A DNA stretch of 64,000 nucleotides, from the IMG/VR virus record IMGVR_UViG_3300031987_000007, positions 1,704 to 65,703 of that record; one strand, written 5' to 3'. Positions 1 to 64,000 of the stretch are shown here, piece after piece. The stretch comes from a virus. Both the position numbers and the translations under genes were made by a program. Numbering within the stretch: the stretch's first letter is position 1; every line of letters starts with the position of its first letter. The notes beneath the pieces were generated by a model. That model worked only from the letters and a program-made list of their open reading frames with translations. It was not told the DNA's origin and made no database searches.

Positions 1-453
1 GGCATCGGTCTCTGCATCAAAGAAGAACGCTTCACCGTTGTCACAACCACCGGTGTAATACACACCATCCAGGGCCGGTGCCGGCATCTGGAAATCACCG
101 CCGTAGGAACCACGGTCACCACGCTCAAGGCGCTTAGGTGCGGTCATCAGGGCACACTCTGACACCGGCCGTGTCTGGGCTACGTAGTAACCAATCACGT
201 TACCTGTGTCTGCCAGGACATAGATGTAGAACAGCTTCTGCGGCTGATCCATACGCTTCAACCACTTGGCCACGGCCTTACGGGTCAGAAAGTTGTTAGT
301 CTGAGGAACCGGCACATTGACCTGTGCTTTCTGCATGATGGATTCCTGTACCCAGGCACCACGTTCACTGGTGGTCTCGTCGGATTCCAAATTGCAAGCA
401 GTCAGGGTCATAGCCAGACCGATGGTGAGGCAGGTAATCAGTAATTTTCGCAT
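1..453 (-). CDS. Lipoprotein (truncated at window edge), uncharacterised phage family
   Basis: Not in ORF track; translated by hand: MRKLLITCLTIGLAMTLTAC-NLESDETT..., signal peptide with lipobox LTAC, open to base 1; overlaps end of the 438-875 gene. Confidence 0.8.
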   Translation of the reverse strand, partial: MRKLLITCLTIGLAMTLTACNLESDETTSERGAWVQESIMQKAQVNVPVPQTNNFLTRKAVAKWLKRMDQPQKLFYIYVLADTGNVIGYYVAQTRPVSECALMTAPKRLERGDRGSYGGDFQMPAPALDGVYYTGGCDNGEAFFFDAETDA

Positions 454-875
454 TGGGTACTCTCGTTTGATGGGTTGATTCGTTTGGGCAGTGATTCACC
501 AAGGAACCGGGCTCGGGTGTAAGCCTTGCGTGCATCGGCGTTATACCGGGCAATGTTCCGTTGGCGTTGGGAGCTGATAGCTGCAACATTGGCCCGGTAC
601 CGTTGGGCTTCGTCGCCCGATGCGGTTGCAAGCGCAGCTTGCTGGGCCGCGAGGGTGGCTTCATTACCCTGGATCACAGCACACAGATCAAAGAAGTGTT
701 CATAATTGCCGATACGGCTTTCCTTTGATTCGATCTGCATTTCTGCTTCGGCCGTACCCTTGATCAGGGCAATGAAGTGCATCCAGGCATATCCGCCCAA
801 TGAGGCGAGAGCCAGAAATGCAATGAAACCGACAAGCACAGCAAAGCCAGAAATCCCAGCTTTGAAATGGGACAT
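438..875 (-). CDS. N-terminally membrane-anchored helical protein
   Basis: Hydrophobic N-terminal helix, then Ala/Gln-rich coiled coil; AAGGAA RBS upstream. Confidence 0.75.
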   Translation of the reverse strand: MSHFKAGISGFAVLVGFIAFLALASLGGYAWMHFIALIKGTAEAEMQIESKESRIGNYEHFFDLCAVIQGNEATLAAQQAALATASGDEAQRYRANVAAISSQRQRNIARYNADARKAYTRARFLGESLPKRINPSNESTQCENY

Positions 876-1048
876 ACAGATTCCTTATCTGAGGGTTGCT
901 ATAGAAAGTGACCGGTGGCCAGGGCCGGCTAAATTTTTCCATTCCTGACTTTTTTCGATGGGTCCATCGAGGCTTTGCTGCGGCTATCACCGGTCGATCT
1001 TGAGAGACAATCACCGTCCCCTTTACAGAACGGATGGATTGAATGATG

Positions 1049-1170
1049 GGGAACTTCCCATCGGAGAGAGCCCCTGTCTGGGCCACGCAGTAGGCATCGA
1101 CCCGCCTCCTACCACTAATCACAGGGACTCTCTCCGATGCTCGCTGCTTACATCGGGGCAGCGAGTTCCC
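1049..1170. ncRNA. Candidate structured RNA (multi-stem junction)
   Basis: GGGAACT(1049-55)/AGTTCCC(1164-70); 19-bp stem 1059-77/1121-39 with one mismatch; CTCGCTGC(1140-47)/GCAGCGAG(1158-65). Confidence 0.4.
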
Positions 1171-1321
1171 GTTTGGTTTCTTCAATCAGAAGGGTGTCCA
1201 TCTCAGCATCCCAGGCGTGTGCCTCGGGAGAGTGAGCTGGGAAGGGGTTTTCATCCGGGGCTTGCCCATCGCACCAGTCTTGCTGGGCCCGGGCAACCGC
1301 GTGTCTCTCAGACGCACTCAT
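1148..1321 (-). CDS. Small protein, weakly Rmf/CrpP-like (57 aa)
   Basis: MSASERHAVARAQQDWCDGQAPDENPFPAHSPEAHAWDAEM..; NPF..W pattern; start right after holin stop. Confidence 0.5.
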   Translation of the reverse strand: MSASERHAVARAQQDWCDGQAPDENPFPAHSPEAHAWDAEMDTLLIEETKRELAAPM

Positions 1322-1328
1322 AGCAAGC

Positions 1329-1667
1329 TCATCCATTGTTGGACCCCTTGCGGTCACAGATGGCGAAATACTTACGCAACACTTCGTTCTCCACTTCCTG
1401 AAAGACACGACCCCCTGTGTGGGCTGCCAGGGCAATCGCTACAGGGAGGTTGAGCCAGTCAGGGAGATTGTGTGCAAAGTGGGGGTAGGCTTCGTACATC
1501 AAGTAACCGCATAGGATAGCGGTTAAAAACTCTGTGATCACCCAGATAAAGGTAGCGGGATGGCCTCTTACAATACGACGACCAATGGAAATGAACCCAC
1601 TGACGGTACTGATAAGTAGTGCTGCGAGGATTCCCCACAAATCGGGTGGTGTGTTATCTACCGGCAT
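1329..1667 (-). CDS. Putative holin
   Basis: 112 aa, 2-3 hydrophobic helices, charged C-terminal tail. Confidence 0.65.
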   Translation of the reverse strand: MPVDNTPPDLWGILAALLISTVSGFISIGRRIVRGHPATFIWVITEFLTAILCGYLMYEAYPHFAHNLPDWLNLPVAIALAAHTGGRVFQEVENEVLRKYFAICDRKGSNNG

Positions 1668-1739
1668 AAAATCCCCTTCTTGTAATGACCAGAAAAACTT
1701 TCGGCCATTTTAAAGAAGGGGTTATTTACTTGTCGGTTT

Positions 1740-1964
1740 TTATGACCAGAGGAGGGAACAGTTAGTCCGTTTCATATTGGTTTGAATCATGGTGTTCAGG
1801 CGTCGAGCATATTCCATAGCAAAGGGTTTTGATTTGGTAAAACCCCCACCAGGTAATGCCCAATGTGTTCTTCCTCTTTTATGCACTGCATTTAACTGAG
1901 CATGACCAATGATAATTGTATCGGAGTGGAACACAGTATCTTTATGGGGAATGGATACAGCCAT
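1740..1964 (-). CDS. Hypothetical protein (DUF1317-like)
   Basis: IIIG...WALPGG...A.EYA..LN pattern. Confidence 0.45.
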   Translation of the reverse strand: MAVSIPHKDTVFHSDTIIIGHAQLNAVHKRGRTHWALPGGGFTKSKPFAMEYARRLNTMIQTNMKRTNCSLLWS

Positions 1965-2264
1965 TAAGCATCACCTTGTTTAATAAGTAAGTGATGCAAT
2001 ACTAAACAATAGTGCTTATATATGAAACCATGTAAGCCAATAAATAACGACTATTTATTCTGAGGTAGTTTTTCCATGGGTGGGTTTTGGGCAGAGTTCC
2101 TCAGTGCCTTCACCAGAAGCCTTATCTGATTCCTTTCGGACCACAATAATTGCGTGATCTCCAATATCAAGAGAGGCCATGGCCCTTTGAATCTGGTCAG
2201 CAATAGCAGAGAACTCAGGGACAGAACCCCGTCCAGCCGTTCCTGCAGACTTCTGGGCTTGCTC

Positions 2265-2510
2265 TTAGTCATAAACTGCTTTTTGATAAAACTCTCCATT
2301 TCTATCACCCAGAACGGTTAACCACTCCTTCACAAGAGAAAGATGGCCTATGATGTTTGAAACTGCCTTGCCTGCCTCTGGGTGCTCATCTGGATTAAGC
2401 CCCAGCAAGAACTGCTGGGCCTGGTTGCCGGCGTATTCAATGTGCTGTGCCACCTCATCTTTCATGGTGTCTGTTGTCAGGTGTAGTGCAAAACGTTCTT
2501 CAGGTGTCAT
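2265..2510 (-). CDS. Hypothetical protein (81 aa)
   Basis: Start MTPEERF abuts the upstream stop; natural composition. Confidence 0.55.
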   Translation of the reverse strand: MTPEERFALHLTTDTMKDEVAQHIEYAGNQAQQFLLGLNPDEHPEAGKAVSNIIGHLSLVKEWLTVLGDRNGEFYQKAVYD

Positions 2511-2512
2511 GC

Positions 2513-2785
2513 TCAAAGCAAGTTCTCCAGTTGTCGGATAGTGGGGTTCAGGCCGCAGTAATGAGCCAGCTTGGCAAACACCTTCAGGGAAGGTTTGGTG
2601 GGTGGCTGGGTACGCCAGGTCCACAGCGTCGATGGCGCCAGGCCGGTTGTGTCCACCAGGTCAGTGAAACACTCAGCTTTCAGGTGTTTATGGATAGCGG
2701 CAATCATTTGAGGCAATGTCACGGATTCAAATACTCCTGTTTCAGTCGTTCGTGATCGTTCATGGAGAGCTTTCGCTCCAGCCAA
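2513..2785 (-). CDS. XRE-like HTH DNA-binding protein
   Basis: DLVDTTGLAPSTLWTW...PSLKVFAKLA helix-turn-helix pattern; true start probably downstream. Confidence 0.55.
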   Translation of the reverse strand: MAGAKALHERSRTTETGVFESVTLPQMIAAIHKHLKAECFTDLVDTTGLAPSTLWTWRTQPPTKPSLKVFAKLAHYCGLNPTIRQLENLL

Positions 2786-2952
2786 GGGGCCGGGTAACCC
2801 CGACGATCCAGTAGCCGGAAGGTGAAGACAGCGGGCTCAGGTGGGTCAGCGTCTCCATAACCAGTGCCGGTGATACGCATAGGAAGTTCTTCCTGATACT
2901 CGTAGACCAGGCACTGACAGGGGATGCCGGCCACCGTGGTCTCAAAAACCAT
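2719..2952 (-). CDS. Conserved phage hypothetical protein
   Basis: GIPCQ...GYGDADPPE..F.LLDRRGYPAPWLERK motif. Confidence 0.6.
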   Translation of the reverse strand: MVFETTVAGIPCQCLVYEYQEELPMRITGTGYGDADPPEPAVFTFRLLDRRGYPAPWLERKLSMNDHERLKQEYLNP

Positions 2953-2967
2953 AGTGACCTCGTTGGT

Positions 2968-3717
2968 TTACTGAATACCGAGTCGTTCGTTCAGACGTGA
3001 ACGGGTGAGCGCCGGCAGTTGGATGACCTTGGCCGGGTCGGCAATGTGAGCGGGTAGGTAATCCGTCATCTCAGGCCAGCCATCACGGATCTGGCCGGTG
3101 GTATTGAACTGGTTCAAGTAGTCTTCAATTTCACCACGTACCTGATCACGGTCATTTAACCACTGTTTGTATGCGCGTTGACTATCCTTGTAAGTCTTGT
3201 ACGGTTTGAAGTCCCGGGGAATAGTGAGCGTGTTCCAGCCCCCATCATTTAGCATAAGTGCAAACCGGACTCTGTTGTTTTCATCCTGATACTCCGGAAA
3301 CGCAGAAGCGCCAGAGTGTGTAGTAACCGCCCCTATGTAGGGGATTTTCAGCTCATCGGCCATGGCCGTAGGTAAACAGAAGGTCATAACTGCCCCTTTG
3401 TCCCCATTCTCCAGTAAAACCTGTAGCCGGAAATCAGGCTCAGTGTTGAACGTAACGTGGTTTTTCAGATTCTCAGGAAGATCAGATCTGACTTTAATAG
3501 CGTCCTGGGTCCGTTTGGCCAGTTGTTTCATGGCTCTCTGTTCAGCGGGGGCTTTGGCAGACACTGCCATCAAGGTACGTAAAGTCTCTTTCACAAAGGA
3601 TGAGAACGTAGCACCTGCCGGAGACGGGTTAGCTTTTTCCCATTGCTTCATGACAGCACTGAGCATATCGAAGCGGTGTGTCTTGTTCAGGCGAATAGAA
3701 CGAGGTTCATCGGACAT
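2968..3717 (-). CDS. Nmad5-like protein (nucleotide modification associated domain 5)
   Basis: N-terminal RLNKTHR; C-terminal WPEMTDYLP...LPAL...LNERLGI, recalled as typical of Nmad5. Confidence 0.6.
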   Translation of the reverse strand: MSDEPRSIRLNKTHRFDMLSAVMKQWEKANPSPAGATFSSFVKETLRTLMAVSAKAPAEQRAMKQLAKRTQDAIKVRSDLPENLKNHVTFNTEPDFRLQVLLENGDKGAVMTFCLPTAMADELKIPYIGAVTTHSGASAFPEYQDENNRVRFALMLNDGGWNTLTIPRDFKPYKTYKDSQRAYKQWLNDRDQVRGEIEDYLNQFNTTGQIRDGWPEMTDYLPAHIADPAKVIQLPALTRSRLNERLGIQ

Positions 3718-3753
3718 AACTATCCTATGTATGGTTGGTTAAAAGATTGGTTT

Positions 3754-3782
3754 GATTCACAGAAAAGCCCGGAGGGTTTCTG
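3754..3782 (-). promoter_or_regulatory. GGA-triloop hairpin element (vRNAP promoter-like)
   Basis: + strand GATTCAC-AGAAAAG-CCC-GGA-GGG; intergenic; could alternatively be a weak terminator. Confidence 0.4.
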
Positions 3783-3783
3783 T

Positions 3784-4314
3784 TTACAGGTTGCGTGCGG
3801 TGAATCCCGGTCCTCTGGGATCAATGAGCCTGGTATCTACTGTGGTTGGTTTAACGGCGTAGCGTTCTTCTTTAAAGACTTGGTGGATGGGTATGCCAAT
3901 GGATTCCAGCAGTTTCACACCGTCATCATTTTTGTACGGTTGACGGTAATACACTGCTTTGAACCCTAAACCATGGATAGATTTGGCGCACTCGATACAA
4001 GGGGCGTGAGACACAAATAATACAGAGCCAGCTACTGGGACACCCTGGCGAGCCATCTTGTCTAATGCGTTGCGCTCTGCATGTATGGTTTCTGGCTTGG
4101 TTCTACCAGTGTCATACCCTTTGGCGTCTTCTGGAAGATACTCACAGTTGTTAGGCATACCTGGTGGTGAACCATTCCAACCTACTGAGAGCATTCCTGT
4201 GGGTGTGACCACGATAGCCCCTACTTGAGCCCGGTTAGCCACAGATTGGGCAGCCGCGGCTTCTACCATCGACCAGTACAAGTTGTGGTACTTGGTTTTA
4301 TGGGGATCAATCAT
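3784..4314 (-). CDS. dCMP deaminase
   Basis: HAERNA and PCIECAK zinc motifs, VGAIVV, GWNG. Confidence 0.92.
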   Translation of the reverse strand: MIDPHKTKYHNLYWSMVEAAAAQSVANRAQVGAIVVTPTGMLSVGWNGSPPGMPNNCEYLPEDAKGYDTGRTKPETIHAERNALDKMARQGVPVAGSVLFVSHAPCIECAKSIHGLGFKAVYYRQPYKNDDGVKLLESIGIPIHQVFKEERYAVKPTTVDTRLIDPRGPGFTARNL

Positions 4315-4550
4315 TGGGCGTCAGCAGTCTCCATGTACTGAACCAGGGCCTCATAACCACCGATGTGATCTGAGTTGTGGTAAACCTGTGGCACGGTCTT
4401 GAAACCGTTGGCTCTCATTTTTTCACGGGCGTCCGGGTTTTCATTGATATCAACCGTGTTGATAGCCAGTACCCCGTTTTCACGAAGTAGCTCAATGGCT
4501 TTGGTACAGAAGGGGCAACCCGGTTGGGTGTAAACGGTAAAGCTATTCAT
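4311..4550 (-). CDS. Glutaredoxin
   Basis: CPFC active site, TVPQV, HIGGY. Confidence 0.92.
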   Translation of the reverse strand: MNSFTVYTQPGCPFCTKAIELLRENGVLAINTVDINENPDAREKMRANGFKTVPQVYHNSDHIGGYEALVQYMETADAQ

Positions 4551-4869
4551 ATTGAAGGATTCCTATTTTGACCATGGATTCAAGGTCTTCGGTGTACATG
4601 GTGGCGGGTGTGGTTTCACCAGTCTCCGGATCGAAGCCGGTGATCAGCAACTTGCCCACCAGTTCTTGGGGATACCAGGACGTAATGGTGACTTGCTTGC
4701 CACTGAACAGTGTCAGAAGGCCTTCGTCGTCAGCCCAGCAGGCGTGGTACCGGTCTGGGTAACCGGCGCCTGTGACGGTGCTACAGCCGATGAGGGCGTA
4801 CAGGGATTGAAGCGAACCATCGTGTTCAACTTCCTGAACGCCCTCCGTTGTTATAAGGATTGCTCTCAT
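4543..4869 (-). CDS. DUF3846-like protein
   Basis: MRAILIT..SLQSLYALIGC...WADDEGLL...LVGKLLITG; start reassigned to ATG 4869. Confidence 0.65.
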   Translation of the reverse strand: MRAILITTEGVQEVEHDGSLQSLYALIGCSTVTGAGYPDRYHACWADDEGLLTLFSGKQVTITSWYPQELVGKLLITGFDPETGETTPATMYTEDLESMVKIGILQYE

Positions 4870-5074
4870 ACGAAATCTCCGGGTGGAGAGTGACTGGGTA
4901 TTCTGGTTCGCCTTCCCGGGAGCCTTTGTAATACAGCTCCGCACGGTCGGCGAGAATGTCATCAAAGGTGATGCCTTCTTCCAGAACGCAGTAATACAGG
5001 CCCGTCTCCTTGTGCCGGCACAGTGGCCGGTCAAAGGAATCTGGGGCTTCACAGATGAAGTCACTGGGTTTCAT
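4826..5074 (-). CDS. Hypothetical protein
   Basis: ATGA overlap with polymerase stop; natural composition. Confidence 0.55.
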   Translation of the reverse strand: MKPSDFICEAPDSFDRPLCRHKETGLYYCVLEEGITFDDILADRAELYYKGSREGEPEYPVTLHPEISYESNPYNNGGRSGS

Positions 5075-7728
5075 GCAGCTTGTTTCTCCTGTTGTTGCTC
5101 GGCGAGTTTGGTTTGAAACGCCGCGCAGACAGCACGGATCTCCTTCTGGTCGGCATAGTTGGGAATGGTCATGTCAGAGGCCCAGGTGGGGTAGAACACA
5201 TCGAGTTCCGCACCCAGTTTGACGGTCGGGTGTTGGATCTCAGGGAGTTCCTGCCACTGCATGGACTTGATCAACTCACGGTTGACCCACTCGACCACTT
5301 CAATGTTGTCGCGGATCAGTAGATAGATGGCGTCATGGATCATGGCCACGGGTTTAACATCGTGACGGAACCGGGACTGCCAAACCTTCTGCATGAACTC
5401 GTTACACGCCCGGTTGGTCAGTAAGCCGTAGGACTGGCCCAGCGCGTTGCCGGCTGTGCGTCCTTCTGCCTCTGCCTCGTAGGGTGTGTTCGACTTCCCG
5501 CGAATGGTCATGCCCAGTAGTGGGGTTCTCAGACGCAGTCCGAAAGCGACCGTGACAAAACCATCCTTGGCGGCCTGGTCCAGCTTGTCCTGTACCCACT
5601 TGTCCGAGACCTCATAGAGAATGTGGTACTGCTTCTCGATCTGTTGGGCAGCCTCCTTGGTGAAGCCCAGGTTCTTGACCAGGGTGTGCCAGGTGCCTTG
5701 GTAGGTGAGGGCGAACGTTGGACCTTTGCTGGCGTCCCGGATGGACTTGTACAGCTTCTTGATCTGGTTCACCGAATCGGGTGTCTCCACAATGTCCGGG
5801 AACTTCTCTGGCCAATAGGTGAAGGCCCGCAGACTGTGTCCATCGTACCCTTCGGTGTAGACCTTCAGCTTGTTCGGGTCTTTGGTCGTCAGGGCTGAGA
5901 TGTAGTCTTCCAGTGAATTGAAATCCGCCCCGGCAAACAACCAGCCCTTCGGTGCTTTGAAGCACGACTTGATGAGCTTGCCATAGGTGGATCCAGATGG
6001 AATGTTCTGCAAGTTGGGGTCAGAGCTGGACAGTCGACCGGACTTGGTGCCACCTAAGTTGAACGAACCATGGAGATGAACAACGCCATCCCCTTTATCA
6101 ATGGCCTTTTCAAAGGCCGGGATAAAGGATGAGAGGATCTTGGCGGCTTGAGAAAAGCCTACCAGGGCCTCAATGATCTCCAGGTTGTCTGGATCATCAG
6201 TGTGGTGAACCAGCTTCTCCAGGGTCTCGCCCCCGGTGGCCGGTTGTTTGGCCTTGGTTTTGTCAATAACGGGCAGGCCCATTTCCTCATAGAGCAGCTT
6301 CTGGAGCTGGGGCCCACTGTTGGGATTGAAGATTTGCTTGGGGAAATGCTTACGGTCCTTGGGCAGAATCTTGTCCGGGTTCTTGGCCTTGTCACGGCGG
6401 TCGGTGTAGTCCTTCTCCCAGGCTGTGTAGGTCATGCGATCTTCCAGCCGGGCGATGACACCCTTGCCTTGGAAAGCCGCCCTGTGGCCTTCGAGAATGG
6501 CCTCCAGCTCTCTTCGTGCAACCTGTACCTGATCGGGGTCCAGTGGCATACCGGACAGCTCGATCTGGGTAATGGTTTTCTGGCTCGGCATCATGAGGTC
6601 GTAATACAACGCCTCTTGCTGATCCTGAACCATGATGAGGTAATAGGTCTCATACACCCAGTTGGTACACAGGCCGTCAATCAGGTTGTAGCGAAGCAAC
6701 TTGTCCAAGGGGATCTTGCGAACGTCCTTGATGTTGTCGCCCATGCCGTAGTTGCCGGCAAACTCGTGTGCCAGGTCTTTCAGCGACAGGCTGTTGCCCG
6801 CGGTGGTGTTGGTGGCCAGGTAGGCAATGATCTTGGTGTCGTGGATTCTCTGATGCAGGATGTCCAGCCCGGTCAGGAGACCTTCGTTATCCAACAGGTC
6901 TTTCATCCACAACTCGTAGATCAACACCTTGGTGTCATACGTGCTGTTGTGCCACTTCAAGGTGCCTCGATAATTCTCGAAGAACGTCTTGAGCATGGCT
7001 TTGACTTCGGGATTATGAACCAGACGGCCATGGTAACCACCACGCGGCTCGTCCATAGGCACGTAATCCACCGGGAACGCGATGCCTTCGTGGTTGTTCC
7101 AGGCAAAGGTAATCGACGCCACACCGGCTTTGTCGAACTCCAGTGAACCTGCTTCGATATCACAGGACAGCTCGGGATAATCCATGAGCTTTTCAAGCCA
7201 CTTAGCAATGTCCGCAGGGGTCTGGGGGTAGTCAGCGTACTGAATAACATCCTCACCCAGCGGCTGGTAGCTGCCTTGTACTTCGTCGATCAGGGTCTGA
7301 ACCGACATGGTCATCTTGGGCTCGTTGCCCGGGTCGTACAGCAGGGATTTGTGGTTCACCCCCAGAATGACCTTCATGTGTTCATAGCCCGGGTACTTGC
7401 AGTCCAACACATAGCCCAGGTTCTGTTGGGCCTGTTGGCACTTGGTCAGTACCTTGAAGTAATTGGCATCGGCCACGTACAGGTACTCCACCCCGACGCT
7501 GTCCAGTGAGGGCAGGAGATCGTCGAGGTAGGTTTTGATGTACTTGACCGGGGCTTTGTTGCTGGCGTTGTAAGCCAGGGTCATACCAATGATCTGGCCT
7601 TGGGTGATACCCCGCTTCAGCATGGGATTGACATAGTTATAAATCAATTCGTCCTTGTTGAAGGCACTGGCTTTAACCAGCAAAGCAATGGGATATTTGT
7701 CGGACTCTTCAAAAATGAGGTGTCGCAA
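5071..7728 (-). CDS. DNA polymerase family A (N4 gp39-like)
   Basis: Exonuclease DIE motif, GGTKSGRLSSSDPNLQNIP, motif A ADFNSLE, motif B RDASKGPTFALTYQG, motif C IHDA. Confidence 0.97.
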   Translation of the reverse strand: MRHLIFEESDKYPIALLVKASAFNKDELIYNYVNPMLKRGITQGQIIGMTLAYNASNKAPVKYIKTYLDDLLPSLDSVGVEYLYVADANYFKVLTKCQQAQQNLGYVLDCKYPGYEHMKVILGVNHKSLLYDPGNEPKMTMSVQTLIDEVQGSYQPLGEDVIQYADYPQTPADIAKWLEKLMDYPELSCDIEAGSLEFDKAGVASITFAWNNHEGIAFPVDYVPMDEPRGGYHGRLVHNPEVKAMLKTFFENYRGTLKWHNSTYDTKVLIYELWMKDLLDNEGLLTGLDILHQRIHDTKIIAYLATNTTAGNSLSLKDLAHEFAGNYGMGDNIKDVRKIPLDKLLRYNLIDGLCTNWVYETYYLIMVQDQQEALYYDLMMPSQKTITQIELSGMPLDPDQVQVARRELEAILEGHRAAFQGKGVIARLEDRMTYTAWEKDYTDRRDKAKNPDKILPKDRKHFPKQIFNPNSGPQLQKLLYEEMGLPVIDKTKAKQPATGGETLEKLVHHTDDPDNLEIIEALVGFSQAAKILSSFIPAFEKAIDKGDGVVHLHGSFNLGGTKSGRLSSSDPNLQNIPSGSTYGKLIKSCFKAPKGWLFAGADFNSLEDYISALTTKDPNKLKVYTEGYDGHSLRAFTYWPEKFPDIVETPDSVNQIKKLYKSIRDASKGPTFALTYQGTWHTLVKNLGFTKEAAQQIEKQYHILYEVSDKWVQDKLDQAAKDGFVTVAFGLRLRTPLLGMTIRGKSNTPYEAEAEGRTAGNALGQSYGLLTNRACNEFMQKVWQSRFRHDVKPVAMIHDAIYLLIRDNIEVVEWVNRELIKSMQWQELPEIQHPTVKLGAELDVFYPTWASDMTIPNYADQKEIRAVCAAFQTKLAEQQQEKQAA

Positions 7729-7752
7729 GGTATGGCTCCTGGTATTTGGGTA

Positions 7753-8274
7753 CTAAACCAGGAGGTTCAGCACCATGCGTTTTTTCATGAGTTCAATGGG
7801 AATACTGTTTTTTCGTTTCAGGTCTTCGACCATTTCATCATGTAGGCGTTGTTCACGGCAGGCACACTTTTCCAACAGTTGTTTGATGGGTTTGTGCATG
7901 GATTCAGGAAATATCTTGAAGTAATCCTGAAGACTGTTGGAGGAATTTAATACCTGGTTGATGAAGCCCAGTACATACGGGAGTTCTTTATCGTTTAACC
8001 GTGCCAGATCCTCCAGGTATTCATCCATTAATACTTTGAGTTCTGGTTTGAGACGGTTAACCGGGCGCGGTCTGCGTTGCTCCTCTCCGGTGTGATAATA
8101 CTCGCCTTTATAAGACAGCCATAATTGACCATTACCATGTAACGTGGAGTTTTTAATGATGATGGTTTTAAGGCGCTTTGCGAAGTCTTTATTTACCGGG
8201 GCATAAAGGAAATCAAAAATCTTGTCCTTGATCATGGCCTTTGTTTTGGGGTCGTACACAAGTTCATCGGTCAT
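7753..8274 (-). CDS. Conserved N4-like hypothetical protein
   Basis: 173 aa between helicase and polymerase as in N4-like synteny. Confidence 0.65.
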   Translation of the reverse strand: MTDELVYDPKTKAMIKDKIFDFLYAPVNKDFAKRLKTIIIKNSTLHGNGQLWLSYKGEYYHTGEEQRRPRPVNRLKPELKVLMDEYLEDLARLNDKELPYVLGFINQVLNSSNSLQDYFKIFPESMHKPIKQLLEKCACREQRLHDEMVEDLKRKNSIPIELMKKRMVLNLLV

Positions 8275-8285
8275 TCCAGACCTCC

Positions 8286-9536
8286 TTATACAAGATCACC
8301 GCATAAATAAACGGTGTGCCTGGCCCGACTGATACCGACATACAACATCCTGGCAATTTGATTGCCGTTGTTGCACTTCTTGATATCGTCCAGGTCAATA
8401 AATACTTTGTCGTAAGTTGAGCCTTGGCTTTTGTTGATGGTGCAAGCATAGGCAGCGCGTAGATCAATCCATTTATCCACTTTCTGGAGAATGGCGTAAT
8501 CCTCTTCCTTGGTGGCCCGTTTGATCAGTGCCTTCTTGTCATCCAGGGAATCTGGCATGAATGCCTGAAAGACATGATCCAACGTGAACTGCCGGCCGGG
8601 TACGTCGTAGCGATCCTCTTTGGGACCAATGCCGGTGATGTGAACCAGTTGATCCGTTTTGATGCTGGCTCTCTTTCCGGCGACGAAATGATTACACACT
8701 GCGTAATCGCCTTCCTGAAAACCGGGCGAGCCTTTCACAATGTCACGGATGCCATGGTTGTAGGTGATCACGCACTTGTTGGTCCAGGCCAATACCTTGG
8801 ATCGGCTGTAGGTCCAGGTCGGGTCGTCAAATTCCTTGACGATGGCCTGTTCAAACTCCGGGCGGGGCAGGACTTGAATGTGGTGCCCATCGGGAATGAA
8901 CGTCTGCCATTCACCGGTGTTGACCGTGTGGCGGAAGGACGTGGCCAGATCAATGATCGGGTTACCCTCTGCCTGTCGAACCACCTTGGTCAAGCGGGCG
9001 GTGTCAAAACCGGACTGGAACGCCGGCGCTGAGTTGGAACCGACTGTCAGGAGCTGAGCCGGGTCACCAATCAGGACGATCTTGCAGTCCTCTACCGAGT
9101 CCTTGGCAAGCTGTAGCAACTGACGGTCCATGTAGCTGGCTTCGTCAATGAACAGGATGGTGTCTGTGATGGTTTCAACATTGGGCTTACGGACCAGCTT
9201 GGTCTTGCCGGTACTGAAGTTCTTATGCACCCGCAGGCCCAGGGCACTGTGAATGGTGCGAACGTCATGGCCAGTGATCTGGGAGAAAGCCTCTGCCGCC
9301 TTATTGGTGGTGGCGGTCAGTTGTACGTCCCAACGTTTGGTGCGGGACGGGTCGATGAGCTTGAGGGTCTTCAGCAGCTTGGGCAGGCGGTCCAACAAGG
9401 TATGAACCAGGGTGGATTTGCCGGTACCGCTGTAGCCTTCGATAACAAAGAAGGTCTGGTTGGGGTCGTTGATGAATCTGCAGAAGGCCTCATAAGCGTC
9501 TTGTTGACCTTCTGTAAGGGTAAGTTCGGCGCTCAT
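8286..9536 (-). CDS. SF1B Dda/RecD-like DNA helicase
   Basis: GYSGTGKS Walker A, FIDEAS, GDPAQL, RQAEG, AYACTINKSQGST, YVGISRA. Confidence 0.95.
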   Translation of the reverse strand: MSAELTLTEGQQDAYEAFCRFINDPNQTFFVIEGYSGTGKSTLVHTLLDRLPKLLKTLKLIDPSRTKRWDVQLTATTNKAAEAFSQITGHDVRTIHSALGLRVHKNFSTGKTKLVRKPNVETITDTILFIDEASYMDRQLLQLAKDSVEDCKIVLIGDPAQLLTVGSNSAPAFQSGFDTARLTKVVRQAEGNPIIDLATSFRHTVNTGEWQTFIPDGHHIQVLPRPEFEQAIVKEFDDPTWTYSRSKVLAWTNKCVITYNHGIRDIVKGSPGFQEGDYAVCNHFVAGKRASIKTDQLVHITGIGPKEDRYDVPGRQFTLDHVFQAFMPDSLDDKKALIKRATKEEDYAILQKVDKWIDLRAAYACTINKSQGSTYDKVFIDLDDIKKCNNGNQIARMLYVGISRARHTVYLCGDLV

Positions 9537-9602
9537 AAGGCGTTCCTTTATTTACTGGATTTGAGAATGTGTTTGCCGGTTTTGGGGTCTTTCACCCAAA
9601 CG

Positions 9603-9625
9603 TGTCCAAACACCCGGAGGGTGTC
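9603..9625 (-). promoter_or_regulatory. GGA-triloop hairpin element upstream of helicase
   Basis: TGTCCAA-ACACCC-GGA-GGGTGT, 6-bp stem, no strong U-tract in transcript orientation. Confidence 0.45.
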
Positions 9626-9649
9626 TGCGTTGTGTTGTTGGTTCATGGG

Positions 9650-10753
9650 TCAGTCCGGGTCGAAGTGAATGACTTTCCCGTAAGGGGCGGTAAAGCTGGC
9701 GTTGCCATTGATAATCCAGATGACAGGCACACCGGGGTCTGGGGCGTTGTTATTGAACTCACCATCGGTGAAAACCAACAGTAGGTTGGGCTTGTTTTCC
9801 ATAGCCCAGTCCATGACGGGTTCAATGTTGGTGCCCCCGTACCGGTGGAAGTGCATGTCCTTGAGATCGGCAGCACTGGTCACCGGGTCCACACTGCGAA
9901 TGTGCGAGGTGAACTGAACCAGGGTCAGGGTGTCTGGTTTGTATTTACTCAACAGGCCGTAGCCTTCAGAGACAAACCGGTGATACTCGGTTTCTGTCAC
10001 AGAGCTGGACGCATCAATGGCCATGGCAATGTCCACCAGAGATTCGGTGTACATGCTGGGCAGGTAATGCTTCGGAAAGAATCGACGGTTGGGGCGTCGA
10101 AAGGTGTAGTCGGTTTTAATGGCCTTGGTCATATACCGCTGAAGAATGCGGTGCCAAGGGAGTTTGGGGTTTAACAATCCATTGACGTACACCTGGATTT
10201 CGCCGGGGATACTGCCGGCATCATCTTCGGCCATTTGCGATTGCAACGTGGCGCGTACCAGGATGTCGTCGATCTGGCCTTGGGTCTGTTCCAGTTCATC
10301 AGCATCGTCAGGCGCCCTGAGATCGTCCATGGGGAGATCTTCTTTGGGCTCGTCCGGTAGCAGGTCGTAGACCTCTTCGCTGTTCATGCCGGCGTACTGG
10401 ACGTCATAGAGCCAGTCGGGGGTCATCTTGAACCCACGCTGAACCAGTATGTAATTGATGACGTAGTCGGCGGCGATGTTCCACTTGCGAGGGTCACGAC
10501 CGTTGAGTCGGGTCATGTGGAGTAGAGCCACATGGAGGGTTTCATGGAGAAGAAGGAATACCCGCTGGTCCGCGTCCTGTTGCATGAAGTAGTCAGGGTT
10601 GTAGCGGATCTCCAGCCCATTGGTACAGGCCGTGGGTATGCGTTCATCCCAGATATGCTTCATGGAGAAACAGACCGTGGTGAAGAACGCAGAATCCTTC
10701 GACGCCATGAGAGCGATCTTGGCCGTTTCAAGGGCCTTCTCATGGGCTGACAT
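9650..10753 (-). CDS. Metallopeptidase-like/vWA domain protein (DUF2201; N4 gp25-like)
   Basis: HETLH (HExxH), IDASSS MIDAS, GGT, VFTDG. Confidence 0.88.
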   Translation of the reverse strand: MSAHEKALETAKIALMASKDSAFFTTVCFSMKHIWDERIPTACTNGLEIRYNPDYFMQQDADQRVFLLLHETLHVALLHMTRLNGRDPRKWNIAADYVINYILVQRGFKMTPDWLYDVQYAGMNSEEVYDLLPDEPKEDLPMDDLRAPDDADELEQTQGQIDDILVRATLQSQMAEDDAGSIPGEIQVYVNGLLNPKLPWHRILQRYMTKAIKTDYTFRRPNRRFFPKHYLPSMYTESLVDIAMAIDASSSVTETEYHRFVSEGYGLLSKYKPDTLTLVQFTSHIRSVDPVTSAADLKDMHFHRYGGTNIEPVMDWAMENKPNLLLVFTDGEFNNNAPDPGVPVIWIINGNASFTAPYGKVIHFDPD

Positions 10754-10762
10754 GGTATTTCC

Positions 10763-11827
10763 TTAGAAGAGTGTGTGTCCGTTCAGGGCCACCCAGCGGT
10801 CCACAGACGTTGACTGCAGCAACTTGGGGGTCCGTTTGATGATTTCTCGCATAGCGATGATCTGGAACTCCCGGGGAATACGCTCCACGTACTGCATGAT
10901 CGGGTCGATGTTCTTGCCGTTGGCGTGGTGTCCCAGGGCGCCGGTTAGCATCCAGGAAATGGAAGGCTCATCGGGAACCGGGACTGTGGCTGGGCTTTTG
11001 CAGATTTGCTCAATGCTGGGCAGACGATCCGCGACCTGACAGTACCCGTAGAACTCCCTGGCTACGCCTTCGGAGACGGTGCCGGACAGCAGGATCTTAT
11101 CCAGTGGCTCAAGCATGGCCTTGGGTTTGATCAGGTGACTGGCAAACTCCCAGGTGCGTGGGCACGCAAAGGTCTTGTCGTCATGGTCCGGGTTGAACTT
11201 GAACAGCAGATCCGGTTTCCAGTTGATGTAACTGGTGATCCGGTGATCAATGCCTTCCTCTCGGGCCCATTCCAGCCAGGCCTTTACGTCCACCAACATT
11301 TCCATGTGAATCAGTCGTGATTGGATGGCGGTGGTGAGTTCCTCAACCATGGCGTTGTCAGACACCAGGTTGCCGGCAGCAACTTTGGCCACATTGGGGT
11401 GGAGCTTGAACTGGCCCACTTTGTGATCCAGCAGGATCTTGTAGCAGGCTTTTAGCACAGACTCCGGTGCCAGTGGCAGTTCATCGAAGAACAGGAGCCA
11501 TCCCGCAAATTTGTGCGTGTAGGGTTTACCGTCACCGTCATAGCGGGTTTCTGTTGGAAGTGGGTCACCTTCCGTTGGGTAGGTATCCATCGGCACGTAT
11601 CCGGCTTTTTTCCGGACACTGTCTATGTCGGGATACCCTTTGAGATCGGTGGGGTCACAATCGGCCAGACGCTCATCAATCAGTTTGAGGTTGTAGGCCT
11701 TAGCTATTTGATGGACGACAGCGGATTTACCGCAGCCTGGGCTACCTTCCAGGTACGGAACTAGCTTGGCTTTGAGGCACTGCTCAATCATCTCCCGGGC
11801 GTCTGGGAGCTTCACTTGGATGCCCAT
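10763..11827 (-). CDS. MoxR-like AAA ATPase (N4 gp24-like)
   Basis: GSPGCGKS, LFFDE, AAGN, SRLIH, CPRTWE; paired with vWA gene. Confidence 0.9.
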   Translation of the reverse strand: MGIQVKLPDAREMIEQCLKAKLVPYLEGSPGCGKSAVVHQIAKAYNLKLIDERLADCDPTDLKGYPDIDSVRKKAGYVPMDTYPTEGDPLPTETRYDGDGKPYTHKFAGWLLFFDELPLAPESVLKACYKILLDHKVGQFKLHPNVAKVAAGNLVSDNAMVEELTTAIQSRLIHMEMLVDVKAWLEWAREEGIDHRITSYINWKPDLLFKFNPDHDDKTFACPRTWEFASHLIKPKAMLEPLDKILLSGTVSEGVAREFYGYCQVADRLPSIEQICKSPATVPVPDEPSISWMLTGALGHHANGKNIDPIMQYVERIPREFQIIAMREIIKRTPKLLQSTSVDRWVALNGHTLF

Positions 11828-11849
11828 ATTGAGTGTCCTTTTGGTGTCG

Positions 11850-11879
11850 GATTCACAGAGTGCCCGGAGGGCACCTGTG
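11850..11879 (-). promoter_or_regulatory. GGA-triloop hairpin element upstream of AAA/vWA pair
   Basis: GATTCAC-AGA-GTGCCC-GGA-GGGCAC; intergenic; no U-tract. Confidence 0.5.
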
Positions 11880-11893
11880 TCCGGTAAGGCAGG

Positions 11894-12394
11894 TTATTCG
11901 CTGAGGCGGTCGATCTGCTTCTGAATATCCTCGGGAGACATATTCATCATCTCCTGATCCTTTTTATGGTGCAGGATCTCAGTCAGACGCTGACGCTCGG
12001 CGGCATTAGCAGCACGCTTCTGTGCGGCATTGGTTTGTTCAATGCGGGCATTGATGATGTGCTTCACAACGTCCAGTTTCAGCTCCAGGGCAGACTTAGC
12101 CGGGTTGGTGGTGGGTGCCTCGGCTTCCTTCAAGGTCCGGACGTAGCCCTTGTCGACCTTCAGCCGGGTCTTGCTGTCCAGCTCAGAGACACCCTGATCA
12201 AACGGTGTGGTGGCGTTAGCCCGGCCTTCGTTTTTGGCATAGGCCTGGTACTGTTTGCGCACTGGCTTACCGTCCAGCTTCTTGGCGTACTGGATTACAA
12301 CCAGTCCGTTGCCTTCAACCCACCCTTCCCAATAACCAATGGCATTGCCATGGTTTTGGTACAGGATGCGGTAACATTGTTTGGCTTCGCTCAT
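11894..12394 (-). CDS. Chimeric protein: ligase N-terminal domain copy plus coiled-coil tail
   Basis: 71/90 aa identical to N-terminus of 13434-14552 ligase; unrelated C-terminus ELKLDVVKHII... Confidence 0.85.
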   Translation of the reverse strand: MSEAKQCYRILYQNHGNAIGYWEGWVEGNGLVVIQYAKKLDGKPVRKQYQAYAKNEGRANATTPFDQGVSELDSKTRLKVDKGYVRTLKEAEAPTTNPAKSALELKLDVVKHIINARIEQTNAAQKRAANAAERQRLTEILHHKKDQEMMNMSPEDIQKQIDRLSE

Positions 12395-12609
12395 TGTTGC
12401 TCCTGTTCGTATTCTTGTTCTGACATCACATCGCTACAGCTGACACCAGTTACCCGGTAACCCGGTAGTGCAGAGCAGTCCGCGCCTGTAGCCAGTGAGT
12501 CAATAAAGGGATCTGTACCGTCATCGCTGACAGGGTTTCCTGTCCGCTCAAAAACAACGGTTAGATAGTCTGTGTTTGGGCGGCCGGTGTACGGATGGGT
12601 TTTACTCAT
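12391..12609 (-). CDS. Hypothetical protein
   Basis: ATGA overlaps on both sides. Confidence 0.6.
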   Translation of the reverse strand: MSKTHPYTGRPNTDYLTVVFERTGNPVSDDGTDPFIDSLATGADCSALPGYRVTGVSCSDVMSEQEYEQEQQ

Positions 12610-13424
12610 GCAACGTCCTTATTCAGTGAAAGGGTTTTCTGGAAGGTGGTTTTCTTGACTTGGGGCTTGGGCAACCCACCGTGGATGAAATACTGGTGGA
12701 GCAGTGTGTTGAGTAGCCGAACACCAATGGTGTTTTTCTCGAAGTTGTCTTCAACCACGGCCATGATTTCCAGCTCGGCCTGGTCTCGGTCTACTTCGGG
12801 GAACAGGGCTGCATAGAGATTGAGGAGTTTGGACTTGGTGAGAATGTCCCACATTTGATCCAGGGTGATCTTCTCCAGGCCATACGTGAGACCAACTCGG
12901 CCCAGGAACTCGGTTTTAATACCGAACTCCCGGAGGCGATCAATGTCCAGATCCTCTTCACCATTGAAGGCGCCAGCAAAGATGAACAGGACATTCTCAC
13001 ACTCAACGTCCAGGTACTTGCCGAAGTCGCCATAGACACTGGCAGTCCGGCTTTCGAGTACCTTGAGGAACTCATTCTGAACACCATTGGTGGTCTCATG
13101 AGCCAGATCAGAATTGGTGTTGCCGCTGATGAACAGTTTGTCGAACTCATCCACAAAGCAGATGCAGGGTTGTCCGGCTTTGCGAGTGAGCGGTACCAGG
13201 GCCTTGGAGAGACTGTTGCCGGCTGTGCCTTCTTTGGTCAGGGCAGCCGCGTTGATCTCGAACATATCAATGTCGAGTTCGTCGGCCAGGTGTTCAATGG
13301 TGTGGGTTTTACCGGAGCCAGATGGGCCGGTCAGAATAAAGTGCGGACGGATCTCTGCTTCACTGGTTCGGAAGATTTCGAAGATCCGCCGGATATGATC
13401 CATGGATTCTTTGTTCTGGTTCAT
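12606..13424 (-). CDS. ClpX/HslU-like AAA+ ATPase
   Basis: GPSGSGKT, FVDEFDKL, GVQNEFLKVLE, FIFAGAF, EFLGR. Confidence 0.88.
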   Translation of the reverse strand: MNQNKESMDHIRRIFEIFRTSEAEIRPHFILTGPSGSGKTHTIEHLADELDIDMFEINAAALTKEGTAGNSLSKALVPLTRKAGQPCICFVDEFDKLFISGNTNSDLAHETTNGVQNEFLKVLESRTASVYGDFGKYLDVECENVLFIFAGAFNGEEDLDIDRLREFGIKTEFLGRVGLTYGLEKITLDQMWDILTKSKLLNLYAALFPEVDRDQAELEIMAVVEDNFEKNTIGVRLLNTLLHQYFIHGGLPKPQVKKTTFQKTLSLNKDVA

Positions 13425-13433
13425 GAGAAGGCC

Positions 13434-14552
13434 TTAAACGGTTTCGTGGAAGCGGAGTGCGACGGGCAGTTGGGGAATCCCGTCGACTGAGTAGTAGTGG
13501 AATTTGACGGTCAGGAACTTACCGGGCGTGTTGTGCCGGTCTTCCCACAGTGCGTGCTTCTCCCGCATGTTGCCGGGTGCGGTCACGGTGAAGGTCGGAC
13601 CATCAGGACGGTACTGGCAGGTGTACACCGGAACCCGGAACGTCCCGTTATCCGTGATGTACGGTTTGCCTTCTTCGACACTGAGGATCATGAATTCCTC
13701 GTCCTGAAACTCCTTGAGCTTGAGCAAGGTCCTGGATCGCTTACCGTCCCGGTAGGGCTCGTCACCGAATCGGATCATGGTGCCTTCGTAGCCTTGGGCC
13801 CGGAAATTCTCATGGTGTGCGATGGCTTCGTCTTCAGAGGTCACCAGAATTGTTTTCACCGGAACAATATTCGGGTGCATGTGGAAGTAGGTCGGGTCTA
13901 TACGCATGACCATACCCTCGACCCGTTTCAGGAAAGGTTTTTCACTGATGTGGTCGTAAACGTGGTACTCCAGATCCAGAGTCTCGGGCCGGTGTTTCTT
14001 GATCAGTTTGGAGATTTCCTGGAGGGTTTTTCCGTGAAGGTACAGTTCACCATCCAGGTGAAGCTCTTTAAGGTTCGTGGATTCAATGGCCTCAACGATG
14101 TGAGGCAGATCCAGTACCTTACCTTGGCGGGAGTACAGTACACCGTTCTTATAAAGAGCCCGGTGACCGTCCAGCTTGGGCTGTACGCACGCTGAGTACC
14201 AGTCAATGTCCTTGGGCTTTACCTTCTCCAGTGGCGTGGCCAGCATCGGCTTCAGCAGTCCCAGAGAATTGGTGCTGGGTGCTTTGGCTTCTTCGATGGT
14301 CCGGACGTAGCCTTTGTCGATTTTCAGACGGGCTTTGCTTTCCAGTTCCAAGACACCCTGTTCATAGGGTGTGGTGGCGTTGGCCTTACCTTCGTTCTTG
14401 GCATACGCCTGGTACTGTTTCTCGACGGGCTTGCCATCGAGTTTCTTGGCGTACCGGATAAACACGGTGCCCTTGGGTTCAACCCAACCTTCCCAGTAGC
14501 CAATGGCAGAGCCGTGGTTCTGGTACAAAATGATGTAGCTATCGTTTTCCAT
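13434..14552 (-). CDS. lig: ATP-dependent DNA ligase
   Basis: QPKLDGHR (KxDG), LDGELY, YHVYD, EGTMIR, LLKLK, LTVKF..G+P+ P; start set at MENDSY. Confidence 0.93.
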   Translation of the reverse strand: MENDSYIILYQNHGSAIGYWEGWVEPKGTVFIRYAKKLDGKPVEKQYQAYAKNEGKANATTPYEQGVLELESKARLKIDKGYVRTIEEAKAPSTNSLGLLKPMLATPLEKVKPKDIDWYSACVQPKLDGHRALYKNGVLYSRQGKVLDLPHIVEAIESTNLKELHLDGELYLHGKTLQEISKLIKKHRPETLDLEYHVYDHISEKPFLKRVEGMVMRIDPTYFHMHPNIVPVKTILVTSEDEAIAHHENFRAQGYEGTMIRFGDEPYRDGKRSRTLLKLKEFQDEEFMILSVEEGKPYITDNGTFRVPVYTCQYRPDGPTFTVTAPGNMREKHALWEDRHNTPGKFLTVKFHYYSVDGIPQLPVALRFHETV

Positions 14553-14560
14553 GTGTATCC

Positions 14561-14713
14561 TTATTCGTCTTCTTGGGTTTGTGTGATTGGGGCTACCCAC
14601 CAGTCCATATTGCCGAGTTGATCGTCAGCCCATGTCGTAGCGGTGTCTGTATCTACAAAGGGGCCATAGAACCCAATACCGTCCATCGGGTTGCCGACAA
14701 TGATGATCCACAT
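14561..14713 (-). CDS. Small hypothetical protein (50 aa)
   Basis: MWIIIVGNPMDGIGFYGPF...; tightly packed with neighbours. Confidence 0.55.
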   Translation of the reverse strand: MWIIIVGNPMDGIGFYGPFVDTDTATTWADDQLGNMDWWVAPITQTQEDE

Positions 14714-14714
14714 A

Positions 14715-14933
14715 TCAGGCCTCCATGGACGCGACACGCGCTGCCATTTCAATACCTTCCGGGGTAATAGGCCCCATGTAGAAACCCAGCATGGAACCGG
14801 TTGGGTACAAGGTGACGAAGTGCCCTCGTGGGTCGAACCCTCGGTCCTGCATACGGTTGACCCATTGCTGAGGCAGGGCAGTGTCGAAGGTTTTGTTGGG
14901 GTAACAGGCTTTGGCCAGGTCATCGACGGTCAT
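14715..14933 (-). CDS. Hypothetical protein
   Basis: Tightly packed minus-strand ORF. Confidence 0.55.
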   Translation of the reverse strand: MTVDDLAKACYPNKTFDTALPQQWVNRMQDRGFDPRGHFVTLYPTGSMLGFYMGPITPEGIEMAARVASMEA

Positions 14934-14935
14934 AG

Positions 14936-15175
14936 TTAATCTCCGAGGTCATCCCAGTAAAGGATGCTGACGTTGCCATCGGCAATGCCCAGTAAATGGA
15001 TGGTTTCAATGTCGTCCCGGCCCCAGTCAGCCGCACATTGTTCTTTGGCAGCTTCTTCGATAACTCCGGTAAGACAGTTACCGTTTTTATCGGTAGTGAC
15101 CTCAACGGTGCTGATCCAGATGGTTCCGGTACCACACTCGTCCTGACAAAAGACGGTGCATGTTTTCTTAGGCAT
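14936..15175 (-). CDS. Acidic hypothetical protein
   Basis: Tightly packed ORF with RBS (GGAAG). Confidence 0.6.
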   Translation of the reverse strand: MPKKTCTVFCQDECGTGTIWISTVEVTTDKNGNCLTGVIEEAAKEQCAADWGRDDIETIHLLGIADGNVSILYWDDLGD

Positions 15176-15176
15176 A

Positions 15177-15341
15177 TCAGGCTTCCTTGTTCATCAGGTA
15201 CAGCAGGGTGTTGTGATACATCGCCAGTGCCGCGGTGAGATCGTTGGGGGTTTCGATGGGGAGTTGGGACTTGAGGTGTTCCTCAGCGTCTTCGAGACTG
15301 TCTCTGTGAGGAAACAGAGATTTACTGGATGGTTCAGCCAT
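15177..15341 (-). CDS. Conserved N4-like small protein (54 aa)
   Basis: LFPHRDSLE...LPIETPNDL..A+..YHNTLL motif. Confidence 0.6.
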   Translation of the reverse strand: MAEPSSKSLFPHRDSLEDAEEHLKSQLPIETPNDLTAALAMYHNTLLYLMNKEA

Positions 15342-15846
15342 TGGCGGCCTCGCGTTGTTTGTTCTGTTCTGCCGCGGTCCGGTCCTGCATCTTGATGCGA
15401 ACCAGTCCAATGACGTAGGTGAGTTTGGCCAGCTCGTCTTCTGGTAGCCGGGTGAGGTACAGCTCCACGTTACGGCGAGAGAGTGTCGGCTTATCCATGA
15501 GCTGCTTCAGAGTGGTCGGTGTATGGCCTTTCTCACGCAGCATCCGAACCATGGCATCATCGTCATTGAACTGACGTAGCTGCCGGGTTGACGGTGGGAT
15601 CTGGGTTTTGAGGTCCATCTTTTGCTGACTGCCACGATGGAACAGGCTGTTTTCCTGGGCTGGCTTGGGCGCCGGTGGACGTTCGTTGTAATGGATGACG
15701 CCGAAGTTCAGTAGGACACGCTGAATGGTGCGGCGAGATACGTGAAAGTCTTCTGCCAGGTCGGTTTGACTGACTTTCTCTTGCGTGGTGAGCCGGACTA
15801 TTTCGAGCTGATCGAAGTGGCTCAGGCATTTTACGGTCATGGTCAT
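15334..15846 (-). CDS. HTH domain protein
   Basis: SQTDLAEDFHVSRRTIQRVL helix-turn-helix. Confidence 0.75.
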   Translation of the reverse strand: MTMTVKCLSHFDQLEIVRLTTQEKVSQTDLAEDFHVSRRTIQRVLLNFGVIHYNERPPAPKPAQENSLFHRGSQQKMDLKTQIPPSTRQLRQFNDDDAMVRMLREKGHTPTTLKQLMDKPTLSRRNVELYLTRLPEDELAKLTYVIGLVRIKMQDRTAAEQNKQREAANG

Positions 15847-15861
15847 ACCCTCGGATTTGTT

Positions 15862-16500
15862 TTATAGTGAAATGGATAACAAACCTTGTTGTACTCTGGG
15901 GTCTGTTTCCATTCTTGCTAATTCTTTGATGTGACTTAATTTAGCGTTATTGTATGCAGTAGCCGCTTCATGCGGTGTTTTGAAGTAACCTATTAAGACT
16001 TTCTTACCAAACATCCTGCATTTTGCGACGTAATAGATGTTCTCTTTTATAACGACCCTAGATACCCCTACCGGGTAGTCACCTCTTTTATTATTTCGAG
16101 AGGTTAGTAAGTTATTAAGCTCTTTGGAAATGAATAGACACGTATTAGGGCCGTAGTGTTTTTGTCCTTTCCCAAGTATGTCTTTATCCAGAGCTTTACC
16201 TTCCCAATTTTGTTTGATCATCCACTCCCTAAAGTTGCTAAAAAGTAGCCATGAACTTTCTACAGTAGATCCCAAATAGGTAGGTCTATGAGTCAATGAT
16301 TGCTCACTAAAACAACGTGTTAGAAGAGCAACCCAGGTTCTGTAATACGGGCATTGGTACCGCTTACCGTCCTGGGATACATAATAAACATTGTATGGAG
16401 CATCATTTACTCCTACACCGTGGATTAATTTCCTACGGTTGACTGAAAAACTGGTTACAGGTGTCTCTATAAACATGGCGAACATACCTCTGGTTATCAT
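15862..16500 (-). CDS. Free-standing HNH-type homing endonuclease with AP2-like C-terminus
   Basis: GVGVND, YRTW..LL.RC, W..FSNF..W, LDKDIL, Y.P.TC.FI...LN, YP.GV; visibly AT-rich. Confidence 0.8.
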   Translation of the reverse strand: MITRGMFAMFIETPVTSFSVNRRKLIHGVGVNDAPYNVYYVSQDGKRYQCPYYRTWVALLTRCFSEQSLTHRPTYLGSTVESSWLLFSNFREWMIKQNWEGKALDKDILGKGQKHYGPNTCLFISKELNNLLTSRNNKRGDYPVGVSRVVIKENIYYVAKCRMFGKKVLIGYFKTPHEAATAYNNAKLSHIKELARMETDPRVQQGLLSISL

Positions 16501-16625
16501 ATAGGCGCTGTATCGCCAGAAAAGTCGAATTTTGGGAAGTTAGAATATCGGTAAGAACTTTGGGAGAAGTCGGGGAGAAGTCTTAACTAACTGTCTTTTT
16601 CTGTCTGTGTTGTAGAGGAATGCAG

Positions 16626-16657
16626 AAAAAATAAGACCAACCCCAAAGGGCTGGTCT
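16626..16657 (-). terminator. Rho-independent terminator
   Basis: Minus strand AGACCAGCCC-TTTG-GGGTTGGTCT followed by T-tract. Confidence 0.7.
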
Positions 16658-16698
16658 CTGTTTCAAACTCGCAAGAGTGGCCGGAGGCCACCTGTTAT

Positions 16699-16887
16699 TT
16701 ACTGTTCTGTAGGTCGATACTCCCACAGGGTTATTGCCATACTGTAGCTGTATCCGGTAGGCCCCATTGCACCGCAATGCTGACACACTACAGAGAACTC
16801 TCCGTTCTCTGCATCTTGTTCCATGGTTACGAAATCATGCTTACAGAATGGGCAGATTGCGTTTGTAAACCGTATAGGTTCCATCAT
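16699..16887 (-). CDS. Lar-like (restriction alleviation) zinc ribbon protein
   Basis: CPFC...VVCQHCGAMGP...AI.LW. Confidence 0.65.
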   Translation of the reverse strand: MMEPIRFTNAICPFCKHDFVTMEQDAENGEFSVVCQHCGAMGPTGYSYSMAITLWEYRPTEQ

Positions 16888-16893
16888 TAATCC

Positions 16894-18159
16894 TTATGAG
16901 AGGAAGTAGTTCGATTGTCTGATCTTGGCTGAGAGGTTGGGTGACTTCTTCGGGAAGGTTCCCTGTACGCCGTAGAGCTGGCTCAGAATGTCATTCAGCA
17001 GGGTGCTATCGGCCATCTCTGCGAAGATGTCCCGGTAGTGCATCCGTAGGAAGTTCATGTTGTTGGCATGGCACTTGAACTCGTCGTGTACCGAAATCAT
17101 GTGGAACGGTTTGTGAGTGAGCATCTGGTTCAAGATTGCTGCCAGTTGCTTCAGGTGAGTGGTAGATAAAGCTCCCAACGCCGATTCATCAGCGTAATCA
17201 AGAATACGAATATCCGGCATTACTGTGGCTGTGTACCGGTCCTGTAATCGTAAGAAGTCTGGATGACACTCATCTTCATAAGCTATGTGGTTGATACCCA
17301 TGGAACGTTCCAGAAGAACAGCTTCAATGGCTTGAGAAGCCCATGCCACTTGTTCTGCATCGTAGCTACAGCGCCGTATCAGGCATCTGAGTACATAGGC
17401 GTCAATGCTATGGATCACATTGGCGACGTTGCTCAGGCCTTTCTCAGTGCCTTCGTTGACGTAGTATTCGTACTCGAACGTGGCGTGATCCAGCTCATCC
17501 ACTTCGATGCGGGTTTCCACCTTCTCCATGACCTTAACGCGAGCGTGGCCACCGTCAGGCAGATCCCATGAGTGAACCAAGGCGTAAGGCGTCCATGAGT
17601 TCAAGAGGTCTTCCAACAGCTCACAGGCGCCCGGAGCAAGCTCGTACATGGCCTTGTAGAACGCCTGTAACTCAGGTGTATCTTTGCCGAACAGGTTCTT
17701 GGGCTCTTTCTTGGAGCCGTACAGCGAGGTCATAACCGCCTGCTTTACGTCGGACCTATCGGCCTCTCGGCCGGCAGCATCTTTGTTCAGGTAGTTACCG
17801 ATTCGCTTTTTCATCAGTGTCATGCAGTCAGTGTACGCATCAGCACGCCGGTTGGGATCGACCAAGCCAGTGGCATTGGCACCAGATTCACAGCCGGTGA
17901 TAGCCGACATGATCTGCATCCCAGAACACACCGCATCGAAGCCGACTTGGTGACCGGTAGGCAGGCCTTGCTGGGCTTTGCGAATGGCCTGAACAGCTTT
18001 CATGTACAGCGCAGGTTCATCGGCCTGTTCCGCCAAACTCTCGAGAGATTTGAGGTTGTCCGTGGCCCACTGGATACGGTCACCGAACAGGTCTTTATCA
18101 TTGCCGAACTGATTCGCGGCATCAATCAATAGGTACTCATAACCTGTAAAGGTTTGCAT
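16894..18159 (-). CDS. RNA polymerase II large subunit (N4 gp16-like, RNAP2)
   Basis: Motif A FDAVCSGMQ, motif B RSDVKQAVMTSLYG, motif C SVHDEF. Confidence 0.95.
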   Translation of the reverse strand: MQTFTGYEYLLIDAANQFGNDKDLFGDRIQWATDNLKSLESLAEQADEPALYMKAVQAIRKAQQGLPTGHQVGFDAVCSGMQIMSAITGCESGANATGLVDPNRRADAYTDCMTLMKKRIGNYLNKDAAGREADRSDVKQAVMTSLYGSKKEPKNLFGKDTPELQAFYKAMYELAPGACELLEDLLNSWTPYALVHSWDLPDGGHARVKVMEKVETRIEVDELDHATFEYEYYVNEGTEKGLSNVANVIHSIDAYVLRCLIRRCSYDAEQVAWASQAIEAVLLERSMGINHIAYEDECHPDFLRLQDRYTATVMPDIRILDYADESALGALSTTHLKQLAAILNQMLTHKPFHMISVHDEFKCHANNMNFLRMHYRDIFAEMADSTLLNDILSQLYGVQGTFPKKSPNLSAKIRQSNYFLS

Positions 18160-18224
18160 GGTCTGTTCTCCGTATGAGGTATGGGCACCACGGAACCGCC
18201 TGTAAGGCGGCTGTGGTCATGGGA

Positions 18225-18482
18225 TTACTGGGAGTTGATCAGTTGATGTAAGCGGTTCTGGTATGTCTTATAGTGCTGCGGCTGTATATATGTGTACCCG
18301 GATTCTGAGTGAAACCAGTTCATCAACTCCTGATTGAATACAGCCAGTTGCTTTTCAGACATTTCATCCATCAAGAGTCTGATAATCTCCTGATAGACGC
18401 TACTTTCGTCCTCCAGATCAAAAGTACCTTCCTGACCGAGATCACGTATGAACTCAGCGGTTTCTTCTGTGTATTCAGACAT
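18225..18482 (-). CDS. Acidic hypothetical protein
   Basis: AGGAA RBS; lies between RNAP subunits. Confidence 0.6.
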   Translation of the reverse strand: MSEYTEETAEFIRDLGQEGTFDLEDESSVYQEIIRLLMDEMSEKQLAVFNQELMNWFHSESGYTYIQPQHYKTYQNRLHQLINSQ

Positions 18483-18496
18483 AGGGATTCCTTGGT

Positions 18497-19141
18497 TCAG
18501 TCAGATCCGCGGATCAGGACGACATCGGTGGAAACGATGGTGGGTTCTTTATCGAGGTCTTCACGCAAGACGTTGAGCTTCTCAGTGTATTCGTACTGAA
18601 GATCCTCATCGTCGTTCAGCTTCAGCATCTGAAGGTAGTGATCCTCGAAAGGGTTTCCGTCAGCGAGTGGGTTGAATTGGGCGTACACCTTGTCGCGGGC
18701 CTGTTCCACAGTTTCAGCCATCACGATAATGTCGCCTTCGCTGTAGGCCTTGAGGCTTTCGGAACTCCAGTGGTAGAGGCTTTTCATACCGTAATTCCTT
18801 AAATCTTTGCGGCGTTCACCCATGGTGAGGGCGTTGTAGAACTTGGTCTCATCTTCTGGACCAGGTTCTTCATCCAGAAAGGTCATTCCCGGTTCAGGGA
18901 TGACATCGTCCACAACCACGCAGTCAGGCCGAAACCCTGACTTACCACGGATACCCGGTTCCTGAAATGGAAAACCTTTTAGATCCTCAGCTTTGATGCT
19001 GTTGGACGGTGTGCTGAAATCGACAACTGTCCGGCCATTACCAACAGGGAAGCTGTGTGGCTCAGGATTGGGTTTGGTGAGCCGACCGGTGGAGGTACCT
19101 TTCACCGTCATGCCTGTGGTCATTTTGTGGTCTTTACTCAT
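18497..19141 (-). CDS. Hypothetical mosaic protein between RNAP subunits
   Basis: 214 aa ORF with ATGA overlap to RNAP1. Confidence 0.65.
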   Translation of the reverse strand: MSKDHKMTTGMTVKGTSTGRLTKPNPEPHSFPVGNGRTVVDFSTPSNSIKAEDLKGFPFQEPGIRGKSGFRPDCVVVDDVIPEPGMTFLDEEPGPEDETKFYNALTMGERRKDLRNYGMKSLYHWSSESLKAYSEGDIIVMAETVEQARDKVYAQFNPLADGNPFEDHYLQMLKLNDDEDLQYEYTEKLNVLREDLDKEPTIVSTDVVLIRGSD

Positions 19142-20055
19142 AGTCCGGGTACTCCAGTGACCACCTCTTCATCGGCAAATTCTATTGATGCCTTTTTGAA
19201 GCCGGTGGCTTGCGTGTTGATGTGATACCCCTGTGAATACAGGCGTAGGCGTTTGTCGGCTTTGTTGGTAAGCCAGAAGCGATTGCCCTGGCCCGCGATC
19301 AACCGGTACCGCTGATAGGACTCCCGCTTGAACTGGCCCCATTGTTGGATCTTCTCCGGTGTGTCCAGATCGAAGGTAGGCTCCTCCTCTACGGTGCAGA
19401 GGAAGTCCAGATCGAGCTTGAGAGGCACTGCATTCTGTTTGTTGATGACATCCAGACAGATGTCTTCGCTGTGTCCGTTGGCTTTGCCAAGGATCAGACA
19501 GTCGTTGTGGGTGAGGTAGCCGGAGTCGTAGTTGGTACGGGCTTCTCGCGGCTCACACACCATCGGTGGCAGGTAACCGGACTGCACAACATAGCCAATG
19601 AGGTCTTGGCTCAGAGGTATCCGAGACTGGATCACCAGAGACGCAGAGCGGTCTGTCTTCACAATGTCAAAGGCATCGGTCAGGCAAAGTACCGCCATCA
19701 TCTCGGCAACGGTCGTGATTGAGTCGGCTTTGTCGTCGAACTTCAGTCTACCGGCCAGTTGTGCGGTAATGCTGGTGAACAGCTCAGGGGTCTGGCAGTA
19801 GGCCACACCAACAAACAGGGCCCGTACCAGCTCCTCCAGATCAATGTCTTGGATCTGGGCCAGACGGTTGTTCTTCTGAGGGTAGCCATGGTCCTTGGCC
19901 AGCCAGTCTTCCAGCAAGGTAATGCCTTCGGCCACCTTGGCTTCCATGCTTGGGTTGGCACGGATTTCCATATCAATGTAACGGTCGATGAATTTACGTG
20001 AGTACGTGTACTCGTTGGCGAACTGGATATCCCGCGGTGGCAGGCGCTTGGTCAT
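19138..20055 (-). CDS. RNA polymerase II small subunit (N4 gp15-like, RNAP1)
   Basis: LPPMVCEP, SGYLT, CLDVIN, F.L..KADKRLRLYSQGYHINTQ; synteny with RNAP2. Confidence 0.93.
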   Translation of the reverse strand: MTKRLPPRDIQFANEYTYSRKFIDRYIDMEIRANPSMEAKVAEGITLLEDWLAKDHGYPQKNNRLAQIQDIDLEELVRALFVGVAYCQTPELFTSITAQLAGRLKFDDKADSITTVAEMMAVLCLTDAFDIVKTDRSASLVIQSRIPLSQDLIGYVVQSGYLPPMVCEPREARTNYDSGYLTHNDCLILGKANGHSEDICLDVINKQNAVPLKLDLDFLCTVEEEPTFDLDTPEKIQQWGQFKRESYQRYRLIAGQGNRFWLTNKADKRLRLYSQGYHINTQATGFKKASIEFADEEVVTGVPGL

Positions 20056-20067
20056 TAGAGGGTCTCC

Positions 20068-20244
20068 TCAGAGGTCACAGGCATTGCGTGAGAGTAGAAA
20101 GGGCGACTTGCATAGGTCACGAGCGGGTCTACCTGTCATGCGATAGGCGTAGAACACAGCCTCTGTCTTGGTGGTAATGCACATATACCGCAGGCCCCGG
20201 CGTTGCAGGTGCCCACGGATATTGATGCGTTCATGTAGCCCCAT
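20068..20244 (-). CDS. Small basic hypothetical protein
   Basis: GGAG RBS; fills the gap between macro gene and RNAP1. Confidence 0.4.
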   Translation of the reverse strand: MGLHERINIRGHLQRRGLRYMCITTKTEAVFYAYRMTGRPARDLCKSPFLLSRNACDL

Positions 20245-20254
20245 GGACCACTCC

Positions 20255-20698
20255 TTATTTGAAGGCCCACACTTGGACGTTGTCAGGTAGTTTCTCAAGG
20301 ATGGGCTGGACAGCCTCTTTGTCGAGACTGCCATTGCCAATGCCCGGGAAGTTCATGGCATACGTGGTATCAGGGTTGGCTCTGGCATGGGCTGCCAGTG
20401 CTTTTGCGGACTGGTCAATCAGGTACAGGTTGGCCATGTGCTTGAAGTGATATTTCACCTGAAACACACCGATCTTGTTGCCAAGGATCAGACCATATTC
20501 ACCGCCAGAAGGGCAGACCTTCTGAATGCCCCGGCCAATCTCAATGTCAATTCCGGGCCACTTGTCACGCACCTGCTTGGCAATACCAGCACCCATGACA
20601 ACGGCACCATTGTTCTTGATGATTGCGTTGGTGGTGATCACAAAGTAATCGACTTCATCGAACACAGACCACATATCACCGGTCTTGAATACAGGCAT
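20255..20698 (-). CDS. Macro domain (ADP-ribose binding/hydrolase) protein
   Basis: GDMW, TTN...G..VMGAGIAKQ, F.VKYHF, PGIGNGSL. Confidence 0.85.
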   Translation of the reverse strand: MPVFKTGDMWSVFDEVDYFVITTNAIIKNNGAVVMGAGIAKQVRDKWPGIDIEIGRGIQKVCPSGGEYGLILGNKIGVFQVKYHFKHMANLYLIDQSAKALAAHARANPDTTYAMNFPGIGNGSLDKEAVQPILEKLPDNVQVWAFK

Positions 20699-20701
20699 GG
20701 G

Positions 20702-20890
20702 TTACTCCTGATTAGCGACGGCAGCACGTTTGGCTTTCTTACGGGCACGCTTGAGCTTTGCTTGCATGATGGCGTGCTGTGCCTGGTCATGCGACTGCTC
20801 GACGACAGGCTTTGGGCCAGTACGTCCGGACCTCTTCTTGGTACCACCAAAGGCGTCAGCTAACAGTTTGATCAGAGGGTATTTATTCAT
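20702..20890 (-). CDS. Small basic hypothetical protein
   Basis: KLKRARK C-terminal motif typical of small phage proteins. Confidence 0.55.
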   Translation of the reverse strand: MNKYPLIKLLADAFGGTKKRSGRTGPKPVVEQSHDQAQHAIMQAKLKRARKKAKRAAVANQE

Positions 20891-20916
20891 GGTTTGATTC
20901 CAGTTTTGAGAGACAC

Positions 20917-20950
20917 AAAAGAAAACAGGGACACCCGAAGGCATCCCTGT
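20917..20950 (-). terminator. Rho-independent terminator (UUCG loop)
   Basis: Minus: ACAGGGATGCC-TTCG-GGTGTCCCTGT-TTTCTTTT. Confidence 0.85.
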
Positions 20951-20971
20951 TGTTGGCACTGACAGGCTCGC

Positions 20972-21268
20972 TTACAGGTCGAGTTCAGAGCCGTTGTTGC
21001 CGTCAGCACGCTGGAAGTCCAGCACGATACGGTCTTTGATCTGGTCCAAGACAGTGTCCAGATCGTCAGCATCTGCGATGTGATCGAGCAACTGCTTATC
21101 CAGAGGCTTGTTCGTCTTCAGAGGGATGTAGCCCAGCTTGCGACGGCCCCCATCACGAGTGGGTAGATAGATGTTCACGAAGGCGTCAGCCTTCCACTGG
21201 TCATTACGACCGGTGATTGGTGCGACGTTACCCATTTGTTGTGCAGTATTTTCAGTTTGAAAAGCCAT
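20972..21268 (-). CDS. Drc-like ssDNA-binding RNAP II cofactor (N4-like gp14 family)
   Basis: AFVNIYLPTRDG...C-terminal ELDL resembles (from memory) LUZ7 Drc; upstream of RNAP1. Confidence 0.6.
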   Translation of the reverse strand: MAFQTENTAQQMGNVAPITGRNDQWKADAFVNIYLPTRDGGRRKLGYIPLKTNKPLDKQLLDHIADADDLDTVLDQIKDRIVLDFQRADGNNGSELDL

Positions 21269-21335
21269 GGTAATTCTCCAAGATTCAAAGGGATGACCCA
21301 CCCAAATGGCAGGTCAAAAGGTTGTTAGGTATTTC

Positions 21336-21358
21336 GTTCACTACTCAAGCGGAGCTTC
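21336..21358 (-). promoter_or_regulatory. vRNAP early promoter
   Basis: + (template) strand AAGC-GGA-GCTT, same as the N4 promoter hairpin core; C at predicted +1 (21341). Confidence 0.8.
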
Positions 21359-21364
21359 TTTGCT

Positions 21365-21505
21365 TTACACAGAAGAGCCACAAACCCCGAGGGTCGGCTC
21401 TTCACAATTCGGGCAGGTACATTCGCCAGTTAGCACTGGCTCAAAGGCGAGGCTGTCGTCCGTCCATGAGTAACCACAGACGGGACAGGTGTAGGAAATG
21501 CACAT
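21365..21505 (-). CDS. Small zinc-ribbon protein (46 aa)
   Basis: Hand-translated MCISYTCPVCGYSWTDDSLAFEPVLTGECTCPNCEEPTLGVCGSSV; GGGGTG upstream. Confidence 0.55.
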   Translation of the reverse strand: MCISYTCPVCGYSWTDDSLAFEPVLTGECTCPNCEEPTLGVCGSSV

Positions 21506-21602
21506 AGGTGTCACCCCAAAGGGTTGGTGAGGTGCCTACTTTTTTCGGCACAGGGTATATACGTTTTGGCGACAGGTCACTAGCCATATTAAAAACAAGG
21601 GC

Positions 21603-21785
21603 TTACCAGCGATGGATCACCCGGTTGTTGTCCAACACGGAATGTCGGTACTTGTTGCGGAGCTTTCGACGGGCTGTGCAGTCGACGTACAGGCTGATTG
21701 CCATAAGGACAAGGCAGCCACCGAGAACGATGGCTATGTCCGCATGGGTCAGCCAGTCAAACGAGATGACCGGCTGCACATTCAT
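21603..21785 (-). CDS. Small single-pass membrane protein
   Basis: IAIVLGGCLVLMAISLYV followed by a basic tail. Confidence 0.5.
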   Translation of the reverse strand: MNVQPVISFDWLTHADIAIVLGGCLVLMAISLYVDCTARRKLRNKYRHSVLDNNRVIHRW

Positions 21786-21976
21786 CGAGCAACACCCCAA
21801 CGTGAAGGACGCAGTGGCCCCATCTCGTAGTGGTAGTTGAGATCATCCGTATCGTGAGAGAAACGGAAGTCGTCGAACTCCTCACGGGTGAGGTTCTCGG
21901 TCGGCAAGGTAGCCCCTGACTCATCGAAGACTTCGACATGGAAACGTTGTTCAAAAGACATGTGTTCGCGTGGCAT
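21782..21976 (-). CDS. Early hypothetical protein
   Basis: GGGAG RBS, ATGA overlap. Confidence 0.55.
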   Translation of the reverse strand: MPREHMSFEQRFHVEVFDESGATLPTENLTREEFDDFRFSHDTDDLNYHYEMGPLRPSRWGVAR

Positions 21977-22019
21977 AAGACTTCTCCCAAAGTTGCCGGT
22001 GTACACACTGGGTTGTGTG

Positions 22020-22039
22020 TCCATTACTCAAGCGGAGCT
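22020..22039 (-). promoter_or_regulatory. vRNAP early promoter
   Basis: Shares 15-mer TACTCAAGCGGAGCT with the 21342-21356 site. Confidence 0.7.
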
Positions 22040-22061
22040 GTCTTTAAGAGAAGGGAAGTAC

Positions 22062-22086
22062 AAAGAAAAAGACACCCGAAGGTGTC
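22062..22086 (-). terminator. Rho-independent terminator (UUCG loop)
   Basis: Minus: GACACC-TTCG-GGTGTC-TTTTTCTTT. Confidence 0.85.
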
Positions 22087-22094
22087 AAGGAAAG

Positions 22095-22283
22095 TTAGTT
22101 GATAGACCATGTCTCTTTGTATTGCTCAATGAACTCAGCATCGAACTGAGAACGCCAACCACAACAAGAACATTTGAACTGTTCACCATCAAACGTAGTA
22201 CGTGGCATACGTACACATGTAGCACCACCACAGTAGGGTGAGTAGTGTTCTTGGGTAAGTAGGTTGTGTCTTACTGTACTCAT
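22095..22283 (-). CDS. Early Cys-rich protein (62 aa)
   Basis: YSPYCG...C..MPRT.FDGEQF.C..CGWRS.F...FI..YK motif. Confidence 0.65.
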   Translation of the reverse strand: MSTVRHNLLTQEHYSPYCGGATCVRMPRTTFDGEQFKCSCCGWRSQFDAEFIEQYKETWSIN

Positions 22284-22589
22284 AAAGAAGTTCTCCAAAG
22301 AGTGTGTGACATAACCAACAGAGTATCGGCTATGTATCGGATTAGGGTAGAGATATAGGTAAGGTATCGGAAGAGGGATAACCGAAAGTAAACAGGCAAT
22401 AAACAGCAAAAGTTAGTAATTCAACGAGCATCTCTCACCCTCAGCTCTCTATAAGTAGAGAGAGTATTGAGGGCGTATAAGAGAGAATAGAAGGGTGGAA
22501 TAGAGTCAGGCTGATGGGTTGATAACTGAAGTAATCAGTTAGACAGTGGTGTTCCAATAAAGTTCCCGAGAATATGAATTTATTTTCCC

Positions 22590-22778
22590 TTACTTCACAA
22601 CACTGAATCGTGGTCGAACACTGTGACTCTGTTTGGTTTGCACTGTCTGTTCAGACACAGGCACACAGTCTGGGTCATTGGCACTGGTTGACGGGAACAT
22701 TGGGCGTATTGACTCCGGCAAGGTATACGCATTGAAACCAGCAACACGACGTAACTTGAGCTTGGGTTGAGTGTTCAT
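22590..22778 (-). CDS. Early hypothetical protein
   Basis: GAGGT RBS before MNTQPK. Confidence 0.45.
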   Translation of the reverse strand: MNTQPKLKLRRVAGFNAYTLPESIRPMFPSTSANDPDCVPVSEQTVQTKQSHSVRPRFSVVK

Positions 22779-22921
22779 AAATACCTCATGGTTTGATTGT
22801 AAGTAAGCCATAGCACACACGGTAGTGAGTTGCTTATTGTCATGGGTAGGCTGAGTCCATCTGTCTTGCCCTGCACCCATTCTGTCTTACCATGTGTAGG
22901 TGTGTAGATTCTTTATTGTGT

Positions 22922-22950
22922 AGAAAGAAGTAAGCTCCCCGAAGGGAGCT
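22922..22950 (-). terminator. Rho-independent terminator (UUCG loop)
   Basis: Minus: AGCTCCC-TTCG-GGGAGCT then T-rich. Confidence 0.75.
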
Positions 22951-22955
22951 GGTTG

Positions 22956-23174
22956 TTATGTATTGGATTGCTCAACAGCAGGCGTGGTACCTGCATTGAG
23001 TTTGGCTTCAAGGTCAGCCAGTTGTTTCTTACGTTCAACGCGTGATTCGTTGACGAAGGATGCGGTGCCCTCTTCAGTCCATGTGGCCAGGTCGTCGAGA
23101 GATTTGGCGAACTTCTCGGTAGCTGAGAATAGGACAGTGAGTGCTGAGAACAGTTGACGGATTGCTTGCATCAT
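22956..23174 (-). CDS. N4 gp1-like first early protein
   Basis: QLFSALTVLFSATEK.A.SLD.LA.W.EE; first leftward gene. Confidence 0.7.
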   Translation of the reverse strand: MMQAIRQLFSALTVLFSATEKFAKSLDDLATWTEEGTASFVNESRVERKKQLADLEAKLNAGTTPAVEQSNT

Positions 23175-23266
23175 GAGAGTAGCTCCATTGATTAAGGTGA
23201 TTGCTACAGCCCACGCGGCAGCGTATGAGTAGTGGGGTAGGTGGTGCGAGGAGAGTGAGAGATTAG

Positions 23267-23281
23267 ACCCCCCGGGGGGGT
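23267..23281. repeat. C6/G7 palindrome at the early/late divergence
   Basis: ACCCCCCGGGGGGGT. Confidence 0.7.
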
Positions 23282-23451
23282 GGTTTTGTTTTTAGTTCGC
23301 CCTACCGTCAGTAATGTGATCGTCTCCAATTATTGTGTTTCTGAAAAAGTTGCCAAAAAATTCTGAGTAACTTTTCCCTTACTTTTTTCAGAATAATTAA
23401 ACCAGTGTTGTTATACAGAACTCTTCGTTTATGTATTACTTGTGAGGAGTT

Positions 23452-23907
23452 ATGTCTAACAATCTTGTTTTGACCCGCAATGCGTTTACACCTTGGGGTG
23501 TGTTTGGTGAACTTGAGTTCCCGACGTATGAGAAGTTCTTTACCATTGAACGTCCTTGGTTGAACAACAAACCATTCAAGTCTTGTATCCCTGATGGTGT
23601 GTATTACCTGGAGAAGCGGCATTCACCGGTGGTTGGTCGAACCAGTGGCCAAGAGTTTCAGGAAGGTTGGGAAGTAACAGATGTGGTCGATCGCACGTTC
23701 ATTATGATTCACCCGGCCAACTGGAAAGAAGACCTGGCAGGTTGTATTGGTGTTGGTTTGGACTATGCCATTACACGCAATCGGAAGAATGAAAGTGCGT
23801 TGTCTGTATTGCGTTCGCGTGATGCGTTCCGGGAAGTAATGGCACTGTTGGATGAACAAAGTTCGTGGACGTTGGATATTCGTCCTTTCATTATGGAAAC
23901 CTTCTGA
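23452..23907 (+). CDS. DUF5675 family protein (candidate endolysin, H...GC motif)
   Basis: TIERPW..N....SCIP.G.Y, I.IHPAN...DLAGCIGVG. Confidence 0.75.
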   Translation: MSNNLVLTRNAFTPWGVFGELEFPTYEKFFTIERPWLNNKPFKSCIPDGVYYLEKRHSPVVGRTSGQEFQEGWEVTDVVDRTFIMIHPANWKEDLAGCIGVGLDYAITRNRKNESALSVLRSRDAFREVMALLDEQSSWTLDIRPFIMETF

Positions 23908-23943
23908 TAAGCTGGTTTTGTTGTGTTCTTCCTCTGATTACTT

Positions 23944-23972
23944 AGCCCCGTTAATAGCGGGGTTCTTTTTTC
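23944..23972 (+). terminator. Rho-independent terminator
   Basis: AGCCCCG-TTAATAG-CGGGGTT-CTTTTTT. Confidence 0.75.
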
Positions 23973-24036
23973 TCTGCAATAAATAATTATCCCCTCTATA
24001 GTCGGCCGATATAGTAACTCACACTATGAGGTATGT

Positions 24037-24732
24037 ATGAGTGTGTTATCGACCGAAGACTTTAAGAAGGCTCTTCCGGATAAACTGAAGAAGAATGTAA
24101 ACCAGAGTGTCATCGACAAGGTGAACTTGTTATTAAGTGATCCGGATATGCACGAGACATATCGGGAGAACCTTCTTAGCTACGCCAATGTCATGCAGGA
24201 TGGTCGATTCAAGATTACGTCTTACATTGATGCCGTTAAGTATGTGAGCCACAAGCTCCGTGACAAAACCAATATGTCAGCGTTCTCCCTGACCTTCCCA
24301 GACAAGATTGCCGACTGGACTGCCCGGGGTGTGGCGCCCAAAGACATGGCCAGTTACGTGACGGCTTATAACAAGTCGAAGCTGGTGAATCTGATCCTGG
24401 GACAAACGCTCACGCCCATGTGGATTCTGAACCAGGACTTACACCAGCGGGCCCTCAATAAGCAGGCCTGGCTGATGGATAACGCCAAGTCCGAAAAGGT
24501 CGCCTCTGATGCGGCCAACTCCCTGTTGACCCACCTCAAGCAGCCCGAGACCCAGAAGATTGAACTGGATGTGGGCGTCAAAGAAGACAGCTCGATTCAG
24601 GCCCTGCGAGAGTCCACACAAGAACTGGTCGCCCAGCAGCGAAGGATGATCCAGTCCGGTGCCATGAATGCTCAGGAAGTGGCCCACACCCGGGTGACTG
24701 TCGATAACGCCAGTGGTGATGTGGATGACTGA
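24037..24732 (+). CDS. N4 gp69-like protein (putative terminase small subunit)
   Basis: YRENLLSYANV...GRFK...Y..AVKYVS.KL; precedes terminase. Confidence 0.85.
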   Translation: MSVLSTEDFKKALPDKLKKNVNQSVIDKVNLLLSDPDMHETYRENLLSYANVMQDGRFKITSYIDAVKYVSHKLRDKTNMSAFSLTFPDKIADWTARGVAPKDMASYVTAYNKSKLVNLILGQTLTPMWILNQDLHQRALNKQAWLMDNAKSEKVASDAANSLLTHLKQPETQKIELDVGVKEDSSIQALRESTQELVAQQRRMIQSGAMNAQEVAHTRVTVDNASGDVDD

Positions 24733-26338
24733 TGCCGTAACTGAGGCGTTCGACGATCTGGAACTACAGGTAGACGATTACCTGAACCAGATTGACTACA
24801 ACGTGCCGGCCGATTACATGCCCAGTGAATTTGCCCTGGATTTTGTCACATTCATCAAGCTGGTCAACGGTGAGGAAGGGGAAGAGAACCAGACGCCCCT
24901 GGTCCACTACTACATGCTCGATACGATTACCGATGGTGGCCGGCGCATTATCAACCTATGTCACCGGGGCGTGGCCAAGACCACCGTCATGGGGGAATAC
25001 CTGTTCCTGTACATCGCCTGTTATGGCGAGATCCCGGGCTTTGGCCGTATTGACCTGGCCCTGTATGTGTCGGACTCCATTGAGAACGGCGTGAAGAACA
25101 TGCGTAAGAACCTGGAGTTCCGGCATGACGCCTCTGAGTTCCTCAAAGAGTATGTGCCGGTGGCCAAGTTCACTGATATCCGATGGGAGTTCCACAACGC
25201 CGATGGCAAGATTTTCATTGTCAAAGGGTATGGCGCCAAGACGGGTGTCCGGGGTGCCAAGGAGATGGGTAAGCGCCCGGGCCTGGCCGTACTCGATGAC
25301 CTGATCTCAGACGAAGATGCCCGCTCTGCGACGGTAATTTCCGCGGTGGAAGACACGGTGTACAAGGCCGTGGATTACGCCCTACACCCGACCAAGAACA
25401 TGATCATCTGGTCCGGTACCCCGTTCAACGCGAAAGACCCTTTGTACAAAGCAGTGGGCTCCGGCGCCTGGGCGGTCAACGTGTTTCCGGTATGTGAGAA
25501 GTTCCCCTGTACCCGGGAGGAGTTCCGGGGCTCCTGGCCAGACCGGTTCACCTATGACTACGTGAGAAGCCAGTACGACAAGGCGGTGAAGCTCGGAAAA
25601 CTCGAGACCTTCAACCAAGAGCTGATGCTCCGGATCATGTCGGATGAAGACCGGCTGATCCAGGACAGTGACATTGGCTGGTATCGCCGGGCCAATGTGC
25701 TGGCCAACATGCCGCTGTTCAACTTCTACATTACCACCGATTTTGCCACCAGTGAGAAAGAGAAGGCGGACTTCTCGGTAATCAGTGTCTGGGCCTACAA
25801 CAACAATGGCGATTGGCTGTGGGTAGACGGCATCTGTAAGCGCCAGTTGATGGACAAGAACGTAGATGATCTGTTCCGTCTGGCTCAGCAATACCGGCCA
25901 CAGTCCGTGGGGATCGAAGTCAGTGGTCAGCAGGGTGGTTTCATACCCTGGATCATGGGCGAGATGATGACCCGTAACATCTATTTCCCCTTGGCGTCCG
26001 AGAACAACAATGGACAGCCTGGCCTACGGCCGGCGTCCAATAAGCTCGAACGATTCAACGTCGTGGTGCCGTGGTTCAAGTCGCACAAAATGTTCTTCCC
26101 GATTGAGTTGAAGAACTCTCCAGAGATGGTGGAAGCCAAGAATGAGCTGTCCCTGGCGTCCCGCTCAGGGTTTCGCAGCAAGCATGATGACTTCATTGAT
26201 ACCATCTCCCAGTTGGCGGTACTCAAGCCCTGGAAGCCCACAGAAACCGGCGATCTGAGCCAGAAAGACGACAGTGGTATCTGGGATATGGAGGAAGAAG
26301 CCGACGAGGGTAGCCCCATGGGGTCTTATGTTGTTTAA
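24725..26338 (+). CDS. terL: Terminase large subunit (N4 gp68-like)
   Basis: CHRGVAKTT, VLDDL, GTPF, ITTDFA, GIE, HDDFIDT. Confidence 0.95.
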   Translation: MTDAVTEAFDDLELQVDDYLNQIDYNVPADYMPSEFALDFVTFIKLVNGEEGEENQTPLVHYYMLDTITDGGRRIINLCHRGVAKTTVMGEYLFLYIACYGEIPGFGRIDLALYVSDSIENGVKNMRKNLEFRHDASEFLKEYVPVAKFTDIRWEFHNADGKIFIVKGYGAKTGVRGAKEMGKRPGLAVLDDLISDEDARSATVISAVEDTVYKAVDYALHPTKNMIIWSGTPFNAKDPLYKAVGSGAWAVNVFPVCEKFPCTREEFRGSWPDRFTYDYVRSQYDKAVKLGKLETFNQELMLRIMSDEDRLIQDSDIGWYRRANVLANMPLFNFYITTDFATSEKEKADFSVISVWAYNNNGDWLWVDGICKRQLMDKNVDDLFRLAQQYRPQSVGIEVSGQQGGFIPWIMGEMMTRNIYFPLASENNNGQPGLRPASNKLERFNVVVPWFKSHKMFFPIELKNSPEMVEAKNELSLASRSGFRSKHDDFIDTISQLAVLKPWKPTETGDLSQKDDSGIWDMEEEADEGSPMGSYVV

Positions 26339-26350
26339 CGAGGTGTGTCT

Positions 26351-27001
26351 ATGAACTTGCAAAATGTGTTTGACCAACTGATAGCCGGTGAATTACGCAC
26401 CGCCTTCTTGGGGGAGTTGGTGGAGGGTGAAATTCCGGAGGATCGTAAAAAGACCTTCCTGATTCACCTGAATATGGGGCTGAATGCGTTGCATCAGCGG
26501 TTCTTGCTCAAGGAGCGTTTTGAGGTTGTCAACCTGACGCCGGAGAAATACCGGTATCGGCTGGAAGCCAAAGACCTTTTGCGGATTGAGGCGGTCCGGG
26601 ATCTGGCAGACAACGAATACTTACTCAATATCCTGAACGATCCGGAATCCCTACATACGCCGGATCACCAGACCTTGGATATCCCCAAAAACCTACAGGA
26701 AGAGAACGATGTCCACGCCCTGCAAGTGTTTTACCGAGCCAAGCACCCAGAGCTACCGGTCACGGCGCTGTACCTACCACCCAACATGGTTCAGGTGGAT
26801 CTGCCCGAAGTGTTTCTGGAAGCGTTGGTGTACTTCATGGCCAGTCGCATTCTTAATCCCGTGGGTATGACCAACGAGTTCCACGAAGGCAACAATTACG
26901 CCCAGAAATACGAGATGGTGTGCCAGCGCCTGGAGCTGGGTGGGTTTGGGATTCAGCAGGATTATGTGCAGGATCAATTCCGAGCCAACGGCTGGGTGTG
27001 A
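26351..27001 (+). CDS. Virion protein (N4 gp67-like)
   Basis: Follows terminase; EALVYFMASR...YAQKYE..C...F..NGWV. Confidence 0.8.
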   Translation: MNLQNVFDQLIAGELRTAFLGELVEGEIPEDRKKTFLIHLNMGLNALHQRFLLKERFEVVNLTPEKYRYRLEAKDLLRIEAVRDLADNEYLLNILNDPESLHTPDHQTLDIPKNLQEENDVHALQVFYRAKHPELPVTALYLPPNMVQVDLPEVFLEALVYFMASRILNPVGMTNEFHEGNNYAQKYEMVCQRLELGGFGIQQDYVQDQFRANGWV

Positions 27002-27032
27002 GGGAAGGCCCCTATCGGGGCCGAACCCTGCC

Positions 27033-27569
27033 CTACACCGGTTCTAAGTGTCTGCCACCGTTGGTATCTTCAATAACAACTACATCAGGCACAAAAGTAA
27101 GAGCCTCTGCTATTGAATACGAACCATCCGGATTACGTTGCTGGGTGGTTACCTGAACCAGACAACCTATACCGGTATCCATAGCCTTGGTGGATTTCAT
27201 CCAACCCTCGGCTTCACTGGAGGCTTTAGCCAAAAGCTGGAACAGATCCCCGTTACCAACCACCGCGATATCCCGAACGTTCTTACGGGCGCCGGATATG
27301 TCACTGTTGTGGAGTGTTTTCGTGGGAGCCTGGCTCACATGGTTCCGTTCCAGGAACACGTTACGCGGGCAGTGATAGATATCATGGTCACTGATGTAAA
27401 CAATGAAGTCACCCGCATATATCTGAGCATTGGCAGTGAATTTGATGAACTCCCCATCAATGCGAAGACCATACATATCTGTCACTGAGTCCGTTTTGAT
27501 CTCATCGCCGCGCTGGATCTCATAGGCCTGGCGAGTTACCGGTCTGCTTTCATAGTTCTGGAAGCTCAT
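27033..27569 (-). CDS. Two-domain conserved phage hypothetical protein
   Basis: GDFIVY...YHCP..VF.ERN plus GWMKSTKAM...CLVQVTTQQ...AEALTFVP. Confidence 0.7.
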   Translation of the reverse strand: MSFQNYESRPVTRQAYEIQRGDEIKTDSVTDMYGLRIDGEFIKFTANAQIYAGDFIVYISDHDIYHCPRNVFLERNHVSQAPTKTLHNSDISGARKNVRDIAVVGNGDLFQLLAKASSEAEGWMKSTKAMDTGIGCLVQVTTQQRNPDGSYSIAEALTFVPDVVVIEDTNGGRHLEPV

Positions 27570-27994
27570 ACGCCTGTACTCCCCCAACCACCGTCACCGC
27601 GGGCTGTGTCGTCCAGATCCTCAACCACGTTGAGGTCCACCGATTCGGCTTTCACGAACAACACCTGCAACAAGCGATCGCCGGCTTCCCAGCTCATGGG
27701 ACGGTGGTTCTGCAGACGCAGGGCGGCCATCCACTCACCCCGGTAATCGGCATCAATGACACCCACGGTGTTGTTCAGGGCCAGGCCATTCTTCACGCCT
27801 TTACCAGAACGCGGAACAATCAAGCCCACATACCCTTCCGGTACTTCTGCCGCAAAACCCAGCTTTACAATAAGTGCAGCCGGTTCGTCGTAATAAAGAT
27901 TACCGGCTTCGGGCATAAATAAGTCATACCCTCCGGATAAGTCTGTTCCCTTCTCAGGGCATTTAAATGCTTCGTGCATTGGTTTGATATTCAT
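27566..27994 (-). CDS. dut: dUTPase (trimeric)
   Basis: GGYDL, PRSG, GVIDADYRGE, GDRLLQ, RGDGGWGSTG. Confidence 0.96.
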   Translation of the reverse strand: MNIKPMHEAFKCPEKGTDLSGGYDLFMPEAGNLYYDEPAALIVKLGFAAEVPEGYVGLIVPRSGKGVKNGLALNNTVGVIDADYRGEWMAALRLQNHRPMSWEAGDRLLQVLFVKAESVDLNVVEDLDDTARGDGGWGSTGV

Positions 27995-28060
27995 TTCAGC
28001 AATCCTCTATTTTATTAAATACCATGTACTGAATTATACATGGCCCAGGGTTGGACACTT

Positions 28061-30232
28061 ATGAACCAAAGTGAACAAACACAAGAATATGAACTGGAAG
28101 TTTCTCATAAACCACTTACCAAGTGGGAAAAAGAACCTTCAGTTCGTGATTTGAAACTCGACTTACAAGAAGCACAGCCAGGACACGCTGCCCAGGTAAC
28201 TGTGGTCGAGGGATATTTGGATCATCTCAATGTGGAAGGCACGGCCAAAGTTAAAACGCCGGAAGGCCGTTCTGAGATTGTTCCCAAACTGATTCGTAAA
28301 CAAGCCGAGTGGCGTTACGCAGCCTTGTCCGAACCATTCCTTAGCACACCGGATATGTTTACCGTTTCCCCGGTTACTTGGGAAGATAAAGACGGCGCCA
28401 TTCAAAACCAGTTACTTCTTAACCACCAACTCAATACCAAAATCAAGAAGACTCAATTCATTGATGAGTACGTCCGCACAGGTGTTGATGAAGGCACGAT
28501 TATTTGTCGTGTGGGTTGGGACTTTGAAGAAGAAGAATATGAAGCAGAGATCCCGGACGTAGAGTTCTCTGTAAATCCGGAGCTTGGTCCTCTGCACGAA
28601 GAACTGGCTCAGATGAAGGCAGCCAACCCAGCCCAGTATTACGCGGAAGTGCCCGAAGAGCTTCGGGATGCCCACGACCTGACACTGGAAAACGGTGCCC
28701 CCATTGAGCCGGAGATTGTCGGATACACCCAGGGTACCAAGACACGCACTCTGAAGAATCACCCCACCGTAGAAGTCTGCAACCACCGCAATGTCATTAT
28801 TGATCCGACCTGTAATGGGGATCTGGAGAAGGCAGGCTTCGTTATCTACAGCTTTGAATCCTCAAAGTCGGAGCTAGAAAAAGATGGCAAATACTCGAAT
28901 CTGGATCAAATCAGGGCCAGTGATAACTCACCGTTGTCACAACCCGATCATGACTCAAGCGAAGCATCTAGCTTCAATTTTAGCGATGAGGCCCGTAAGA
29001 AAATTGTCGTTTATGAGTATTGGGGATATCGCGATCTTGACGGGTCTGGTGTTGTTCAGCCTTTTGTAGCGGCCTGGGTAGGCGACACGATGATCCGGAT
29101 GGAGGAGAACCCTTTCCCGGATAAGAAGATTCCGTTTATCAAAGTGCAGTACCTCCCGAAACGTAAAGCGATTTACGGCGAGCCTGATGGGGCTTTGCTG
29201 TTGGATAATCAGAAGGTTCTGGGCGCCGTCACCCGCGGTATGATTGATCTCATGGCTCGCTCTGCCAACGGTCAGATGGGTACCCGTAAAGACGCACTGG
29301 ATGCCGTGAACAAACGGAAGTTCAAGTCCGGCCAGGATTACGAGTTCAACCAGAACGTCGACCCCCGCCAGGGGATGTACATGCACACGTTCGCGGAGAT
29401 CCCGAACAGTGCCTACTCCATGCTGCAACAGCAGAACATGGAAGCCGAGTCTCTTACCGGTGTGAAGTCCTTCTCTCAGGGCGTCTCAGGACAGGCTCTG
29501 GGTGAGGTTGCGGCCGGTGTGCGTGGTGCGTTGGATGCCGCCAGTAAGCGTGAGCTTGGCATTCTGAGGCGCCTGTCGGATGGCCTGGTTGAGATTGGCA
29601 AGAAGTTCGTCAGCATGAGTGCGGAGTTCCTGGACGAAGAAGAAGTGGTCCGGGTCACCAACGAGCTGTTTGTCCCAGTCCGTCGGGATGAGCTGGCCGG
29701 TGAGTACGATCTGAAGCTGGCGATTTCAACCGCCGAAGAAGACGACAACAAGGCCAAGGAACTGTCGTTCATGCTCCAAACCATGGGCAATAGCATGGAC
29801 CCCAAGATGTCGAACATGATCCTGACCGACATTGCCCGTCTGCGGAAGATGCCCGAGCTGGCTCACAAGATTGAGAACTACGAGCCACAACCAGATCAGC
29901 ATCAGCAGGAAATGCAGCAGCTTGAGAAAGCCAAGCTACAAGCTGAAATCGCTGAGATTGAATCCCGCACGATTGAGAACCAAGCCGAAGCACAACTGGA
30001 TATGGCCAGGGCAGGTTCCGAAGGTGCTAAAACACAGAACCTGCAAAGTGATACCGATAAAAAGAACCTGGATTATGTCGAACAGGAGTCCGGTGTCACA
30101 CAAGAACGTGAATTACAAAAGCATGGGGAACAAGCAAAGGCTCAAGGCAAGTTGAAGTTGCTGGACTTTAAGTTGAAAGAGAAACAAGAGAGCGACAAAG
30201 AGCTGAAGAAGTATTTAACACAACAGGAGTAA
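28061..30232 (+). CDS. Portal protein (N4 gp59-like)
   Basis: PKLIRKQAEWRYAALSEPFL, ENPFPD..IPF, EAESLTGVK, SKRELGILRRL. Confidence 0.95.
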   Translation: MNQSEQTQEYELEVSHKPLTKWEKEPSVRDLKLDLQEAQPGHAAQVTVVEGYLDHLNVEGTAKVKTPEGRSEIVPKLIRKQAEWRYAALSEPFLSTPDMFTVSPVTWEDKDGAIQNQLLLNHQLNTKIKKTQFIDEYVRTGVDEGTIICRVGWDFEEEEYEAEIPDVEFSVNPELGPLHEELAQMKAANPAQYYAEVPEELRDAHDLTLENGAPIEPEIVGYTQGTKTRTLKNHPTVEVCNHRNVIIDPTCNGDLEKAGFVIYSFESSKSELEKDGKYSNLDQIRASDNSPLSQPDHDSSEASSFNFSDEARKKIVVYEYWGYRDLDGSGVVQPFVAAWVGDTMIRMEENPFPDKKIPFIKVQYLPKRKAIYGEPDGALLLDNQKVLGAVTRGMIDLMARSANGQMGTRKDALDAVNKRKFKSGQDYEFNQNVDPRQGMYMHTFAEIPNSAYSMLQQQNMEAESLTGVKSFSQGVSGQALGEVAAGVRGALDAASKRELGILRRLSDGLVEIGKKFVSMSAEFLDEEEVVRVTNELFVPVRRDELAGEYDLKLAISTAEEDDNKAKELSFMLQTMGNSMDPKMSNMILTDIARLRKMPELAHKIENYEPQPDQHQQEMQQLEKAKLQAEIAEIESRTIENQAEAQLDMARAGSEGAKTQNLQSDTDKKNLDYVEQESGVTQERELQKHGEQAKAQGKLKLLDFKLKEKQESDKELKKYLTQQE

Positions 30233-30321
30233 TAAAAAGTTGTGATAAATGTTTTTGATTGGTTTATTGTCCGTTGAAGTCAGAACCTATTAACTAAAAC
30301 CAGCAATGATATGGGACTTAT

Positions 30322-30666
30322 ATGAGCAACCATGAAGTAAAAGAAATTGAGATGAACATTAAGCAAGCACGAGAAATCGTGGACCTTAATAAATCACTGG
30401 AGCGTTTGGAGAAGAACAAAGACTTCAAAAAACTGATCCAGGGAGAGTATCTGCATAACGAAGCAGTACGTCTGGTTCATCTCAAATCTGATAGCAACAT
30501 GCAACACGCGGACAAGCAACGTGATGTAACCCGCGATATTGATGCCATTGGTTCTTTTGCCCAGTTCCTGAACATGATTGGTTTCAAAGCTCAGATGGCG
30601 CAAGACGCTATTAACGAGTGTGAAATGTCTCTGGATGAGCTTCGTGCCGAAGGAGCTGATGAATGA
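30322..30666 (+). CDS. Conserved N4-like protein (gp58-like)
   Basis: L..N.DFKKLI..EYL..EAVRLV; between portal and gp57. Confidence 0.8.
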   Translation: MSNHEVKEIEMNIKQAREIVDLNKSLERLEKNKDFKKLIQGEYLHNEAVRLVHLKSDSNMQHADKQRDVTRDIDAIGSFAQFLNMIGFKAQMAQDAINECEMSLDELRAEGADE

Positions 30667-31892
30667 GCCAGTCGGTAGAAAGCGAAGTTACCACTGAAGA
30701 TAACTTCCTGGGCATGTCCGATGAGGACTTTGCCAACATGGACCCGGCCGATTACGAAGAGCCGGTAATCCATGACGAGGAAGCGGAGGAGGACGATCTG
30801 GGTGCGGTGGAAGACACCACCGAAGACGCCGACGAAGAAGAAAACGACACCGGTACCAACGAGTCTGGTGACGCGGAAGAAGATGGTGAGACGAACGAAG
30901 ACACCACCGACGATGAAGACGCCGAGGGTGAGACGGACAAAACCGATTCAACCGAAGACACAGACACCGAAGAAACTGGTGAAGACGAAAAAGAAGAAAA
31001 AGACGAAGACGGTAAAGCGGATTCTGAGAAGGACGAAGAGACCGACAAAGAATCCGAAGTCGATTACAAGGCGGAATACGAAAAGCTCATGGCGCCGTTC
31101 CGGGCCAATGGCAAGGATATGTCCGTCAGCAACATCGACGAAGTCCGTCAGCTCATGCAAATGGGCGCCAATTACAACAAGAAGATGGCCGCACTCAAGC
31201 CGTCTTTGAAGACTCTGAAACTCCTTGAGAACAACGATCTCATGGGAGAAGAAAAGCTCAGTTATCTGATCGACCTCCACAAAGGTGACAAAGGCGCGAT
31301 CCAGAAACTGATCAAGGACAGTGGGATTGACCCACTGGACATGGACGTTGAGACCGACAGCGACTACGAGCCCAATACTTACACTGTGGATGATCGTGAA
31401 TTGGCTCTGGACGAGGTGCTGGAGAAGATCCAGGACACGCCTACGTACTCAGACACCGTGAACGTCGTCAGCAATAAGTGGGACAAAGCCAGCAAGCAAA
31501 CGGTAGCGGATAACCCCCAATTACTCGAAGTCATAAACAGCCACATGGCCAACGGCATTTATGAACGGGTCAGTAACGAGGTTGAAAAAGAACGCACCTT
31601 TGGTCGCTTGAATGGGCTGTCGGATTTGGAAGCGTATCGCCAGGTAGGTGACTCCATGGCTGAACGTGGCGCGTTCAATGATCTGTCTCAGAACGAGCAG
31701 AACACACCGCCCGCGGAGAAGCAGAAAGTTGCCCCCAAGCCAAAGGCGAAAGCCCCAAGCCGGAAGCTCAAGGATAAGAAGCGAGCTGCAAGCTCCACGA
31801 ATGCCAAACCCGCTGCGACGGCTCCGGATCTGAACCCACTGGGTATGTCAGACGAAGAGTTCGACAAGCAGTACAACACAGACTTCTTGTAA
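30663..31892 (+). CDS. N4 gp57-like acidic scaffold/tape-measure-like protein
   Basis: MSDEDF, acidic linker, APFRANG, LMQMGANY.KKM, MSDEEF at C-terminus. Confidence 0.88.
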   Translation: MSQSVESEVTTEDNFLGMSDEDFANMDPADYEEPVIHDEEAEEDDLGAVEDTTEDADEEENDTGTNESGDAEEDGETNEDTTDDEDAEGETDKTDSTEDTDTEETGEDEKEEKDEDGKADSEKDEETDKESEVDYKAEYEKLMAPFRANGKDMSVSNIDEVRQLMQMGANYNKKMAALKPSLKTLKLLENNDLMGEEKLSYLIDLHKGDKGAIQKLIKDSGIDPLDMDVETDSDYEPNTYTVDDRELALDEVLEKIQDTPTYSDTVNVVSNKWDKASKQTVADNPQLLEVINSHMANGIYERVSNEVEKERTFGRLNGLSDLEAYRQVGDSMAERGAFNDLSQNEQNTPPAEKQKVAPKPKAKAPSRKLKDKKRAASSTNAKPAATAPDLNPLGMSDEEFDKQYNTDFL

Positions 31893-31905
31893 GTAAGGAT
31901 ATTCT

Positions 31906-33075
31906 ATGTCTCGTTCCTATAACGATCCGGCCGGTGGTACTCCCTCCGGTGTTGGTAAGCAGATCCGCACCGACAGTTACATCAAAAAGGCGCTGATCGA
32001 AACCCAGAAAGAACGCTTCTTCGGCCAACTGGCGAACGTCCAGTCCATGCCGAAAAACATGGGTAAAACCATGAAGAAGTACCACTACCTGCCGCTGCTT
32101 GATGACGCAAACATCAACGACCAGGGTATTGACGCCTCCGGTGCCACCATTGCCAACGGTAACCTTTATGGTTCCAGCAAAGACATTGGCTCCATCCCGG
32201 GCAAGATGCCGGTGCTGTCTGAAACCGGTGGTCGTGTCAACCGTGTGGGCTTCAAGCGTAAGGAAATTGAAGGCTCTATCAGCAAGTTTGGTTTCTTCGA
32301 TGAGTACACCCAGGAATCCCTGGACTTTGACACCGACGCAGACCTGATGATGCACATTAATCGGGAAATGCTGTACGGCGCCAATGAGATCACCGAAGAC
32401 CTTCTGCAGATTGACCTGCTGAACTCTGCCGGCGTGGTGAAGTTTGCCGGCGATGCGACCACCAACCTGGAAGTGGATGCTGCCGACACGATCACGTATG
32501 ACGATCTGTTGCGCCTGTCTATCGACCTGGACAACAACCGCACACCGAAGCAAACCAAGATCATCACCGGTACCCGCATGGTCGACACCAAGACCATCCC
32601 AGGTGGCCGCGTCATGTACGTGGGCTCTGAGCTGCTGCCACTGATCGAGGGCATGGTGGATCTGCACGGCGAGCGTGCCTACATCCCCATCGAGAAGTAC
32701 GCCGCAGGCGGTACCGTTCTGAACGGTGAGGCCGGCACAGTCGGTAAGTTCCGCATCGTGGTTGTTCCGGAAATGATGAAGTGGGAAGGCGCGGGTGCGA
32801 CTGACGCAACCAACACCACTCACTACACCACCGGTGACAAGTTCGACGTATTCCCGATGCTGGTCGTGGGCGATGCTTCCTTCTCTACCATTGGTTTCCA
32901 GACCGACGGTAAGACTGTGAAGTTCAAGATCACTCACAAGAAGCCTGGCGAGGAAACAGCGGACCGTACCGACCCGTATGGTGAGACTGGTTTCATGTCC
33001 ATCAAGTGGTACTACGGCTTCCTGCTGGAACGTAGTGAGCGCATTGCAGTAGCGAAGACTGCCGCGACCCTGTAA
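31906..33075 (+). CDS. Major capsid protein (N4 gp56-like)
   Basis: MPKNMGKT.K.YHYLPLLDD.NINDQGIDA.G, DPYGETGF.SIKWYYG. Confidence 0.97.
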   Translation: MSRSYNDPAGGTPSGVGKQIRTDSYIKKALIETQKERFFGQLANVQSMPKNMGKTMKKYHYLPLLDDANINDQGIDASGATIANGNLYGSSKDIGSIPGKMPVLSETGGRVNRVGFKRKEIEGSISKFGFFDEYTQESLDFDTDADLMMHINREMLYGANEITEDLLQIDLLNSAGVVKFAGDATTNLEVDAADTITYDDLLRLSIDLDNNRTPKQTKIITGTRMVDTKTIPGGRVMYVGSELLPLIEGMVDLHGERAYIPIEKYAAGGTVLNGEAGTVGKFRIVVVPEMMKWEGAGATDATNTTHYTTGDKFDVFPMLVVGDASFSTIGFQTDGKTVKFKITHKKPGEETADRTDPYGETGFMSIKWYYGFLLERSERIAVAKTAATL

Positions 33076-33094
33076 TCCAGGGCCCGTGAAAACG

Positions 33095-33123
33095 ATGTAG
33101 GGGTGGGGCTTCCGCCCCTACAT
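33095..33123 (+). terminator. Stem-loop after capsid gene
   Basis: ATGTAGGGG/CCCCTACAT stem; weak U-tract. Confidence 0.55.
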
Positions 33124-33147
33124 TCCTGACTGATTGGAGACATTGTA

Positions 33148-33789
33148 ATGAGCGAAGATAACACTACCCCGACTGAGACCCGCTTGGATGCCCTGAAAGA
33201 GCGTGCAAAGACGCTGGGTATTAGCTTTCACCCGAGCATTGGTGAAGACAAGCTGGCAGAGAAAATCAAAGAAGCCCTGTCCGACAAACCGGCTGTGAAT
33301 GACCCCGATCCTGATGCCGGGGAAAATGAAGGCACAGGTGACTCTACAACTACCAAACCTGCACCGGCCAGTGTTGGTGAAGACTCTGAGTTCTCGGATG
33401 CCAAGGCCTCCAAGGACGAAACCAAGGATGGCCAGCGCCGTCGTAAGCAGCGTGAAGCCTCTGAACTGGTTCGGGTGATCGTCACCTGTATGAACCCAAA
33501 CAAACGTGAATACGACGGTGAAATCTTCTGTGCCGGCAACCGTGTCATTGGTACCCACAAGAAGTTCGTGCCTTTTGATGTGGAATATCACGTACCGCGT
33601 GTGATCTACAACATGATCAAGGAACGCCAATGCCAGGTGTTCGTCACCCGTCGTGATGACAAAGGTCGTCAGATCCGTGAAGGCAAGCTGATCCGTGAGT
33701 TCAACGTGACTGTACTGGACCCGCTGACTCAGACCGAGCTGACCGAACTGGCTCAACGTCAAGCGATGGCGAATGGCACTGCCGCGTAA
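33148..33789 (+). CDS. N4 gp55-like protein
   Basis: LK.RA..LGISFHPSIG.DKL; LVRV..TCMNP.K. Confidence 0.88.
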   Translation: MSEDNTTPTETRLDALKERAKTLGISFHPSIGEDKLAEKIKEALSDKPAVNDPDPDAGENEGTGDSTTTKPAPASVGEDSEFSDAKASKDETKDGQRRRKQREASELVRVIVTCMNPNKREYDGEIFCAGNRVIGTHKKFVPFDVEYHVPRVIYNMIKERQCQVFVTRRDDKGRQIREGKLIREFNVTVLDPLTQTELTELAQRQAMANGTAA

Positions 33790-33815
33790 TTCACTGAAGC
33801 ATTGAGGTAGGCCTT

Positions 33816-34451
33816 ATGGCAGCGATTACAGTAACCGACCTGACCAATGGTGCCATAGACGGTACTGGCGTCTTCGACCAACTCATGCGGACCAATAAGG
33901 CCCATCTGGACGAAGAGTATTCCAAGAGCCGGATCAAGGGCGGGGAATATGCTGAGGTCTACCTCGGGATGATGCAGGCGACCATGGACCGGTCTCTGCA
34001 ATTCCTCCTCTCCCAACAGAAGACGGACCTGGAAGCCCAGCTTCTGGAGCAACAAGTGGCCAATGCCGTTATTGAAGGTACGGTGCTTGAGGCACAACGC
34101 TGCAAGCTGACAGCGGAATACGATCTGGTCATGGAACAGAAACTGAAGACCGTGGCTGAGACCGCACTACTGGGACAGAAGAAGGTCACAGAGCAGGCCC
34201 AGACCTCTGGCACCAACATTGACCCAGACAGTGTCGTAGGCAAGCAGAACCAGTTGTATGACGCCCAACGGGACGGGTATCGCCGGGACGCAGAACAGAA
34301 GGCAGCCAAGTTGTTGGCGGACTCCTGGAACGTGCGGAAAACCATGGACGATACAACGCCGGTGGACAGTATCAACAAATTGTCCGATCCGTACATTGGC
34401 TCTGCAGTACAGCGGCTGCTGGACGGGATCAACGCTACCCCAGTCGTATAA
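33816..34451 (+). CDS. N4 gp54-like structural protein
   Basis: GTGVFDQLM...AHL..EY..RI.G.EY; Y.RDAEQKAAK. Confidence 0.85.
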   Translation: MAAITVTDLTNGAIDGTGVFDQLMRTNKAHLDEEYSKSRIKGGEYAEVYLGMMQATMDRSLQFLLSQQKTDLEAQLLEQQVANAVIEGTVLEAQRCKLTAEYDLVMEQKLKTVAETALLGQKKVTEQAQTSGTNIDPDSVVGKQNQLYDAQRDGYRRDAEQKAAKLLADSWNVRKTMDDTTPVDSINKLSDPYIGSAVQRLLDGINATPVV

Positions 34452-34476
34452 AGACGGGCTGGTGTATTACCACTCA

Positions 34477-34505
34477 AGAGGGGGCCTGATGGCTCCCTCT
34501 TTTTG
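34477..34505 (+). terminator. Rho-independent terminator
   Basis: AGAGGGGGCC-TGAT-GGCTCCCTCT-TTTTG. Confidence 0.8.
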
Positions 34506-34525
34506 TTTGAGAACAGGAGAACTGT

Positions 34526-36802
34526 ATGGGCTGGTTCAGTAGCAAGAAAAAGACCTACGTATCTACGGAAGTGACCCGGTTGTACAAGGACAAAGACATT
34601 CCAGACATGCATCAGAAGAACGTCATTGATTCGGTCTTAAAGGACAAGAGACTGACCAACACCATCATCAACAACGCACTGAACAGTCAGACCCTGAAAC
34701 TGGAACGGGCGTACCGTAAGGCCGCGAGAGGGGATTACTACTATGGGGCACCAAACCATAACATTCGGAATGCGGCCGATGGTAAGGACGTTCTCCAGAA
34801 TATCCTGGGGATTGAACATAACGCACCAGTGACGTTGGCCTACTTCCACTTTGCGCCCCTGAATAATCTGCACTATGCCTGGCAGCAGTTAGTGAATGAC
34901 TATGGTTATGACGAGTTCTCAAATACCCTGACTATGAATGGGGTCTCTTACTGGGTTCATGACGTTGTTGGTCAAATCAACACCCAGGCCATTACCTCGG
35001 ATGCAACAGCAGAAGAAGAACAGGAGTTGCTACCAGACGAAGGCACACTGGATAACTGGGATCGACACCCTCAAGACCGGTATACACCTTTCCGGACAGG
35101 TGCTGAAAAGACGCCCATCTGGTTGTTCGGTGAAGATGTCCCAGACGGTGCTGAGGTTACCTTGGTCGACGCTGCCGGCGAAGCAACCACGTTGTTCATA
35201 GACACCATTGGGTTTGACCGGGATCTGGAGTGCTTCCAAGCCAAGTACCATTACACCGTGGATGGCCAACGCAACCTGGGATACTTCACCTATGAGTACA
35301 ATCACGGCGAGTACCCAAGTCTGGATGCCGTTCATAACAAGACGGCGGTAGGTAAGGGCACCTTCTTCCCCTTGTTCCTGTTCCGAGCAAATGGACGAAA
35401 CCTCACGGCAAGTTCTCAGCACGACACAGAGGCCTACAAGTCTTCGGTCAGGCTGGCTCGGAGTGTGGGACTGGATTACCAGTACCTGGGTGACATGGTG
35501 AACGAGAACGAAAGTGCTGATGACTTGGACCAGGCTGTATTGATGATGGGGGTGCCGGCCAAAACCAGTGATCCTGATGAGGCGGAATACCTGTTCCGGT
35601 TTTTTGACTGGCTCTACAAGGAGAGTGGCCGAACGTCTGCCCCAGCCGGTACCGGACTGTTTAATACCACCCGGCCTGGTAAATCCATTCAGATCAGTGA
35701 ACGTGATTTTGATTGTACGCTGAGCTTCTCAAGCATTAATCGCCGGTATAAGTCAGGTGTTATAGGGGAAGTGGGTAGCTATACCTGCCAGGAGATCACG
35801 CTCACTAAATACCGGACATTATCCCGCCGTGTATCAAGAGCGGTTGACGGGGATGTGGTGTATACAACGGAACACTTCCAAATTCCGTATGAGGTCTCTG
35901 GTTTGGAGTACCGGTACCAGGTAAATGCAGGAAACTATCAATCCCTGCTCGTTGATAGTTTGAAACTTCGTTACAACATTTACGGTAGCAAAGGTGTGGA
36001 TGCCAATGTGGGTAACAGCAAACTGCTTGTTCCACTGGATTACTTCATTACCCGGTCTATGCGTTATGCCAAAAAAGATCGTTTGTATTACCGGTCTTTG
36101 CACTTTGTATTTAATGCCCGTGTAACCGAAACCGTTAAGTGGTATCAGCGAGGTGCTTTCCAGATTGTCCTGGTTATTGTCGCGGTTGTTGTCTCATTTC
36201 TAATTGCTGGTTCTGATGGGGGTAGTTTAATAGGCGCTGCATTGTCGGCGGGTGCTTACGGCGCGGCAGCTATGTTGATGTTAACTGCCCTTATTGAAGC
36301 CGTGATTATTAATATGGTGGTTCAAGAAGCCATTACTTTTGTAATAAAAGAATTGGGTGCTGAGTTCGGAGCGGTCCTCGCGGTAGTCGCTTTTGTTGCG
36401 GCTATCTACGGCGCCAATACAGGTGCTTCGTGGAGTTCTTCTGCAATCCAAGCCAGTAATAACCTGGCCAGCGCCAGCATGTCCCAATATCAGAAAGATC
36501 AGATGGCGGAATATAATGCCGAACAGCAGGCGTTTGATTTACTTAAATCAGAACAGTTAGAAGATTTAGAGGAAGCAGAAAACTTACTTCAACAATACCC
36601 ATTATTGGATGCGCGGTCGTTTATTGCTAAGGAACCTGTAATAATGCCTGGAGAAACGCCAGACTCTTTATATGAAAGAACCGTGCATGTGGGAAACCCC
36701 GGCATTCTTCAATATGACTATATAGAATCGTATGTAGCATTAAACACACGATTACCGACTTTCAATGAGCTTGTAGGGGATACTTTCTATGGCCGGATTT
36801 AA
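34526..36802 (+). CDS. N4 gp53-like structural protein
   Basis: MGWFSSKKKTYV start; hydrophobic Ala/Gly-rich C-terminal segment; synteny. Confidence 0.82.
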   Translation: MGWFSSKKKTYVSTEVTRLYKDKDIPDMHQKNVIDSVLKDKRLTNTIINNALNSQTLKLERAYRKAARGDYYYGAPNHNIRNAADGKDVLQNILGIEHNAPVTLAYFHFAPLNNLHYAWQQLVNDYGYDEFSNTLTMNGVSYWVHDVVGQINTQAITSDATAEEEQELLPDEGTLDNWDRHPQDRYTPFRTGAEKTPIWLFGEDVPDGAEVTLVDAAGEATTLFIDTIGFDRDLECFQAKYHYTVDGQRNLGYFTYEYNHGEYPSLDAVHNKTAVGKGTFFPLFLFRANGRNLTASSQHDTEAYKSSVRLARSVGLDYQYLGDMVNENESADDLDQAVLMMGVPAKTSDPDEAEYLFRFFDWLYKESGRTSAPAGTGLFNTTRPGKSIQISERDFDCTLSFSSINRRYKSGVIGEVGSYTCQEITLTKYRTLSRRVSRAVDGDVVYTTEHFQIPYEVSGLEYRYQVNAGNYQSLLVDSLKLRYNIYGSKGVDANVGNSKLLVPLDYFITRSMRYAKKDRLYYRSLHFVFNARVTETVKWYQRGAFQIVLVIVAVVVSFLIAGSDGGSLIGAALSAGAYGAAAMLMLTALIEAVIINMVVQEAITFVIKELGAEFGAVLAVVAFVAAIYGANTGASWSSSAIQASNNLASASMSQYQKDQMAEYNAEQQAFDLLKSEQLEDLEEAENLLQQYPLLDARSFIAKEPVIMPGETPDSLYERTVHVGNPGILQYDYIESYVALNTRLPTFNELVGDTFYGRI

Positions 36803-37265
36803 TCAACAACCGCGTTTCAACATGGACTGGTTGAACCAGTATCAACAATCCAACACGCCCAGCAATTTTATGGGCCTGGGAAATACGCCCATGGTGGATT
36901 CCGCCGTCAATCAAACCGGTACGCAAATCACGCCTTACACACAATCCAGTGTCTCTTTGAGTAACGGCGCCTCTGCAGGCGCTGGTGAAGGCGGCATGTT
37001 CGGCAACATGCTCGGCCAGGACGGTTGGGGCAACCTGGCTCTGGGTGGTCTGAAGACGGGTGTGGGCGCCTACATGGGTTTCAAGCAACTGGGTATGGCC
37101 AAAGACCAGCTCGACTTCCAGAAGAAAGCCTACACACAGAATTATGAGACACAGAAACAACGGACCAACACACAGTTGGAAGACCGTCAGAAGCGCCGGC
37201 ACTACGAAAAGCCTGGGTATTATCAAAGCCCGAGCGAGTACATGAACAAAAATGGGGTGAAGTAA
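36789..37265 (+). CDS. N4 gp52-like virion protein
   Basis: Gly-rich amphipathic segment then QLDFQKKAY..NYE; synteny. Confidence 0.75.
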   Translation: MAGFNQQPRFNMDWLNQYQQSNTPSNFMGLGNTPMVDSAVNQTGTQITPYTQSSVSLSNGASAGAGEGGMFGNMLGQDGWGNLALGGLKTGVGAYMGFKQLGMAKDQLDFQKKAYTQNYETQKQRTNTQLEDRQKRRHYEKPGYYQSPSEYMNKNGVK

Positions 37266-37266
37266 T

Positions 37267-38769
37267 ATGGCGAATCCAATCACTTGGCGGAATATTGCCG
37301 CCCCGAACTTCTCCGGTGCCTCCGACATGATGGGCCGGGCTCAAGAGTCTTTCACCGGCGCTTTGGATGCCTTGGGAGATACCAAGGATCAGTTTGAACA
37401 GGGCCGTACCAAACGCAACACACAGGACTTCATGGCAGAGCTGTCGAAGTACCGGACGCCGGAAGAATTGGCCGCGGCACAGGAGAGTGGTGCCATTGAC
37501 GCCTTGCGTCAGCAGTACAGTGGTAATGGTTTGATCGACACGGATAAGACCGATGCCGGTGCCATCCGAGACACCCTCACAGGCCTTAGACAGACTCGTG
37601 TGGCTGACCGGGAATACGCGGACAGTGAGACAGAGTTTGGCAACCGTGAGGCCCGTGACAACGCTCAGGCAGCTCTGGCTTCTGGGAACCTGGTTCGTTT
37701 TGACGAGATCGTGGCAAACAACGATTTCCTGAACCAAGGAGAACTGGCTCAGGGCCGTGCCGATGCAGCAGAACGTATTCGTCAACGTGGTATTGCGGAT
37801 GAACAACGTGCCTTCACACAACGCAAGCAGGGACGGTTGGAAGACCAGTGGGGGCGTGACGACGCTTTCCGTGAGTCTATTGCCGCTGCCCGCACGGCGG
37901 GTGCAGAGCGTAGACTGCGGGATAACCGGGCCTCTGAAGGTCTGGTAGCCGCCGCCACAGAGATGGGCTTACCGGTCGTCGATGGGGCTGTGGATTTCTC
38001 CAATGCCACACAAGAGCAACAAGCCCAGCTTCGTGGCATGGTTCAGGAACAGGATCTACTGGATCGAACCAGTGATACCCAGTACGTCAACCAGACCATG
38101 GCCAAGTTGTTGGAAGCCAATCCGGGTATGTCACCGGAACGTGAGCTGAATCTACGGGAAATGCTGGTGAATGAGACCTCACAAGGATCCTCTCTGACAC
38201 CTACGGACCAGGCCAAGATTGTCTCGGCACAGGAAGCTCTCAAAGAAAGTTCCAATATTGCCCAGAACCCTTTTAACACTCCACGGGAATCCTCTGATGT
38301 AGAGGCAGCCGATATCCTGGCACAAGATCCCCGATTCCTGGAATGGAATGCTGGTGAACGTGAAAAAGCCACACGCCAGGTTACCCAGGCAATGTCCGAC
38401 GGTGTGAAGGTGGGTAATAAAACCTTCCCGGTGACCCCGGCCATTGCTCGTATGGCTTTGCAAATCTCAGGTAACGCATGGACTGAGGTTGATGGCACTT
38501 TCAATGATGCAGTCAAGAAGCTAGTTGCCGACAACAACCTGGCCGACAAACTGGAAGAGTACGAAACCTGGAAGAAAGCCGATAAGGAGTTGGTTGCTGC
38601 CGGGAAAGCCGAGTTTGGGTCAGGGCGTAAAGCTCCGGCTCGCCAGTCTCGCTTTCGCAACTTCCTGGATAGTGACCTGTCAGCGCCTACCCAATCCCGC
38701 CCCGATCTACCGAAGCCTAGTTCATCCAATGGTCAACGCAATGACCGTCCCCAACGTGGAGGCCTTTAA
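37267..38769 (+). CDS. Putative internal/ejection protein (gp51 position)
   Basis: MANPITWRNI start; helical; immediately before vRNAP. Confidence 0.72.
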   Translation: MANPITWRNIAAPNFSGASDMMGRAQESFTGALDALGDTKDQFEQGRTKRNTQDFMAELSKYRTPEELAAAQESGAIDALRQQYSGNGLIDTDKTDAGAIRDTLTGLRQTRVADREYADSETEFGNREARDNAQAALASGNLVRFDEIVANNDFLNQGELAQGRADAAERIRQRGIADEQRAFTQRKQGRLEDQWGRDDAFRESIAAARTAGAERRLRDNRASEGLVAAATEMGLPVVDGAVDFSNATQEQQAQLRGMVQEQDLLDRTSDTQYVNQTMAKLLEANPGMSPERELNLREMLVNETSQGSSLTPTDQAKIVSAQEALKESSNIAQNPFNTPRESSDVEAADILAQDPRFLEWNAGEREKATRQVTQAMSDGVKVGNKTFPVTPAIARMALQISGNAWTEVDGTFNDAVKKLVADNNLADKLEEYETWKKADKELVAAGKAEFGSGRKAPARQSRFRNFLDSDLSAPTQSRPDLPKPSSSNGQRNDRPQRGGL

Positions 38770-41700
38770 TGTCCGAGTTTAACGCAAGCCGGTACTTTGA
38801 CAACTTGGCGGCTAAAGAGGCCGATACCACTCTGAGTCCGAACGCCTGGCAGGGTGTCCAGAACCGCCTGACCAAAAAGCAACAAGATGTGGCTGAAACC
38901 AGCCGGCGTAAGGTCGAAGCCATGCGTGAAAACGAACGGACCGTGAACCAACAAGACCAGTGGGACAGTGTCGCCGGTGATCTGGGTACTGGTTCGGACA
39001 TTGTCAGGGAAACCGTTGAAGGTGGTGTCAAGGGTGTTGGCGCTGTCTTTGGGGGTATTGGTGATGGTATTGAAGCGGCGGGTAAGGGTATCGAGGATGT
39101 CCTCGGCGCCGTAGGTCTGGGCGATGAAGTCCAGGCTGCTAATGAGTTTCTGGGTGGATTGGGTGTTAATGCCCCAAGCGAGGGCTTTCAGGGTGTTGAA
39201 AACTGGATGAACCAAGGTGCTGAGAACATAGACCAGTCTCAGGACATGGATTATCGACAGTCCCTGATCGACAGCACGCCAGGTGGTGATGTAACCGATC
39301 CAAGCACATGGACCCTGGGCGAGAACCCGAGTGCCGAGGGGTATGCGGGTCACATTGCCGGCATTATCGGTGGGTTCGCACCACAGGCCGCTACCTTACT
39401 GGCGGGTTCTCCTACACGGGTGGCCACAGCCATGGCGACAGTGGGCGGAGCCCAGGTAGGTGGCAGCCAAGCCAACGAAGCAGAAACCCGGATCAAAGCA
39501 GCGTCTCAGGAAGAGCTTTCTCAGATCGGTATGTATCAGGATCTTATTAAAGAAGGCGTCAGTCACGAAGACGCAGTTGAGCAGACCTCCAAAGCGGCAG
39601 GAGCGGCTGCGTTCATGGCGGCAGCACCTGTTGGTGCTGTTGGCGGTGCTGCCACCAGTTACATTCTGGGTCCACTACAGAAGCAGTTGGCCGGTAACAT
39701 CGCAGGCCGTACTGCCGGGTCGGTCGCATTGAGTGGTACCGAAGAAGCCACACAGGAAGTCAGTGAAACAGTCGCCGCCAGGGCCGGTGTGAATGCAGCC
39801 ATTGGTGATGACCAGGATCTGACCGCGGATACCTTTGCCGATGCCTTATTGGGCGGTGGCTTTGGTGCGGGACTGGGTGTTGCTGGTACCACAGCGTCCG
39901 AGTTGCAGCGTGCCGGACAAAAGAGAGCCGATAAGGAAGACAAGAAAGCCGCGGAGCGTCGGGCGACCAATGGCACCATTTCCGAGCTGATGGCGGCCGG
40001 GGATGTGGATACCTTGGTTGATCCGGAAGCAGGTAAACGCTTCAAGGCAGAAGATGTGGCCCAGGCTGCGGTAGTTGCAAGCACCACTGCGGAACTGGAT
40101 CAGGAAGTACAGAACAATGGTAAGAAAATTCTGCCGAAGATCGGTGAACGTCTGGAGACAGAGCTGGAAAACCTGAAAGCTGATGAAGCTTTACGGTCTC
40201 CGGAGGCGGAAACCAAGAACAAAGGGTTGCTGAAAAAAGCCCAGCAGCTCAAGGCCAGGGAAACAAAAGCGGGCAACAGCGTCGGGGTAGAGCAGGCCAA
40301 CGAGATGATTGGTCAGTTGACTGAAGAACTGAAAGCCACCCGGGACGAAGACAAGGCCGTAAAGAAAGAACGGACAGACCGGATCGAGGCGATGGAGTCG
40401 GCGATTGCCCGGGTCAACGTGGCCCAACGCAACCTGTCAGCCAATGCCTCCAAGTCGGTGGATGTGGATTCACTGATTTCTATAGTGGAAACGCCAGAGA
40501 CGGATGCTGTTGAGAAATCCTCGGCTGCACAGGAAATCATTACCCAGGCCATGGCCAATCCTGATGTGCTGACAGAAGACACAGCACTACGTCTGGCAGA
40601 TGACTCGGCCAACGGATTGACTGAGAAGCAACGTGGTTATCTGCGGTCCTTGTCCCAGAGCAAGGTGGCCGCCAATGAGTTGAAGGACTACACCGATGTG
40701 GTCAAAGACATCTTCTCGGCCAACCCTTCAACCGGTTTTAAAAGCCTTCCTCAATACCGTTCATCTGTTCAACGTGGTCTGACCAATGGCAGCACCGACC
40801 GGGTAGCTGCAGAGCTGGCTCAGCTCGGTCGCTTCTCTGAGTCACACCAGGCCAAGGCCGCACTGGCACGCCAGGCCTTTGACGGTATGGAACCAGGACA
40901 GAAGCAAGCCCAGATCGTCCACAGGGACGGTGGCTGGGAGATGAATACCGGTAAACCCATGAGTGACAAACAGCTCCGTGAGAACGGTGGCCTGTCTATC
41001 TCTACTGGTTCGCAACGTCTTGTCGAGGGGATCGAGCGTGAAGCTCAGGTGATTGAAGCCGCTCGCCAGGAACTGGAAGCGGCTACGGCCGTGACTACAC
41101 CTACAGAACAGCCGGAGGCTGTCTCAGATAATGAGACCGCTGATGTTGATGCTCAAGCCGATCAGAACGCTGACCAGGAGACTGAGAATGAAACAGACCA
41201 GACGCAAAGCGACCAACCTGCAGAAGAAGCTACAGCGCCAGAAACTTCAACGGAAGCGGAACCAGAGACGGGAACAGTCACTTCAGCAGAGCCTGAACGA
41301 GCCAGTGAAGATACTGAAGTTCGGGACAGAGCTGACGACGGTACACGGGATTTCGGAACAACTGTGGAAGGACGCGGTGGAGACACTGGGCGTGAGGAAT
41401 CTGTAGAGCCGGAAGCTCCGGCCAAGTCTGTCCTGTTTGTTGATCAGGGCACCTTCGAGCCGTATATCGGACAAACCACAGTGACTGAGTTCACCAGTAT
41501 GAATCTGGTTCAGGCTTACTTCACCACGAAGAAAGGTCTACCACTGACCGCGAACAAGGACTTCCTGAGTGAAACCTTGGCTACGAACCTGGATAACCCC
41601 GAAGCGTTGCCGGTTGAGTTCAGTGATAGGAATGACACCCGGGACAAGCAACAAGGTCTGGTGCGGTACTTTGCTGAAACCGCGACCAAGTGGAACCAGA

Positions 41701-44700
41701 CCGTTGATGCGTTGTTCCAGGACAAGAAGCGTAAGGACTTCCGCCATGAAAATCTGGTGACCTTCTTTGCTGAAAATGGTCAGTTGGATGAAAACACTAA
41801 GACTGCGATCAGTACCGCTGCGTTCACCTGGGCCGTCGAGAATGGTAATGACCTCTGGTACAACGATGAGGACGCTATCCGTAAGATCCTGGGTCTGGGT
41901 CCGCAGGATGTAGTAACGGACAACGACCGGTTACTGGTGGGTGATGTGGGTACCCGAGATAAGCTGGTGATTCAGGATCTGGGTCAACGAGTAACACAGG
42001 CCTTGGGCCAGCGGATCAGTAAAGACGCGCCGATCAATCACCAGGCCCAGTTGGAAGGGGCCTTTGGTGCCATAGCTTTGGCGGTGTTACAGGAGCAAGG
42101 GTATGTCCAGCGGATAGCCCGTCAAAATGCGGCATTTGGTACCGACCAGGTAAATGAAGAGGGGAAACTCCCCCTTAATTGGTTTGTACGTAGCAACCGG
42201 ATCACAGACAGCGAGGGGAATACCCAGTTCAACCCGATGATTACCGGACTGACCGACCGTGCCAAAGGTACTCAACAGATCGTTCATGACCTGTTCCGGG
42301 TGGAATCCCAGAAGACCGGGCCGGTGGACACAGCCCCGAAAAAAGTACAGGACACCACACGCCGGACGGACCAGAAAGTACCGAAAGAGCAGCGGAAGAT
42401 CCTTGAAGCGGCCATGGCCCAGGAACACTGGCTCAGGGCGGATATGCTCGATGCAGAGACCGGTATTCTGAATAAGCTACCAAGGGCCTTGGTCGATGCG
42501 ATCAGTGGTGTAGAGGCCACTGAGGACCGTCTGATCCATAAAGCAAACCGGTCCAGCCTGGATGCCAAGAATGAGTCGATTGTCCGCGGTAATGATTATA
42601 TGTATGAACTGGCCAACGACCGGTCTGATCGAATGGATCAGCCGTTCTTCTTTGATCGCTCGGTGTGGCGCCAGCAGCGTGTGGGTATCAAATCCAACAC
42701 GTTCAACCCCCAGGCCAGCAAGGTCCATCGTTTTGTAATCAAGATGGTTGGATGGGATTACGATGTGCCAGTAGCCCTGACAGGTGAATCTGGACAACGA
42801 TTCAAACTGGCTGTACTGGAATCCCTGGGTGTGAAGACAGACAAGCAGGGCAACGCCAAGTCACTAGGTCAGTGGGATACCACCGTCAACGATCCGGAAG
42901 TCCGGGCAGCGGTCGAGGCGTTGAAGAAGTTCAGCACCGGGCAGACCACCACACAGGCAGATCAGGATGCAATCCTGGCCGGCGTACAACGTGGCGGGGA
43001 AGACTTCCACAGCTTTGATGGCCTGTGGCACTTGGCTCAGGTAGAACTGGCTGAGACCACCGGCGAAACCAACTTCACAGCCACACTGGTTCGGGAAGGT
43101 GACGGTGTCACCAACGGACCAATGTTTGCACAGCTCCAGACCGGTGCTCTGTTTGGTCGTGACGGTATGGGCGCCAAGGGCGGGTTCTTCACCAAGGCAG
43201 ACGCGGTGCAGGATTATGGGGTATGGGCCCAGGAAGGCAGCAACCACGATTTGTACGAAACCCTGGCCAACGCTGTGGCTGAAAAGATGGAAGGTCAGAG
43301 AAGTGTGGATAGTGGTAGTGAGCCTTTCTACAACTTCCTGGATAAGATCCTTGGTCAGTTCCGGGATGTGGACACAGACGCGGTGACCGGTAAAGGCCGC
43401 AAGCGTGTGAAGACACCCCTGACGGCCATGGTATTTGGTGCCGGCAAAGAGAAGTCGATTGCCAACATGGGGCATGAGTTCGTAGACCTGATCTATGACA
43501 ACATCCAGGACATTCTGGACACCCATGACAATGACCGGGATGCCCGGGCTTCAATTGAAACTTTGTTCAGTGAGCTGAATGGATTTCTCCCGAAGAGCCA
43601 GCAAATCGGTATCCGGCCTACCCGTAAAAACGCAGCGGACCTGGAGTTCTCTGCGGGTCAGCGTGAAACCTTGGTTGGGTTGTTTGAAGGCACGATTGGT
43701 CAGCACATTGATAATGCTCTGGAAGATCAATATGGCGAGTTCTTGTCTCGGCGTAAGCGGTTGAACGATGCCGCTGGCCTGTCTTTCAAACTGTACAAGC
43801 TGGTGTATGACGCGGAGCGTCGAGCCATGATGCAGGAACTGGAAGGCGCCGGGACTATGCCGGTAAATAAAAAAGGCGAACCGCTTCAGGATCTGACCAA
43901 GGCTCAGGAACAGGAGCTGAACAAACGGGTTGAGGCCTTATCGCCACTGGTCCACACCGCCTTGTCAAAAGGTGGTAGCCGGGATGCGGGCCTGAAGATG
44001 GCCAAGATCCAGCGGTCCATGGCACCGGCCGACCAGCCACGTTGGAACGGTAAGGTCACGTTCAAGAAGCATGTACCGCTAAATGCCGATGCCAACGTGG
44101 ACACGTTGCATAAGAGTGTGCGTAAGGATTCTCGTAAGGAGATGGACTTCCGGGCAGTGGTTCAGGAAGAGACCGATCCGGGTGTGGCGCCATTGATCAT
44201 GCTGATTCACTCCATGGACAGTGCCATCATCTCCCGGGTGTACAAGAACGCCAACATCCTCAACGTTCACGATGCGGCCATTGGCTCGCCGGAACAGCTT
44301 GAGACAGTGATGAGGTCGATGAACCAGGAAACCCTGAACGCCCTGATTGAGTATTCGGTACCAGAAGAAGTTATGCAGGCGCTCTATCACACCTTGTTGA
44401 GCTTCAACGAACGGGCCGGTGATTTTGAACAGGATGCCCAGTTCCAGGCCGATTACAAAGCCCTCAAGAAAGAACTGAAGGCTGAGCCCGGTGAAAAAGC
44501 TGGGGAGTTGTTGAAAGCTGCTACGGATATGGACCAGGAAGCCATGCAGTGGGCCCAGGATCTGGAGTATGTGAACCAGTATGGATATGAAGGCAGTGCC
44601 TATCATGTTCAGGATTCCGATAGGCAACGCATTAAAGATCGTCTGAAAACCCCGATGAAAGACCGGATCATTGCCCGGTTGGGTAAGGCCAAGTTGGCCA

Positions 44701-47700
44701 ATCCGGAACAGGTATCTGGTGATCTGGCTCGGTACTTGGAGAAGCAGGAAGCGGCGTTTGTGGCACAGGTCGAGGCCGGCAACAACATGACCGCTTCCCA
44801 GCGTAATGAAGTCCGCGTCTTGAGGTTGGTCAATGAGGTGTTTATCCAGACCGGTGATCTCAACCAGGCACTGGGCCGGGTACTTCCCGGGACCAAAAAC
44901 AAGGCCGAAAGGGGCCGGTTACGTGGTCAACTGATCCAGATATTGGGTAGCAACAATGCCAAGCGCCGGGATGTACGTCATGCTCCAGCCGGCCGTGTTG
45001 TAGACATGATTCAGTCTGCCGAAGCTGGTAGCTGGTTGAGTGAGTCTGTAAAGGCGGATCTGGGCCGAGTCAAAGAAGCATTGCTGGAGAACCCGATGGA
45101 TGTGGCCGGCACTCTCCGGGCATCCACACGTACAGACGCCGATCACGCCGCGGTTATGGCCTACTTGCAGCGGGCCTACAACGGTCGCCGGGAAACCTCC
45201 TGGGGCACGTTGGGCACGCCACGGTCCAATTCCAGTGAGGCACTGGTTCAGGCAATGACGCAGACTCCGGTCATGAAAGCCAAGGATCTGTACCCCCATC
45301 TGAGGAAGGCCTTGCAGGAAATGCCGAAAGGCCCTTCACGCAGCGCCTTGGGACAGGTGTTGCTAGAGCTGCGGGACCGAATTGATCCAGAGCTTGAGGT
45401 TCGTTATATCACTCAGGATACCCCGGCTAGCTTGGCGCCCGAGAGTGTCACTGGTGCCCGAGGGTTCTTCCACCAGGGTGAGGGTGGTCGGTACATTGCC
45501 GTCAAGGGTCCGGACTTTGTAGAGTCGAACCTGACGCCTGAACTACTGGCTCACGAATTGATCCATTCGGTGGTGTCAGCGGATATCAAGAAAGAGCTGG
45601 CTGCCCAGAAGCGGAACAAGAACCACAAAAGCAACCTGACACCCCTGGTCAATGACCTGGAGCGGGTGCGTCAGAAAGCGGAAGAGTTGGTGGTGAATGA
45701 CACCGCACTGCAAGCCAAGTATGGCAATGCCGTGAAAGATGTCGATGAAATGGTGGCCTGGGGTATGTCAAACGCTGGCTTCCAGCAAGAAGTCTTGAGC
45801 CAGTTCGAGGTTGAGACCCAGACCCAGAACAACCGGTTTGTTACCGGGATGCAGTCGTTCATTAAGACTCTGGCCAATATCCTGTTCCGTAAGTCGGCAA
45901 CCCCGGCCCAGCAGAACGGCCTGAACGTGGTAATCAATAACGCATCTGGCTTGTTTGCAGCCGTAGCAGATTCCAAAGCAACCACCGTCGAAGTGACTGC
46001 CAAGCAGGAAACACCGGATCCGTTCGGGGAAGTGGACAAGTACACCACGGAAGATATTTACAATGCTTTGGACGGTGAGCCCGATGGACGGCTGCAGTCA
46101 GTTATGGATCAAGTTATCACCCATCTGCACGGTCCTTATGGGGGCATCAAGGCTTTGGTAGACCGTCAGACCGGGAACACGGCTGAGGATGTGTACCTCA
46201 ATGCGATGATCACCGGGGAGTTACCGTTCGCGTCTCGGGCCATTGCCTCTGGACTGGTGCTGTCTGACAAGCAGGCGTTTGTACTGGAACAGTCAGAAGT
46301 TACGATGCAGACCCTGATGGATGGTAAGAGCCTGGCGTCTAAGGACATGGTTCGTCTGTTCCGGAAGACCCGTAGCGAGCTGTCTGCCAAGGACTTTCAC
46401 GATGGTGATTGGGCGCTTGCAACGGATACGGAAAAGGCCAAGGCGCATCAGACCTACGACTTCATCTTCAAGCTGAATGCCACTGATACTGAATCCCGAT
46501 CGGACCACTTGAGCCGGTTTGCGGCCCTGGCACTGACTTACCCGCCGTTGTACCAGAAAATGAACTTCCCGGTAACACCGGAGCAAGGGTCATCCAGTGC
46601 CAAGATGGGTGAGCGTATCCAATCCTGGTTTAATGACCAGGTGCAGCGTTTTGCTAATGAAATCAACAAGACATACAGCGGCCAGGAAGGTCGTGCCCGT
46701 ATGGATGCGTTGGTGAAACGTCTGGTACAGATTGAGGCCCGTAAAAAGGCGAAGATCGCCAGTGGCAAAGTGTCACTACTGGATCAGATTGAAGAGGCCA
46801 ATAACAACGCAGCCGGTAGTGTCCGGTCTCGTGTGGCCAACCTGGCACGGTCTGAGCGGTTTTCCAACTCAGACAGTCCGATTGTACGTGCTGCTAGTAA
46901 AACAACAGCACTGGGCGCAGAGAACCGGCTGGGTGAGTTGTTGAACACCATGGAAGACTTCCGTAACAGTCGGTTCCCCGGGCGTCAGGGACTGGCGGCT
47001 TCTGCGATGTCCGAAGTACGGGGTACCACGGAATCCAACAAAGTGTTCCATGAGCTACTCAACGAAGCCGGCAAGAATGAGCGAGAGCGTAAGCAGCGGA
47101 TTGAAAGTGTGAAGCAACAAATCCTCGAGAGTTTTGGTGAGGATGGGGAATCACTGACTGATACCCAACGCTCGGACCTGACTCGGGTACTGTTGAAAAC
47201 GGATCTGTCAGCGTTGCTGGCTGACGACCGCTTTACCGTGAAGCAGTTGACCAATTTGGTAGACAACACACAGAATCTGGACACAACCATTGCTGAGGCC
47301 GAAGGGGATCTAGCGGCACTGGGCCCGAATGCGGCGTATTACAAAAATGCAGCCGAGGCCTTGGGGCATTTCATGGCCACCGGTGAAGTGCTGAGCCCAA
47401 ACCTGATGCTGAATGTTCACAACATTGCTAATAAGGTCGGTATGTCTGACGCCAACACTGTGGCGCCACAGGACGTAGAGGCGGCTAAGGCAATTCTCGA
47501 TCCGTTGGTAAGCCTGTACGCCTTGCGTGCCACCGGACAGACCCAGCAGCAAACAGTTAAACGTTTGATGCAGCATCAACAGGAGCGTGGTCAACAAAGT
47601 GGTGTGTTCTTTATGCTGAAGCTGCATCAATCCATGAAGGACGAGGCCAAGCGGGAGCTGTTTGATAATGACCCGGCGCTATTCACCAAGGGGTACATCA

Positions 47701-49511
47701 AGGAAATCTACAACCCACACCATTCGGTAGTGGCGGCGGATTCCGTAGACGGAGAAGCCCTGGAAAAAGCCGGGTACAGTAAAGGTGCTGAGGTGCCTCG
47801 TGATCCGGCAGATCCTGACCAGACTGTGAAGCACTTGTATATGACTCGGGATGGCGGTCTGCAAGGCTTTGTGACTGGCTCCATCTCGTATACTGGCTCA
47901 CGCGCCAAGGGCAGTAAGTTACACAGCGGACTGACTCGGGTGACCGAAGAAGGGGTCCACAGGAAGAACCAGAAAACCAACGCCGAGATTCAGCAGAACA
48001 AGGCAGCAGCCATTGCCTCACTGAATACGCCGGGTGCGTTCGCCAGGGCCAAGAAGGATGCTCAAGGTAATCTGGTCCCCATCGTGAACCCGGCTGGTGA
48101 TGTGGTGAACTACCGGTATTTGATGTCTGAGGGAAACAAGGATTCTTTATTGGATCGTGACCTGCGGGTAGACAATGTGATGGGAGCCATGGCCGGTAGC
48201 ATCTACGACAAGCCGAAGTCTGCGGACCAGAACCGGGAAGTGATCCAGGCGTTGAAGGATCAATTTGACGCAGAAGGGGCCAACAACCCCAACGCTTACA
48301 TGGAGTTCTCCCCAGACAGTGACGATCTACAGATCCGTGAGACCTATGCCCTGTTGCCGGACTCCACCAAGAAAGCCATCAAGGATACCTGGGGGCGTAA
48401 TGGTCTGATGGTTCGTAGTGATGTAATGGACATGGTGTTTGGATATCGTAAAGCCAGCCTGGCCAACGTGTACGATCGACAGGCAGCCCATGATGGCATT
48501 ATGGATGAACTGACTAATGGGCTGGCCAATGCGTTTGTTACCGGCACCACAGCGGTGTTTGGAGACAAAGCAGCGTACCGTATCCGACAAGGTGAGGATG
48601 TCTGGCAAGAATTGGTCAAAGAGCTGAAAGACATCTACGTGATTAAAAACTTGTGGACCTTACTGGGTAACATTTCCAGTAACGTCAGCCTATTGCTCTG
48701 GCACGGGGTTTCACCCTCGGATCTGGTTCGGGACCACAAGATCGCTATTGAAGGATTGCTCAACTACCAACGCAACCATGAAGAACTCATGAAGCTAGAG
48801 CGTCTCCGGGATACCGGAACATTCTCAGGTAACCAGAGTGACGTTGATCAACGGATTCTGGAGTTACAACACAGCATGAACAACAACCCGGTTAAAGAGT
48901 TGTTGGATGCCGGTCAGTTCCAGACCATCATCGAAGACATTGATGCGGAAACCGATCAGTTTTCCTACAAGTCGAAACTGGTGGACTGGACTGAAAACAA
49001 GACAGCGAAGCTACCCAGTTCAGTGAAGACAGCCGGTAAAACATTGTTCATGGCCCATGACACACCATTGTACAAGCTGCTTCACCGCAGCACGGCCATG
49101 AGTGACTTTGTGGGTCGGTACACGTTGTATCAGCACCTGACCACCAAAGCATCGAAAGGGAAGGAGCCCATGGAAAAAGGCGAAGCCATGCACAAGATCA
49201 AACAGGCCTTCGTCAACTATGACGTACCGACACACCGGACTCTGCAATACCTGAATGACACTGGTTTGGTGTTCTTCACTAAGTATTACATGCGAATCCA
49301 ACGTGTCTTGATGGAGCTGTACCAGGATAAGCCGGTGAGGGCCTTGCTAATGATCCTGTTCTCCCAGTTTGTGAGTAACGTTCCAGCGGTACAGGACTCG
49401 GCGTTCTTTGGTCGGATCGGAAATAACCCATTCGACACTGGCGCCCTGGGATTGCCAGGTGGGTTGGATGAAACGATCGTGATGCAAACGGCACTGAGTC
49501 CGTTCAACTAA
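38769..49511 (+). CDS. Virion-encapsidated RNA polymerase (N4 gp50)
   Basis: 3580 aa, Cys-free; motif A EGDGVTNGP, motif B RKRVKTPLTAMVFG, motif C NVHDA; C-terminal FVNYD.PT. Confidence 0.97.
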   Translation: MSEFNASRYFDNLAAKEADTTLSPNAWQGVQNRLTKKQQDVAETSRRKVEAMRENERTVNQQDQWDSVAGDLGTGSDIVRETVEGGVKGVGAVFGGIGDGIEAAGKGIEDVLGAVGLGDEVQAANEFLGGLGVNAPSEGFQGVENWMNQGAENIDQSQDMDYRQSLIDSTPGGDVTDPSTWTLGENPSAEGYAGHIAGIIGGFAPQAATLLAGSPTRVATAMATVGGAQVGGSQANEAETRIKAASQEELSQIGMYQDLIKEGVSHEDAVEQTSKAAGAAAFMAAAPVGAVGGAATSYILGPLQKQLAGNIAGRTAGSVALSGTEEATQEVSETVAARAGVNAAIGDDQDLTADTFADALLGGGFGAGLGVAGTTASELQRAGQKRADKEDKKAAERRATNGTISELMAAGDVDTLVDPEAGKRFKAEDVAQAAVVASTTAELDQEVQNNGKKILPKIGERLETELENLKADEALRSPEAETKNKGLLKKAQQLKARETKAGNSVGVEQANEMIGQLTEELKATRDEDKAVKKERTDRIEAMESAIARVNVAQRNLSANASKSVDVDSLISIVETPETDAVEKSSAAQEIITQAMANPDVLTEDTALRLADDSANGLTEKQRGYLRSLSQSKVAANELKDYTDVVKDIFSANPSTGFKSLPQYRSSVQRGLTNGSTDRVAAELAQLGRFSESHQAKAALARQAFDGMEPGQKQAQIVHRDGGWEMNTGKPMSDKQLRENGGLSISTGSQRLVEGIEREAQVIEAARQELEAATAVTTPTEQPEAVSDNETADVDAQADQNADQETENETDQTQSDQPAEEATAPETSTEAEPETGTVTSAEPERASEDTEVRDRADDGTRDFGTTVEGRGGDTGREESVEPEAPAKSVLFVDQGTFEPYIGQTTVTEFTSMNLVQAYFTTKKGLPLTANKDFLSETLATNLDNPEALPVEFSDRNDTRDKQQGLVRYFAETATKWNQTVDALFQDKKRKDFRHENLVTFFAENGQLDENTKTAISTAAFTWAVENGNDLWYNDEDAIRKILGLGPQDVVTDNDRLLVGDVGTRDKLVIQDLGQRVTQALGQRISKDAPINHQAQLEGAFGAIALAVLQEQGYVQRIARQNAAFGTDQVNEEGKLPLNWFVRSNRITDSEGNTQFNPMITGLTDRAKGTQQIVHDLFRVESQKTGPVDTAPKKVQDTTRRTDQKVPKEQRKILEAAMAQEHWLRADMLDAETGILNKLPRALVDAISGVEATEDRLIHKANRSSLDAKNESIVRGNDYMYELANDRSDRMDQPFFFDRSVWRQQRVGIKSNTFNPQASKVHRFVIKMVGWDYDVPVALTGESGQRFKLAVLESLGVKTDKQGNAKSLGQWDTTVNDPEVRAAVEALKKFSTGQTTTQADQDAILAGVQRGGEDFHSFDGLWHLAQVELAETTGETNFTATLVREGDGVTNGPMFAQLQTGALFGRDGMGAKGGFFTKADAVQDYGVWAQEGSNHDLYETLANAVAEKMEGQRSVDSGSEPFYNFLDKILGQFRDVDTDAVTGKGRKRVKTPLTAMVFGAGKEKSIANMGHEFVDLIYDNIQDILDTHDNDRDARASIETLFSELNGFLPKSQQIGIRPTRKNAADLEFSAGQRETLVGLFEGTIGQHIDNALEDQYGEFLSRRKRLNDAAGLSFKLYKLVYDAERRAMMQELEGAGTMPVNKKGEPLQDLTKAQEQELNKRVEALSPLVHTALSKGGSRDAGLKMAKIQRSMAPADQPRWNGKVTFKKHVPLNADANVDTLHKSVRKDSRKEMDFRAVVQEETDPGVAPLIMLIHSMDSAIISRVYKNANILNVHDAAIGSPEQLETVMRSMNQETLNALIEYSVPEEVMQALYHTLLSFNERAGDFEQDAQFQADYKALKKELKAEPGEKAGELLKAATDMDQEAMQWAQDLEYVNQYGYEGSAYHVQDSDRQRIKDRLKTPMKDRIIARLGKAKLANPEQVSGDLARYLEKQEAAFVAQVEAGNNMTASQRNEVRVLRLVNEVFIQTGDLNQALGRVLPGTKNKAERGRLRGQLIQILGSNNAKRRDVRHAPAGRVVDMIQSAEAGSWLSESVKADLGRVKEALLENPMDVAGTLRASTRTDADHAAVMAYLQRAYNGRRETSWGTLGTPRSNSSEALVQAMTQTPVMKAKDLYPHLRKALQEMPKGPSRSALGQVLLELRDRIDPELEVRYITQDTPASLAPESVTGARGFFHQGEGGRYIAVKGPDFVESNLTPELLAHELIHSVVSADIKKELAAQKRNKNHKSNLTPLVNDLERVRQKAEELVVNDTALQAKYGNAVKDVDEMVAWGMSNAGFQQEVLSQFEVETQTQNNRFVTGMQSFIKTLANILFRKSATPAQQNGLNVVINNASGLFAAVADSKATTVEVTAKQETPDPFGEVDKYTTEDIYNALDGEPDGRLQSVMDQVITHLHGPYGGIKALVDRQTGNTAEDVYLNAMITGELPFASRAIASGLVLSDKQAFVLEQSEVTMQTLMDGKSLASKDMVRLFRKTRSELSAKDFHDGDWALATDTEKAKAHQTYDFIFKLNATDTESRSDHLSRFAALALTYPPLYQKMNFPVTPEQGSSSAKMGERIQSWFNDQVQRFANEINKTYSGQEGRARMDALVKRLVQIEARKKAKIASGKVSLLDQIEEANNNAAGSVRSRVANLARSERFSNSDSPIVRAASKTTALGAENRLGELLNTMEDFRNSRFPGRQGLAASAMSEVRGTTESNKVFHELLNEAGKNERERKQRIESVKQQILESFGEDGESLTDTQRSDLTRVLLKTDLSALLADDRFTVKQLTNLVDNTQNLDTTIAEAEGDLAALGPNAAYYKNAAEALGHFMATGEVLSPNLMLNVHNIANKVGMSDANTVAPQDVEAAKAILDPLVSLYALRATGQTQQQTVKRLMQHQQERGQQSGVFFMLKLHQSMKDEAKRELFDNDPALFTKGYIKEIYNPHHSVVAADSVDGEALEKAGYSKGAEVPRDPADPDQTVKHLYMTRDGGLQGFVTGSISYTGSRAKGSKLHSGLTRVTEEGVHRKNQKTNAEIQQNKAAAIASLNTPGAFARAKKDAQGNLVPIVNPAGDVVNYRYLMSEGNKDSLLDRDLRVDNVMGAMAGSIYDKPKSADQNREVIQALKDQFDAEGANNPNAYMEFSPDSDDLQIRETYALLPDSTKKAIKDTWGRNGLMVRSDVMDMVFGYRKASLANVYDRQAAHDGIMDELTNGLANAFVTGTTAVFGDKAAYRIRQGEDVWQELVKELKDIYVIKNLWTLLGNISSNVSLLLWHGVSPSDLVRDHKIAIEGLLNYQRNHEELMKLERLRDTGTFSGNQSDVDQRILELQHSMNNNPVKELLDAGQFQTIIEDIDAETDQFSYKSKLVDWTENKTAKLPSSVKTAGKTLFMAHDTPLYKLLHRSTAMSDFVGRYTLYQHLTTKASKGKEPMEKGEAMHKIKQAFVNYDVPTHRTLQYLNDTGLVFFTKYYMRIQRVLMELYQDKPVRALLMILFSQFVSNVPAVQDSAFFGRIGNNPFDTGALGLPGGLDETIVMQTALSPFN

Positions 49512-49525
49512 AAGGAAGTAGACAC

Positions 49526-49563
49526 AAGAAAGCCCCTGTACGAAAACGTAGAGGGGCTTTCTT
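49526..49563. terminator. Bidirectional terminator between convergent blocks
   Basis: AAGAAAGCCCCT...AGGGGCTTTCTT inverted repeat. Confidence 0.85.
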
Positions 49564-49577
49564 CTATGTACTGTAGA

Positions 49578-49820
49578 TCAGGTCCAGTGTTCTGTAGTCA
49601 TGAGAGCAAAGGCTACTACAAACCCAATGATGATACCGGAGGTCGCGCCTTGTTCACTTTTCTTACGGCCTATAACGCCGCCCAGTAAACCAATCAAAAG
49701 GGCAGAGATCATGAAGCCCACAGATCCAGAAATATTGCTGGAGCCGGTGAGGCCTGTATGGATGAAGACACCGATGATGTAGAGCGCGCCTACAATAAGC
49801 CACTGCGTTCGGTTAAACAT
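49578..49820 (-). CDS. Small multi-pass membrane protein (80 aa)
   Basis: Three hydrophobic segments. Confidence 0.6.
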   Translation of the reverse strand: MFNRTQWLIVGALYIIGVFIHTGLTGSSNISGSVGFMISALLIGLLGGVIGRKKSEQGATSGIIIGFVVAFALMTTEHWT

Positions 49821-49837
49821 AAAGAATCCTGTTGGGT

Positions 49838-49872
49838 AATAAAACAAAGCCCCGGAGACTCCCCAGGGCTTT
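49838..49872 (-). terminator. Rho-independent terminator
   Basis: AAAGCCC...GGGCTTT stem, then TGTTTTATT on minus strand. Confidence 0.65.
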
Positions 49873-49884
49873 GTGCTGCCGACA

Positions 49885-50079
49885 CTATTCGTCGTCGTTG
49901 TCTTTCTTGTGCTGGGCCGCTTCCCACAGGATGTAATACACCAGTGCGAAGACGCTGAGTACAGCGAGGACGACGGCCACTATAGCGGAGACGACGGAGA
50001 ATACAAACCCGCCGAAGAAGGACAACGCAGTGATCAGTGCGGCAAGTAAAGCCAGCCCGATGGACTTGAGGAAGGCCAT
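49885..50079 (-). CDS. Small membrane protein
   Basis: Long hydrophobic stretch, acidic tail. Confidence 0.65.
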   Translation of the reverse strand: MAFLKSIGLALLAALITALSFFGGFVFSVVSAIVAVVLAVLSVFALVYYILWEAAQHKKDNDDE

Positions 50080-50088
50080 ACAGCCCCC

Positions 50089-50475
50089 TTAGCCAAACAG
50101 GCTCTTGCTGTCCGTGGCTGGCTTTTCTGCTTCTTGCTCATCATCGTCGTTGGCCGATGCTTTGTCTGCGTCCGGAGTGAACGGAGGGGTGTCTTCTTCC
50201 TCTTCTTTTTCTACCGCAGGCTCCGGCTTGGGATCTGGTTTTGCCTTAGCTTTGGCCTTTGGCTTTTCGGCCGGCTGTTCCGTAGTTTCCGGTACCTGGG
50301 CCACGGACTCAATCGGTGCCTCGGACACTTCGACTTCAGCCGACAGGTTGAAACCGCCTTTACGGGCGACGGCAAAGTTAATTTCACGCACCGGGGTGGT
50401 GATGCCTTTGGAGGCCACGTAGTCTTTGATGGCCTGTTCGATATCGTCTTGTTTAATGCTGAGCTTAATTTCCAT
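50089..50475 (-). CDS. Conserved N4-like protein with acidic/Pro linker and KSLFG tail
   Basis: MEIKLSIKQDDIEQAIKDYV N-terminus. Confidence 0.75.
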   Translation of the reverse strand: MEIKLSIKQDDIEQAIKDYVASKGITTPVREINFAVARKGGFNLSAEVEVSEAPIESVAQVPETTEQPAEKPKAKAKAKPDPKPEPAVEKEEEEDTPPFTPDADKASANDDDEQEAEKPATDSKSLFG

Positions 50476-50504
50476 TGGTTTTTCCTATTGGTTCGGTGGT
50501 GGCA

Positions 50505-50999
50505 TTACGCCGCTTTGGGAATGGATTGGTGATACTTGTGAATGCCATAGAGACCGATGAACAAGGCATCGGCAATGGCCTGACCCTTGGCCTTGGTATC
50601 GAGGATACGCAAGCCAGGGAAGAGCTGAGTGGCTCTGGATCGGGCTATGTCTTTATCCGTCCCGATCAGGTTGGTGTGTTTCTTCCAGGCTTGGGGCGTG
50701 ACCATCGTGAGGGGAATCCCCATACCGGCAATGATGCCGTGGACAACGCCGGCAGAGTGACCAAAGGAGAAGGCCCGTGCGGCCCCGTCTTTGGGCATAC
50801 TGTGGACGTTCTCGACATAGGCATGGGAGAGCCCGGGCCACTTCTCAAGCCAGGCCACAATAGCCGCACCGTTGACGCGGTTCTTGGAGCCTATCTTGAT
50901 GCCTGGCATGAACAGGTGATCGACGTATTTGCCATGCTCATTGAGGATGACCAGGGCCCCAGTGAGGCCCGGATCAACGGCGAGGAACCCTCGACTCAT
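50505..50999 (-). CDS. RuvC-like Holliday junction resolvase
   Basis: AVDPGLTGA, AYVENVH, AFSFG, VTPQAWKK, ADALFI. Confidence 0.88.
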   Translation of the reverse strand: MSRGFLAVDPGLTGALVILNEHGKYVDHLFMPGIKIGSKNRVNGAAIVAWLEKWPGLSHAYVENVHSMPKDGAARAFSFGHSAGVVHGIIAGMGIPLTMVTPQAWKKHTNLIGTDKDIARSRATQLFPGLRILDTKAKGQAIADALFIGLYGIHKYHQSIPKAA

Positions 51000-51262
51000 G
51001 ACAGCTTTGCCTTTGCCGTAGAGCTTGGCTTGGCGGTCCCAGGTGGGATCTCCAGGTAACCCTCTTCAAAGGCTGCTTTGGGTGACCATGAGTGGTATTC
51101 CTCGGCAGTGCCTTTGGCGTAGACCACATGATAGCCAGGCGCCATCGGATCCATGTTGCCAAGATCCCGGAAGTTACGGACGCTGAGTTTAAACTCACCG
51201 TAAGGCATGGGTTCGGCATGGACCTGCTTGATGCACTGGTAGAATTTGAGGCGATCAGCCAT
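50996..51262 (-). CDS. Conserved phage hypothetical protein (DUF2829 N-terminus-like)
   Basis: V.AEPM...GY.V.Y...Y.SWSPK.AFEEGY. Confidence 0.7.
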   Translation of the reverse strand: MADRLKFYQCIKQVHAEPMPYGEFKLSVRNFRDLGNMDPMAPGYHVVYAKGTAEEYHSWSPKAAFEEGYLEIPPGTAKPSSTAKAKLS

Positions 51263-51329
51263 TCAATATTCCTTGGTTCAGTTAATGGCCGGAGCCGCCG
51301 TAGCAGCCCCGGATGTTATCGAGCCAGGA

Positions 51330-52073
51330 TTAACCGAACAGGGACTTGGTCGGCTTGGCGGTAGAACCACCACCTGTGGCTGCCGGGGCACCTGCAGAAC
51401 CACCGTTGCTGTCATTGGCAGCGGAGGCTTTGTTACGGGTCTGGCCGGTCCACTTCTTGTCCCAGGTGTGGTAGAACGCCGGCTCTTCGGCCTGGGCACG
51501 GATCTCGGCCGTGGTCATCTGATCCTTCTCACGGAAGAACTTGTCGATCTCGTTGGTTTCACGAGTCTCGCCGGTCGGACGGTAAACACCGTCATCACCT
51601 TTCTGGTTCTTATCCACGATCTGCTTTTGCAAACCAACAATGACACGCTGACCCAGCAGCTCAGTGACCACCTCGGCCTTGGTCATGACATCCTTGCCCT
51701 GGTCGAAGTTGTAGATGGCAATGGTCTTCTCTTCGGTATCGACTTCAGAGAGTTCTTTACCAACGGTCAGCAGCGCCAGTGAGTTGGCGTGGTTGAAACC
51801 AGGCAGGTACTTACGATCACCATTGGCGGTTTCGTAGTAGTTCTTGTTGCCTTTGGCATCGCCGGATGCCAGGCACAGGCCTTCCTTGTACTCACGACCT
51901 TCGTCGCTCTTGAGGGTCAGATTCAGGAACAAGGCACCGGACTGTTTCTTTTCCAGGTACGCCATGGAGACTTCCATCGGGTACAGCGCGGAGTCAAACG
52001 GACCACCACCGCCTGCAAAGTCCTTTTCGTTTTCAATGGATTCGTCGGTTTTTACTGTATTGAGAAGTGACAT
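51330..52073 (-). CDS. ssb: Single-stranded DNA-binding protein (N4 gp45-like)
   Basis: YLPGF..ANSLALL, ETNEIDKFF, TAEIRA; C-terminal KSLFG. Confidence 0.9.
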   Translation of the reverse strand: MSLLNTVKTDESIENEKDFAGGGGPFDSALYPMEVSMAYLEKKQSGALFLNLTLKSDEGREYKEGLCLASGDAKGNKNYYETANGDRKYLPGFNHANSLALLTVGKELSEVDTEEKTIAIYNFDQGKDVMTKAEVVTELLGQRVIVGLQKQIVDKNQKGDDGVYRPTGETRETNEIDKFFREKDQMTTAEIRAQAEEPAFYHTWDKKWTGQTRNKASAANDSNGGSAGAPAATGGGSTAKPTKSLFG

Positions 52074-52134
52074 AAGGTATTTCCTTTTTCGTTTCGATTG
52101 GGGTTAGGTAATCAGAGCTACAGGGACTGGGGAT

Positions 52135-52869
52135 TCAGTCCGCGTAGTATTCGTGAAGTCGGTCGAAGACCAACTGGATGTTGTTGTCGATGAAGGTTTC
52201 TTCGGTTTCAAACAGGCCCATGGGACCACGCAGCCGTTCGTTGACGGTCTCTTTGGTCAGGTCTGTCTGGAACACGTACTTGAAGCCCAGGGCCTCTTCT
52301 TTCGGGGTAACGGTCAGAAGGTCTGAACCATAGTCCTTGAGATCCTTCAGCTTCACTTTCTTGGCGGCAATGATGCATGAGAAGTAGCTCTCAATGCCGT
52401 TGTTCTTCAGGGCACCTTTGACCGGTACCTTGGTGTCCATGACCATCTCGGCTTCGTTGTAACTATCCAGGGTGTGGGCAATGAACACGACGTTCTTGGT
52501 GGAGTTGGCCACGTTCTGTGACATCAGGGTTTTGAAGAACTGTGCGAAATCGCCCCAGGCTTTCATGGTGTTTGCGGAGTTCAGTACAAACAGGGATTCG
52601 TACATATCCATCATGTAGGTGAGGGAGTCCACCACGATGGTATGAACGTCTGGCATGTTCTCGGCTTCATCAAAAGCCTGGAACACTTGATGAGGGTCGG
52701 TGATAGTGAACTGCTTGAACTTACTTTTGAACGGTAGTTTCTTACCGGACTCGGTGTTCAGGTAGATCACGCCTTCCGGGTTCTTGATCTCCCGAAGGGA
52801 TGCCGATTTGCCGGCTGAAGATTTACCACACAGTAGAACGAGATTGTCGTTCACATGATCCTGTGACAT
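52135..52869 (-). CDS. AAA/Sak4-like ATPase (N4 gp44-like)
   Basis: CGKSSAGKS, IVVDSLT, FIAH, GIESYFS. Confidence 0.88.
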   Translation of the reverse strand: MSQDHVNDNLVLLCGKSSAGKSASLREIKNPEGVIYLNTESGKKLPFKSKFKQFTITDPHQVFQAFDEAENMPDVHTIVVDSLTYMMDMYESLFVLNSANTMKAWGDFAQFFKTLMSQNVANSTKNVVFIAHTLDSYNEAEMVMDTKVPVKGALKNNGIESYFSCIIAAKKVKLKDLKDYGSDLLTVTPKEEALGFKYVFQTDLTKETVNERLRGPMGLFETEETFIDNNIQLVFDRLHEYYAD

Positions 52870-52892
52870 AGAGGGTTCCTATTTTTCTGGTT

Positions 52893-52918
52893 GGTTCGCA
52901 GAAGGGCCCGGAGGGCCC
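52893..52918 (-). promoter_or_regulatory. GGA-triloop hairpin element upstream of gp44/SSB
   Basis: GGTTCGC-AGAA-GGGCCC-GGA-GGGCCC. Confidence 0.45.
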
Positions 52919-52931
52919 CTATACACTGAGG

Positions 52932-55118
52932 TTATCGCTTGGCAATCGCCTTTGAGGCTGTGACCATCACAGTGCCCATTAGCTCTTGCTCGGTGAGGTT
53001 GTCGGGCAGCTTTTCGTTGAACGACATGACCTTGTTGCGGACGCCTTCAAAGTCGTACCCGGCATCGACCAGGATCATTGCGTAACGCATGATCTGATTG
53101 TTGCGGTTGCCATCCCCGGTGTTGGAAACGAACCAGCGTTCCAGGTTGTCCAGCGATTGCTGAGAGTCCACCACCTTGCGGCGTTCTTCGTTCTTGGCGG
53201 TCTTGGGAATGAAGGGCAGCACATCGAGCAATTCACCGTCCTGGTACTCGAAGTTGCCGTTATGGCTCATCCACTTGCGAGCCCGTTGGCTGGTGGCATC
53301 ATCGACCTCGAATGGGAGCCAGTCGTAGATGTTGTGCATGAACTCCTTGAAGTCCTTCGCATCCAGCTTCAGCTCATAGTTCATCGGGAGGATGATGCGG
53401 AAGCGATCCTGCCCGTTCTCACCGTGACGCTTGGTGGTGTAGAACAGGGCCTTGTAGTCTTCCAACAGCTTCTGAGCCAGGGCCATGGGCACACCGCCGT
53501 CCACATCAATGACAACCATGTTGAAGCCAGTCAGTGCGTTATCTTCCTGACGGTGGCCTTCGCCAATGTCGCCGGCTTTGAAGTGGTGGTTTACCCAGTG
53601 GATACCGGGCGCCTGGGTCATCTTGTGCATGACCTCAAAGGGCGCTCGCTCGTTCTTGTAACCCACCGCAATGTCCTGGCTGTAGCTGACAATCATCTGG
53701 CTCAGGTCGGTTTGCTTGAGTGTTTCGCCCCTCAGGAACTCAATACCGTCGCTGAACGACTTCTTGATGATGATGTTGTTCTGGTAGCCATGGGCAATGG
53801 CCAGGCTCATCATGTCCCGCTGTTGATTGGCTGCCTTGGGGTAGAACGGCAGGTCTTCGACCAGATCCGCCTGGGTCACATTCCGGTTGATGTTGGCAAT
53901 GTACTTCGCCAGCTTCACGTAATTGCGATCCCGGGTCAGGATGGCCTCAAAGGCTTCGCCGGATTCCTCGACCAGTTTCACCGCTTGCTCGAAATGGTCC
54001 TCTGTGATCTCCGGTGAGTCATCAACGAAGGCGTAGGCGCCGGCCAGTTTCGTGGCCTTGAAGTACCGGTGAGACAGTTCCGCACTCTTCATTTCTTCGT
54101 GTTCAGACAGCTTGGCAGCGGCCTGTTCACAGTTGAGGCGGTACAGGATAAAGAGCTTGGCCACACGTTCGGTCATCACCAATTTCTTATTGATGTTGAT
54201 CATGTCTGCCAGAGCTTCCAACTGATCCCCGACCTGTTCCAGATAAGCATCGGTGTCGTTGTTGGTCAGCAAGTCGTAGACCTGGTGAACGTCTGTGTCC
54301 AGATTGCGTTCATGGCCCTTGGCGTAACCAAACAGACAGCGACGGGCATACCCGGTATCGAGCATGGAATAGAAAGCCTCTTCCACACTGCTACCGTTAA
54401 GCAGCTTGGACGGTGTCCCAAACAACATCATGTTGCAGGGTGTCCGGCCGTGGAGGTCTTCTGTCCGCCGGTTCTCCCGGGTGTTCTTCACCATCTTGGG
54501 CTTGATCTTGCCTACGTCGTACATCTCCAGATAAGCATCCAGAGCTTCGGTCGCCCCGGTGAGGTTGTTGCCAATCTCGTCAATCTGAAGGTTCAGTGCC
54601 GCGGCGTCGGCCAGTTGAAGCTTGTGGCGTGCCTGCTTGAGTGCTGACTCGGTCCCGTTGTCAAAGCTGAACAGGAACTGGCCCTGTTCTTTGAACTCGG
54701 TGACCAGGCCCTGAAGCTCTTCGTCAGGATCGGTGGCGTTACGGGCCGCCCGCTTGGTGGCGATCTTCGGGAGGTTCTCCTCGGCCAGCATCAGGAACGT
54801 CTCTTCTGAGAAGCGTTCCCGGAACTGTTTGATCACCTGATCTTCCATGACGTTGGTGGACAGGCCTTTGCCGGCACCTGACGTTGCCAGGTTAATGGCG
54901 TACAGGTTCACCGGTATGTCGCCCCGGTCATGCGTCTTGATCTTGCAACGCATCATGGAGGCACACACGGAGAAGTAGTAGGCCACCAGAACCCGGAAGA
55001 ACAGTGGGTTGGTGTTCTGCGTTTTGTTGCACAGAATGGCAGCAAGCCTGTCTGCTGTGGGGTGGTGAGCCATCTCGTTAAAGGGACGGATCGTGAGTTT
55101 TTCGGGTTCGGTGGACAT
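52932..55118 (-). CDS. DNA primase (N4 gp43-like)
   Basis: SGAGKG.S, LQIDEIG, IDVDGG, YTTKRH..FRIILP, GNRNN; start at MSTEPE after CAGGAG. Confidence 0.92.
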   Translation of the reverse strand: MSTEPEKLTIRPFNEMAHHPTADRLAAILCNKTQNTNPLFFRVLVAYYFSVCASMMRCKIKTHDRGDIPVNLYAINLATSGAGKGLSTNVMEDQVIKQFRERFSEETFLMLAEENLPKIATKRAARNATDPDEELQGLVTEFKEQGQFLFSFDNGTESALKQARHKLQLADAAALNLQIDEIGNNLTGATEALDAYLEMYDVGKIKPKMVKNTRENRRTEDLHGRTPCNMMLFGTPSKLLNGSSVEEAFYSMLDTGYARRCLFGYAKGHERNLDTDVHQVYDLLTNNDTDAYLEQVGDQLEALADMININKKLVMTERVAKLFILYRLNCEQAAAKLSEHEEMKSAELSHRYFKATKLAGAYAFVDDSPEITEDHFEQAVKLVEESGEAFEAILTRDRNYVKLAKYIANINRNVTQADLVEDLPFYPKAANQQRDMMSLAIAHGYQNNIIIKKSFSDGIEFLRGETLKQTDLSQMIVSYSQDIAVGYKNERAPFEVMHKMTQAPGIHWVNHHFKAGDIGEGHRQEDNALTGFNMVVIDVDGGVPMALAQKLLEDYKALFYTTKRHGENGQDRFRIILPMNYELKLDAKDFKEFMHNIYDWLPFEVDDATSQRARKWMSHNGNFEYQDGELLDVLPFIPKTAKNEERRKVVDSQQSLDNLERWFVSNTGDGNRNNQIMRYAMILVDAGYDFEGVRNKVMSFNEKLPDNLTEQELMGTVMVTASKAIAKR

Positions 55119-55132
55119 CGTGTTCTCCTGGT

Positions 55133-56104
55133 TCATAGTTTGAGAGAACCGTCCGCGATCAGGGCATCCTTCTGGGTGCAAACTGGGAACCCGGCGCAGT
55201 ATTTACAGGCCATGACTTCGCCAGGGATTTCCCGGACGATGCCTTTACCTTTACTGGCCAGATGGGCATAGGCCCCGGCGCGGTCGGTTTTGAAATCTTT
55301 GGTGGCCCGCTTGGAGTCTTCTTTGGCGTAATACTTCCAGACGGTGTCGGAGCGCCACAGATCCTTGTCGGAACAGTGGGGAATCTCTTCCTCGGGCGCG
55401 TCCTGGTATTTGGCAACCTGAGCCAGTTTGTGAGACACAAAGGCTTCGGTTTCATCGACGGACAGCAACGGGATGCGTTTTTGTGGCGTCGGTGAGTTGG
55501 GGTAGCTGGGGTCGTTGGCAGCCCGGCCCGGCATGAAGTCGGTCAACAGGAAGTTAATGGCGATCTCATCGGAGGTGATGATTTTCGGATTGAGCCAACG
55601 ATAGATAGAGCCCTGTAGCTTGTAGTCTTCGTCCTTGGTGCCTTTGGTGAACATGAACACAGAGGTGGATTTGAAATCTTCCACCCGGCCTTCTGCCACG
55701 AAGTCAAACTTGCCAGAGACGCGCTTGCCCTGAATGTCCTTGTACGACCGGATTTCCAGGTACACCGGAATGTCACCCTTGGCCAGCTCGTCGGGATTGG
55801 GGTTGACGCGGATCTTCTTGATCAGACCGTTGGGGTAGCCCAGGTCTTGCATGGCCTGCTTGTAGTTGTTGAGCCAGGCCCCCTCAATGGAGTCGTGCAG
55901 GGCGGTGCCCATACGAGATTTGAACAGGCCGGCAATGTCTACCAGCGATTCGGACTGAGGCACTCGGCCTGCCAATACCAGTTGTCGTACTGGTTTGATC
56001 AATGCGGTGGCACTGACTGTGTCCGGGTCGTAATCGTATTTATCCGTCGCTAAAAATACAGCAACGGACAGGGGTACGTTTGTCCCGTTGAGATACTTAC
56101 GCAT
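55133..56104 (-). CDS. PD-(D/E)XK exonuclease (N4 gp42-like)
   Basis: RMGTALHDSIE, VSGKFDF...DFKST, QGSIYRWL, C.YC...C.Q. Confidence 0.9.
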   Translation of the reverse strand: MRKYLNGTNVPLSVAVFLATDKYDYDPDTVSATALIKPVRQLVLAGRVPQSESLVDIAGLFKSRMGTALHDSIEGAWLNNYKQAMQDLGYPNGLIKKIRVNPNPDELAKGDIPVYLEIRSYKDIQGKRVSGKFDFVAEGRVEDFKSTSVFMFTKGTKDEDYKLQGSIYRWLNPKIITSDEIAINFLLTDFMPGRAANDPSYPNSPTPQKRIPLLSVDETEAFVSHKLAQVAKYQDAPEEEIPHCSDKDLWRSDTVWKYYAKEDSKRATKDFKTDRAGAYAHLASKGKGIVREIPGEVMACKYCAGFPVCTQKDALIADGSLKL

Positions 56105-56155
56105 AACAGGTTCCTGATGTGTTGTGGGTAAATAAATAACGGGGTTGGGTACCCG

Positions 56156-56377
56156 TTACTTTTTACGGAAAGTGAATGTGATCGTAGGGAAGAGAATGAA
56201 ACCAAACAGGTTTAGGTATTCCACTTCAGCGAGGAAGTTCCCGGGTGCTGTGGGGTAGGTTACTTTGCCCGTTAATAAACGGTAGGAATACACACCCGGC
56301 TTACAACCTGGTTTGGATTTAACCAGAAATAACCCTGTCGAGAATCGGGGCAGGTATTTATAAATTATTGTTGGCAT
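56156..56377 (-). CDS. Hypothetical protein
   Basis: Fills the gap between neighbours; AT-rich. Confidence 0.35.
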   Translation of the reverse strand: MPTIIYKYLPRFSTGLFLVKSKPGCKPGVYSYRLLTGKVTYPTAPGNFLAEVEYLNLFGFILFPTITFTFRKK

Positions 56378-56772
56378 TCCAATGCTCGTAGTTCCATGAC
56401 TTCCATGCGACCACCAAAGTGTCCGACTTTCTCTGCATTACGCAGATGACTGTCGCCAGGTTTACCATTTCCAATCCGCATCTGGCCTTTACGCCATAAT
56501 GCTTTGAAGGCTTCCCCTTCTTGGAAAGTCATCTGGAAGTGTTCAATCAGGTCTTCACACTCGGCGCTGTACGGCTTGAGCCGTTTGGGCTGAGTGATCT
56601 CGGCAACCCAGTAGTCATTGTCTTTACCGGAAGATGTCTGCAAAACAGTCCCTGTTTTTTGTTCAAAGCCCATCTCATTGTCATTGCTTGCTTGTTTACT
56701 TAAACAAGAAGGGCAGTAATCAGTTACTCCACTTACAGCATGAGAACAGGAAATCGTTTTACATTGGGTCAT
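56365..56772 (-). CDS. DUF3310-like protein
   Basis: ECEDLIE...MTFQEGEAFKALWR...AEK. Confidence 0.7.
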   Translation of the reverse strand: MTQCKTISCSHAVSGVTDYCPSCLSKQASNDNEMGFEQKTGTVLQTSSGKDNDYWVAEITQPKRLKPYSAECEDLIEHFQMTFQEGEAFKALWRKGQMRIGNGKPGDSHLRNAEKVGHFGGRMEVMELRALECQQ

Positions 56773-56847
56773 GGATAACCTTGGTTGAATGAGTGGTGGG
56801 TTTATTATTTAAACAGAAATGTGATTAAAAGAGAACCAACTAAAAGA

Positions 56848-57210
56848 TTAAACCAGTCCAGTAATATGAGGCATGGCAAATTTAACCGCCCGTACATATC
56901 GCTGAGCTTGTCGTTTTTCCAGGCCAGTCATTTTACTTACTTCGCGTGTGTTAATGGTTTCAACAGATTGAAGGATGTTGTAAAGCCGGTTCACACTTAA
57001 TGGGATTGCTTGGTTTGAATCTATATTGGCCGCACCATAAAGCACATCGGCAATCGGACACCCGTAATCGTGAGGCTGTTTAAACTGCATTTGCTGGATA
57101 AGGGTGTTGGTAATGTTGGTGGCCCCTTTCTCTTTGCGGTTATCACCAGTGCCGGCGTACCGCACCCGGTCTGTCCGGGCTTTCCCCAATCGAGCCTTGA
57201 GGTGAGGCAT
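56848..57210 (-). CDS. Conserved hypothetical protein with C-terminal HTH
   Basis: INTREVSKMTGLEKRQAQRYV. Confidence 0.65.
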   Translation of the reverse strand: MPHLKARLGKARTDRVRYAGTGDNRKEKGATNITNTLIQQMQFKQPHDYGCPIADVLYGAANIDSNQAIPLSVNRLYNILQSVETINTREVSKMTGLEKRQAQRYVRAVKFAMPHITGLV

Positions 57211-57259
57211 GTCGTCAATACTGGGTATTTCCGTAATAGAATCAGCTCCTTATCTGTGA

Positions 57260-57766
57260 TTAATTGGTATGCCCGTAGTTACCATGTAATTCCTGGCTTG
57301 CTTGGCAGTAGGCATAATGGGCTTCTTTAGGTGTGTCGAACTGCCCAAGGTATCGGGTCTTATTGGATACCTGAATTTGTGCAAACCATTTCTGATTGGT
57401 CTTGCTCCAGGAAACGCCCTTGAACCCTGATGTATTGTTCAAAGGTTTTCGTTGGTTGTGGGTGTTCTCGACATTGGTACACTCTCGTAAGTTTGACCTG
57501 GTGTTATTCAACCCATCATGGTTTTTGTGATCAACCTGTTGAGATGTAGAGGTATCAAGAATGACTCGGTGCATTAGAATCATCCCAGGTTTTCCATCAG
57601 CCTTTCGGGCTGTGCGGGCAGCGTATACAGTGCGTTTGGTGACTGCTGCAAACCAACTGTAGTCTTTAACTAAGTCAATGTCGGTAGCATCTATTCTTGC
57701 TATATATCCCCTGGTGAGTGGTACATAAGCAAACTTCCCTATTTTTCTGATTTTTCGTGGTCTCAT
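57260..57766 (-). CDS. HNH-AP2 homing endonuclease
   Basis: MHRVIL..VDHKNHDGLNNTRSNLR; NTSGFKGV..W.AQI..YLG.F.T..EA..AY. Confidence 0.9.
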   Translation of the reverse strand: MRPRKIRKIGKFAYVPLTRGYIARIDATDIDLVKDYSWFAAVTKRTVYAARTARKADGKPGMILMHRVILDTSTSQQVDHKNHDGLNNTRSNLRECTNVENTHNQRKPLNNTSGFKGVSWSKTNQKWFAQIQVSNKTRYLGQFDTPKEAHYAYCQASQELHGNYGHTN

Positions 57767-57906
57767 ATCAAGTCCTTGTTTTTAATATGAAATAAGGTCT
57801 ATTCAAAACGACTTATAGAATAGGGGGGAACACCCCCGAGGCCCTGACGGACCCCGGGTGCGTCCCCTGAAATCTTCTCGGCGTTGCCTCGAACATTTCC
57901 CTGACA

Positions 57907-57932
57907 GATTCACAAGAGGGTTCGGAGAACCC
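57907..57932 (-). promoter_or_regulatory. GGA-triloop hairpin element upstream of HNH-AP2 operon
   Basis: GATTCAC-AAGA-GGGTTC-GGA-GAACCC. Confidence 0.5.
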
Positions 57933-58100
57933 CTGTTATTTTCTGTTGTGGTAGGGGAGGGATTGGAATTACCTGAGTCCGCGTGGGCGCAGCCCAAAGC
58001 GGCGAAGGGTAAACCAGAGAGATAAAGGTGTGTTGGTTTTGTTTGGTACGTTAAGTCAGCAAGCTGGCGTGGTTGATTGGTTTTCTCCTCTTGAATATGC

Positions 58101-58131
58101 CGGCACCCTGCCGCTGACGCTACGGGTGCCG
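58101..58131 (-). terminator. Stem-loop after nrdJ
   Basis: CGGCACCC/GGGTGCCG 8-bp stem; no clear U-tract. Confidence 0.4.
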
Positions 58132-58152
58132 ACGATTCCCTGGGTTAGTGGG

Positions 58153-60471
58153 TTAGAAGCTGATCTCGCAAGCACCCCCGGCACAGGCCTGGGCGCCCAT
58201 GGTGCCAACGTCCGTGTACTCCTGTTCCCCCATTTCCTTGGTGAAGTCGATGGGCTGAATTTCCCGGGCAATGGTCTCCCACTTGTGCAGTAGGTGAACG
58301 TCCTTGAGGCATTCAGTCATGGTTTGCATGGCGTGGCTTACCAATTCAGCGCCTGGGTCTACACCCATGAAAGAGCCATCCTTAAAGAATTGCTTTTCCG
58401 CAGGTAGGAAGTTGTTACGTGCGAACTTCTTGGCTCGACGTACCCAGTCCCGCTTCAGGAGATCGTGAGAGCCATGCGGGCTCAGATCCTTGCCATCATT
58501 CATGGCCACAGAACAGGCGTTCCACAGGTCACCTGAGAAGGCGTGAAGCCCATCCACAACCAGTCCAGAGGCGAGGATAGCGGCAGCACCATAGGTTTCC
58601 TGGATCTGCTTGGCTGTCTTCACTTCAGTGAACGGGGATTGCGGGTAGGCCTTGTCACCGGATTCACTCATCAAGCTGATGCCGGCAAACCACTGACGGT
58701 TCTCCCAGATGTAATCGAACACCTCGTCCCAGTCATCCACCGAAATGGTGTTGGATACGTTGTGACGATTGCGGGAGTCGGTACATAGGTCTTCATTGGT
58801 TCCGTATTCAATCCAGTTCTGTTGAGCCAGCTTGACGAACTCCAACTGCTTCACACCCTGAAGGCTGTCTTTGTAGATCGAGCCTTCGTCCGAAACGATG
58901 GGGAAGCTGACAATGCGATCGGTCCCGTTGGGATTCCAGACACTGGTTTCGACCATGTCGGGGTTCTGTTTCTCCAATAGGGCCAGGGCGCCGTCAGCCT
59001 CGTTCATTTGCACGTTACGGAAGTACCGGGGTGAATGTTCCCCATGAATACCAGAGGCCGTGCCGAGCAGCACAGAGGCGTTGCCGGAAGGCTTCACACA
59101 AGTGGTTCGGGCAGCCGGGTTGATACCGATGAGATGAGCCACTTCCTTATTCACATTGCGGACAATGTGGGCACCGGTTTGCATGTTGAGCTTGTCGAAC
59201 AGTACGTCCGGGCTATTCATCCAACCGGTGATCGAGACGCCAATGAGAGCTTCTCTCTCAACGATCTGGCGGGTGGCATCTGTGAGGTAGGTGAAGTTGG
59301 TGTAACCGGCCTGGAGTGTTCCCAGGATGGCACCAGCACGGCAAGCATTGAAGAACTCATCGGGTGTGTTGCACATGCCACCGTTGATTTCGGTGAGGTT
59401 GCACATCTGGAAACCAGACTGACCATCTTCGGTCACGGGCAACATGCCGATCTCAACACAGGGGTTGTAGCAGAACTCGATGTTATCGGTCCAGACGAAC
59501 CCGGGCTCACCAAAGCCTTTGACGGACTCCTTGATGCCTTGCCATTCCTCATAGGTCGTGGTGGCTCGGTCCAGTACCACGGAGTTGTTGGAGCGCCCAC
59601 GCTGAGGGTTGTCGATGAACCAGTTATCGGTCTTGGCGTTCAGCATCTCTTTGTCGTCTTTCGAGAACATACAGATGGTGGCGCTTCGACGGACACCGCC
59701 TGACAGCACGGCATCGGCCATGTGCATGACAAAGTCATAGGCGTTGATCGGGCTCAGGACATTGGTCTGTGTCTTGACGATACCGTTGAGCAGGGTTTCA
59801 CACTTGATCAACGAGGCGCGAAGACCGTCCGGACCGGGTGCCTTGAAGCCACCTGAGATGTATGAGCCTTGCGGACGGATCTGGGAGAAGTCATACGACA
59901 CATGCTTACCGGAGAACTCCGGGAAAGGGGCATTACGTGGGTCAGTGATGAAGCTGGAGATCAGCACACCAAACGCATCCGACCAGCCTTCAATGGAGTC
60001 GGGTACCACAAAGGTCTTGGCTTCCTGGCTGCGGGGGTGGATGGTAGGGAGTTTGTTGATGTGATGTTTCTGTACGGAGAAGCCGACACCACAGCCACAC
60101 AGCAGCAGGTACATGGCTTCCTGGAAGAACTCAGGGCGATCCAGATGCGAGGCACTGCAGTTGTACAAGCGGCCTTCGTGTTGGAATATCTGAGGCCCAC
60201 CAAATTGCAGAGCCCGTTGGGCACCCAGTACAGACTGGTTCGCGTAATGATCCTCTGCAAACTGGATCAATTCGTCCAGCTCCGGAGACATTACATGCGC
60301 GTATTTATCTCGGTGCATTTGCATGACACGGCCGACAGACTCTTTCCAGGTCTCATAACGGTCATTGTCATCCAGCCACCGGGAATACCCCATGAAGAAT
60401 TTACTTTCCGACATCATTTCTTTGCCGGCCAGTAAACGATTCTCTACAGGGAGTGTTACAACATTGGACAT
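58153..60471 (-). CDS. nrdJ: Class II (adenosylcobalamin-dependent, monomeric type) ribonucleotide reductase
   Basis: RLYNC, GGVRRSA, NPCVEI, CNLTE, TCVKPSGNAS, HNVSNT, C-terminal CAGGAC. Confidence 0.92.
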   Translation of the reverse strand: MSNVVTLPVENRLLAGKEMMSESKFFMGYSRWLDDNDRYETWKESVGRVMQMHRDKYAHVMSPELDELIQFAEDHYANQSVLGAQRALQFGGPQIFQHEGRLYNCSASHLDRPEFFQEAMYLLLCGCGVGFSVQKHHINKLPTIHPRSQEAKTFVVPDSIEGWSDAFGVLISSFITDPRNAPFPEFSGKHVSYDFSQIRPQGSYISGGFKAPGPDGLRASLIKCETLLNGIVKTQTNVLSPINAYDFVMHMADAVLSGGVRRSATICMFSKDDKEMLNAKTDNWFIDNPQRGRSNNSVVLDRATTTYEEWQGIKESVKGFGEPGFVWTDNIEFCYNPCVEIGMLPVTEDGQSGFQMCNLTEINGGMCNTPDEFFNACRAGAILGTLQAGYTNFTYLTDATRQIVEREALIGVSITGWMNSPDVLFDKLNMQTGAHIVRNVNKEVAHLIGINPAARTTCVKPSGNASVLLGTASGIHGEHSPRYFRNVQMNEADGALALLEKQNPDMVETSVWNPNGTDRIVSFPIVSDEGSIYKDSLQGVKQLEFVKLAQQNWIEYGTNEDLCTDSRNRHNVSNTISVDDWDEVFDYIWENRQWFAGISLMSESGDKAYPQSPFTEVKTAKQIQETYGAAAILASGLVVDGLHAFSGDLWNACSVAMNDGKDLSPHGSHDLLKRDWVRRAKKFARNNFLPAEKQFFKDGSFMGVDPGAELVSHAMQTMTECLKDVHLLHKWETIAREIQPIDFTKEMGEQEYTDVGTMGAQACAGGACEISF

Positions 60472-60495
60472 ATTGGTTCCTTACAAGGGTGAGAT

Positions 60496-60519
60496 AAAAA
60501 GAGCCAGGTAAACTGGCTC
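60496..60519 (-). terminator. Rho-independent terminator between thyX and nrdJ
   Basis: Minus: GAGCCAG-TTTAC-CTGGCTC-TTTTT. Confidence 0.8.
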
Positions 60520-60565
60520 AGGGGTTTAATACATTACTGAGGAACAACAATGTCTGCGGGATTAT

Positions 60566-61747
60566 TTAATCAACAAGTGCTGCCCAACTTACGGGGAACA
60601 ACGGGCGGATAATGCTATCCCATTGTTCTGCCAGTTCTTGAATCTCAAGTTGAGCATGGGCATCGCTGCGTTGAATGTACGCATTGGCCCAGGCATACAA
60701 CGAACCCGTTACCCAGTAAGTCGTGAGCATGGATTGAGGCAGAACCATACGGGCTTGTTCAGGCGAATAGCCGTCTTGGATCATGTTCTCATATAGATTC
60801 TTGGCGCTTTCAAGAAGCCCTTCGTAGGTATTACTTTTGCTCGGAACGCACCCTTTATACTTTAGTAGTACGTGTTCAGCCATCTTGATCTGTTCGTCCC
60901 GGCTGGCATCACTTTTCATTGAATTGGCCCGGTTACTGATAATCTCAACATTACCGGGAACGTAGTCCTTTGTTGAGTCTTTTCGATCAAATGATGGGCT
61001 GTCTGGTTGAATCTTCCCCTTACCAAGTGAGTAGTCTAACTTGACCCCTAGATATGGGCAGTACTCTGGAAAGTCGAAGGTATCAAAGTCGAGTGACCAT
61101 TCTCGCTTACCCTCCCTTTTTACCCTGGCTTCAGCATTTGAGAAACATGCTTTATAGGGATTACGATTCCTGTTGGTGTAGTGATATTTACATTCATCAG
61201 AACAGTACTTCTTTTCTCTCCCACCACCCTGAGCACGAACGTTCTGCGTGGTTTCTTTACCGCACACCGGACAAAAGCCTTTAACAAATTCCGGGGCAGG
61301 TAGTTTTGTTGTGCCTGAGCCTTGCTTAATATTCCCTTCAGGGCGTGTGCGCCACTCATCAGGAATGTGAAACTCAGGCGTATCATCCACATACCTACGA
61401 GAAACTTCATTGTAGGTGAAGCCAACGCAATGCTTGAAGCGCTGACGAGCCACAAAGATCGGGACGGTTTCCCGCATAGTGATCATGCAGTGGCTGAAGG
61501 GTGTCCAGTGGGTGGGCATATTCTTGGCCCACTTCAAAGCCTTTTCGACCTCTAAGGTAGATAAACCGCCTTCAACAAGGGGTTTAACTGTGTTGTCCCA
61601 ATCAGACTTCATACAGCCACGGGCCAGGAATTGAATTAAGCCTTTGTCTTTTTCAGTCAGTTCATTGGACACAACGGAGAATGAAACTCTTGCGGCATTT
61701 ACGCACGTAAGGTCATTGCCCATGTGATCTAAGTATTCGGCTTTCAT
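60566..61747 (-). CDS. thyX: Flavin-dependent thymidylate synthase ThyX with in-frame nuclease insertion
   Basis: NAARVSF, HWTPF, PIFVARQ.FKH, NEVSRRY, PEQARMVLPQS, HAQLEI; about 155-aa insert after KQGSG. Confidence 0.92.
   Translation of the reverse strand: MKAEYLDHMGNDLTCVNAARVSFSVVSNELTEKDKGLIQFLARGCMKSDWDNTVKPLVEGGLSTLEVEKALKWAKNMPTHWTPFSHCMITMRETVPIFVARQRFKHCVGFTYNEVSRRYVDDTPEFHIPDEWRTRPEGNIKQGSGTTKLPAPEFVKGFCPVCGKETTQNVRAQGGGREKKYCSDECKYHYTNRNRNPYKACFSNAEARVKREGKREWSLDFDTFDFPEYCPYLGVKLDYSLGKGKIQPDSPSFDRKDSTKDYVPGNVEIISNRANSMKSDASRDEQIKMAEHVLLKYKGCVPSKSNTYEGLLESAKNLYENMIQDGYSPEQARMVLPQSMLTTYWVTGSLYAWANAYIQRSDAHAQLEIQELAEQWDSIIRPLFPVSWAALVD
60833..61300 (-). mobile_element. Zn-finger plus HNH-type endonuclease domain inserted in thyX
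   Basis: CPVCG...KKYCSDEC; CPYLG...SPSFDRKD...YVPGNVEIISNRAN.MK; boundaries approximate. Confidence 0.75.
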
Positions 61748-61829
61748 AAGTACCTCTGGATTATTTGCGATAGGCAAATAGGGATTGTGTAGAATCGCTG
61801 GAACAGTGATCTACAAGGTTGGTTTATTT

Positions 61830-63536
61830 ATGTCTACTTATTGCGGTACAAGCGGGGGATTAGGGCCACTACCCAGTGATCCGGACAGTAACCTGATATT
61901 AACGGCAAAGCCAGCCTTTGGTGGAATTGATGTTACCTGGACTTATCCGGAAACCAATCCACAAGCTGTGGCTCATACCATTATTTTCCGTAGTACCAAT
62001 GCTGACCCAGCAACAATGATTAAACATCAGATTGCTACGGGTGATTTCTACTACGACAAAGTGAACCCAACCCAGAACATTGAATACTTCTACTGGGTTC
62101 AGTGGGTGTCTATTAACGGGACGTATGGGGATATTGTCGGGCCGGTGTCTGCAATAGCTCGGCCAACAGTTTCCCAGACTCTGGAGATGCTGACCGGTCA
62201 GATCGAAGCAGGTGCTTTGGGACAAGCCTTGCAAGAGGAGATGGCAGGCATTGATCTGAACCGGGAAGCGGTGCTGCAAGAGCAACAAGCCCGCATCATG
62301 GCGTGGGGGGATATGGCCTTTCAGTTCAACCAACTGGCTCTTGAAGGTGAGCAGACATTGGCTGCGTTGCAGCAGGAGTCTACGGCTCGGTTGGACGAAG
62401 ACACGGCCCAGATAAACCAGATCAATATACTTGGGGCCCGGGCGGAAGATAACGAAGCCATGTTGCTGGATGAGCAACGACTGCGTGCGGACGCCGACCA
62501 GGCCATGGGGGAGGATTTGAGAATCCTGTCTGCCTCCATGGGCATCGAGTCCCAAGTGTTCTTCCAGCCGGCCGCGCCCATCCCATCGAATCCTGGTGAT
62601 CGTTGGATCGACACGGATAACGGGAATGCCCCGAAATTCTGGTCAGGCACGGAGTGGGTAGCGGACCCGGAGATTACTGGAGCGGTGTACCGTCAGGCGG
62701 AACCGCCGGTAAGTCCGGTGGCTGGTGATGTGTGGTTTGATTCCAATGACGAGGACAAGGCCTATCAGTTCCTGGATGACGTGTGGGAGCCGTTGAGTAT
62801 TTATGACGGGAACCTGATCAGCGCCGCTGTCCAGAACCACAACAACACGCGTATCGGTTACTGCATGATCGCCGGGGCGCCGTCACCAGACATTGGCTCC
62901 CAGGCAGTATGCAAAGCCAACGGCGGAACCTGGTTGGTTCAGCAGGCCCTGGCGGACGCTGTGAAGGGTATCCAGATTACGGACTCTGACGGTGACAGTG
63001 CCAATGTTGAGGAACGGATGGTCAGTTACAAGAACGACATTGGGCAGTTGCTCAGCGAATACACCGTCAAGGTGCAGACCGACACAAACGGCAACAAGAT
63101 CGTCGGAGGGTTTGGCCTGACGGCTGATGGCGCCACTGTAGAAGCTGGGTTTGATGTGGACCGGTTTTGGGTCGGTAAGCTGGGGAACAAACGGTTCCCG
63201 TTCATTATCGACGCTAATACCAATGAAGTGTTCATGGATGAGGCGGTGGTTCGCCACTTGACCTTCACCAAGTTACGGGACGCTGAAGGCAACTTCATGG
63301 TGGCCAATGGCAAGTTGAAAGCTCAGTACCTGGAAGCAGGTGATCTGGTTTCCCAGTCCACCGTTACAGTCGGTCCCACCACGGGCAAGACCTTTGAGTT
63401 CAAGGTGGATGGTTCACACCAACTCATTGCCAAACGTACCGATGAAGTCGGTTCAGGGGGCGTTGTTTACAATGCCGATGGGATCTCCGTTTACGACTCT
63501 GCGGGTGTTCTGCGAGTAAAGGTAGGAAAGCTATGA
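61830..63536 (+). CDS. Tail fibre/host-specificity protein (lambda J C-terminal-like)
   Basis: FnIII-like N-terminus, coiled coil, YTVKVQTD.NG..IVGGFGL, PFIID, RVKVGKL end. Confidence 0.75.
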   Translation: MSTYCGTSGGLGPLPSDPDSNLILTAKPAFGGIDVTWTYPETNPQAVAHTIIFRSTNADPATMIKHQIATGDFYYDKVNPTQNIEYFYWVQWVSINGTYGDIVGPVSAIARPTVSQTLEMLTGQIEAGALGQALQEEMAGIDLNREAVLQEQQARIMAWGDMAFQFNQLALEGEQTLAALQQESTARLDEDTAQINQINILGARAEDNEAMLLDEQRLRADADQAMGEDLRILSASMGIESQVFFQPAAPIPSNPGDRWIDTDNGNAPKFWSGTEWVADPEITGAVYRQAEPPVSPVAGDVWFDSNDEDKAYQFLDDVWEPLSIYDGNLISAAVQNHNNTRIGYCMIAGAPSPDIGSQAVCKANGGTWLVQQALADAVKGIQITDSDGDSANVEERMVSYKNDIGQLLSEYTVKVQTDTNGNKIVGGFGLTADGATVEAGFDVDRFWVGKLGNKRFPFIIDANTNEVFMDEAVVRHLTFTKLRDAEGNFMVANGKLKAQYLEAGDLVSQSTVTVGPTTGKTFEFKVDGSHQLIAKRTDEVGSGGVVYNADGISVYDSAGVLRVKVGKL

Positions 63537-64000
63537 GTTACGGTTGGAGTAGTTATGGCGCGGATGGTGAGTACATTGGTGGGTCAGACACGCGCAATTG
63601 TTTCTATGTGGATACGGTGGATCTAGCAGGAGATGGGGTGGTCATTACGAATTACGATAAAACCTTTCCCGCCTTCCAGCACTGTGACTTTGCCCTGATC
63701 AAGTCGGGTACCACCTACCAGGATCGGGCTCTGGTGGGTACGGGCAAAATGAATAATGAGGTGACCACGAGCGTCACCAAGGATGCTAACGGGGTTACCC
63801 GGGTGCGTATCAAGTACACGGGCGGTTATTACGAATCAGGGACAGGAACTCGCCGCTCCTACAATGTTGGTCAGGTCCACATCGTTATTACTCGCCTGGA
63901 CTCTCGGGCGCCAGCGGCTGTCAGTACGCAATACGGGACGTTTCTTAAAGACCTATCCGGTGGCGGTATCTTACCGGTGAGTGACGCTGCTGATCCCTTG
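63533..64000 (+). CDS. Tail-associated protein (truncated at window edge)
   Basis: Hand-translated MSYGWSSYGADG...; ATGA overlap with J-like gene; open to the end. Confidence 0.7.
   Translation, partial: MSYGWSSYGADGEYIGGSDTRNCFYVDTVDLAGDGVVITNYDKTFPAFQHCDFALIKSGTTYQDRALVGTGKMNNEVTTSVTKDANGVTRVRIKYTGGYYESGTGTRRSYNVGQVHIVITRLDSRAPAAVSTQYGTFLKDLSGGGILPVSDAADPL

Follow-up and report, generated by a model that had tools for sequence, protein, structure and literature searches.

The DNA hairpins with a C-GGA-G triloop that lie scattered between the replication genes of this N4-like phage raise the question of whether they are promoters and, if so, which of the phage RNA polymerases reads them. 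An earlier note on the same DNA had proposed that the virion RNA polymerase (vRNAP), or RNAPII through a hairpin mode, drives the middle operons from these hairpins, in a transcription programme different from that of N4. We analysed a stretch of 64 kb (the window) out of the 73.6-kb genome of this uncultured N4-like (Schitoviridae) phage from IMG/VR. The replication genes are located on the minus strand (1-21300 and 50089-61777), and since the early and middle genes run leftward, the plus strand is their template. The closest cultured relative of the RNAPII large subunit is that of LUZ7 (49% identity; 35% to N4), while a megablast search with the vRNAP gene against cultured phages gave no match. 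Details of the features are presented in Table 1.

Table 1. Hairpins, terminator and relevant genes in the window, with the hairpin stems at the same gene junctions of the relative G001 (positions are those of the window; hairpins are named by position).
Feature	Position	Strand	Stem or core	Predicted +1	Stem in G001	Remarks
Dispersed-class hairpin 3771	3756..3783	+	CCC/GGG core, bulged outer pairs	3758	GAGGCC/GGCCTC	dCMP deaminase/next gene junction, after dCMP deaminase gene
Atypical member 9616	9606..9628	+	ACACCC/GGGTGT			between vWA and helicase genes; 22 bits
Dispersed-class hairpin 11866	11852..11879	+	GTGCCC/GGGCAC	11854	same stem, 4-nt loop	ligase/ATPase junction; loop GGA 11866-11868
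Intrinsic terminator	16633..16658	-	11-bp stem + T-run			about 12-40 nt past predicted 16683 start
Dispersed-class hairpin 16683	16668..16695	+	GTGGCC/GGCCAC	16670	CGGGCC/GGCCCG, two compensatory changes	RNAPII large subunit/next gene junction; loop 16683-16685
RNAPII large subunit, N4 gp16-like	16894..18159	-
Variant member 18203	18187..18217	+	CCGCCT/AGGCGG	18189		GTA loop, T-A closing pair
RNAPII small subunit, N4 gp15-like	19138..20055	-
Drc-like small early protein	20972..21301	-				likely start ATG 21268
Early-class promoter 21351	21337..21357	+	GC-GGA-GC, 4-bp stem	21339		-8 G
Early-class promoter 22034	22020..22039	+	GC-GGA-GC, 3-bp stem	22022
vRNAP, 3580 aa	38769..49511	+
Hairpin 39447 inside vRNAP ORF	39442..39454	+	GC-GGA-GC, 5-bp stem			no start box; significance uncertain
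Hairpin 41114 inside vRNAP ORF	41099..41126	+	ACAGCC/GGCTGT			TCTGT spacer, template C at 14
Hairpin 43814 inside vRNAP ORF	43809..43821	+	GC-GGA-GC, 5-bp stem			no start box; significance uncertain
Dispersed-class hairpin 52910	52895..52922	+	GGGCCC/GGGCCC	52897	GGGGCC	primase/Sak4 junction
Dispersed-class hairpin 57924	57909..57936	+	GGGTTC/GAACCC	57911	GGGTTC, identical	RNR/next gene junction, after ribonucleotide reductase (RNR) gene

All seven sites named in the earlier note are present, with the stems and loops given there. Perfect-stem C-GGA-G triloop hairpins are found exclusively on the plus strand of the window, with 15 versus 0 for stems of at least 3 bp, 9 versus 0 for at least 4, 8 versus 0 for at least 5 and 6 versus 0 for at least 6. 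A motif scan against shuffled sequence, as had been proposed, gave means of 4.5, 1.3, 0.30 and 0.06 at the same four thresholds (300 dinucleotide shuffles), and the family is thus strand-specific and far above chance. C-GGA-G is the commonest type among the window hairpins whose stem has 6 bp or more, and over the whole genome C-GNA-G hairpins are distributed 11 versus 0 by strand. The sites added by this census are 16683, 18203 and three on the same strand within the vRNAP ORF (39447, 41114 and 43814). The heptamer GCGGAGC occurs 7 times against an expectation of 6.2 and shows no enrichment, which leaves the meaning of the GC-GGA-GC hairpins 39447 and 43814 doubtful. A covariance model (R1) built from the hairpin family revealed no further strong member in a scan of the window, 18203 being the next best match (13.2 bits, E 0.16); 11866 scores 32.4 bits and 41114, which is itself a member of the training set, 26.4 bits. 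Single-strand DNA folding with an energy model that gives no bonus for GNA triloops returned the expected hairpins, the short stems with only modest z-scores.

On the sense strand of the leftward genes, the consensus of the dispersed hairpins is ACAG, 6-bp GC stem, TCC, stem and TCTKYG-AAYC, where the TCC loop is GGA on the template. Six sites combine a perfect 6-bp stem with the GGA loop, and the exceptions are 3771, with its bulged stem, and 18203, with its GTA loop. The sites are scattered along the early/middle strand over a distance exceeding 40 kb and are not confined to the first-injected end. As the earlier note had it, all dispersed sites are intergenic and on the template strand of leftward genes; they are located 12-33 nt past a stop codon (228 nt for 57924) and 40-184 nt ahead of the next start. 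It had also described most of them as lacking U-tracts, and in the sense RNA a U-tract follows none of the dispersed hairpins, the strand after the stem reading TCTGTGAATC or similar; the terminators with a UUCG loop and a T-run are separate elements.

The individual sites vary around this theme. The 11866 hairpin carries an outer CACAG/CTGTG extension with one bulge, folds as DNA at -10.8 kcal/mol (z -4.1) and precedes the AAA ATPase gene (10763-11827, minus strand) by 40 nt. The variant 18203, with an ACAG box and a TTCCGTG spacer, folds at -10.7 kcal/mol (z -4.25) and has the RNAPII large-subunit start (18159) 44 nt downstream. At the early/middle boundary, the 16683 hairpin is the first of its kind to follow the RNAPII large-subunit gene, and the 52910 hairpin lies between the primase and Sak4/gp44-like genes, 42 nt ahead of the Sak4 start. 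The 41114 hairpin shares the strand of all other hairpins, which makes it antisense to the late vRNAP gene, and is not conserved in G001, a collinear relative of 73.1 kb. The atypical 9616 hairpin sits in a segment of ~110 nt that is missing from G001 and some other relatives. The gene after the 3771 hairpin (2968-3717, minus strand) encodes an Nmad5 (nucleotide modification associated) domain (1.5e-10) and has no counterpart in G001.

The earlier note had placed a TTC(A/G)C motif 9-10 nt 5' of the loop at five sites and had derived from it an N4-like start with transcripts beginning G(U/C)GAA. The motif is indeed present at this distance in 3771, 11866, 52910, 57924 and 21351, with 9616 outside the spacing, but the N4-like start had to be given up: in four of five sites the template has an A at the N4 position (11 nt away from the centre of the loop), and a C is found there only in 11866, 9616, 21351 and 41114. 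The consistent C is instead located at 14 nt (3771, 16683, 18203, 52910, 57924 and 41114) or 13 nt (11866); only 9616, with its C at 11, has none at 13-14. This is a test on sequence, for which the LUZ7 spacing was recomputed from the LUZ7 genome and the published Table S2 of mapped starts. The likely +1 is therefore the C in TTC, at a LUZ7-like distance of 13-14 nt from the centre of the loop, and the transcripts would begin GAAUC or GAACC. The base at -8 is C or T in the dispersed sites, and a G is found only in the two early promoters and in 39447 and 43814.

Evidence for promoter function comes from LUZ7, an N4-like Pseudomonas phage whose primary 5' ends were mapped by ONT-cappable-seq, a method that enriches 5'-triphosphate ends (Putzeys et al. 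2022, PMC9163698). Besides early hairpin promoters, that study described four 'middle' promoters which, unlike the N4 RNAPII promoters, are GC-rich hairpins with a stem of at least 6, a loop of 3-4 nt and a G start about 15 nt downstream (PMC9163698). Our scan of the LUZ7 genome for C-GGA-G hairpins on the template strand with stems of 6 bp or more returned four and no others, and 14-15 nt after each of them lies a mapped transcription start site (TSS), a G (Table S2, preprint 10.1101/2022.03.18.484859). These starts are PE7 (8259), PE8 (9543), PM2 (35273, confirmed by primer extension) and PM4 (66600, antisense, in the late gene orf85). In the window sites the equivalent template C lies at 13-14 nt, with the exception of 9616. 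Positions agree as well: PE7 follows the RNAPII large-subunit gene, as does window 16683, and PM3, the strongest middle TSS of LUZ7, lies in the primase/Sak4 gap, as does window 52910.

The likeness to the LUZ7 elements PE7, PE8 and PM1-PM4 thus extends from the template-strand GC-rich stem of at least 6 bp and the GGA loop, mostly C-G closed, to the early/middle-gene strand, the shared junctions and an antisense member in a late gene (PM4, comparable to window 41114). The phage of the window also possesses a LUZ7-like RNAPII and, judged by profile-level homology, a putative counterpart of Drc. Unlike LUZ7, it adds conserved boxes to the element (ACAG before the stem and TCTKYG-AAYC after it) and has more copies in its replication region.

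The hairpins are conserved at orthologous junctions. Shared proteins of G001 and the window are mostly about 40-85% identical, and those encoded by the genes flanking the hairpins 57-77%. The top hairpin type of G001 is also C-GGA-G (7 versus 0 by strand), and at five of the six dispersed junctions a hairpin is found in both genomes, with stems that mostly differ and are still complementary and with a GGA loop except for the 4-nt one at the ligase/ATPase junction. The hairpin at the RNR junction is kept in G001 although the HNH gene next to window 57924 is absent there, and at 14953-14990 of G001 the covariance model matches at the place equivalent to 18203.

A wider sample of uncultured phages gave a similar picture. 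Among 80 IMG/VR loci with the Sak4/gp44-like gene, 18 distinct perfect hairpins are located 21-95 nt upstream of it, with template loops GGA (13), GTA (2) and GAA (3) and mostly different stems; since perfect stems were selected, the paired fraction of this set is circular and only its stem diversity, with both sides changed in all six stem pairs, is evidence. Most of these hairpins have the pyrimidine spacer and G-A(A) next, at the same distance. After the RNAPII large-subunit gene a hairpin is found in 18 of 28 related loci, 15 of them within 15-44 nt, and these loci include genomes of the size of LUZ7 and LIT1. An RNA library (X6), in which a small share belongs to relatives and not to this phage, contains a contig that crosses the 16683 hairpin and is uninformative on starts. 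As a side observation on the distribution of the phage, a gas-well metagenome, from a study other than that of the freshwater source, contains a nearly identical phage over 9000-18900 (95% of sampled words, contigs without differences), and a lake-water metagenome contains many diverged relatives.

From the LUZ7 mapped starts, the counterparts at the same junctions and the covarying stems, we consider it likely that the dispersed hairpins are template-strand promoters of the LUZ7 kind, whichever phage polymerase reads them. That part of the earlier proposal stands, without its N4 spacing. The promoter kind itself has been known since 2022 from LUZ7, of which the window sites are a further case, ordinary for the window alone. 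The expectation of a programme different from N4 was correct too, and had already been published for LUZ7 (PMC9163698).

The comparison with N4 itself is instructive for the choice of polymerase. The N4 promoters read by vRNAP (gp50), P1-P3, consist of a hairpin with a stem of 5-7 bp and a C-G closed 3-nt loop with a central purine, and need a G at -8, the stem base beside the closing C, which is contacted by R904 (PMC4496689). The note's statement that such hairpins are confined to the early end of N4 agrees with our scan of NC_008720, which returned P1 at 97, P2 at 566 and P3 at 4555 only, plus one GTA hairpin at 40155. The latter, a 6-bp hairpin with a C-GTA-G loop, lies within the vRNAP gene on the strand of P1-P3 and resembles the window sites in the vRNAP ORF. 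The window hairpins share with P1-P3 the stem and loop, the template-strand location, the G-R-A loop of 3 nt, the C-G closing pair and, by prediction, a C at +1. However, the three N4 sites lie in the first 4.6 kb, with the -8 G and a +1 C 11 nt 5' of the loop centre (verified on P2), whereas in the dispersed class the -8 base is a pyrimidine, the predicted +1 is at 13-14 and the stems are of 6 bp and GC-rich, and the sites occur throughout the middle region.

The middle promoters of N4 RNAPII are of another kind, AT-rich from -7 to +2, dependent on gp1 and gp2, with a T start and no hairpin (PMC4496689). They serve the same set of replication genes, presumably through a homologous heterodimeric RNAPII on a single-stranded template, whereas the phage of the window would use GC-rich hairpins and G starts, and homologues of N4 gp1 and gp2 were sought in its genome and none was detectable. 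Salmonella phage FSL SP-058 resembles it in having strand-specific template GNA hairpins in the early and middle regions (15 versus 0 of the C-GNA-G type) and, after the stem of several of them, a conserved box. In contrast to the window, the loop there is mostly GAA, the box is CTTTGG, the genome is AT-richer and an N4 gp2 homologue is encoded. The dispersal of hairpins in a gp2-type phage implies that dispersal is not tied to Drc-type phages.

The early promoters of the phage itself provide a second standard. The early class (21351 and 22034) is distinct from the dispersed one, with a short stem, the spacer TGAGTARTG and a C at 13, and its GC-GGA-GC core is the heptamer of N4 P2/P3. The 21351 promoter, with the sense spacer TGAGTAGTG, is located upstream of the Drc-like gene, which it is predicted to drive, while 22034 lies directly after a UUCG terminator. 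The class varies by phage: its loop is GGA in the window and thus shared with the dispersed hairpins, unlike the GTA or GAA of the LUZ7 early promoters, and in G001 the core is GC-GAA-GC, in four copies. These G001 copies (52262, 52570, 53040 and 53220) read GCGC-TTC-GCGTGTGTYACGG, and each is located ahead of a gene, the Drc-like gene being among them; a T-run of ~29 bases precedes the copy at 52570.

The earlier note had left the choice between vRNAP and RNAPII open. Because the -8 G is missing and because the flanks and the spacing (14 versus 13 nt) differ from those of the phage's own early promoters, the dispersed class, with its longer GC stems, points to RNAPII rather than vRNAP, although not decisively. 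Protein identity between the window and G001 is 42% for vRNAP and 70-77% for RNAPII; the early class varies in step with the fast-evolving vRNAP and the dispersed class remains constant with RNAPII, which also counts for RNAPII. We therefore lean, by a modest degree, towards the heterodimeric RNAPII as the reader, with the Drc-like ssDNA-binding protein recruiting it.

This Drc-like protein is the product of the first early gene and matches PHROG 6271 (3e-12), a family annotated as 'toxin' like LUZ7 gp14/Drc. Its sole PDB match, a weak one (E 0.048), is 6QLC, the Drc structure, and pairwise blastp gives 1e-6. A tblastn search with it against cultured phages gave no match, and LUZ7 Drc searched by tblastn against this genome gave no match below E 1 and none that falls on the Drc-like gene, so that the homology is one at profile level only. 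The protein is a probable cofactor of RNAPII, and its gene, together with the lack of detectable gp1 and gp2 homologues, is a further point in favour of RNAPII.

The alternative that survives best is that the injected vRNAP reads the hairpins one by one during genome entry, their single orientation serving transcription-driven entry. The loop and the closing pair are those of N4 P2/P3 and of the phage's own early promoters, the hairpins all have one orientation regardless of how the genes run (41114, 39447 and 43814 included), and model R1, built from the dispersed class, picks N4 P3 with E 0.002. LUZ7 PE7 and PE8, of the same class, are active at 5 min and were classed as early, and therefore the class is not cleanly 'middle' and may be read by vRNAP. 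The numbering of the N4 mini-vRNAP contact residues was checked on N4, and the loop-stacking W129 alone gave a convincing alignment (its counterpart here is F or Y), the region of the specificity loop being too divergent for residue calls. On the other side, besides the differences from the early class given above, only about four copies of vRNAP enter per virion in N4, and hairpin extrusion has been argued to limit vRNAP promoters to the entering end. On balance we regard vRNAP as an unlikely reader. Still less likely, in our opinion, is the extended version in which all co-oriented hairpins, including the antisense ones in the vRNAP gene, form a chain of entry promoters read by vRNAP or by a vRNAP/RNAPII relay; if true, the left-end restriction of N4 would be the exception among schitoviruses and not the rule.

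A different possibility is that the hairpins act in the RNA, with a sense C-UCC-G loop, in processing, stabilisation or weak termination, and that the LUZ7 5' ends are cleavage products. Each hairpin lies close behind a stop codon, and at LUZ7 PM3 a mapped 3' end (TTS T41, 39374) and the TSS (39375) are one base apart on the same hairpin, a predicted intrinsic terminator, as RNA cleavage would give. One relative (L081) also has a sense G-T pair, compatible with G-U pairing in the RNA and equal to an A-C mismatch on the template strand. However, PM3 is the only one of five LUZ7 hairpins with a mapped 3' end, the LUZ7 starts come from a method that enriches 5'-triphosphates, and the sense RNA of the window sites has the GC hairpin everywhere without the direct U-tract of an intrinsic terminator. 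The template loops are GNA, the ultra-stable DNA triloop that N4 uses, whereas UNC is no notable RNA loop, the conserved G-A(A) at a fixed distance suits an initiation box, and an Rfam search of the whole window matched no family. An action in the RNA is therefore improbable. Least credible is the view that the cassettes are mainly recombination or insertion hot spots, comparable to the promoter-stem-loop cassettes of T4-type phages, or single-strand replication priming signals: gene-content differences do cluster beside the hairpins and the strict one-strand orientation would also suit a replication signal, but the fixed-distance start box and the mapped LUZ7 starts are left unexplained, insertions beside promoters occur often in phages and do not conflict with promoter function, and there is little homology to recombine on because the stems differ between copies.

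Returning to the reading of the hairpins as LUZ7-type promoters, a plausible mechanism can be outlined. The GNA triloop closed by C-G forms a very stable DNA mini-hairpin, capable of extruding from supercoiled or SSB-coated DNA. A T7-like phage RNA polymerase may bind this hairpin and start at the template C located 13-14 nt 5' of the loop centre, so that transcripts would begin with GAA. In this scheme 18203 would serve the unit of the RNAPII large subunit, 16683 the ligase block, 11866 the AAA ATPase/vWA unit, 9616 the helicase/DNA polymerase unit, 3771 the block after dCMP deaminase, 57924 exonuclease/primase and 52910 Sak4/SSB. Three points of this outline are inferences: the activity of the hairpins in the phage of the window, the exact start nucleotide and the polymerase that reads them.

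The order ACAG, GC stem, GGA loop on the template, pyrimidine spacer and G-A start would provide a sequence rule for predicting the middle units of uncultured N4-like phages. The LUZ7-type hairpin promoter appears to be kept at fixed gene junctions across many uncultured N4-like phages, and coliphage N4 would therefore be a poor model for middle transcription in the family. Recognition of a hairpin by a minimal T7-like RNAPII together with an ssDNA-binding cofactor becomes a testable question.

Two of the predicted starts, those of the 16683 and 57924 hairpins, are followed by an intrinsic terminator within about 12-110 nt, which is odd for an operon promoter. At 16683 the promoter/terminator pair is kept in G001 and parallels LUZ7 PE7/T12 and PM2/T37. 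The close terminators could mean short RNAs, or polymerase-specific termination that stops one polymerase only. After 57924 a minus-strand segment of ~120 nt (57790-57911) is conserved in G001 and ends in a GC hairpin and TAAGTCGTTTT, a box that with its hairpin occurs once in the window and twice in G001 (17142 and 52251); the segment is a candidate small RNA or sequence-specific terminator.

The promoter gaps of the window look like insertion hot spots. HNH endonuclease genes at 15862-16500 and 57260-57766 lie beside hairpins and are absent in G001. Two further stretches next to hairpins are absent in related metagenome contigs, where the joints fall at the edges of the hairpins: a 1.55-kb block (11880-13433), which contains a duplicate of the ligase N-terminal part and a phrog_5534 gene, and a small zinc-finger-like ORF (16705-16893).

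Follow-up and report, generated by a model that had tools for sequence, protein, structure and literature searches.

The closest described counterparts of the gene analyzed here are the phage ATP-dependent DNA ligases (phrog_114, PF01068) with an N-terminal extension, the nearest of them being an uncultured enzyme, hereafter ligase B (P0152/P0153). An N-terminal domain is also present in the DNA ligase of ASFV, where it is required for DNA binding and ligation; in isolation, its DNA binding is far weaker than that of the complete enzyme, and its fold was called completely novel in the original paper (PMC6344480). Composite genes built by recombination from unrelated families are widespread in viruses according to the survey by Jachiet et al. 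(2014, PMC4202312), and middle promoters of a hairpin type have been described for LUZ7 (PMC9163698). The literature searched contained no description of the fusion reported below, and no work that takes the ligases of N4-like phages as its subject.

Genome setting and the chimeric reading frame

The window, that is, the whole stretch of 64 kb that was analyzed, belongs to a virus record of 73.6 kb (98% complete). By its gene content, the source genome is assigned to the N4-like phages (Schitoviridae), since it carries an ORF of 3580 aa (38769–49511), a putative giant virion RNA polymerase by size and position, and a subunit of the two-subunit RNA polymerase II (RNAP2) with 49% identity to its LUZ7 counterpart. 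A putative homing-endonuclease gene (212 aa, 15862–16500) lies between an HTH gene and RNAP2. The minus-strand genes follow in the order ligase A, AAA ATPase (phrog_5534), 72-aa ORF, chimeric ORF, ATPase (phrog_1297), vWA/metallopeptidase, helicase and polymerase. Ligase A (13434..14552) is an intact ATP-dependent DNA ligase of 372 aa, with an adenylation domain detected by Pfam scan (PF01068, E = 4e-11); it most likely starts at the ATG at 14552, which corrects the earlier start, and its segment homologous to the chimeric ORF occupies 14268–14537. The AAA gene, which is mosaic, occupies 12606..13424, and the ATPase gene at 10763..11827 opens the ATPase–vWA/metallopeptidase–helicase–polymerase block. 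The vWA/metallopeptidase gene (9650–10753) contains PF13203 and PF09967 and was assigned to phrog_1314; judging by these domains, the PHROGs label "HNH endonuclease" looks wrong for it. The 72-aa ORF (12391..12609, minus strand), located between the AAA gene and the ligase B piece, is bounded by ATGAG, is missing in ligase-B phages, has a GC3 of 0.47 vs 0.64–0.69 around it and is 99% conserved in loci L095 and L097; it had no match among phages, Pfam or PHROGs. Neither a sigma-70 promoter nor a convincing terminator was found within 11500–15500.

The chimeric ORF (11894..12394, minus strand, 166 aa) begins with an ATG that overlaps the stop codon of the 72-aa ORF (ATGA) and is preceded by a GGAG ribosome site; because of this site and the overlapping start, its product is probably translated. 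Codons 1–68 (12191..12394) correspond to the 5′ end of ligase B at ~99% nucleotide identity, codons 69–94 (12113..12190) are similar to ligase B but more diverged, the junction (12104..12114) reads ACC AAC (Thr-Asn) in frame, and the tail (11894..12103) corresponds to the C-terminal helical half of phrog_2018 (profile positions ~61–131). The earlier note had described this gene as a chimera of a ligase N-terminus and an unrelated tail, and that description was borne out, with ligase B supplying the head and phrog_2018 the tail. The observations behind it were also reproduced: residues 8–97 are identical to ligase A, located 2164 nt upstream, at 71 of 90 positions; the identity ends after AP(T/S)TN, with 3 of 69 residues identical past that point; and the nucleotide differences from ligase A are in excess at third codon positions (12/9/35 by codon position). 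The corresponding 269-nt repeat (79% identity) is the sole long repeat of the window. The adenylation domain with its KxDG motif (PF01068) was absent from the chimera in the Pfam search, the ligase sequence being left at residue 97, before the motif, and the OB domain is likewise absent from the 166-aa product; by its domain content, the chimera cannot be a ligase.

A contig of 2133 nt from another study and year (X2) covers positions 11537–13669 with zero differences, and since it spans the junction unchanged, an artefact confined to one assembly is excluded for this site. It should be noted that no piece of X2 that was compared differs from the window, so that X2 adds no second genotype.

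Origin of the two halves and of the junction

In the metagenome locus L096, an intact ligase B of 369 aa directly follows the AAA gene, and its first 291 nt are 93.5% identical to positions 12394–12104, from the same ATG through to the junction; for the variant in L138, the identity was 94.5%. The head is therefore 93–95% identical to ligase B at the nucleotide level vs 79% to ligase A, and the two ligases share 72% with each other. The identical intact ligase B protein was present on 12 contigs, and one contig of run X3 carried the end of the AAA gene, a chimera-type domain and a ligase core in succession. In the nucleotide tree, the clade of the chimera and ligase B was supported at 100/99, and a clade of the chimera and ligase A was rejected (p-AU = 1.4e-5). 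From these comparisons, the head is identified as the 5′ end of another phage's ligase, namely, ligase B. The earlier note had instead proposed a duplication of the neighboring ligase within the genome, which fails both on this tree and on the 93–99% identity of the head to the foreign ligase. Several short domain matches, together with P0001, were considered as further cases and set aside, as they look like frameshifted or cut ligases.

The similarity to ligase B changes within the head. Codons 1–68 differ from L138 by 2 of 204 nt, and a break was found near codon 68, with 1 difference in 174 nt before it and 14 in 87 nt after it (Fisher p = 1.4e-6). In codons 69–94, 12 codons differ from L138, 10 of them silently; when polarized by eye, ~3–5 silent and 2 replacement changes fell on the chimera branch, a number too small to draw on, at dates that cannot be placed relative to the fusion. 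This segment probably represents a third ligase allele; no intact ligase was found that fits it better than ligase B.

The dN/dS value between the chimera and ligase A was 0.15 (bootstrap 0.06–0.32, dS = 0.88), and because the head derives from ligase B, it measures two working ligases of different phages. The third-position excess had been read in the earlier note as selection on both copies; this reading was not sustained, as pairs of intact ligases of the same clade gave the same ratio (0.06–0.25), and the value says nothing about selection upon the fusion itself. The junction was found in one genotype only, so that dN/dS among fusion copies is incomputable. The possible presence of the fusion in related phages, also raised earlier, found no confirmation: no second full-length copy was found among phage genomes, viral and metagenome contigs, bacterial genomes, 5.8 billion proteins and 1.84 billion representatives, in searches that may have left out records very close to the window, and the chimera shares its protein cluster with a single further protein, the truncated P0002 of L095.

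The presence of two ligases in this lineage would be explained by the AAA gene. Two gene orders occur in relatives: L139, overall the nearest of them, has ligase–AAA–ATPase, and L129–L138 have AAA–ligase B–ATPase. In the window, the 5′ 700 nt of the AAA gene follow L139 and the last 100 nt follow the ligase-B phages (98%), with ratios of informative sites of 147:31 ahead of the switch and 1:18 beyond it; the crossover lies between 12709 and 12701, the split point having been chosen from the data. Thus, the AAA gene is a mosaic of two parental types, and a crossover inside it yields the order ligase A–AAA–ligase B, as seen here.

Residues 97–163 of the chimera matched positions 65–131 of the 132 positions of phrog_2018 (E = 4.6e-15), and the sole phrog_2018 match of the genome covered profile positions 61–131 (E = 2.3e-26). 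As this match starts at position 61, the N-terminal head of the family (positions 1–57) has no match in this genome, and nine of the ten near-invariant columns of phrog_2018 fall in the lost half. The tail had been likened to a widespread phage coiled-coil protein: the widespread protein is indeed phrog_2018, whereas the coiled coil was not upheld, since an intact homologue was modeled with a single helix of 53 residues plus a short one across the tail region. A fold search with the intact homologue returned only generic helical matches (e.g., ribosomal uL29-like chains, Z < 8). In loci L017, L025, L032, L040, L105, L106, L109, L110 and L112–L119, phrog_2018 follows phrog_1735, for which no match was found in the 98%-complete genome studied here, although the same query matches other loci. 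The phrog_1735 family corresponds to DUF8224 (~670 aa, HDCSCCR motif); it was recorded in 538 phage records and phrog_2018 in 405, the two being adjacent in most loci checked (for example, L105:3981–6396, L106:2987–5405 and L110:2001–4417). By these gene neighborhoods, the pair is a widespread two-gene module that lacks a known function; complex prediction for the L110 pair gave a score of 0.00, which was given no weight in either direction. Another protein, P0008 (208 aa), joins a head resembling a putative sugar-kinase N-terminus to phrog_2018 from position 35 and may be an artefact.

The head domain and intact phrog_2018 were folded separately, and a joint alignment of both halves collapsed; the ESM Atlas model of the chimera had a pTM of 0.51. 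The head domain was modeled with a pLDDT of 91 as an antiparallel sheet packed on a long helix. The WGR-like character suggested for it in the earlier note agrees with its structural matches to WGR proteins and the ASFV ligase, which constitute the top six matches (VIA; Z = 6.6–9.0, the next being 5.0), and the top Foldseek match was 2ra8 (E = 0.012). At the sequence level, Pfam WGR (PF05406) had no match in the chimera and weak matches in three of 42 homologues (best E = 0.0037). According to the models and by analogy with ASFV, the chimera may fold a WGR-like domain with weak DNA binding, and its product is likely to be a folded protein that binds DNA weakly and carries an orphaned tail. Apart from the chimera, many phage DNA ligases have an N-terminal domain without annotation (14268–14552 in the window, with homologues; alignment A3) that is WGR-like and matches the domain of the ASFV ligase (Z = 7.7); its invariant residues concentrate in N55–Q67. 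In the ESM Atlas, viral clusters of 99, 111 and 135 aa (50–96 members) have the fold of this ligase domain; these may be stand-alone domains or ligase fragments.

At the end of their N-terminal domain, ligases have Ser-Thr-Asn codons, and codon 95 is ACC in the chimera vs AGC in five of the six ligases compared. At the equivalent point, intact phrog_2018 genes of the N4-like loci L110 and L025 carry in-frame ACC AAC CCG codons (Thr-Asn-Pro); the junction of the chimera reads Pro-Thr-Thr-Asn-Pro. Since both parent types have Thr-Asn codons in frame, an in-frame fusion can arise without selection. The sequences suggest that up to 11 nt were shared at the junction, an estimate based on more distant phrog_2018 homologues and on one alignment end in the X5 contig. 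That contig matches 11550–12114 from the tail side at ~91%, and as the match stops short of the ligase domain, the fusion is younger than the split from the X5 relative; X5 is an RNA run with contigs from related phages only and so has no bearing on expression. The direct tail donor was not recovered, the searches being empty or returning distant matches only. Both breakpoints coincide with domain boundaries, leaving a whole WGR-like domain and a whole helical tail.

Related loci and the competing explanations

Both parent genes also decay separately in relatives. In L095:750–986, a deletion at a direct repeat of 12 nt has removed ligase B from codon 66 through the stop codon but spared the downstream hairpin, and the remnant carries R46C and Q50P; L095 is a single short contig, and this deletion could be an artefact. 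L097 ends at chimera codon 68. The AAA gene is broken in L095:1–540, L097:1–670 and L004:5306–5491, where only 3′ pieces are left; upstream, L095 and L097 have a further small gene. Several N4-like loci have the AAA gene followed by the ATPase gene, with no ligase between them. In L111, a 90-aa gene lies between the ligase and the ATPase; it ends in a phrog_2018 tail and begins with 23 residues that weakly resemble the start of phrog_1735 (E = 0.086). In-frame joins of phrog_1735 pieces to the phrog_2018 tail were found in L111:4001–4273 (P0010), L140:656–970 (P0076) and L141:36–479 (P0020); P0020 and P0076 are the clearer ones, both on short contigs. Other foreign-head fusions to this tail also join near positions 55–70, a clustering that was discounted as evidence in view of search bias and short contigs.

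A GC-rich triloop hairpin (11854..11879, z = −4.5) lies downstream of the chimera and upstream of the ATPase gene, and L130, L095 and L111 have similar, partly weaker hairpins in the corresponding position. By its resemblance to the LUZ7 hairpins, it is a probable middle promoter of the ATPase block. The need to keep it would make deletions end upstream, so that 3′ ends survive.

An origin of the chimera by recombination is considered highly probable. We infer the following direction and order of events. A phage in which ligase A preceded AAA would have recombined within the AAA gene with an AAA–ligase B relative, which gave two ligases. Microhomology-guided recombination or deletion would then have truncated the spare ligase B, so that the Thr-Asn codons at the end of its N-terminal domain were joined to those located midway in phrog_2018; the loss (~3 kb) would have comprised the catalytic core, the head of phrog_2018 and also phrog_1735, provided that the donor carried it, and the upstream stop/start overlap and the downstream hairpin would have been retained. 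The product most likely does nothing selected for, and it would be tolerated because ligase A is intact. The gene as a two-step recombination scar with no selected function is the preferred reading, at a probability of roughly 0.7. The separate decay of both parent genes in relatives, the single genotype and the loss of conserved columns were counted for it; the clean domain boundaries, the intact ORF with a good ribosome site and the mostly silent changes of codons 69–94, which may be older or younger than the fusion, were counted against it.

The same clean boundaries, silent changes and translation signals speak for a co-opted fusion, in which the tail oligomerizes or docks on ligase A or on the adjacent AAA/vWA proteins and retargets the WGR-like domain to DNA or nicks. 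The fold matches to PARP WGR domains and to the DNA-binding domain of the ASFV ligase also agree with it, as do, as a lead only, the ESM Atlas viral clusters of 99–135 aa, which may be stand-alone. Co-option is nevertheless unlikely: X2 and the protein cluster with its truncated P0002 leave one genotype, the ASFV domain on its own is a much weaker DNA binder than the full ligase (PMC6344480), L095 cuts the same domain inside the main helix region, and phrog_2018 also occurs in phage groups such as Salmonella, Bacillus and Caulobacter phages, beside phrog_1735 where checked. The bolder form of this idea, a newborn protein whose nick-binding WGR-like domain and docking tail target breaks for ligase A or the AAA/vWA proteins, or shield them from host sensing, is improbable as well. 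For the decoy, recruiter and retargeting roles proposed in the earlier note, no support was obtained, given one genotype and two parents that decay in relatives.

It is distinctly doubtful that the tail is the useful part, with the phrog_2018 helices keeping a function ahead of the ATPase block and a start codon being all that the ligase piece supplies. L111 keeps the same 67 residues in frame and at the same position under a different head (54% identity), and several other foreign-head fusions retain the whole tail; however, a tail-based search could find only in-frame scars that keep the tail, two of the examples are on short contigs (562 and 964 nt), the gene is absent altogether in the close relatives L001, L003, L004, L129 and L139, and the need to retain the hairpin would explain the survival of 3′ ends. 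A duplication of the ligase A domain within the genome, with both copies under long-term selection and the chimera acting as a decoy for ligase A, is very improbable: the 79% identity and the dN/dS of 0.15 that would favor it are matched by any two intact ligases in the ratio and exceeded by ligase B in the identity, and the tree rejects the required clade. An assembly chimera of co-occurring phages has a similarly slight chance. Phages with intact ligase B do share samples with near-identical pieces of this locus, but two studies have contigs that contain the junction far from their ends, namely, X1 (possibly the source of the window) and X2. Assemblers use words longer than the 6–11 nt stretch shared at the junction, which was also counted against such an artefact; the earlier note had named it as grounds for dismissing the fusion, and the unchanged X2 junction removes those grounds.

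The reading as a two-step scar makes this locus an unusually well-resolved birth of a phage composite gene, with parents, gene orders and crossovers visible in relatives, and of modest importance. It also carries a caution: a low dN/dS between apparent duplicates can be inherited from the working alleles of two phages. The side results, namely, the WGR-like N-terminal domain of ligases and the phrog_1735/phrog_2018 module, are maybe more useful. If the fusion were selected, it would represent a traceable birth of a DNA-targeting protein from two broken genes.

Comparison with known systems

The first 97 residues of the chimera are 94% identical to ligase B, with the same start codon and the same place after the AAA gene, whereas the adenylation domain, KxDG motif and OB domain of ligase B are lacking. 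The head shares its sheet-plus-helix fold with the N-terminal domain of ASFV DNA ligase (PDB 6imk; Z = 7.7, rmsd 2.9, 83 aligned) and with the WGR domains of 2ra8, PARP1 (7s68) and PARP3 (2eoc) (Z = 9.0 (2.2, 70) and 7.2 (2.6, 75)); it differs from them in its sequence (9–21% identity) and in being detached from any catalytic core. The C-terminal helices are 45–54% identical to members of phrog_2018, which in the N4-like loci L032, L105, L110 and L025 occupies the same region, upstream of the phrog_1297 ATPase; unlike these members, the chimera is without the N-terminal head that holds nine of the ten conserved positions, and its genome is without phrog_1735.

The chimera is a real, well-resolved scar, and composite genes as such are already known and common in virus evolution (PMC4202312). 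It resembles those composite genes, and phage mosaicism in general, in being built from segments of unrelated families, and it differs from them in that environmental relatives here reveal both parent families, both gene orders and the points of crossover.

What the first reader, a model, noticed from the sequence alone, without database searches (positions are those of the whole stretch)
43398..43439. vRNAP motif B has Phe in place of the sugar-discriminating Tyr
Seen: R-KRV-K-TPLTAMV-F-G (R1544, K1548, F1556; codon TTT at 43434), whereas this phage's RNAP2 keeps LYG. Established: motif B is Rx3Kx7YG, and T7 RNAP Y639F relaxes discrimination against 2'-deoxy and 2'-fluoro NTPs. Inference: a natural Y-to-F vRNAP could accept dNTPs or modified NTPs, relevant to priming and biotechnology. 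TTT is one base from TAT, so sequencing error must be excluded.
Basis: partly seen in the sequence, partly recalled or inferred. Interest (0 to 1): 0.6.

Follow-up and report, generated by a model that had tools for sequence, protein, structure and literature searches.

The report
Phe-type phage virion RNA polymerase
The phenylalanine replacing the sugar-sensing tyrosine in this phage's injected RNA polymerase is real, but it is the normal state of a large group of N4-like phages (noted in 2010) and almost always comes with a histidine that may back up sugar checking.

Summary
Observation confirmed. The 3580-aa virion RNA polymerase (vRNAP, window 38769-49511, +) has motif B R1544-x3-K1548-x7-F1556-G1557, with TTT at 43434-43436. 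F1556 aligns with N4 Y678 and T7 Y639. The phage's RNAPII keeps Tyr.

It is not an error and not special to this phage. Of 233 vRNAP relatives, 211 carry Phe. Cultured Pseudomonas N4-like phages (Luzseptimavirus, Litunavirus, Shizishanvirus) carry it too. Ceyssens et al. 2010 already noted a "Y678F substitution" in LUZ7, LIT1 and PEV2. Only Tyr or Phe ever occurs here, and the state changed at least 9-14 times on the tree. All 120 RNAPII relatives and all 120 N4-proximal vRNAPs keep Tyr.

New here: Phe is tightly coupled to His at the T7-H784-equivalent position (H1814). Counts are F/His 252, F/non-His 2, Y/His 31, Y/non-His 37. A correlated-evolution test gives LR 50, p about 4e-10. Phe arises only on a His background, and Phe without His, the natural analogue of the T7 Y639F/H784A mutant, is nearly absent.

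So this enzyme has the T7-Y639F genotype. Insertion-step sugar discrimination may be weaker, but a second constrained residue argues against simple promiscuity. No biochemistry exists. It is a new member of a known kind, of moderate interest.

The parts
38769..49511 (+). vRNAP gene, 3580 aa (P0001), no cysteine
   Evidence: ORF list and translation. phrog_2206 'virion RNA polymerase' matches at E 0 over residues 191-3574. phmmer to N4 mini-vRNAP structures 2PO4/3C2P/3Q0A gives E 5e-17. Zero Cys.
42666..42680 (+). T/DxxGR-equivalent motif, here W1300-R-Q-Q-R1304 (only the Arg is kept)
   Evidence: Aligned to N4 TRVGR and to T7 D421-R425. R is present in 251/252 and W in 221/252 sequences.
43095..43121 (+). 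Motif A, E-G-D1445-G-V-T-N-G-P (catalytic Asp at 43101-43103)
   Evidence: Aligned to N4 EADGVTNGP (D559) and T7 D537. D is invariant in 231/231.
43398..43439 (+). Motif B, R1544-x3-K1548-x7-F1556-G1557 (the finding)
43434..43436 (+). TTT codon of F1556, at the position of N4 Y678 and T7 Y639
   Evidence: The column holds only F (215) or Y (37) in 252 sequences.
44208..44210 (+). CAC codon of H1814 in I-H-S-M-D-S, equivalent to T7 H784 and evolutionarily coupled to F1556
   Evidence: hhalign register with T7 FVHSQDGS. His is present in 252 of 254 Phe-type sequences but only 31 of 68 Tyr-type. Pagel-type test gives p 4e-10.
44268..44273 (+). Motif C, H1834-D1835 (catalytic Asp)
   Evidence: Aligned to T7 H811-D812. 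D is invariant in 231/231.
16894..18159 (-). RNAPII large subunit (P0234, 421 aa). Motif B RSDVKQAVMTSLYG lies at 17716-17757; His250 and motif C VHDEF are present.
   Evidence: Pfam PF00940 at E 1.7e-21. phrog_2051 at E 3e-151..
19138..20055 (-). RNAPII small subunit (P0235, 305 aa)
   Evidence: phrog_2166 'N4-like RNA polymerase' at E 5e-93.

Best explanation
F1556 is the lineage-typical residue of a very large, mostly uncultured clade of schitovirus virion RNA polymerases. The cultured Pseudomonas genera Luzseptimavirus, Litunavirus and Shizishanvirus belong to this clade. The enzyme is an ordinary N4-type injected single-subunit RNA polymerase with all catalytic residues in place. At the end of the O helix only the aromatic ring is required (Tyr or Phe, never anything else). 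The hydroxyl is dispensable provided that His is present at the T7-H784-equivalent position (H1814 here). Shown: the Phe state, its distribution, its repeated interchange with Tyr, and its strong evolutionary coupling to His. Inferred: Tyr-OH and His are partly redundant. In T7, Tyr-OH checks the 2'-OH of the incoming NTP, and His contacts the minor groove or primer end and affects extension after a modified nucleotide. Loss of the hydroxyl would then make His indispensable. Also inferred: the enzyme, which has the same two-residue genotype as T7 Y639F, probably discriminates less well against 2'-deoxy or 2'-fluoro NTPs at insertion than N4 vRNAP does. It would still work as an RNA polymerase in cells, where rNTPs far exceed dNTPs and only a few early transcripts are needed.
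For: Distribution: 211 F and 22 Y among 233 relatives. Cultured F-type phages are KPP21, PAP02, phCDa and TEMp-D1. Fifteen other cultured phages carry Y. All 120 N4-proximal proteins carry Y. All sequences in the window's supported 11-row clade carry F. The Y/F state changed at least 13 times on a 252-row tree, with 9 changes forced by well-supported branches. Coupling counts are F/His 252, F/non-His 2, Y/His 31, Y/non-His 37. The dependent versus independent 4-state model gives LR 49.96 on 4 df, p 3.7e-10, with a Yx->Fx rate of 0 and Fx lost at rates 2-4 against FH->Fx at 0.056. By parsimony, 6 of 6 Y->F events fall on a His background, and 8 of 10 His losses end on Tyr branches. All 120 RNAPII relatives keep Tyr. 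Literature: the natural 'Y678F substitution' was noted for LUZ7, LIT1 and PEV2 (PMC3715699). [quoted passage not shown] Y639F reduces discrimination, but what remains is still substantial (PMC4538805).
Against: No F-type vRNAP has been assayed, so both the degree of sugar discrimination and the role of His1814 are inference. In T7, H784 alone does not prevent the Y639F relaxation, so 'compensation' may be only partial or may concern another property such as extension, fidelity or packing. The strict independent-pairs sign test on the first data set was not significant (3:0 of 8 pairs, p 0.25). The Pagel-type test uses one FastTree topology, a midpoint root and a chi-square approximation. The data sets overlap partly (IMG/VR loci and protein clusters). 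Most non-His residues are Gln, which can also hydrogen-bond, so the rule is 'Phe needs His specifically', not 'one H-bonder is enough'.
Confidence: 0.8

Rival explanations
1. Adaptive promiscuity. Under this reading the Phe was selected because the injected polymerase must accept dNTPs or modified NTPs, for example to make DNA-containing primers or to cope with altered nucleotide pools.
For: Y-to-F relaxes 2'-group discrimination in T7 and Syn5. Motif A keeps the Gly-rich RNAP form with no steric-gate Glu. Phe is dominant across a large clade.
Against: The state flips back to Tyr about 8-9 times within the clade. That is unlike a trait needed for a special chemistry. His1814 is under much stronger constraint in Phe enzymes, the opposite of what selection for maximal promiscuity predicts, since T7 Y639F/H784A is the more permissive enzyme. 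Nothing in the evidence ties vRNAP to priming.
Confidence: 0.1
2. Pure neutral drift. Under this reading Tyr and Phe are interchangeable in vRNAPs with no compensation, and the His association is a by-product of shared ancestry.
For: Many Y/F changes occur. No other consistently co-varying column was found in the 800-aa core over 11 independent pairs. The strict sign test is not significant.
Against: The dependent model beats the independent one by 25 log-likelihood units. His is lost about 28 times more often per unit branch length on Tyr/His than on Phe/His branches: 8 losses in 17.8 units against 2 in 124.2. In the independent IMG/VR sample, 0 of 45 Phe enzymes lack His, against 29 of 46 Tyr enzymes.
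Confidence: 0.08
3. Sequencing or assembly error, or a private mutation of this contig, turned TAT into TTT.
For: The codons differ by one base, and the protein is known from a single contig (1 member, 1 contig).
Against: Phe is the residue of all 10 nearest relatives and of 90% of 233 relatives. The gene is an intact 3580-codon ORF.
Confidence: 0.01

Closest known systems
vRNAPs of Pseudomonas phages LUZ7, LIT1, PEV2 and KPP21 (Migulavirinae) and phCDa (Shizishanvirus)
   Same: Giant Cys-free vRNAP. Motif B carries Phe (RKVIKQPLTAMMFG, RNVIKKPLTAMMFG) and His sits at the H784-equivalent position. The 'Y678F substitution' is noted in Ceyssens et al. 2010, Suppl. Fig. S2 legend.
   Different: Only about 32% identity over the polymerase core. 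The window's phage is an uncultured IMG/VR genome whose nearest proteins are 42-44% identical.
Coliphage N4 vRNAP (gp50) and mini-vRNAP, PDB 2PO4, 3C2P, 3Q0A
   Same: Homologous polymerase core (E 5e-17). Motifs A, B (R, K, G) and the catalytic Asp of motif C are aligned.
   Different: N4 has Tyr678, no His at the H784-equivalent position (TIGTGD), motif C FDG in place of HDA, and TRVGR in place of WRQQR. The engineered N4 Y678F is therefore Phe without His, a combination that is nearly absent in nature. Its reported dNTP incorporation (Kazmierczak et al. 2002) is cited from memory and; the paper was not held.
T7 RNA polymerase mutants Y639F and Y639F/H784A; Syn5 Y564F
   Same: The window's enzyme has the Y639F genotype (Phe plus His) at aligned positions. 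The engineered mutants show that the hydroxyl mediates 2'-OH discrimination.
   Different: Those are laboratory mutants of promoter-specific dsDNA-dependent enzymes of about 880 aa. Here the state is natural, ancient and embedded in a 3580-aa injected enzyme. Its biochemical behaviour is untested.
This phage's own RNAPII (N4 gp15/gp16-type heterodimer)
   Same: T7-like motifs A, B and C.
   Different: It keeps Tyr and His like T7. All 120 relatives keep Tyr, and at least 113 of them keep His.

Membership tests
Schitoviridae virion RNA polymerase (N4 gp50 family, phrog_2206) | Single giant polypeptide of about 3300-3900 aa with full-length similarity to the family | tested here: met
   3580 aa. 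phrog_2206 matches at E 0 over residues 191-3574. 890 representative relatives were found, and the best 150 are mostly 3300-3900 aa.
Schitoviridae virion RNA polymerase (N4 gp50 family, phrog_2206) | Central polymerase core homologous to the N4 mini-vRNAP structure | tested here: met
   phmmer to 2PO4, 3C2P and 3Q0A gives E 5e-17, covering residues 1202-1596. The Pfam N4_RNAP_helical and vRNAP_dom_2 hits are weak and below the curated cut-off. No structure was predicted.
Schitoviridae virion RNA polymerase (N4 gp50 family, phrog_2206) | N4-like genome context with a separate heterodimeric RNAPII | tested here: met
   RNAPII large and small subunits lie at 16894-18159 and 19138-20055 on the minus strand. 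The virus record is 73.6 kb.
Schitoviridae virion RNA polymerase (N4 gp50 family, phrog_2206) | Packaged in the virion, injected, and transcribes early genes from hairpin promoters | not testable with these tools
   Uncultured metagenomic genome. The absence of Cys in 3580 residues matches the trait described for N4, LUZ7 and DEV.
T7-like single-subunit RNA polymerases (motifs T/DxxGR, A, B, C) | Catalytic Asp of motifs A and C; Arg and Lys of motif B | tested here: met
   D1445, D1835, R1544 and K1548 are in register with T7 D537, D812, R627 and K631. They are invariant in 231-252 relatives.
T7-like single-subunit RNA polymerases (motifs T/DxxGR, A, B, C) | Motif B Tyr (Rx3Kx7YG) that hydrogen-bonds the 2'-OH | tested here: not met
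   Phe at 1556. This is a natural variant shared by about 90% of the nearest 233 relatives.
T7-like single-subunit RNA polymerases (motifs T/DxxGR, A, B, C) | T/DxxGR motif | tested here: inconclusive
   It reads WRQQR here. Only the Arg (T7 R425 equivalent) is conserved, and this is the clade consensus (WKQQR).

The most novel reading that the evidence does not exclude
Schitovirus vRNAPs use two alternative, epistatically linked solutions for ribose checking. One is Tyr (with His optional), as in N4. The other is Phe with an obligatory His at the T7-H784-equivalent position, as in this phage. If so, F/His enzymes are natural Y639F-like polymerases that rely on a His-dependent check. They would be a ready-made, diverse source of ssDNA-templated polymerases with intrinsically altered 2'-group selectivity, and the Y/H pair would be a natural experiment on how single-subunit RNAPs tell RNA from DNA precursors.
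Probability: 0.35. Interest if true: 0.55.

Novelty: new member of a known kind. Interest (0 to 1): 0.4.

Why it matters
The Phe by itself is ordinary. It shows that reading N4 as the family norm is misleading, because most sampled vRNAP diversity near this phage carries Phe.

What may matter is the coupling to His1814. Two residues that polymerase engineers mutate together in T7 (Y639, H784) to admit 2'-modified nucleotides turn out to co-evolve in nature. The doubly 'open' combination is almost never tolerated.

That gives a concrete, cheap biochemical test of partial redundancy in sugar discrimination. It also points to hundreds of natural Phe/His enzymes that could be screened for 2'-F or 2'-deoxy incorporation on single-stranded templates.

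Tried and rejected
1. Megablast of the region against GenBank phages found nothing. A single-protein scan of IMG/VR also found no relative. The phage has no close sequenced relative, so no same-species contig could verify the codon.

2. Kazmierczak et al. 2002 and Basu & Murakami 2013 could not be read. The N4 Y678F phenotype is therefore cited from memory and through Ceyssens 2010.

3. A first scan for columns co-varying with Y/F required majority residue swaps in 11 independent pairs. It gave only weak hits (1290, 1813, 1833 and others) and missed the His coupling. The coupling was seen only when H1814 was tabulated directly.

4. The strict independent-pairs sign test was not significant. 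I kept it in the report as a caveat and widened the sample instead.

5. MAFFT placed N4 'I' or 'G' opposite H1814, depending on the run. Either way N4 has no His or Gln there.

6. Global hhalign against T7 failed. The local alignment (E 0.014) is weak statistically but hits all five motifs in register.

7. Structure prediction was not run. The tools return no coordinates, so F1556-H1814 distances could not have been measured.

8. Earlier notes of this scan on the same genome concern other loci and did not bear on this finding.

Full report
**1. The observation**

The window holds a 10.7-kb ORF (38769-49511, + strand, 3580 aa). At 43398-43439 it reads R-K-R-V-K-T-P-L-T-A-M-V-F-G, that is R1544, K1548, F1556 and G1557, with TTT at 43434-43436.

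The protein is a virion RNA polymerase:
- phrog_2206 'virion RNA polymerase' matches at E 0 over residues 191-3574.
- phmmer hits the N4 mini-vRNAP crystal structures at E 5e-17.
- There is not a single cysteine in 3580 residues. This trait has been described for the vRNAPs of N4, LUZ7 and DEV.

The window is part of a 73.6-kb IMG/VR virus record. It has no close DNA relative among GenBank phages.

**2. Is F1556 at the sugar-discriminating position?**

Yes.
- The HMMER alignment to N4 mini-vRNAP pairs RKRVKTPLTAMVFGAG with RGIAKNPLTITIYGSG. In the N4-like full-length protein the Tyr of that motif is residue 1675, which is mini-vRNAP Y678.
- A profile of 231 vRNAP cores aligned to T7 RNAP (hhalign, local, E 0.014, statistically weak) puts five motifs in register:
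  - T7 R425 on R1304
  - D537 on D1445
  - R627/K631/Y639 on R1544/K1548/F1556
  - H784 on H1814
  - H811-D812 on H1834-D1835
The RNAPII large subunit (16894-18159, minus strand; Pfam RNA_pol E 1.7e-21) has RSDVKQAVMTSLYG at 17716-17757.

**3. How unusual is the Phe?**

It is not unusual.

| Sample | Phe | Tyr |
|---|---|---|
| 233 relatives from the two large protein searches | 211 | 22 |
| 252 aligned sequences, cultured phages included | 215 | 37 |
| 120 proteins nearest to N4 | 0 | 120 |

- No other residue occurs at this column. R and K are invariant in the 252-sequence alignment, and G is present in 250 of 252.
- Cultured phages with Phe: Pseudomonas phages KPP21 (Luzseptimavirus), PAP02 (Litunavirus), phCDa (Shizishanvirus), and the record named Photobacterium phage TEMp-D1.
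- Cultured phages with Tyr: N4, ECBP1, Axy13, RHEph16, C121, JA-1, pVco-5, phi50-12, pYD6-A, Possum, pKP-BM327, At2, SP-058, V17 and UCB24.
- The window sits in a supported clade whose 11 members all have Phe.

This excludes a sequencing error for practical purposes, although reads could not be checked.

The substitution has also been seen before. The legend of Suppl. Fig. S2 of Ceyssens et al. [quoted passage not shown] I found no biochemical follow-up in the held library.

**4. Evolutionary behaviour**

On a FastTree tree of 252 polymerase cores, with the column itself removed, the Y/F state needs at least 13 changes. Nine of these are forced by well-supported branches. Rooted on the N4 group, parsimony gives one early Tyr-to-Phe change at the base of a 237-leaf clade, followed by about nine reversions and three further gains.

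By contrast, all 120 best relatives of this phage's RNAPII keep Tyr. These come in part from the same contigs as the Phe-type vRNAPs. So in vRNAPs the ring is essential but the hydroxyl is not.

**5. A coupled residue**

I tabulated the T7-H784-equivalent position (H1814, CAC at 44208-44210, motif I-H-S-M-D-S) against Y/F. The result is strongly asymmetric.

| Data set | F/His | F/non-His | Y/His | Y/non-His |
|---|---|---|---|---|
| First protein set | 207 | 2 | 14 | 8 |
| 80 IMG/VR loci (fetched with a Tyr-type query alignment) plus cultured phages | 45 | 0 | 17 | 29 |
| Combined, 322 rows (some overlap between sources) | 252 | 2 | 31 | 37 |

- Cultured Phe-type phages all have His. Cultured Tyr-type phages mostly have Gln. 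N4 has neither (TIGTGD). Only pYD6-A has Tyr plus His.
- I ran a Pagel-type likelihood test of my own on the 322-row tree, with both columns removed. The independent model gives lnL -116.66 and the dependent model -91.68. That is LR 49.96 on 4 df, p about 4e-10.
- Fitted rates:
  - Phe never arises on a non-His background (rate 0, against 0.20 on a His background).
  - Phe/non-His is left at rates of 2-4, while it is entered at 0.056.
- By parsimony, 6 of 6 Tyr-to-Phe events lie on a His background. His is lost 8 times on 17.8 units of Tyr/His branch length against 2 times on 124.2 units of Phe/His.

Caveats:
- The test uses one FastTree topology and a chi-square approximation.
- A stricter independent-pairs sign test on the smaller set was only 3:0 and not significant.

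**6. Mechanism**

Established for T7:
- The Y639 hydroxyl hydrogen-bonds the ribose 2'-OH.
- Y639F allows 2'-F and 2'-NH2 incorporation.
[quoted passage not shown] The Y639F/H784A double mutant is the more permissive enzyme (PMC4551944; PMC6535458).
- Even Y639F keeps substantial discrimination (PMC4538805).

Inference:
- In vRNAPs the Tyr hydroxyl and the His act as partly redundant checks.
- With Tyr present, the second position is free to be His, Gln, Gly, Ala, Thr, Leu or Met.
- With Phe, only His is tolerated.
- The window's enzyme (F1556 plus H1814) has the T7-Y639F genotype.
- N4 Y678F, the laboratory mutant, has the Phe/non-His genotype that nature avoids.

I therefore expect weaker discrimination at the insertion step than in N4 vRNAP, but not an unconstrained, DNA-making enzyme.

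An adaptive need for dNTPs or modified NTPs is unlikely for two reasons. The state reverts often, and the His is more constrained in Phe enzymes, not less. None of this has been tested biochemically.

**7. Verdict**

The position is right and it is not an error, but it is a known clade-wide trait and not a peculiarity of this phage.
- The enzyme is a new, distant member (42-44% identity to its nearest relatives) of the already noted Phe-type vRNAPs.
- The Phe-His coupling was not found in the held literature. It is the part worth a follow-up.

Noticed in passing
window 42666-42680 (vRNAP residues 1300-1304): The T/DxxGR motif of T7-like polymerases (TRVGR in N4) reads WRQQR here and WKQQR in most of the clade. 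Only the Arg (T7 R425 equivalent) is conserved (251/252); Trp is present in 221/252.
   Followed up: partly
window 38769-49511: The 3580-residue vRNAP contains no cysteine at all. This matches what was described for the N4, LUZ7 and DEV vRNAPs, where it is thought to help passage through the tail and periplasm.
   Followed up: partly
window about 41076-41470 (vRNAP residues about 770-900): Acidic, Thr/Glu/Asp/Pro-rich low-complexity linker (28% Asp plus Glu) just upstream of the polymerase core.
   Followed up: no
P0238 (relative of window 16894-18159, minus strand): An RNAPII large-subunit relative, 70% identical, is named 'uncultured Marinobacter sp.' by NCBI and occurs on a contig of up to 405 kb. 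This is either a host hint (marine Gammaproteobacteria) or a mis-binned phage contig.
   Followed up: no
L005 (PP852687.1, 'UNVERIFIED Photobacterium phage TEMp-D1') versus L004 (Pseudomonas phage PAP02): The two vRNAP segments are 96.4% identical in DNA over 3564 bases. The Photobacterium record therefore looks like a Pseudomonas Litunavirus, through a mislabelled host or contamination.
   Followed up: partly
P0195 and P0230 (metagenomic vRNAPs): These are the only two sequences with Phe at the Y639-equivalent position and Gln in place of His at the H784-equivalent position. They are natural analogues of the T7 double mutant and worth a look as possible truly permissive enzymes or decaying genes. 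P0195 is a 1131-aa fragment.
   Followed up: no
N4-like vRNAPs (P0355-P0474): All 120 N4-proximal proteins share an identical motif B (RGIAKNPLTITIYG). They have TIGTGD where other vRNAPs have [HQ]SxD, and motif C FDG where others have HDA. N4 is therefore an atypical reference for the family's active site.
   Followed up: partly

Follow-up and report, generated by a model that had tools for sequence, protein, structure and literature searches.

A PacI-like HNH nuclease domain inserted in frame into a phage ThyX, a probable homing element without splicing

Homing endonuclease genes in essential genes are thought to survive by way of self-splicing introns or inteins, and the td intron of phage T4 with I-TevI is one such case of homing in a thymidylate synthase gene. 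Phage thyX is also known as a host of such elements. In cluster C1 mycobacteriophages it harbors HNH-bearing inteins (PMC5050341), which, like the insert described here, are in-frame selfish HNH elements at a conserved thyX motif but which possess Hint splicing domains, whereas the present insert lies after the KQGS motif and has no splicing domain. In L006, a contig of a related N4-like phage, thyX is likewise targeted by a homing endonuclease, but the element is an RNA-spliced group I intron (RF00028), situated between ARQR and FKH, with in-frame stop codons and a separate ORF of the HNH_3 type.

Endonuclease insertions that are both in frame and free of splicing are rare, and two examples are already known. 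The ShiLan domain of mycobacteriophage DNA methylases resembles the insert described here in its in-frame read-through without intein or intron features, in its disjoint, homing-like distribution and in that it encodes an HNH endonuclease (Arsenault, Gosselin & Gogarten 2025, PMC11855218). The ShiLan HNH endonuclease, however, lies in another reading frame and needs separate translation, the in-frame product being a loop or hairpin (PMC11855218), whereas the nuclease of the thyX insert is read in the host frame and forms a domain of the host enzyme. The two cases are further distinguished by host gene (thyX rather than a methylase), by HNH subfamily and by phage group. The second example is found in the mitochondrial rps3 gene of Ophiostomatales, where LAGLIDADG endonucleases are fused in frame to the host gene without a splicing element of their own (Gibb & Hausner 2005; Sethuraman et al. 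2009; both as cited in PMC7902536). As described there, the rps3 fusions involve another nuclease family and a eukaryotic organelle, whereas the thyX insert is internal and sits in an enzyme loop. Literature searches gave no description of a ThyX-HNH fusion of the splicing-free kind.

The gene described here was found in a stretch of 64,000 nucleotides, referred to below as the window, that forms part of a 73.6-kb virus record with an estimated completeness of 98%. The source phage is N4-like, as shown by an ORF of 3580 amino acids, a length that fits the virion RNA polymerase of N4-type phages. A ribonucleotide reductase gene (RNR; phrog_367) lies downstream of thyX. If the reading proposed below is correct, the gene exemplifies a third route, followed at scale, in which a permissive loop adjacent to a catalytic motif accommodates a nuclease as an additional in-frame domain that can nevertheless move between alleles.

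Gene structure, junctions and the search for splicing elements

The gene is a single uninterrupted ORF of 393 amino acids on the minus strand of the window (60566..61747), with its ATG at 61747 and a TAA stop codon at 60568-60566. The following features were assigned, all on the minus strand:

60566..61747, minus strand: thyX coding sequence with insert (ORF and translation; Thy1 and phrog_85 matches; homologues share the MKAEY start)
61753..61757, minus strand: Shine-Dalgarno-like AGAGG, 5 nt before the ATG (read from the sequence)
61313..61747, minus strand: N-terminal ThyX scaffold, aa 1-145 (alignments with invariant columns; solved ThyX chains matched)
60827..61312, minus strand: in-frame insert, aa 146-307, zinc ribbon and PacI-like HNH (junction alignments; phrog_3322 at 1e-23; dN/dS of 0.031)
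61190..61273, minus strand: Cys4 zinc ribbon with C159, C162, C182 and C186 (conservation of the cysteines; weak likeness to an eL24-type zinc ribbon)
60914..61060, minus strand: HNH-type beta-beta-alpha core (positions invariant throughout the family; alignment with PacI 91-134; PacI as top fold match)
60854..60901, minus strand: C-terminal helix of the insert, aa 283-298 (models; homodimer prediction with contacts 290:290 and 287:294)
60758..60826, minus strand: ThyX helix aa 308-330, which co-varies with the insert (comparison with L009 and L007; control pairs)
60569..60757, minus strand: C-terminal ThyX scaffold, aa 331-393 (R333, R360 and Q366 invariant in the alignment; second Thy1 stretch)

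The only Pfam domain, Thy1 (PF02511), was matched at 7e-33 in two stretches that are split by the insert and cover both halves of the fold. In PHROGs, both halves matched thymidylate synthase families, and the middle part matched phrog_3322, annotated as endonuclease (1e-23), and phrog_1035, annotated as endonuclease VII. The N-terminal scaffold comprises S116, R117, R118 and Y119 of the ThyX motif and ends with the invariant KQGS(G). The junctions, which the earlier note had proposed to define by alignment with insert-free thyX, were determined in this way at the protein and DNA levels: IKQGSG is followed by T146 at the N-terminal junction (G145/T146), and T307 is followed by Y308EG at the C-terminal one (T307/Y308). 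The insert thus measures 162 amino acids or 486 nt, close to the roughly 155 residues previously estimated between the two ThyX halves. The loop it displaces is about 12 residues long, and the ThyX helix starting with YEG continues after the insert. The closest insert-free ThyX (P0021, locus L007) has a scaffold identity of 90% (91% in one comparison).

The site had been described from the sequence as a variable segment following KQGS, and the larger data set bears this out. Across 204 ThyX sequences, 58 with and 146 without an insert, the length of the segment from S144 to Y319 is bimodal, with 19-43 residues in the 146 and 145-175 residues in the 58. K141, Q142, G143 and S144 are invariant across the ThyX family, and KQxS is also present in the solved ThyX structure 6J61. 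By alignment, the insertion site is a naturally length-variable loop directly after an invariant motif. Homing sites typically coincide with sequence coding for invariant motifs, and the position at the KQGS-coding site was therefore counted in favor of homing.

The scaffold retains the features of a ThyX enzyme. In an alignment of 72 insert-bearing and insert-free ThyX sequences, S116, R117, R118, Y119, R333 and R360 are invariant; S116, R118, Y119, R333 and R360 are taken here to correspond to S88, R90, Y91, R147 and R174 of T. maritima ThyX. The ThyX profile matched 21 solved ThyX sequences, and the full-length model superimposed on T. maritima ThyX with a probability of 1.0 and a target-normalized TM score of 0.64, so that the ThyX fold is kept. 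Compared with the L009 allele, an insert-bearing homologue, the insert had a dN/dS of 0.031, and the two parts of the scaffold gave 0.127 and 0.046; all these values are rough because dS is near saturation. These ratios indicate that the insert is translated in the ThyX frame and is under strong purifying selection. The scaffold also appears to be under purifying selection, and in the homing reading ThyX would stay functional.

An intein is ruled out by the absence of a Hint domain, by the lack of conserved junction nucleophiles or of a conserved terminal Asn, and by a fold that is otherwise accounted for. The search with Pfam gave no Hint or intein match at E<=1. The insert begins with Thr146 and the residue at position +1 of the C-terminal junction is Tyr308, while the residue preceding this junction varies among homologues (N, H, F, K, R or S); among these homologues neither a conserved nucleophile at either junction nor a conserved terminal Asn was found. 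In the models, the zinc ribbon, the beta-beta-alpha unit and the helices occupy the whole of the 162 residues. The absence of intein hallmarks reported in the earlier note, namely the missing Cys/Ser start and the missing His-Asn followed by Cys/Ser/Thr, is hence substantiated by the Thr start, the variable C-terminal residue, Tyr at +1 and the lack of Hint. For annotation this carries the warning that long proteins designated ThyX are not always carriers of inteins.

A group I or group II intron was rejected as well. A search with Rfam at E<=10 over window positions 60000-62300 did not find an intron, whereas the positive control, the RF00028 intron located at another site in thyX of L006, was recovered with 100 bits. 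Most group I introns have a stop codon shortly after the 5' junction (PMC3073962). Here the frame at the 5' junction of the insert is open, and the insert contains no stop codon throughout, as had been noted. The contention that the insert leaves no space for a group I core agrees both with the negative Rfam result and with the predicted protein fold that, according to the models, fills the insert completely. A nuclease hidden in another frame, as in ShiLan, does not apply, the nuclease motif being read in the thyX frame. No conserved internal start for the nuclease alone was seen; the sole nearby GTG, located in CPVC, is not kept in L009. In the one RNA run with shared words (X10), only insert-free relatives with a likeness of 85-95% were present, and the apparent joints in this run have other letters between the two sides, corresponding to replacements and not to splicing.

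We further considered removal of the insert by an unrecognized intein-like, intron-like or translational-bypass mechanism that would yield a mature ThyX without it. That phage thyX hosts inteins (PMC5050341) and, in L006, a group I intron makes removal mechanisms common at this locus, which lends the idea some general plausibility and nothing direct. It is opposed by the missing Hint domain, by junctions at which neither a nucleophile nor a terminal Asn is conserved and by a length of 162 residues that leaves no room for a splicing domain, as well as by the negative Rfam search, the absence of a stop after the 5' junction and the purifying selection in the ThyX frame. We regard such a removal as extremely improbable.

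The arrangement itself is real. Three runs, each belonging to a different study (freshwater, gas well and a 2025 run), yielded contigs with the identical gene and both junctions; at most one of them is the source of the window. A further 57 insert-bearing ThyX sequences were gathered from ENA, JGI, Logan and NCBI assemblies. An assembly chimera, named in the earlier note as a possible refutation, was rejected on these two grounds. In INPHARED, none of the 1068 ThyX-matching records covered at least 80% of the query, and the arrangement was not seen in cultured or deposited phages; a megablast search with the 8-kb neighborhood gave no match. A second copy of the nuclease domain was not found in the same phage genome. 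Concerning composition, the gene has a GC content of 0.472 and its insert one of 0.448, whereas the window as a whole has 0.523 and the adjoining RNR gene 0.544; GC3 is 0.448 for the insert versus 0.671 for RNR. The gene had been suspected to be richer in AT than its surroundings; it is, and the insert is its most AT-rich part.

The inserted domain and its likeness to PacI

The motifs read initially from the sequence, the CPVC/CSDEC cysteines and CPYLG...SFDRKD...GNVEIISNRANSMK, are present in the insert. With the insert alone as query, an exhaustive search that used no profile retrieved 13,337 representative proteins at E<=1e-3. Many of them are free-standing proteins of 110-200 amino acids, many others show two matched stretches, and DNA-binding modules of the HTH or Myb-like type occur in some of the larger members. 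Among cultured-phage and deposited records, the relatives of the insert are free-standing genes, several of which are annotated as endonuclease or HNH endonuclease. None of ten scanned family members contained a Pfam nuclease domain. By homology, the insert belongs to a large, mostly free-standing phage nuclease family for which there is no Pfam model, and this PacI-like HNH family, now defined, could supply new site-specific enzymes. Insertion of the domain in other enzymes was not found: the larger members checked either had no Pfam domain or had only modules of the HTH or Myb type.

The family shares the invariant motif C-P-x-L-G ... S-x-D-R-x-D ... G-Y ... N ... S-x-x-A-N-x-x-K, which is complete in the ThyX insert; the corresponding core residues are C230-P-x-L-G, D254, R255 and D257 (spaced D-R-x-D), Y262, N266, N275 and K278. 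In the model of the insert, with a pLDDT of 87.9, the motif folds into two strands and then a helix, the order of a beta-beta-alpha fold. PacI was the best structural match, with modest scores (Foldseek probability 0.94 and E 0.02; VIA Z 6.3 over 96 residues); the next matches were McrA, Gme HNH, Cas9 HNH, Hpy99I and T4 endonuclease VII. Residues 91-134 of PacI align motif for motif with the family profile (DRxD..GY..N..N..K) at a sequence E value of 0.57 that is not significant alone. The comparison of the insert sequence with the PDB gave nothing significant, the only matches being the eL24 zinc ribbon and PacI.

PacI (PDB 3LDY, 3M7K) and the insert have in common the pattern D-R-x-D-S-x-x-G-Y-x-x-x-N ... 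N-x-x-K-S and a zinc-binding Cys4 element. PacI, however, is a stand-alone homodimeric type II enzyme of 142 amino acids with two Cys4 sites, whereas the insert is a domain within ThyX and has a single Cys4 ribbon of different layout, with one Cys remaining of the second PacI zinc site. In PacI, which is an active HNH variant, the catalytic metal is bound by an Asp and an Asn, and a Tyr acts as general base (PMC4081073). When these roles are carried over from PacI, the equivalents in the insert are D254 and N275 for the metal and Y262 for the base. The five residues D254, Y262, N266, N275 and K278 are all retained in 57 of the 58 ThyX inserts. The exception, L012, has both D254 and K278 changed, so that Y262 and N275 are found in 58/58 and D254 in 57/58. 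The four cysteines of the ribbon are retained in 55/58.

The His that serves as general base in canonical HNH nucleases is absent. Its position is occupied by R255 in the window and, among the 58 inserts, by R in 52, Q in 3, K in 2 and H in 1. An Arg at this position is also found in free-standing family members and in PacI, and across the aligned proteins the missing canonical His is the norm of the subfamily and does not indicate decay. Because of the Arg in place of this His, the domain was filed as PacI-like and not as canonical HNH.

The same substitution could be taken to mean that the insert is a catalytically silent DNA-binding or structural module that persists for neutral or structural reasons, the more so as one Cys is left of the second PacI zinc site and the sequence match with PacI is weak. 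This interpretation has to contend with the DR form being the norm in the whole family, free-standing members and PacI included, with the near-total conservation of D254, Y262, N266, N275 and K278, which is hard to explain without catalysis, and with the need for another driver of the lateral spread described below. We consider it quite unlikely. By analogy with PacI, the nuclease of the insert is plausibly active.

Distribution, mobility and the probable mechanism

A survey of similar fusions, proposed at the outset, was run and yielded the 58 insert-bearing ThyX sequences, a collection with which the splicing-free route becomes directly testable. Together with the 146 insert-free sequences they were used for a scaffold tree built from scaffold columns only. 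The presence of the insert on this tree requires at least 23 state changes, at least 8 of which are forced by well-supported branches. In the clade containing the ThyX of the window, which is supported at 100%, the insert is present in four scattered sequences and absent from the other 79 (79/83 without insert). A single vertical origin with all carriers as one clade was rejected (delta lnL 599, p-AU 1.8e-8). Because this monophyly test cannot separate gains from losses, a test of incongruence between insert and scaffold was added. The scaffold data rejected the insert tree (delta lnL 1212, p-AU 7e-6) and the insert data rejected the scaffold tree (delta lnL 1552, p-AU 1e-62).

Pairs of alleles gave the same picture. 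The inserts of P0011 and P0023 are 85% identical, their scaffolds 49%. The insert of the window and that of L009 are 92% identical, and 84% at the nucleotide level, whereas the N-terminal scaffolds are only 72% identical; the scaffold of the insert-free L007, by contrast, shares 91% identity with that of the window. For P0004, which carries an insert, and the insert-free P0109, codons 1-100 differ at 1 of 300 nt; beyond codon 100 they differ at 10/60 nt, all synonymous, then at 28/90 up to the insert, and they are divergent to the 3' end. This places a recombination breakpoint about 135 nt 5' of the insertion site. Since everything 3' of codon ~100 is foreign in this pair, ordinary phage mosaicism could be an alternative source of the pattern. 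A pair of filled and empty alleles with near-identical flanks on both sides was not found among the collected ThyX sequences. Judged by these tree and allele comparisons, the cassette has moved laterally between thyX backgrounds. In the tree of the nuclease family, the ThyX inserts are nearly monophyletic (2 changes), with 47 sequences in a clade supported at 97%; they look like a single lineage specialized for thyX that spreads laterally.

The helix aa 308-330 immediately downstream follows the insert and not the remaining scaffold. In the window it is 95% identical to that of the insert-bearing L009 and 32% identical to that of the insert-free L007. At scaffold identities of at least 0.9, the identity of this helix is 45% for pairs of a carrier and an insert-free sequence, versus 76% for pairs of insert-free sequences. 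The helix, which by these comparisons travels with the insert, could be either a co-converted or a structurally co-adapted flank, the latter being an option because it is part of the predicted dimer interface.

A sporadic distribution and a history incongruent with that of the host gene, as expected for a homing gene, were both found in the trees, the AU tests and the mosaics. Homing by a PacI-like HNH nuclease that is expressed as a domain of ThyX without splicing is, in our judgment, the probable and the best-fitting mechanism. The nuclease, with its N-terminal zinc ribbon, would be translated as part of ThyX in the loop after KQGS, with ThyX function retained. The fusion protein would cleave insert-free thyX alleles of co-infecting related phages, and repair templated by the insert-bearing allele would copy the cassette together with flanking thyX sequence to the recipient, which would give the insert super-Mendelian inheritance. 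The ThyX oligomer may bring two nuclease domains together, as in the PacI homodimer, so that both strands are cut. The earlier note had viewed the insert as a selfish element that does without splicing and that ThyX tolerates as an additional in-frame domain. That view is strengthened by the absence of a splicing element, the free-standing nuclease kin, the patchy distribution, the incongruence, the mosaics and the purifying selection, and it is refined in that the nuclease is PacI-like and devoid of the HNH His. Three advantages had been offered in the note: propagation of the insert's own thyX allele, cleavage of competitor phage DNA, and a coupling between DNA degradation and the synthesis of dTMP. 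The evolutionary pattern lends indirect support to the first of them only.

Only 1 of the 58 copies has lost core residues, and a purely selfish cycle of invasion, decay and loss would predict more wrecks. The scarcity of decayed copies suggests that the nuclease may benefit the phage. The main rival explanation is built on such a benefit: a nuclease that originated as a homing endonuclease would now be kept by selection at the level of the phage and would spread mainly by ordinary recombination and selection. Possible benefits would be cleavage of host DNA or, as interference competition, of the DNA of insert-free competitors, or else a stabilizing or regulating effect on the ThyX oligomer. 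In its favor, the five core residues are intact in 57/58 copies although the inserts have diverged to about 35-45% identity, dN/dS of the insert is below that of the scaffold, and helices of the insert lie within the predicted dimer interface. There is a precedent in which an intron-encoded endonuclease aids competition between co-infecting phages (PMC11620839). The insert is, however, dispensable, with 79/83 sequences of the nearest clade lacking it, and both the distribution and the incongruence of the trees fit a self-propagating element. We consider this exaptation unlikely as the main explanation, bearing in mind that it overlaps with homing and that both can hold.

The dimer was modeled with two copies of the protein. 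The prediction reached an ipSAE of 0.59 versus 0.00 for the best control, measured against a mark that was attained by 20 of 30 solved homodimers and by 1 of 23 solved monomers; the pLDDT of the partners was 80-81 and three runs agreed to at least 95%. The predicted interface comprises ThyX residues, the insert helix 283-298, for which self-pairing across a two-fold axis is predicted, and the co-varying helix 308-322. The model suggests that the ThyX oligomer pairs two nuclease domains, and the score may partly or largely reflect memory of solved ThyX tetramers. We put forward tentatively, as a possibility less probable than not, that the element depends on the quaternary structure of its host: oligomerization of ThyX through the C-terminal helix of the insert and helix 308-330 would assemble a nuclease able to cut double strands, and the bifunctional fusion would also exclude insert-free competitors. 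If so, the host enzyme would be the dimerization scaffold of the nuclease.

The carriers are found in dissimilar genomic settings. The carrier contigs examined, of about 41, 64, 73 and 83 kb, have differing gene neighborhoods; the 73-kb contig is the N4-like one, and the contig of about 41 kb has a primase-helicase and PolA in the neighborhood.

Intron and nuclease genes at thyX of related contigs

The thyX gene of L006, a related N4-like contig, is split by an element at L006:4322-5150, and the break point, 3' of ...VARQR and 5' of FKH/MVGFTYNE, differs from the site of the window insert. This element matched RF00028 at positions 4830-5091 with 100 bits and carries an HNH_3 homing-endonuclease ORF of 223 aa at 4388-5059. 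It is a genuine group I intron. On two further related contigs, L094 and L096, thyX has a free-standing HNH_3 gene directly against its start codon:

L094:962-1504, free-standing HNH_3 gene
L096:1016-1504, free-standing HNH_3 gene

Although these HNH_3 alleles differ strongly from each other, the adjoining thyX genes are almost identical over their first 300 nt. Two different nuclease elements thus bracket a short stretch of identity.

Divergent inserts and the PacI-like family

More divergent inserts were found at the unchanged ThyX site in the loci L012:3001-4092 and L011:3001-4029. In the former, the core motif residues D254 and K278 have been replaced by N and L, respectively (window ThyX numbering), and the DR pair of the latter has Lys in place of Arg. 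The collected proteins P0145 and P0167 are without the zinc ribbon. All four are candidate decaying copies. Among proteins P0126-P0268, many PacI-like family members of 250-400 aa matched the nuclease motif in two stretches; these may be tandem duplications, i.e. single-chain pseudo-dimers.

thyX relatives in an RNA library

X10, a sediment metatranscriptome sequenced from an oligo-dT library, was compared with window positions 60400-61900. Its contigs contained insert-free thyX relatives with 85-95% likeness to this region, and the window's own allele was not among its thyX contigs. Related phage thyX sequences therefore occur in an RNA library.

Ribonucleotide reductase and base composition beside thyX

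Downstream of thyX, the window encodes:

58153-60471, minus strand, 772-aa protein of PHROG 367 (ribonucleotide reductase)

The match to PHROG 367 had an E-value of 2.6e-95, and a Pfam search of the same protein gave no match at E<=0.001. By these profile comparisons it is a divergent ribonucleotide reductase outside the reach of Pfam models. The ribonucleotide reductase adjoining L006 thyX (L006:5672-8827) comprises 1051 aa versus 772 aa in the window. About 290 additional residues, located near its N-terminus, begin with Cys and end in ...GN|C, and this segment looks like an intein. A second low-GC stretch lies a few kb away from thyX at window positions 56050-57850, with a GC content of 0.39-0.49 compared to about 0.55 on both flanks.
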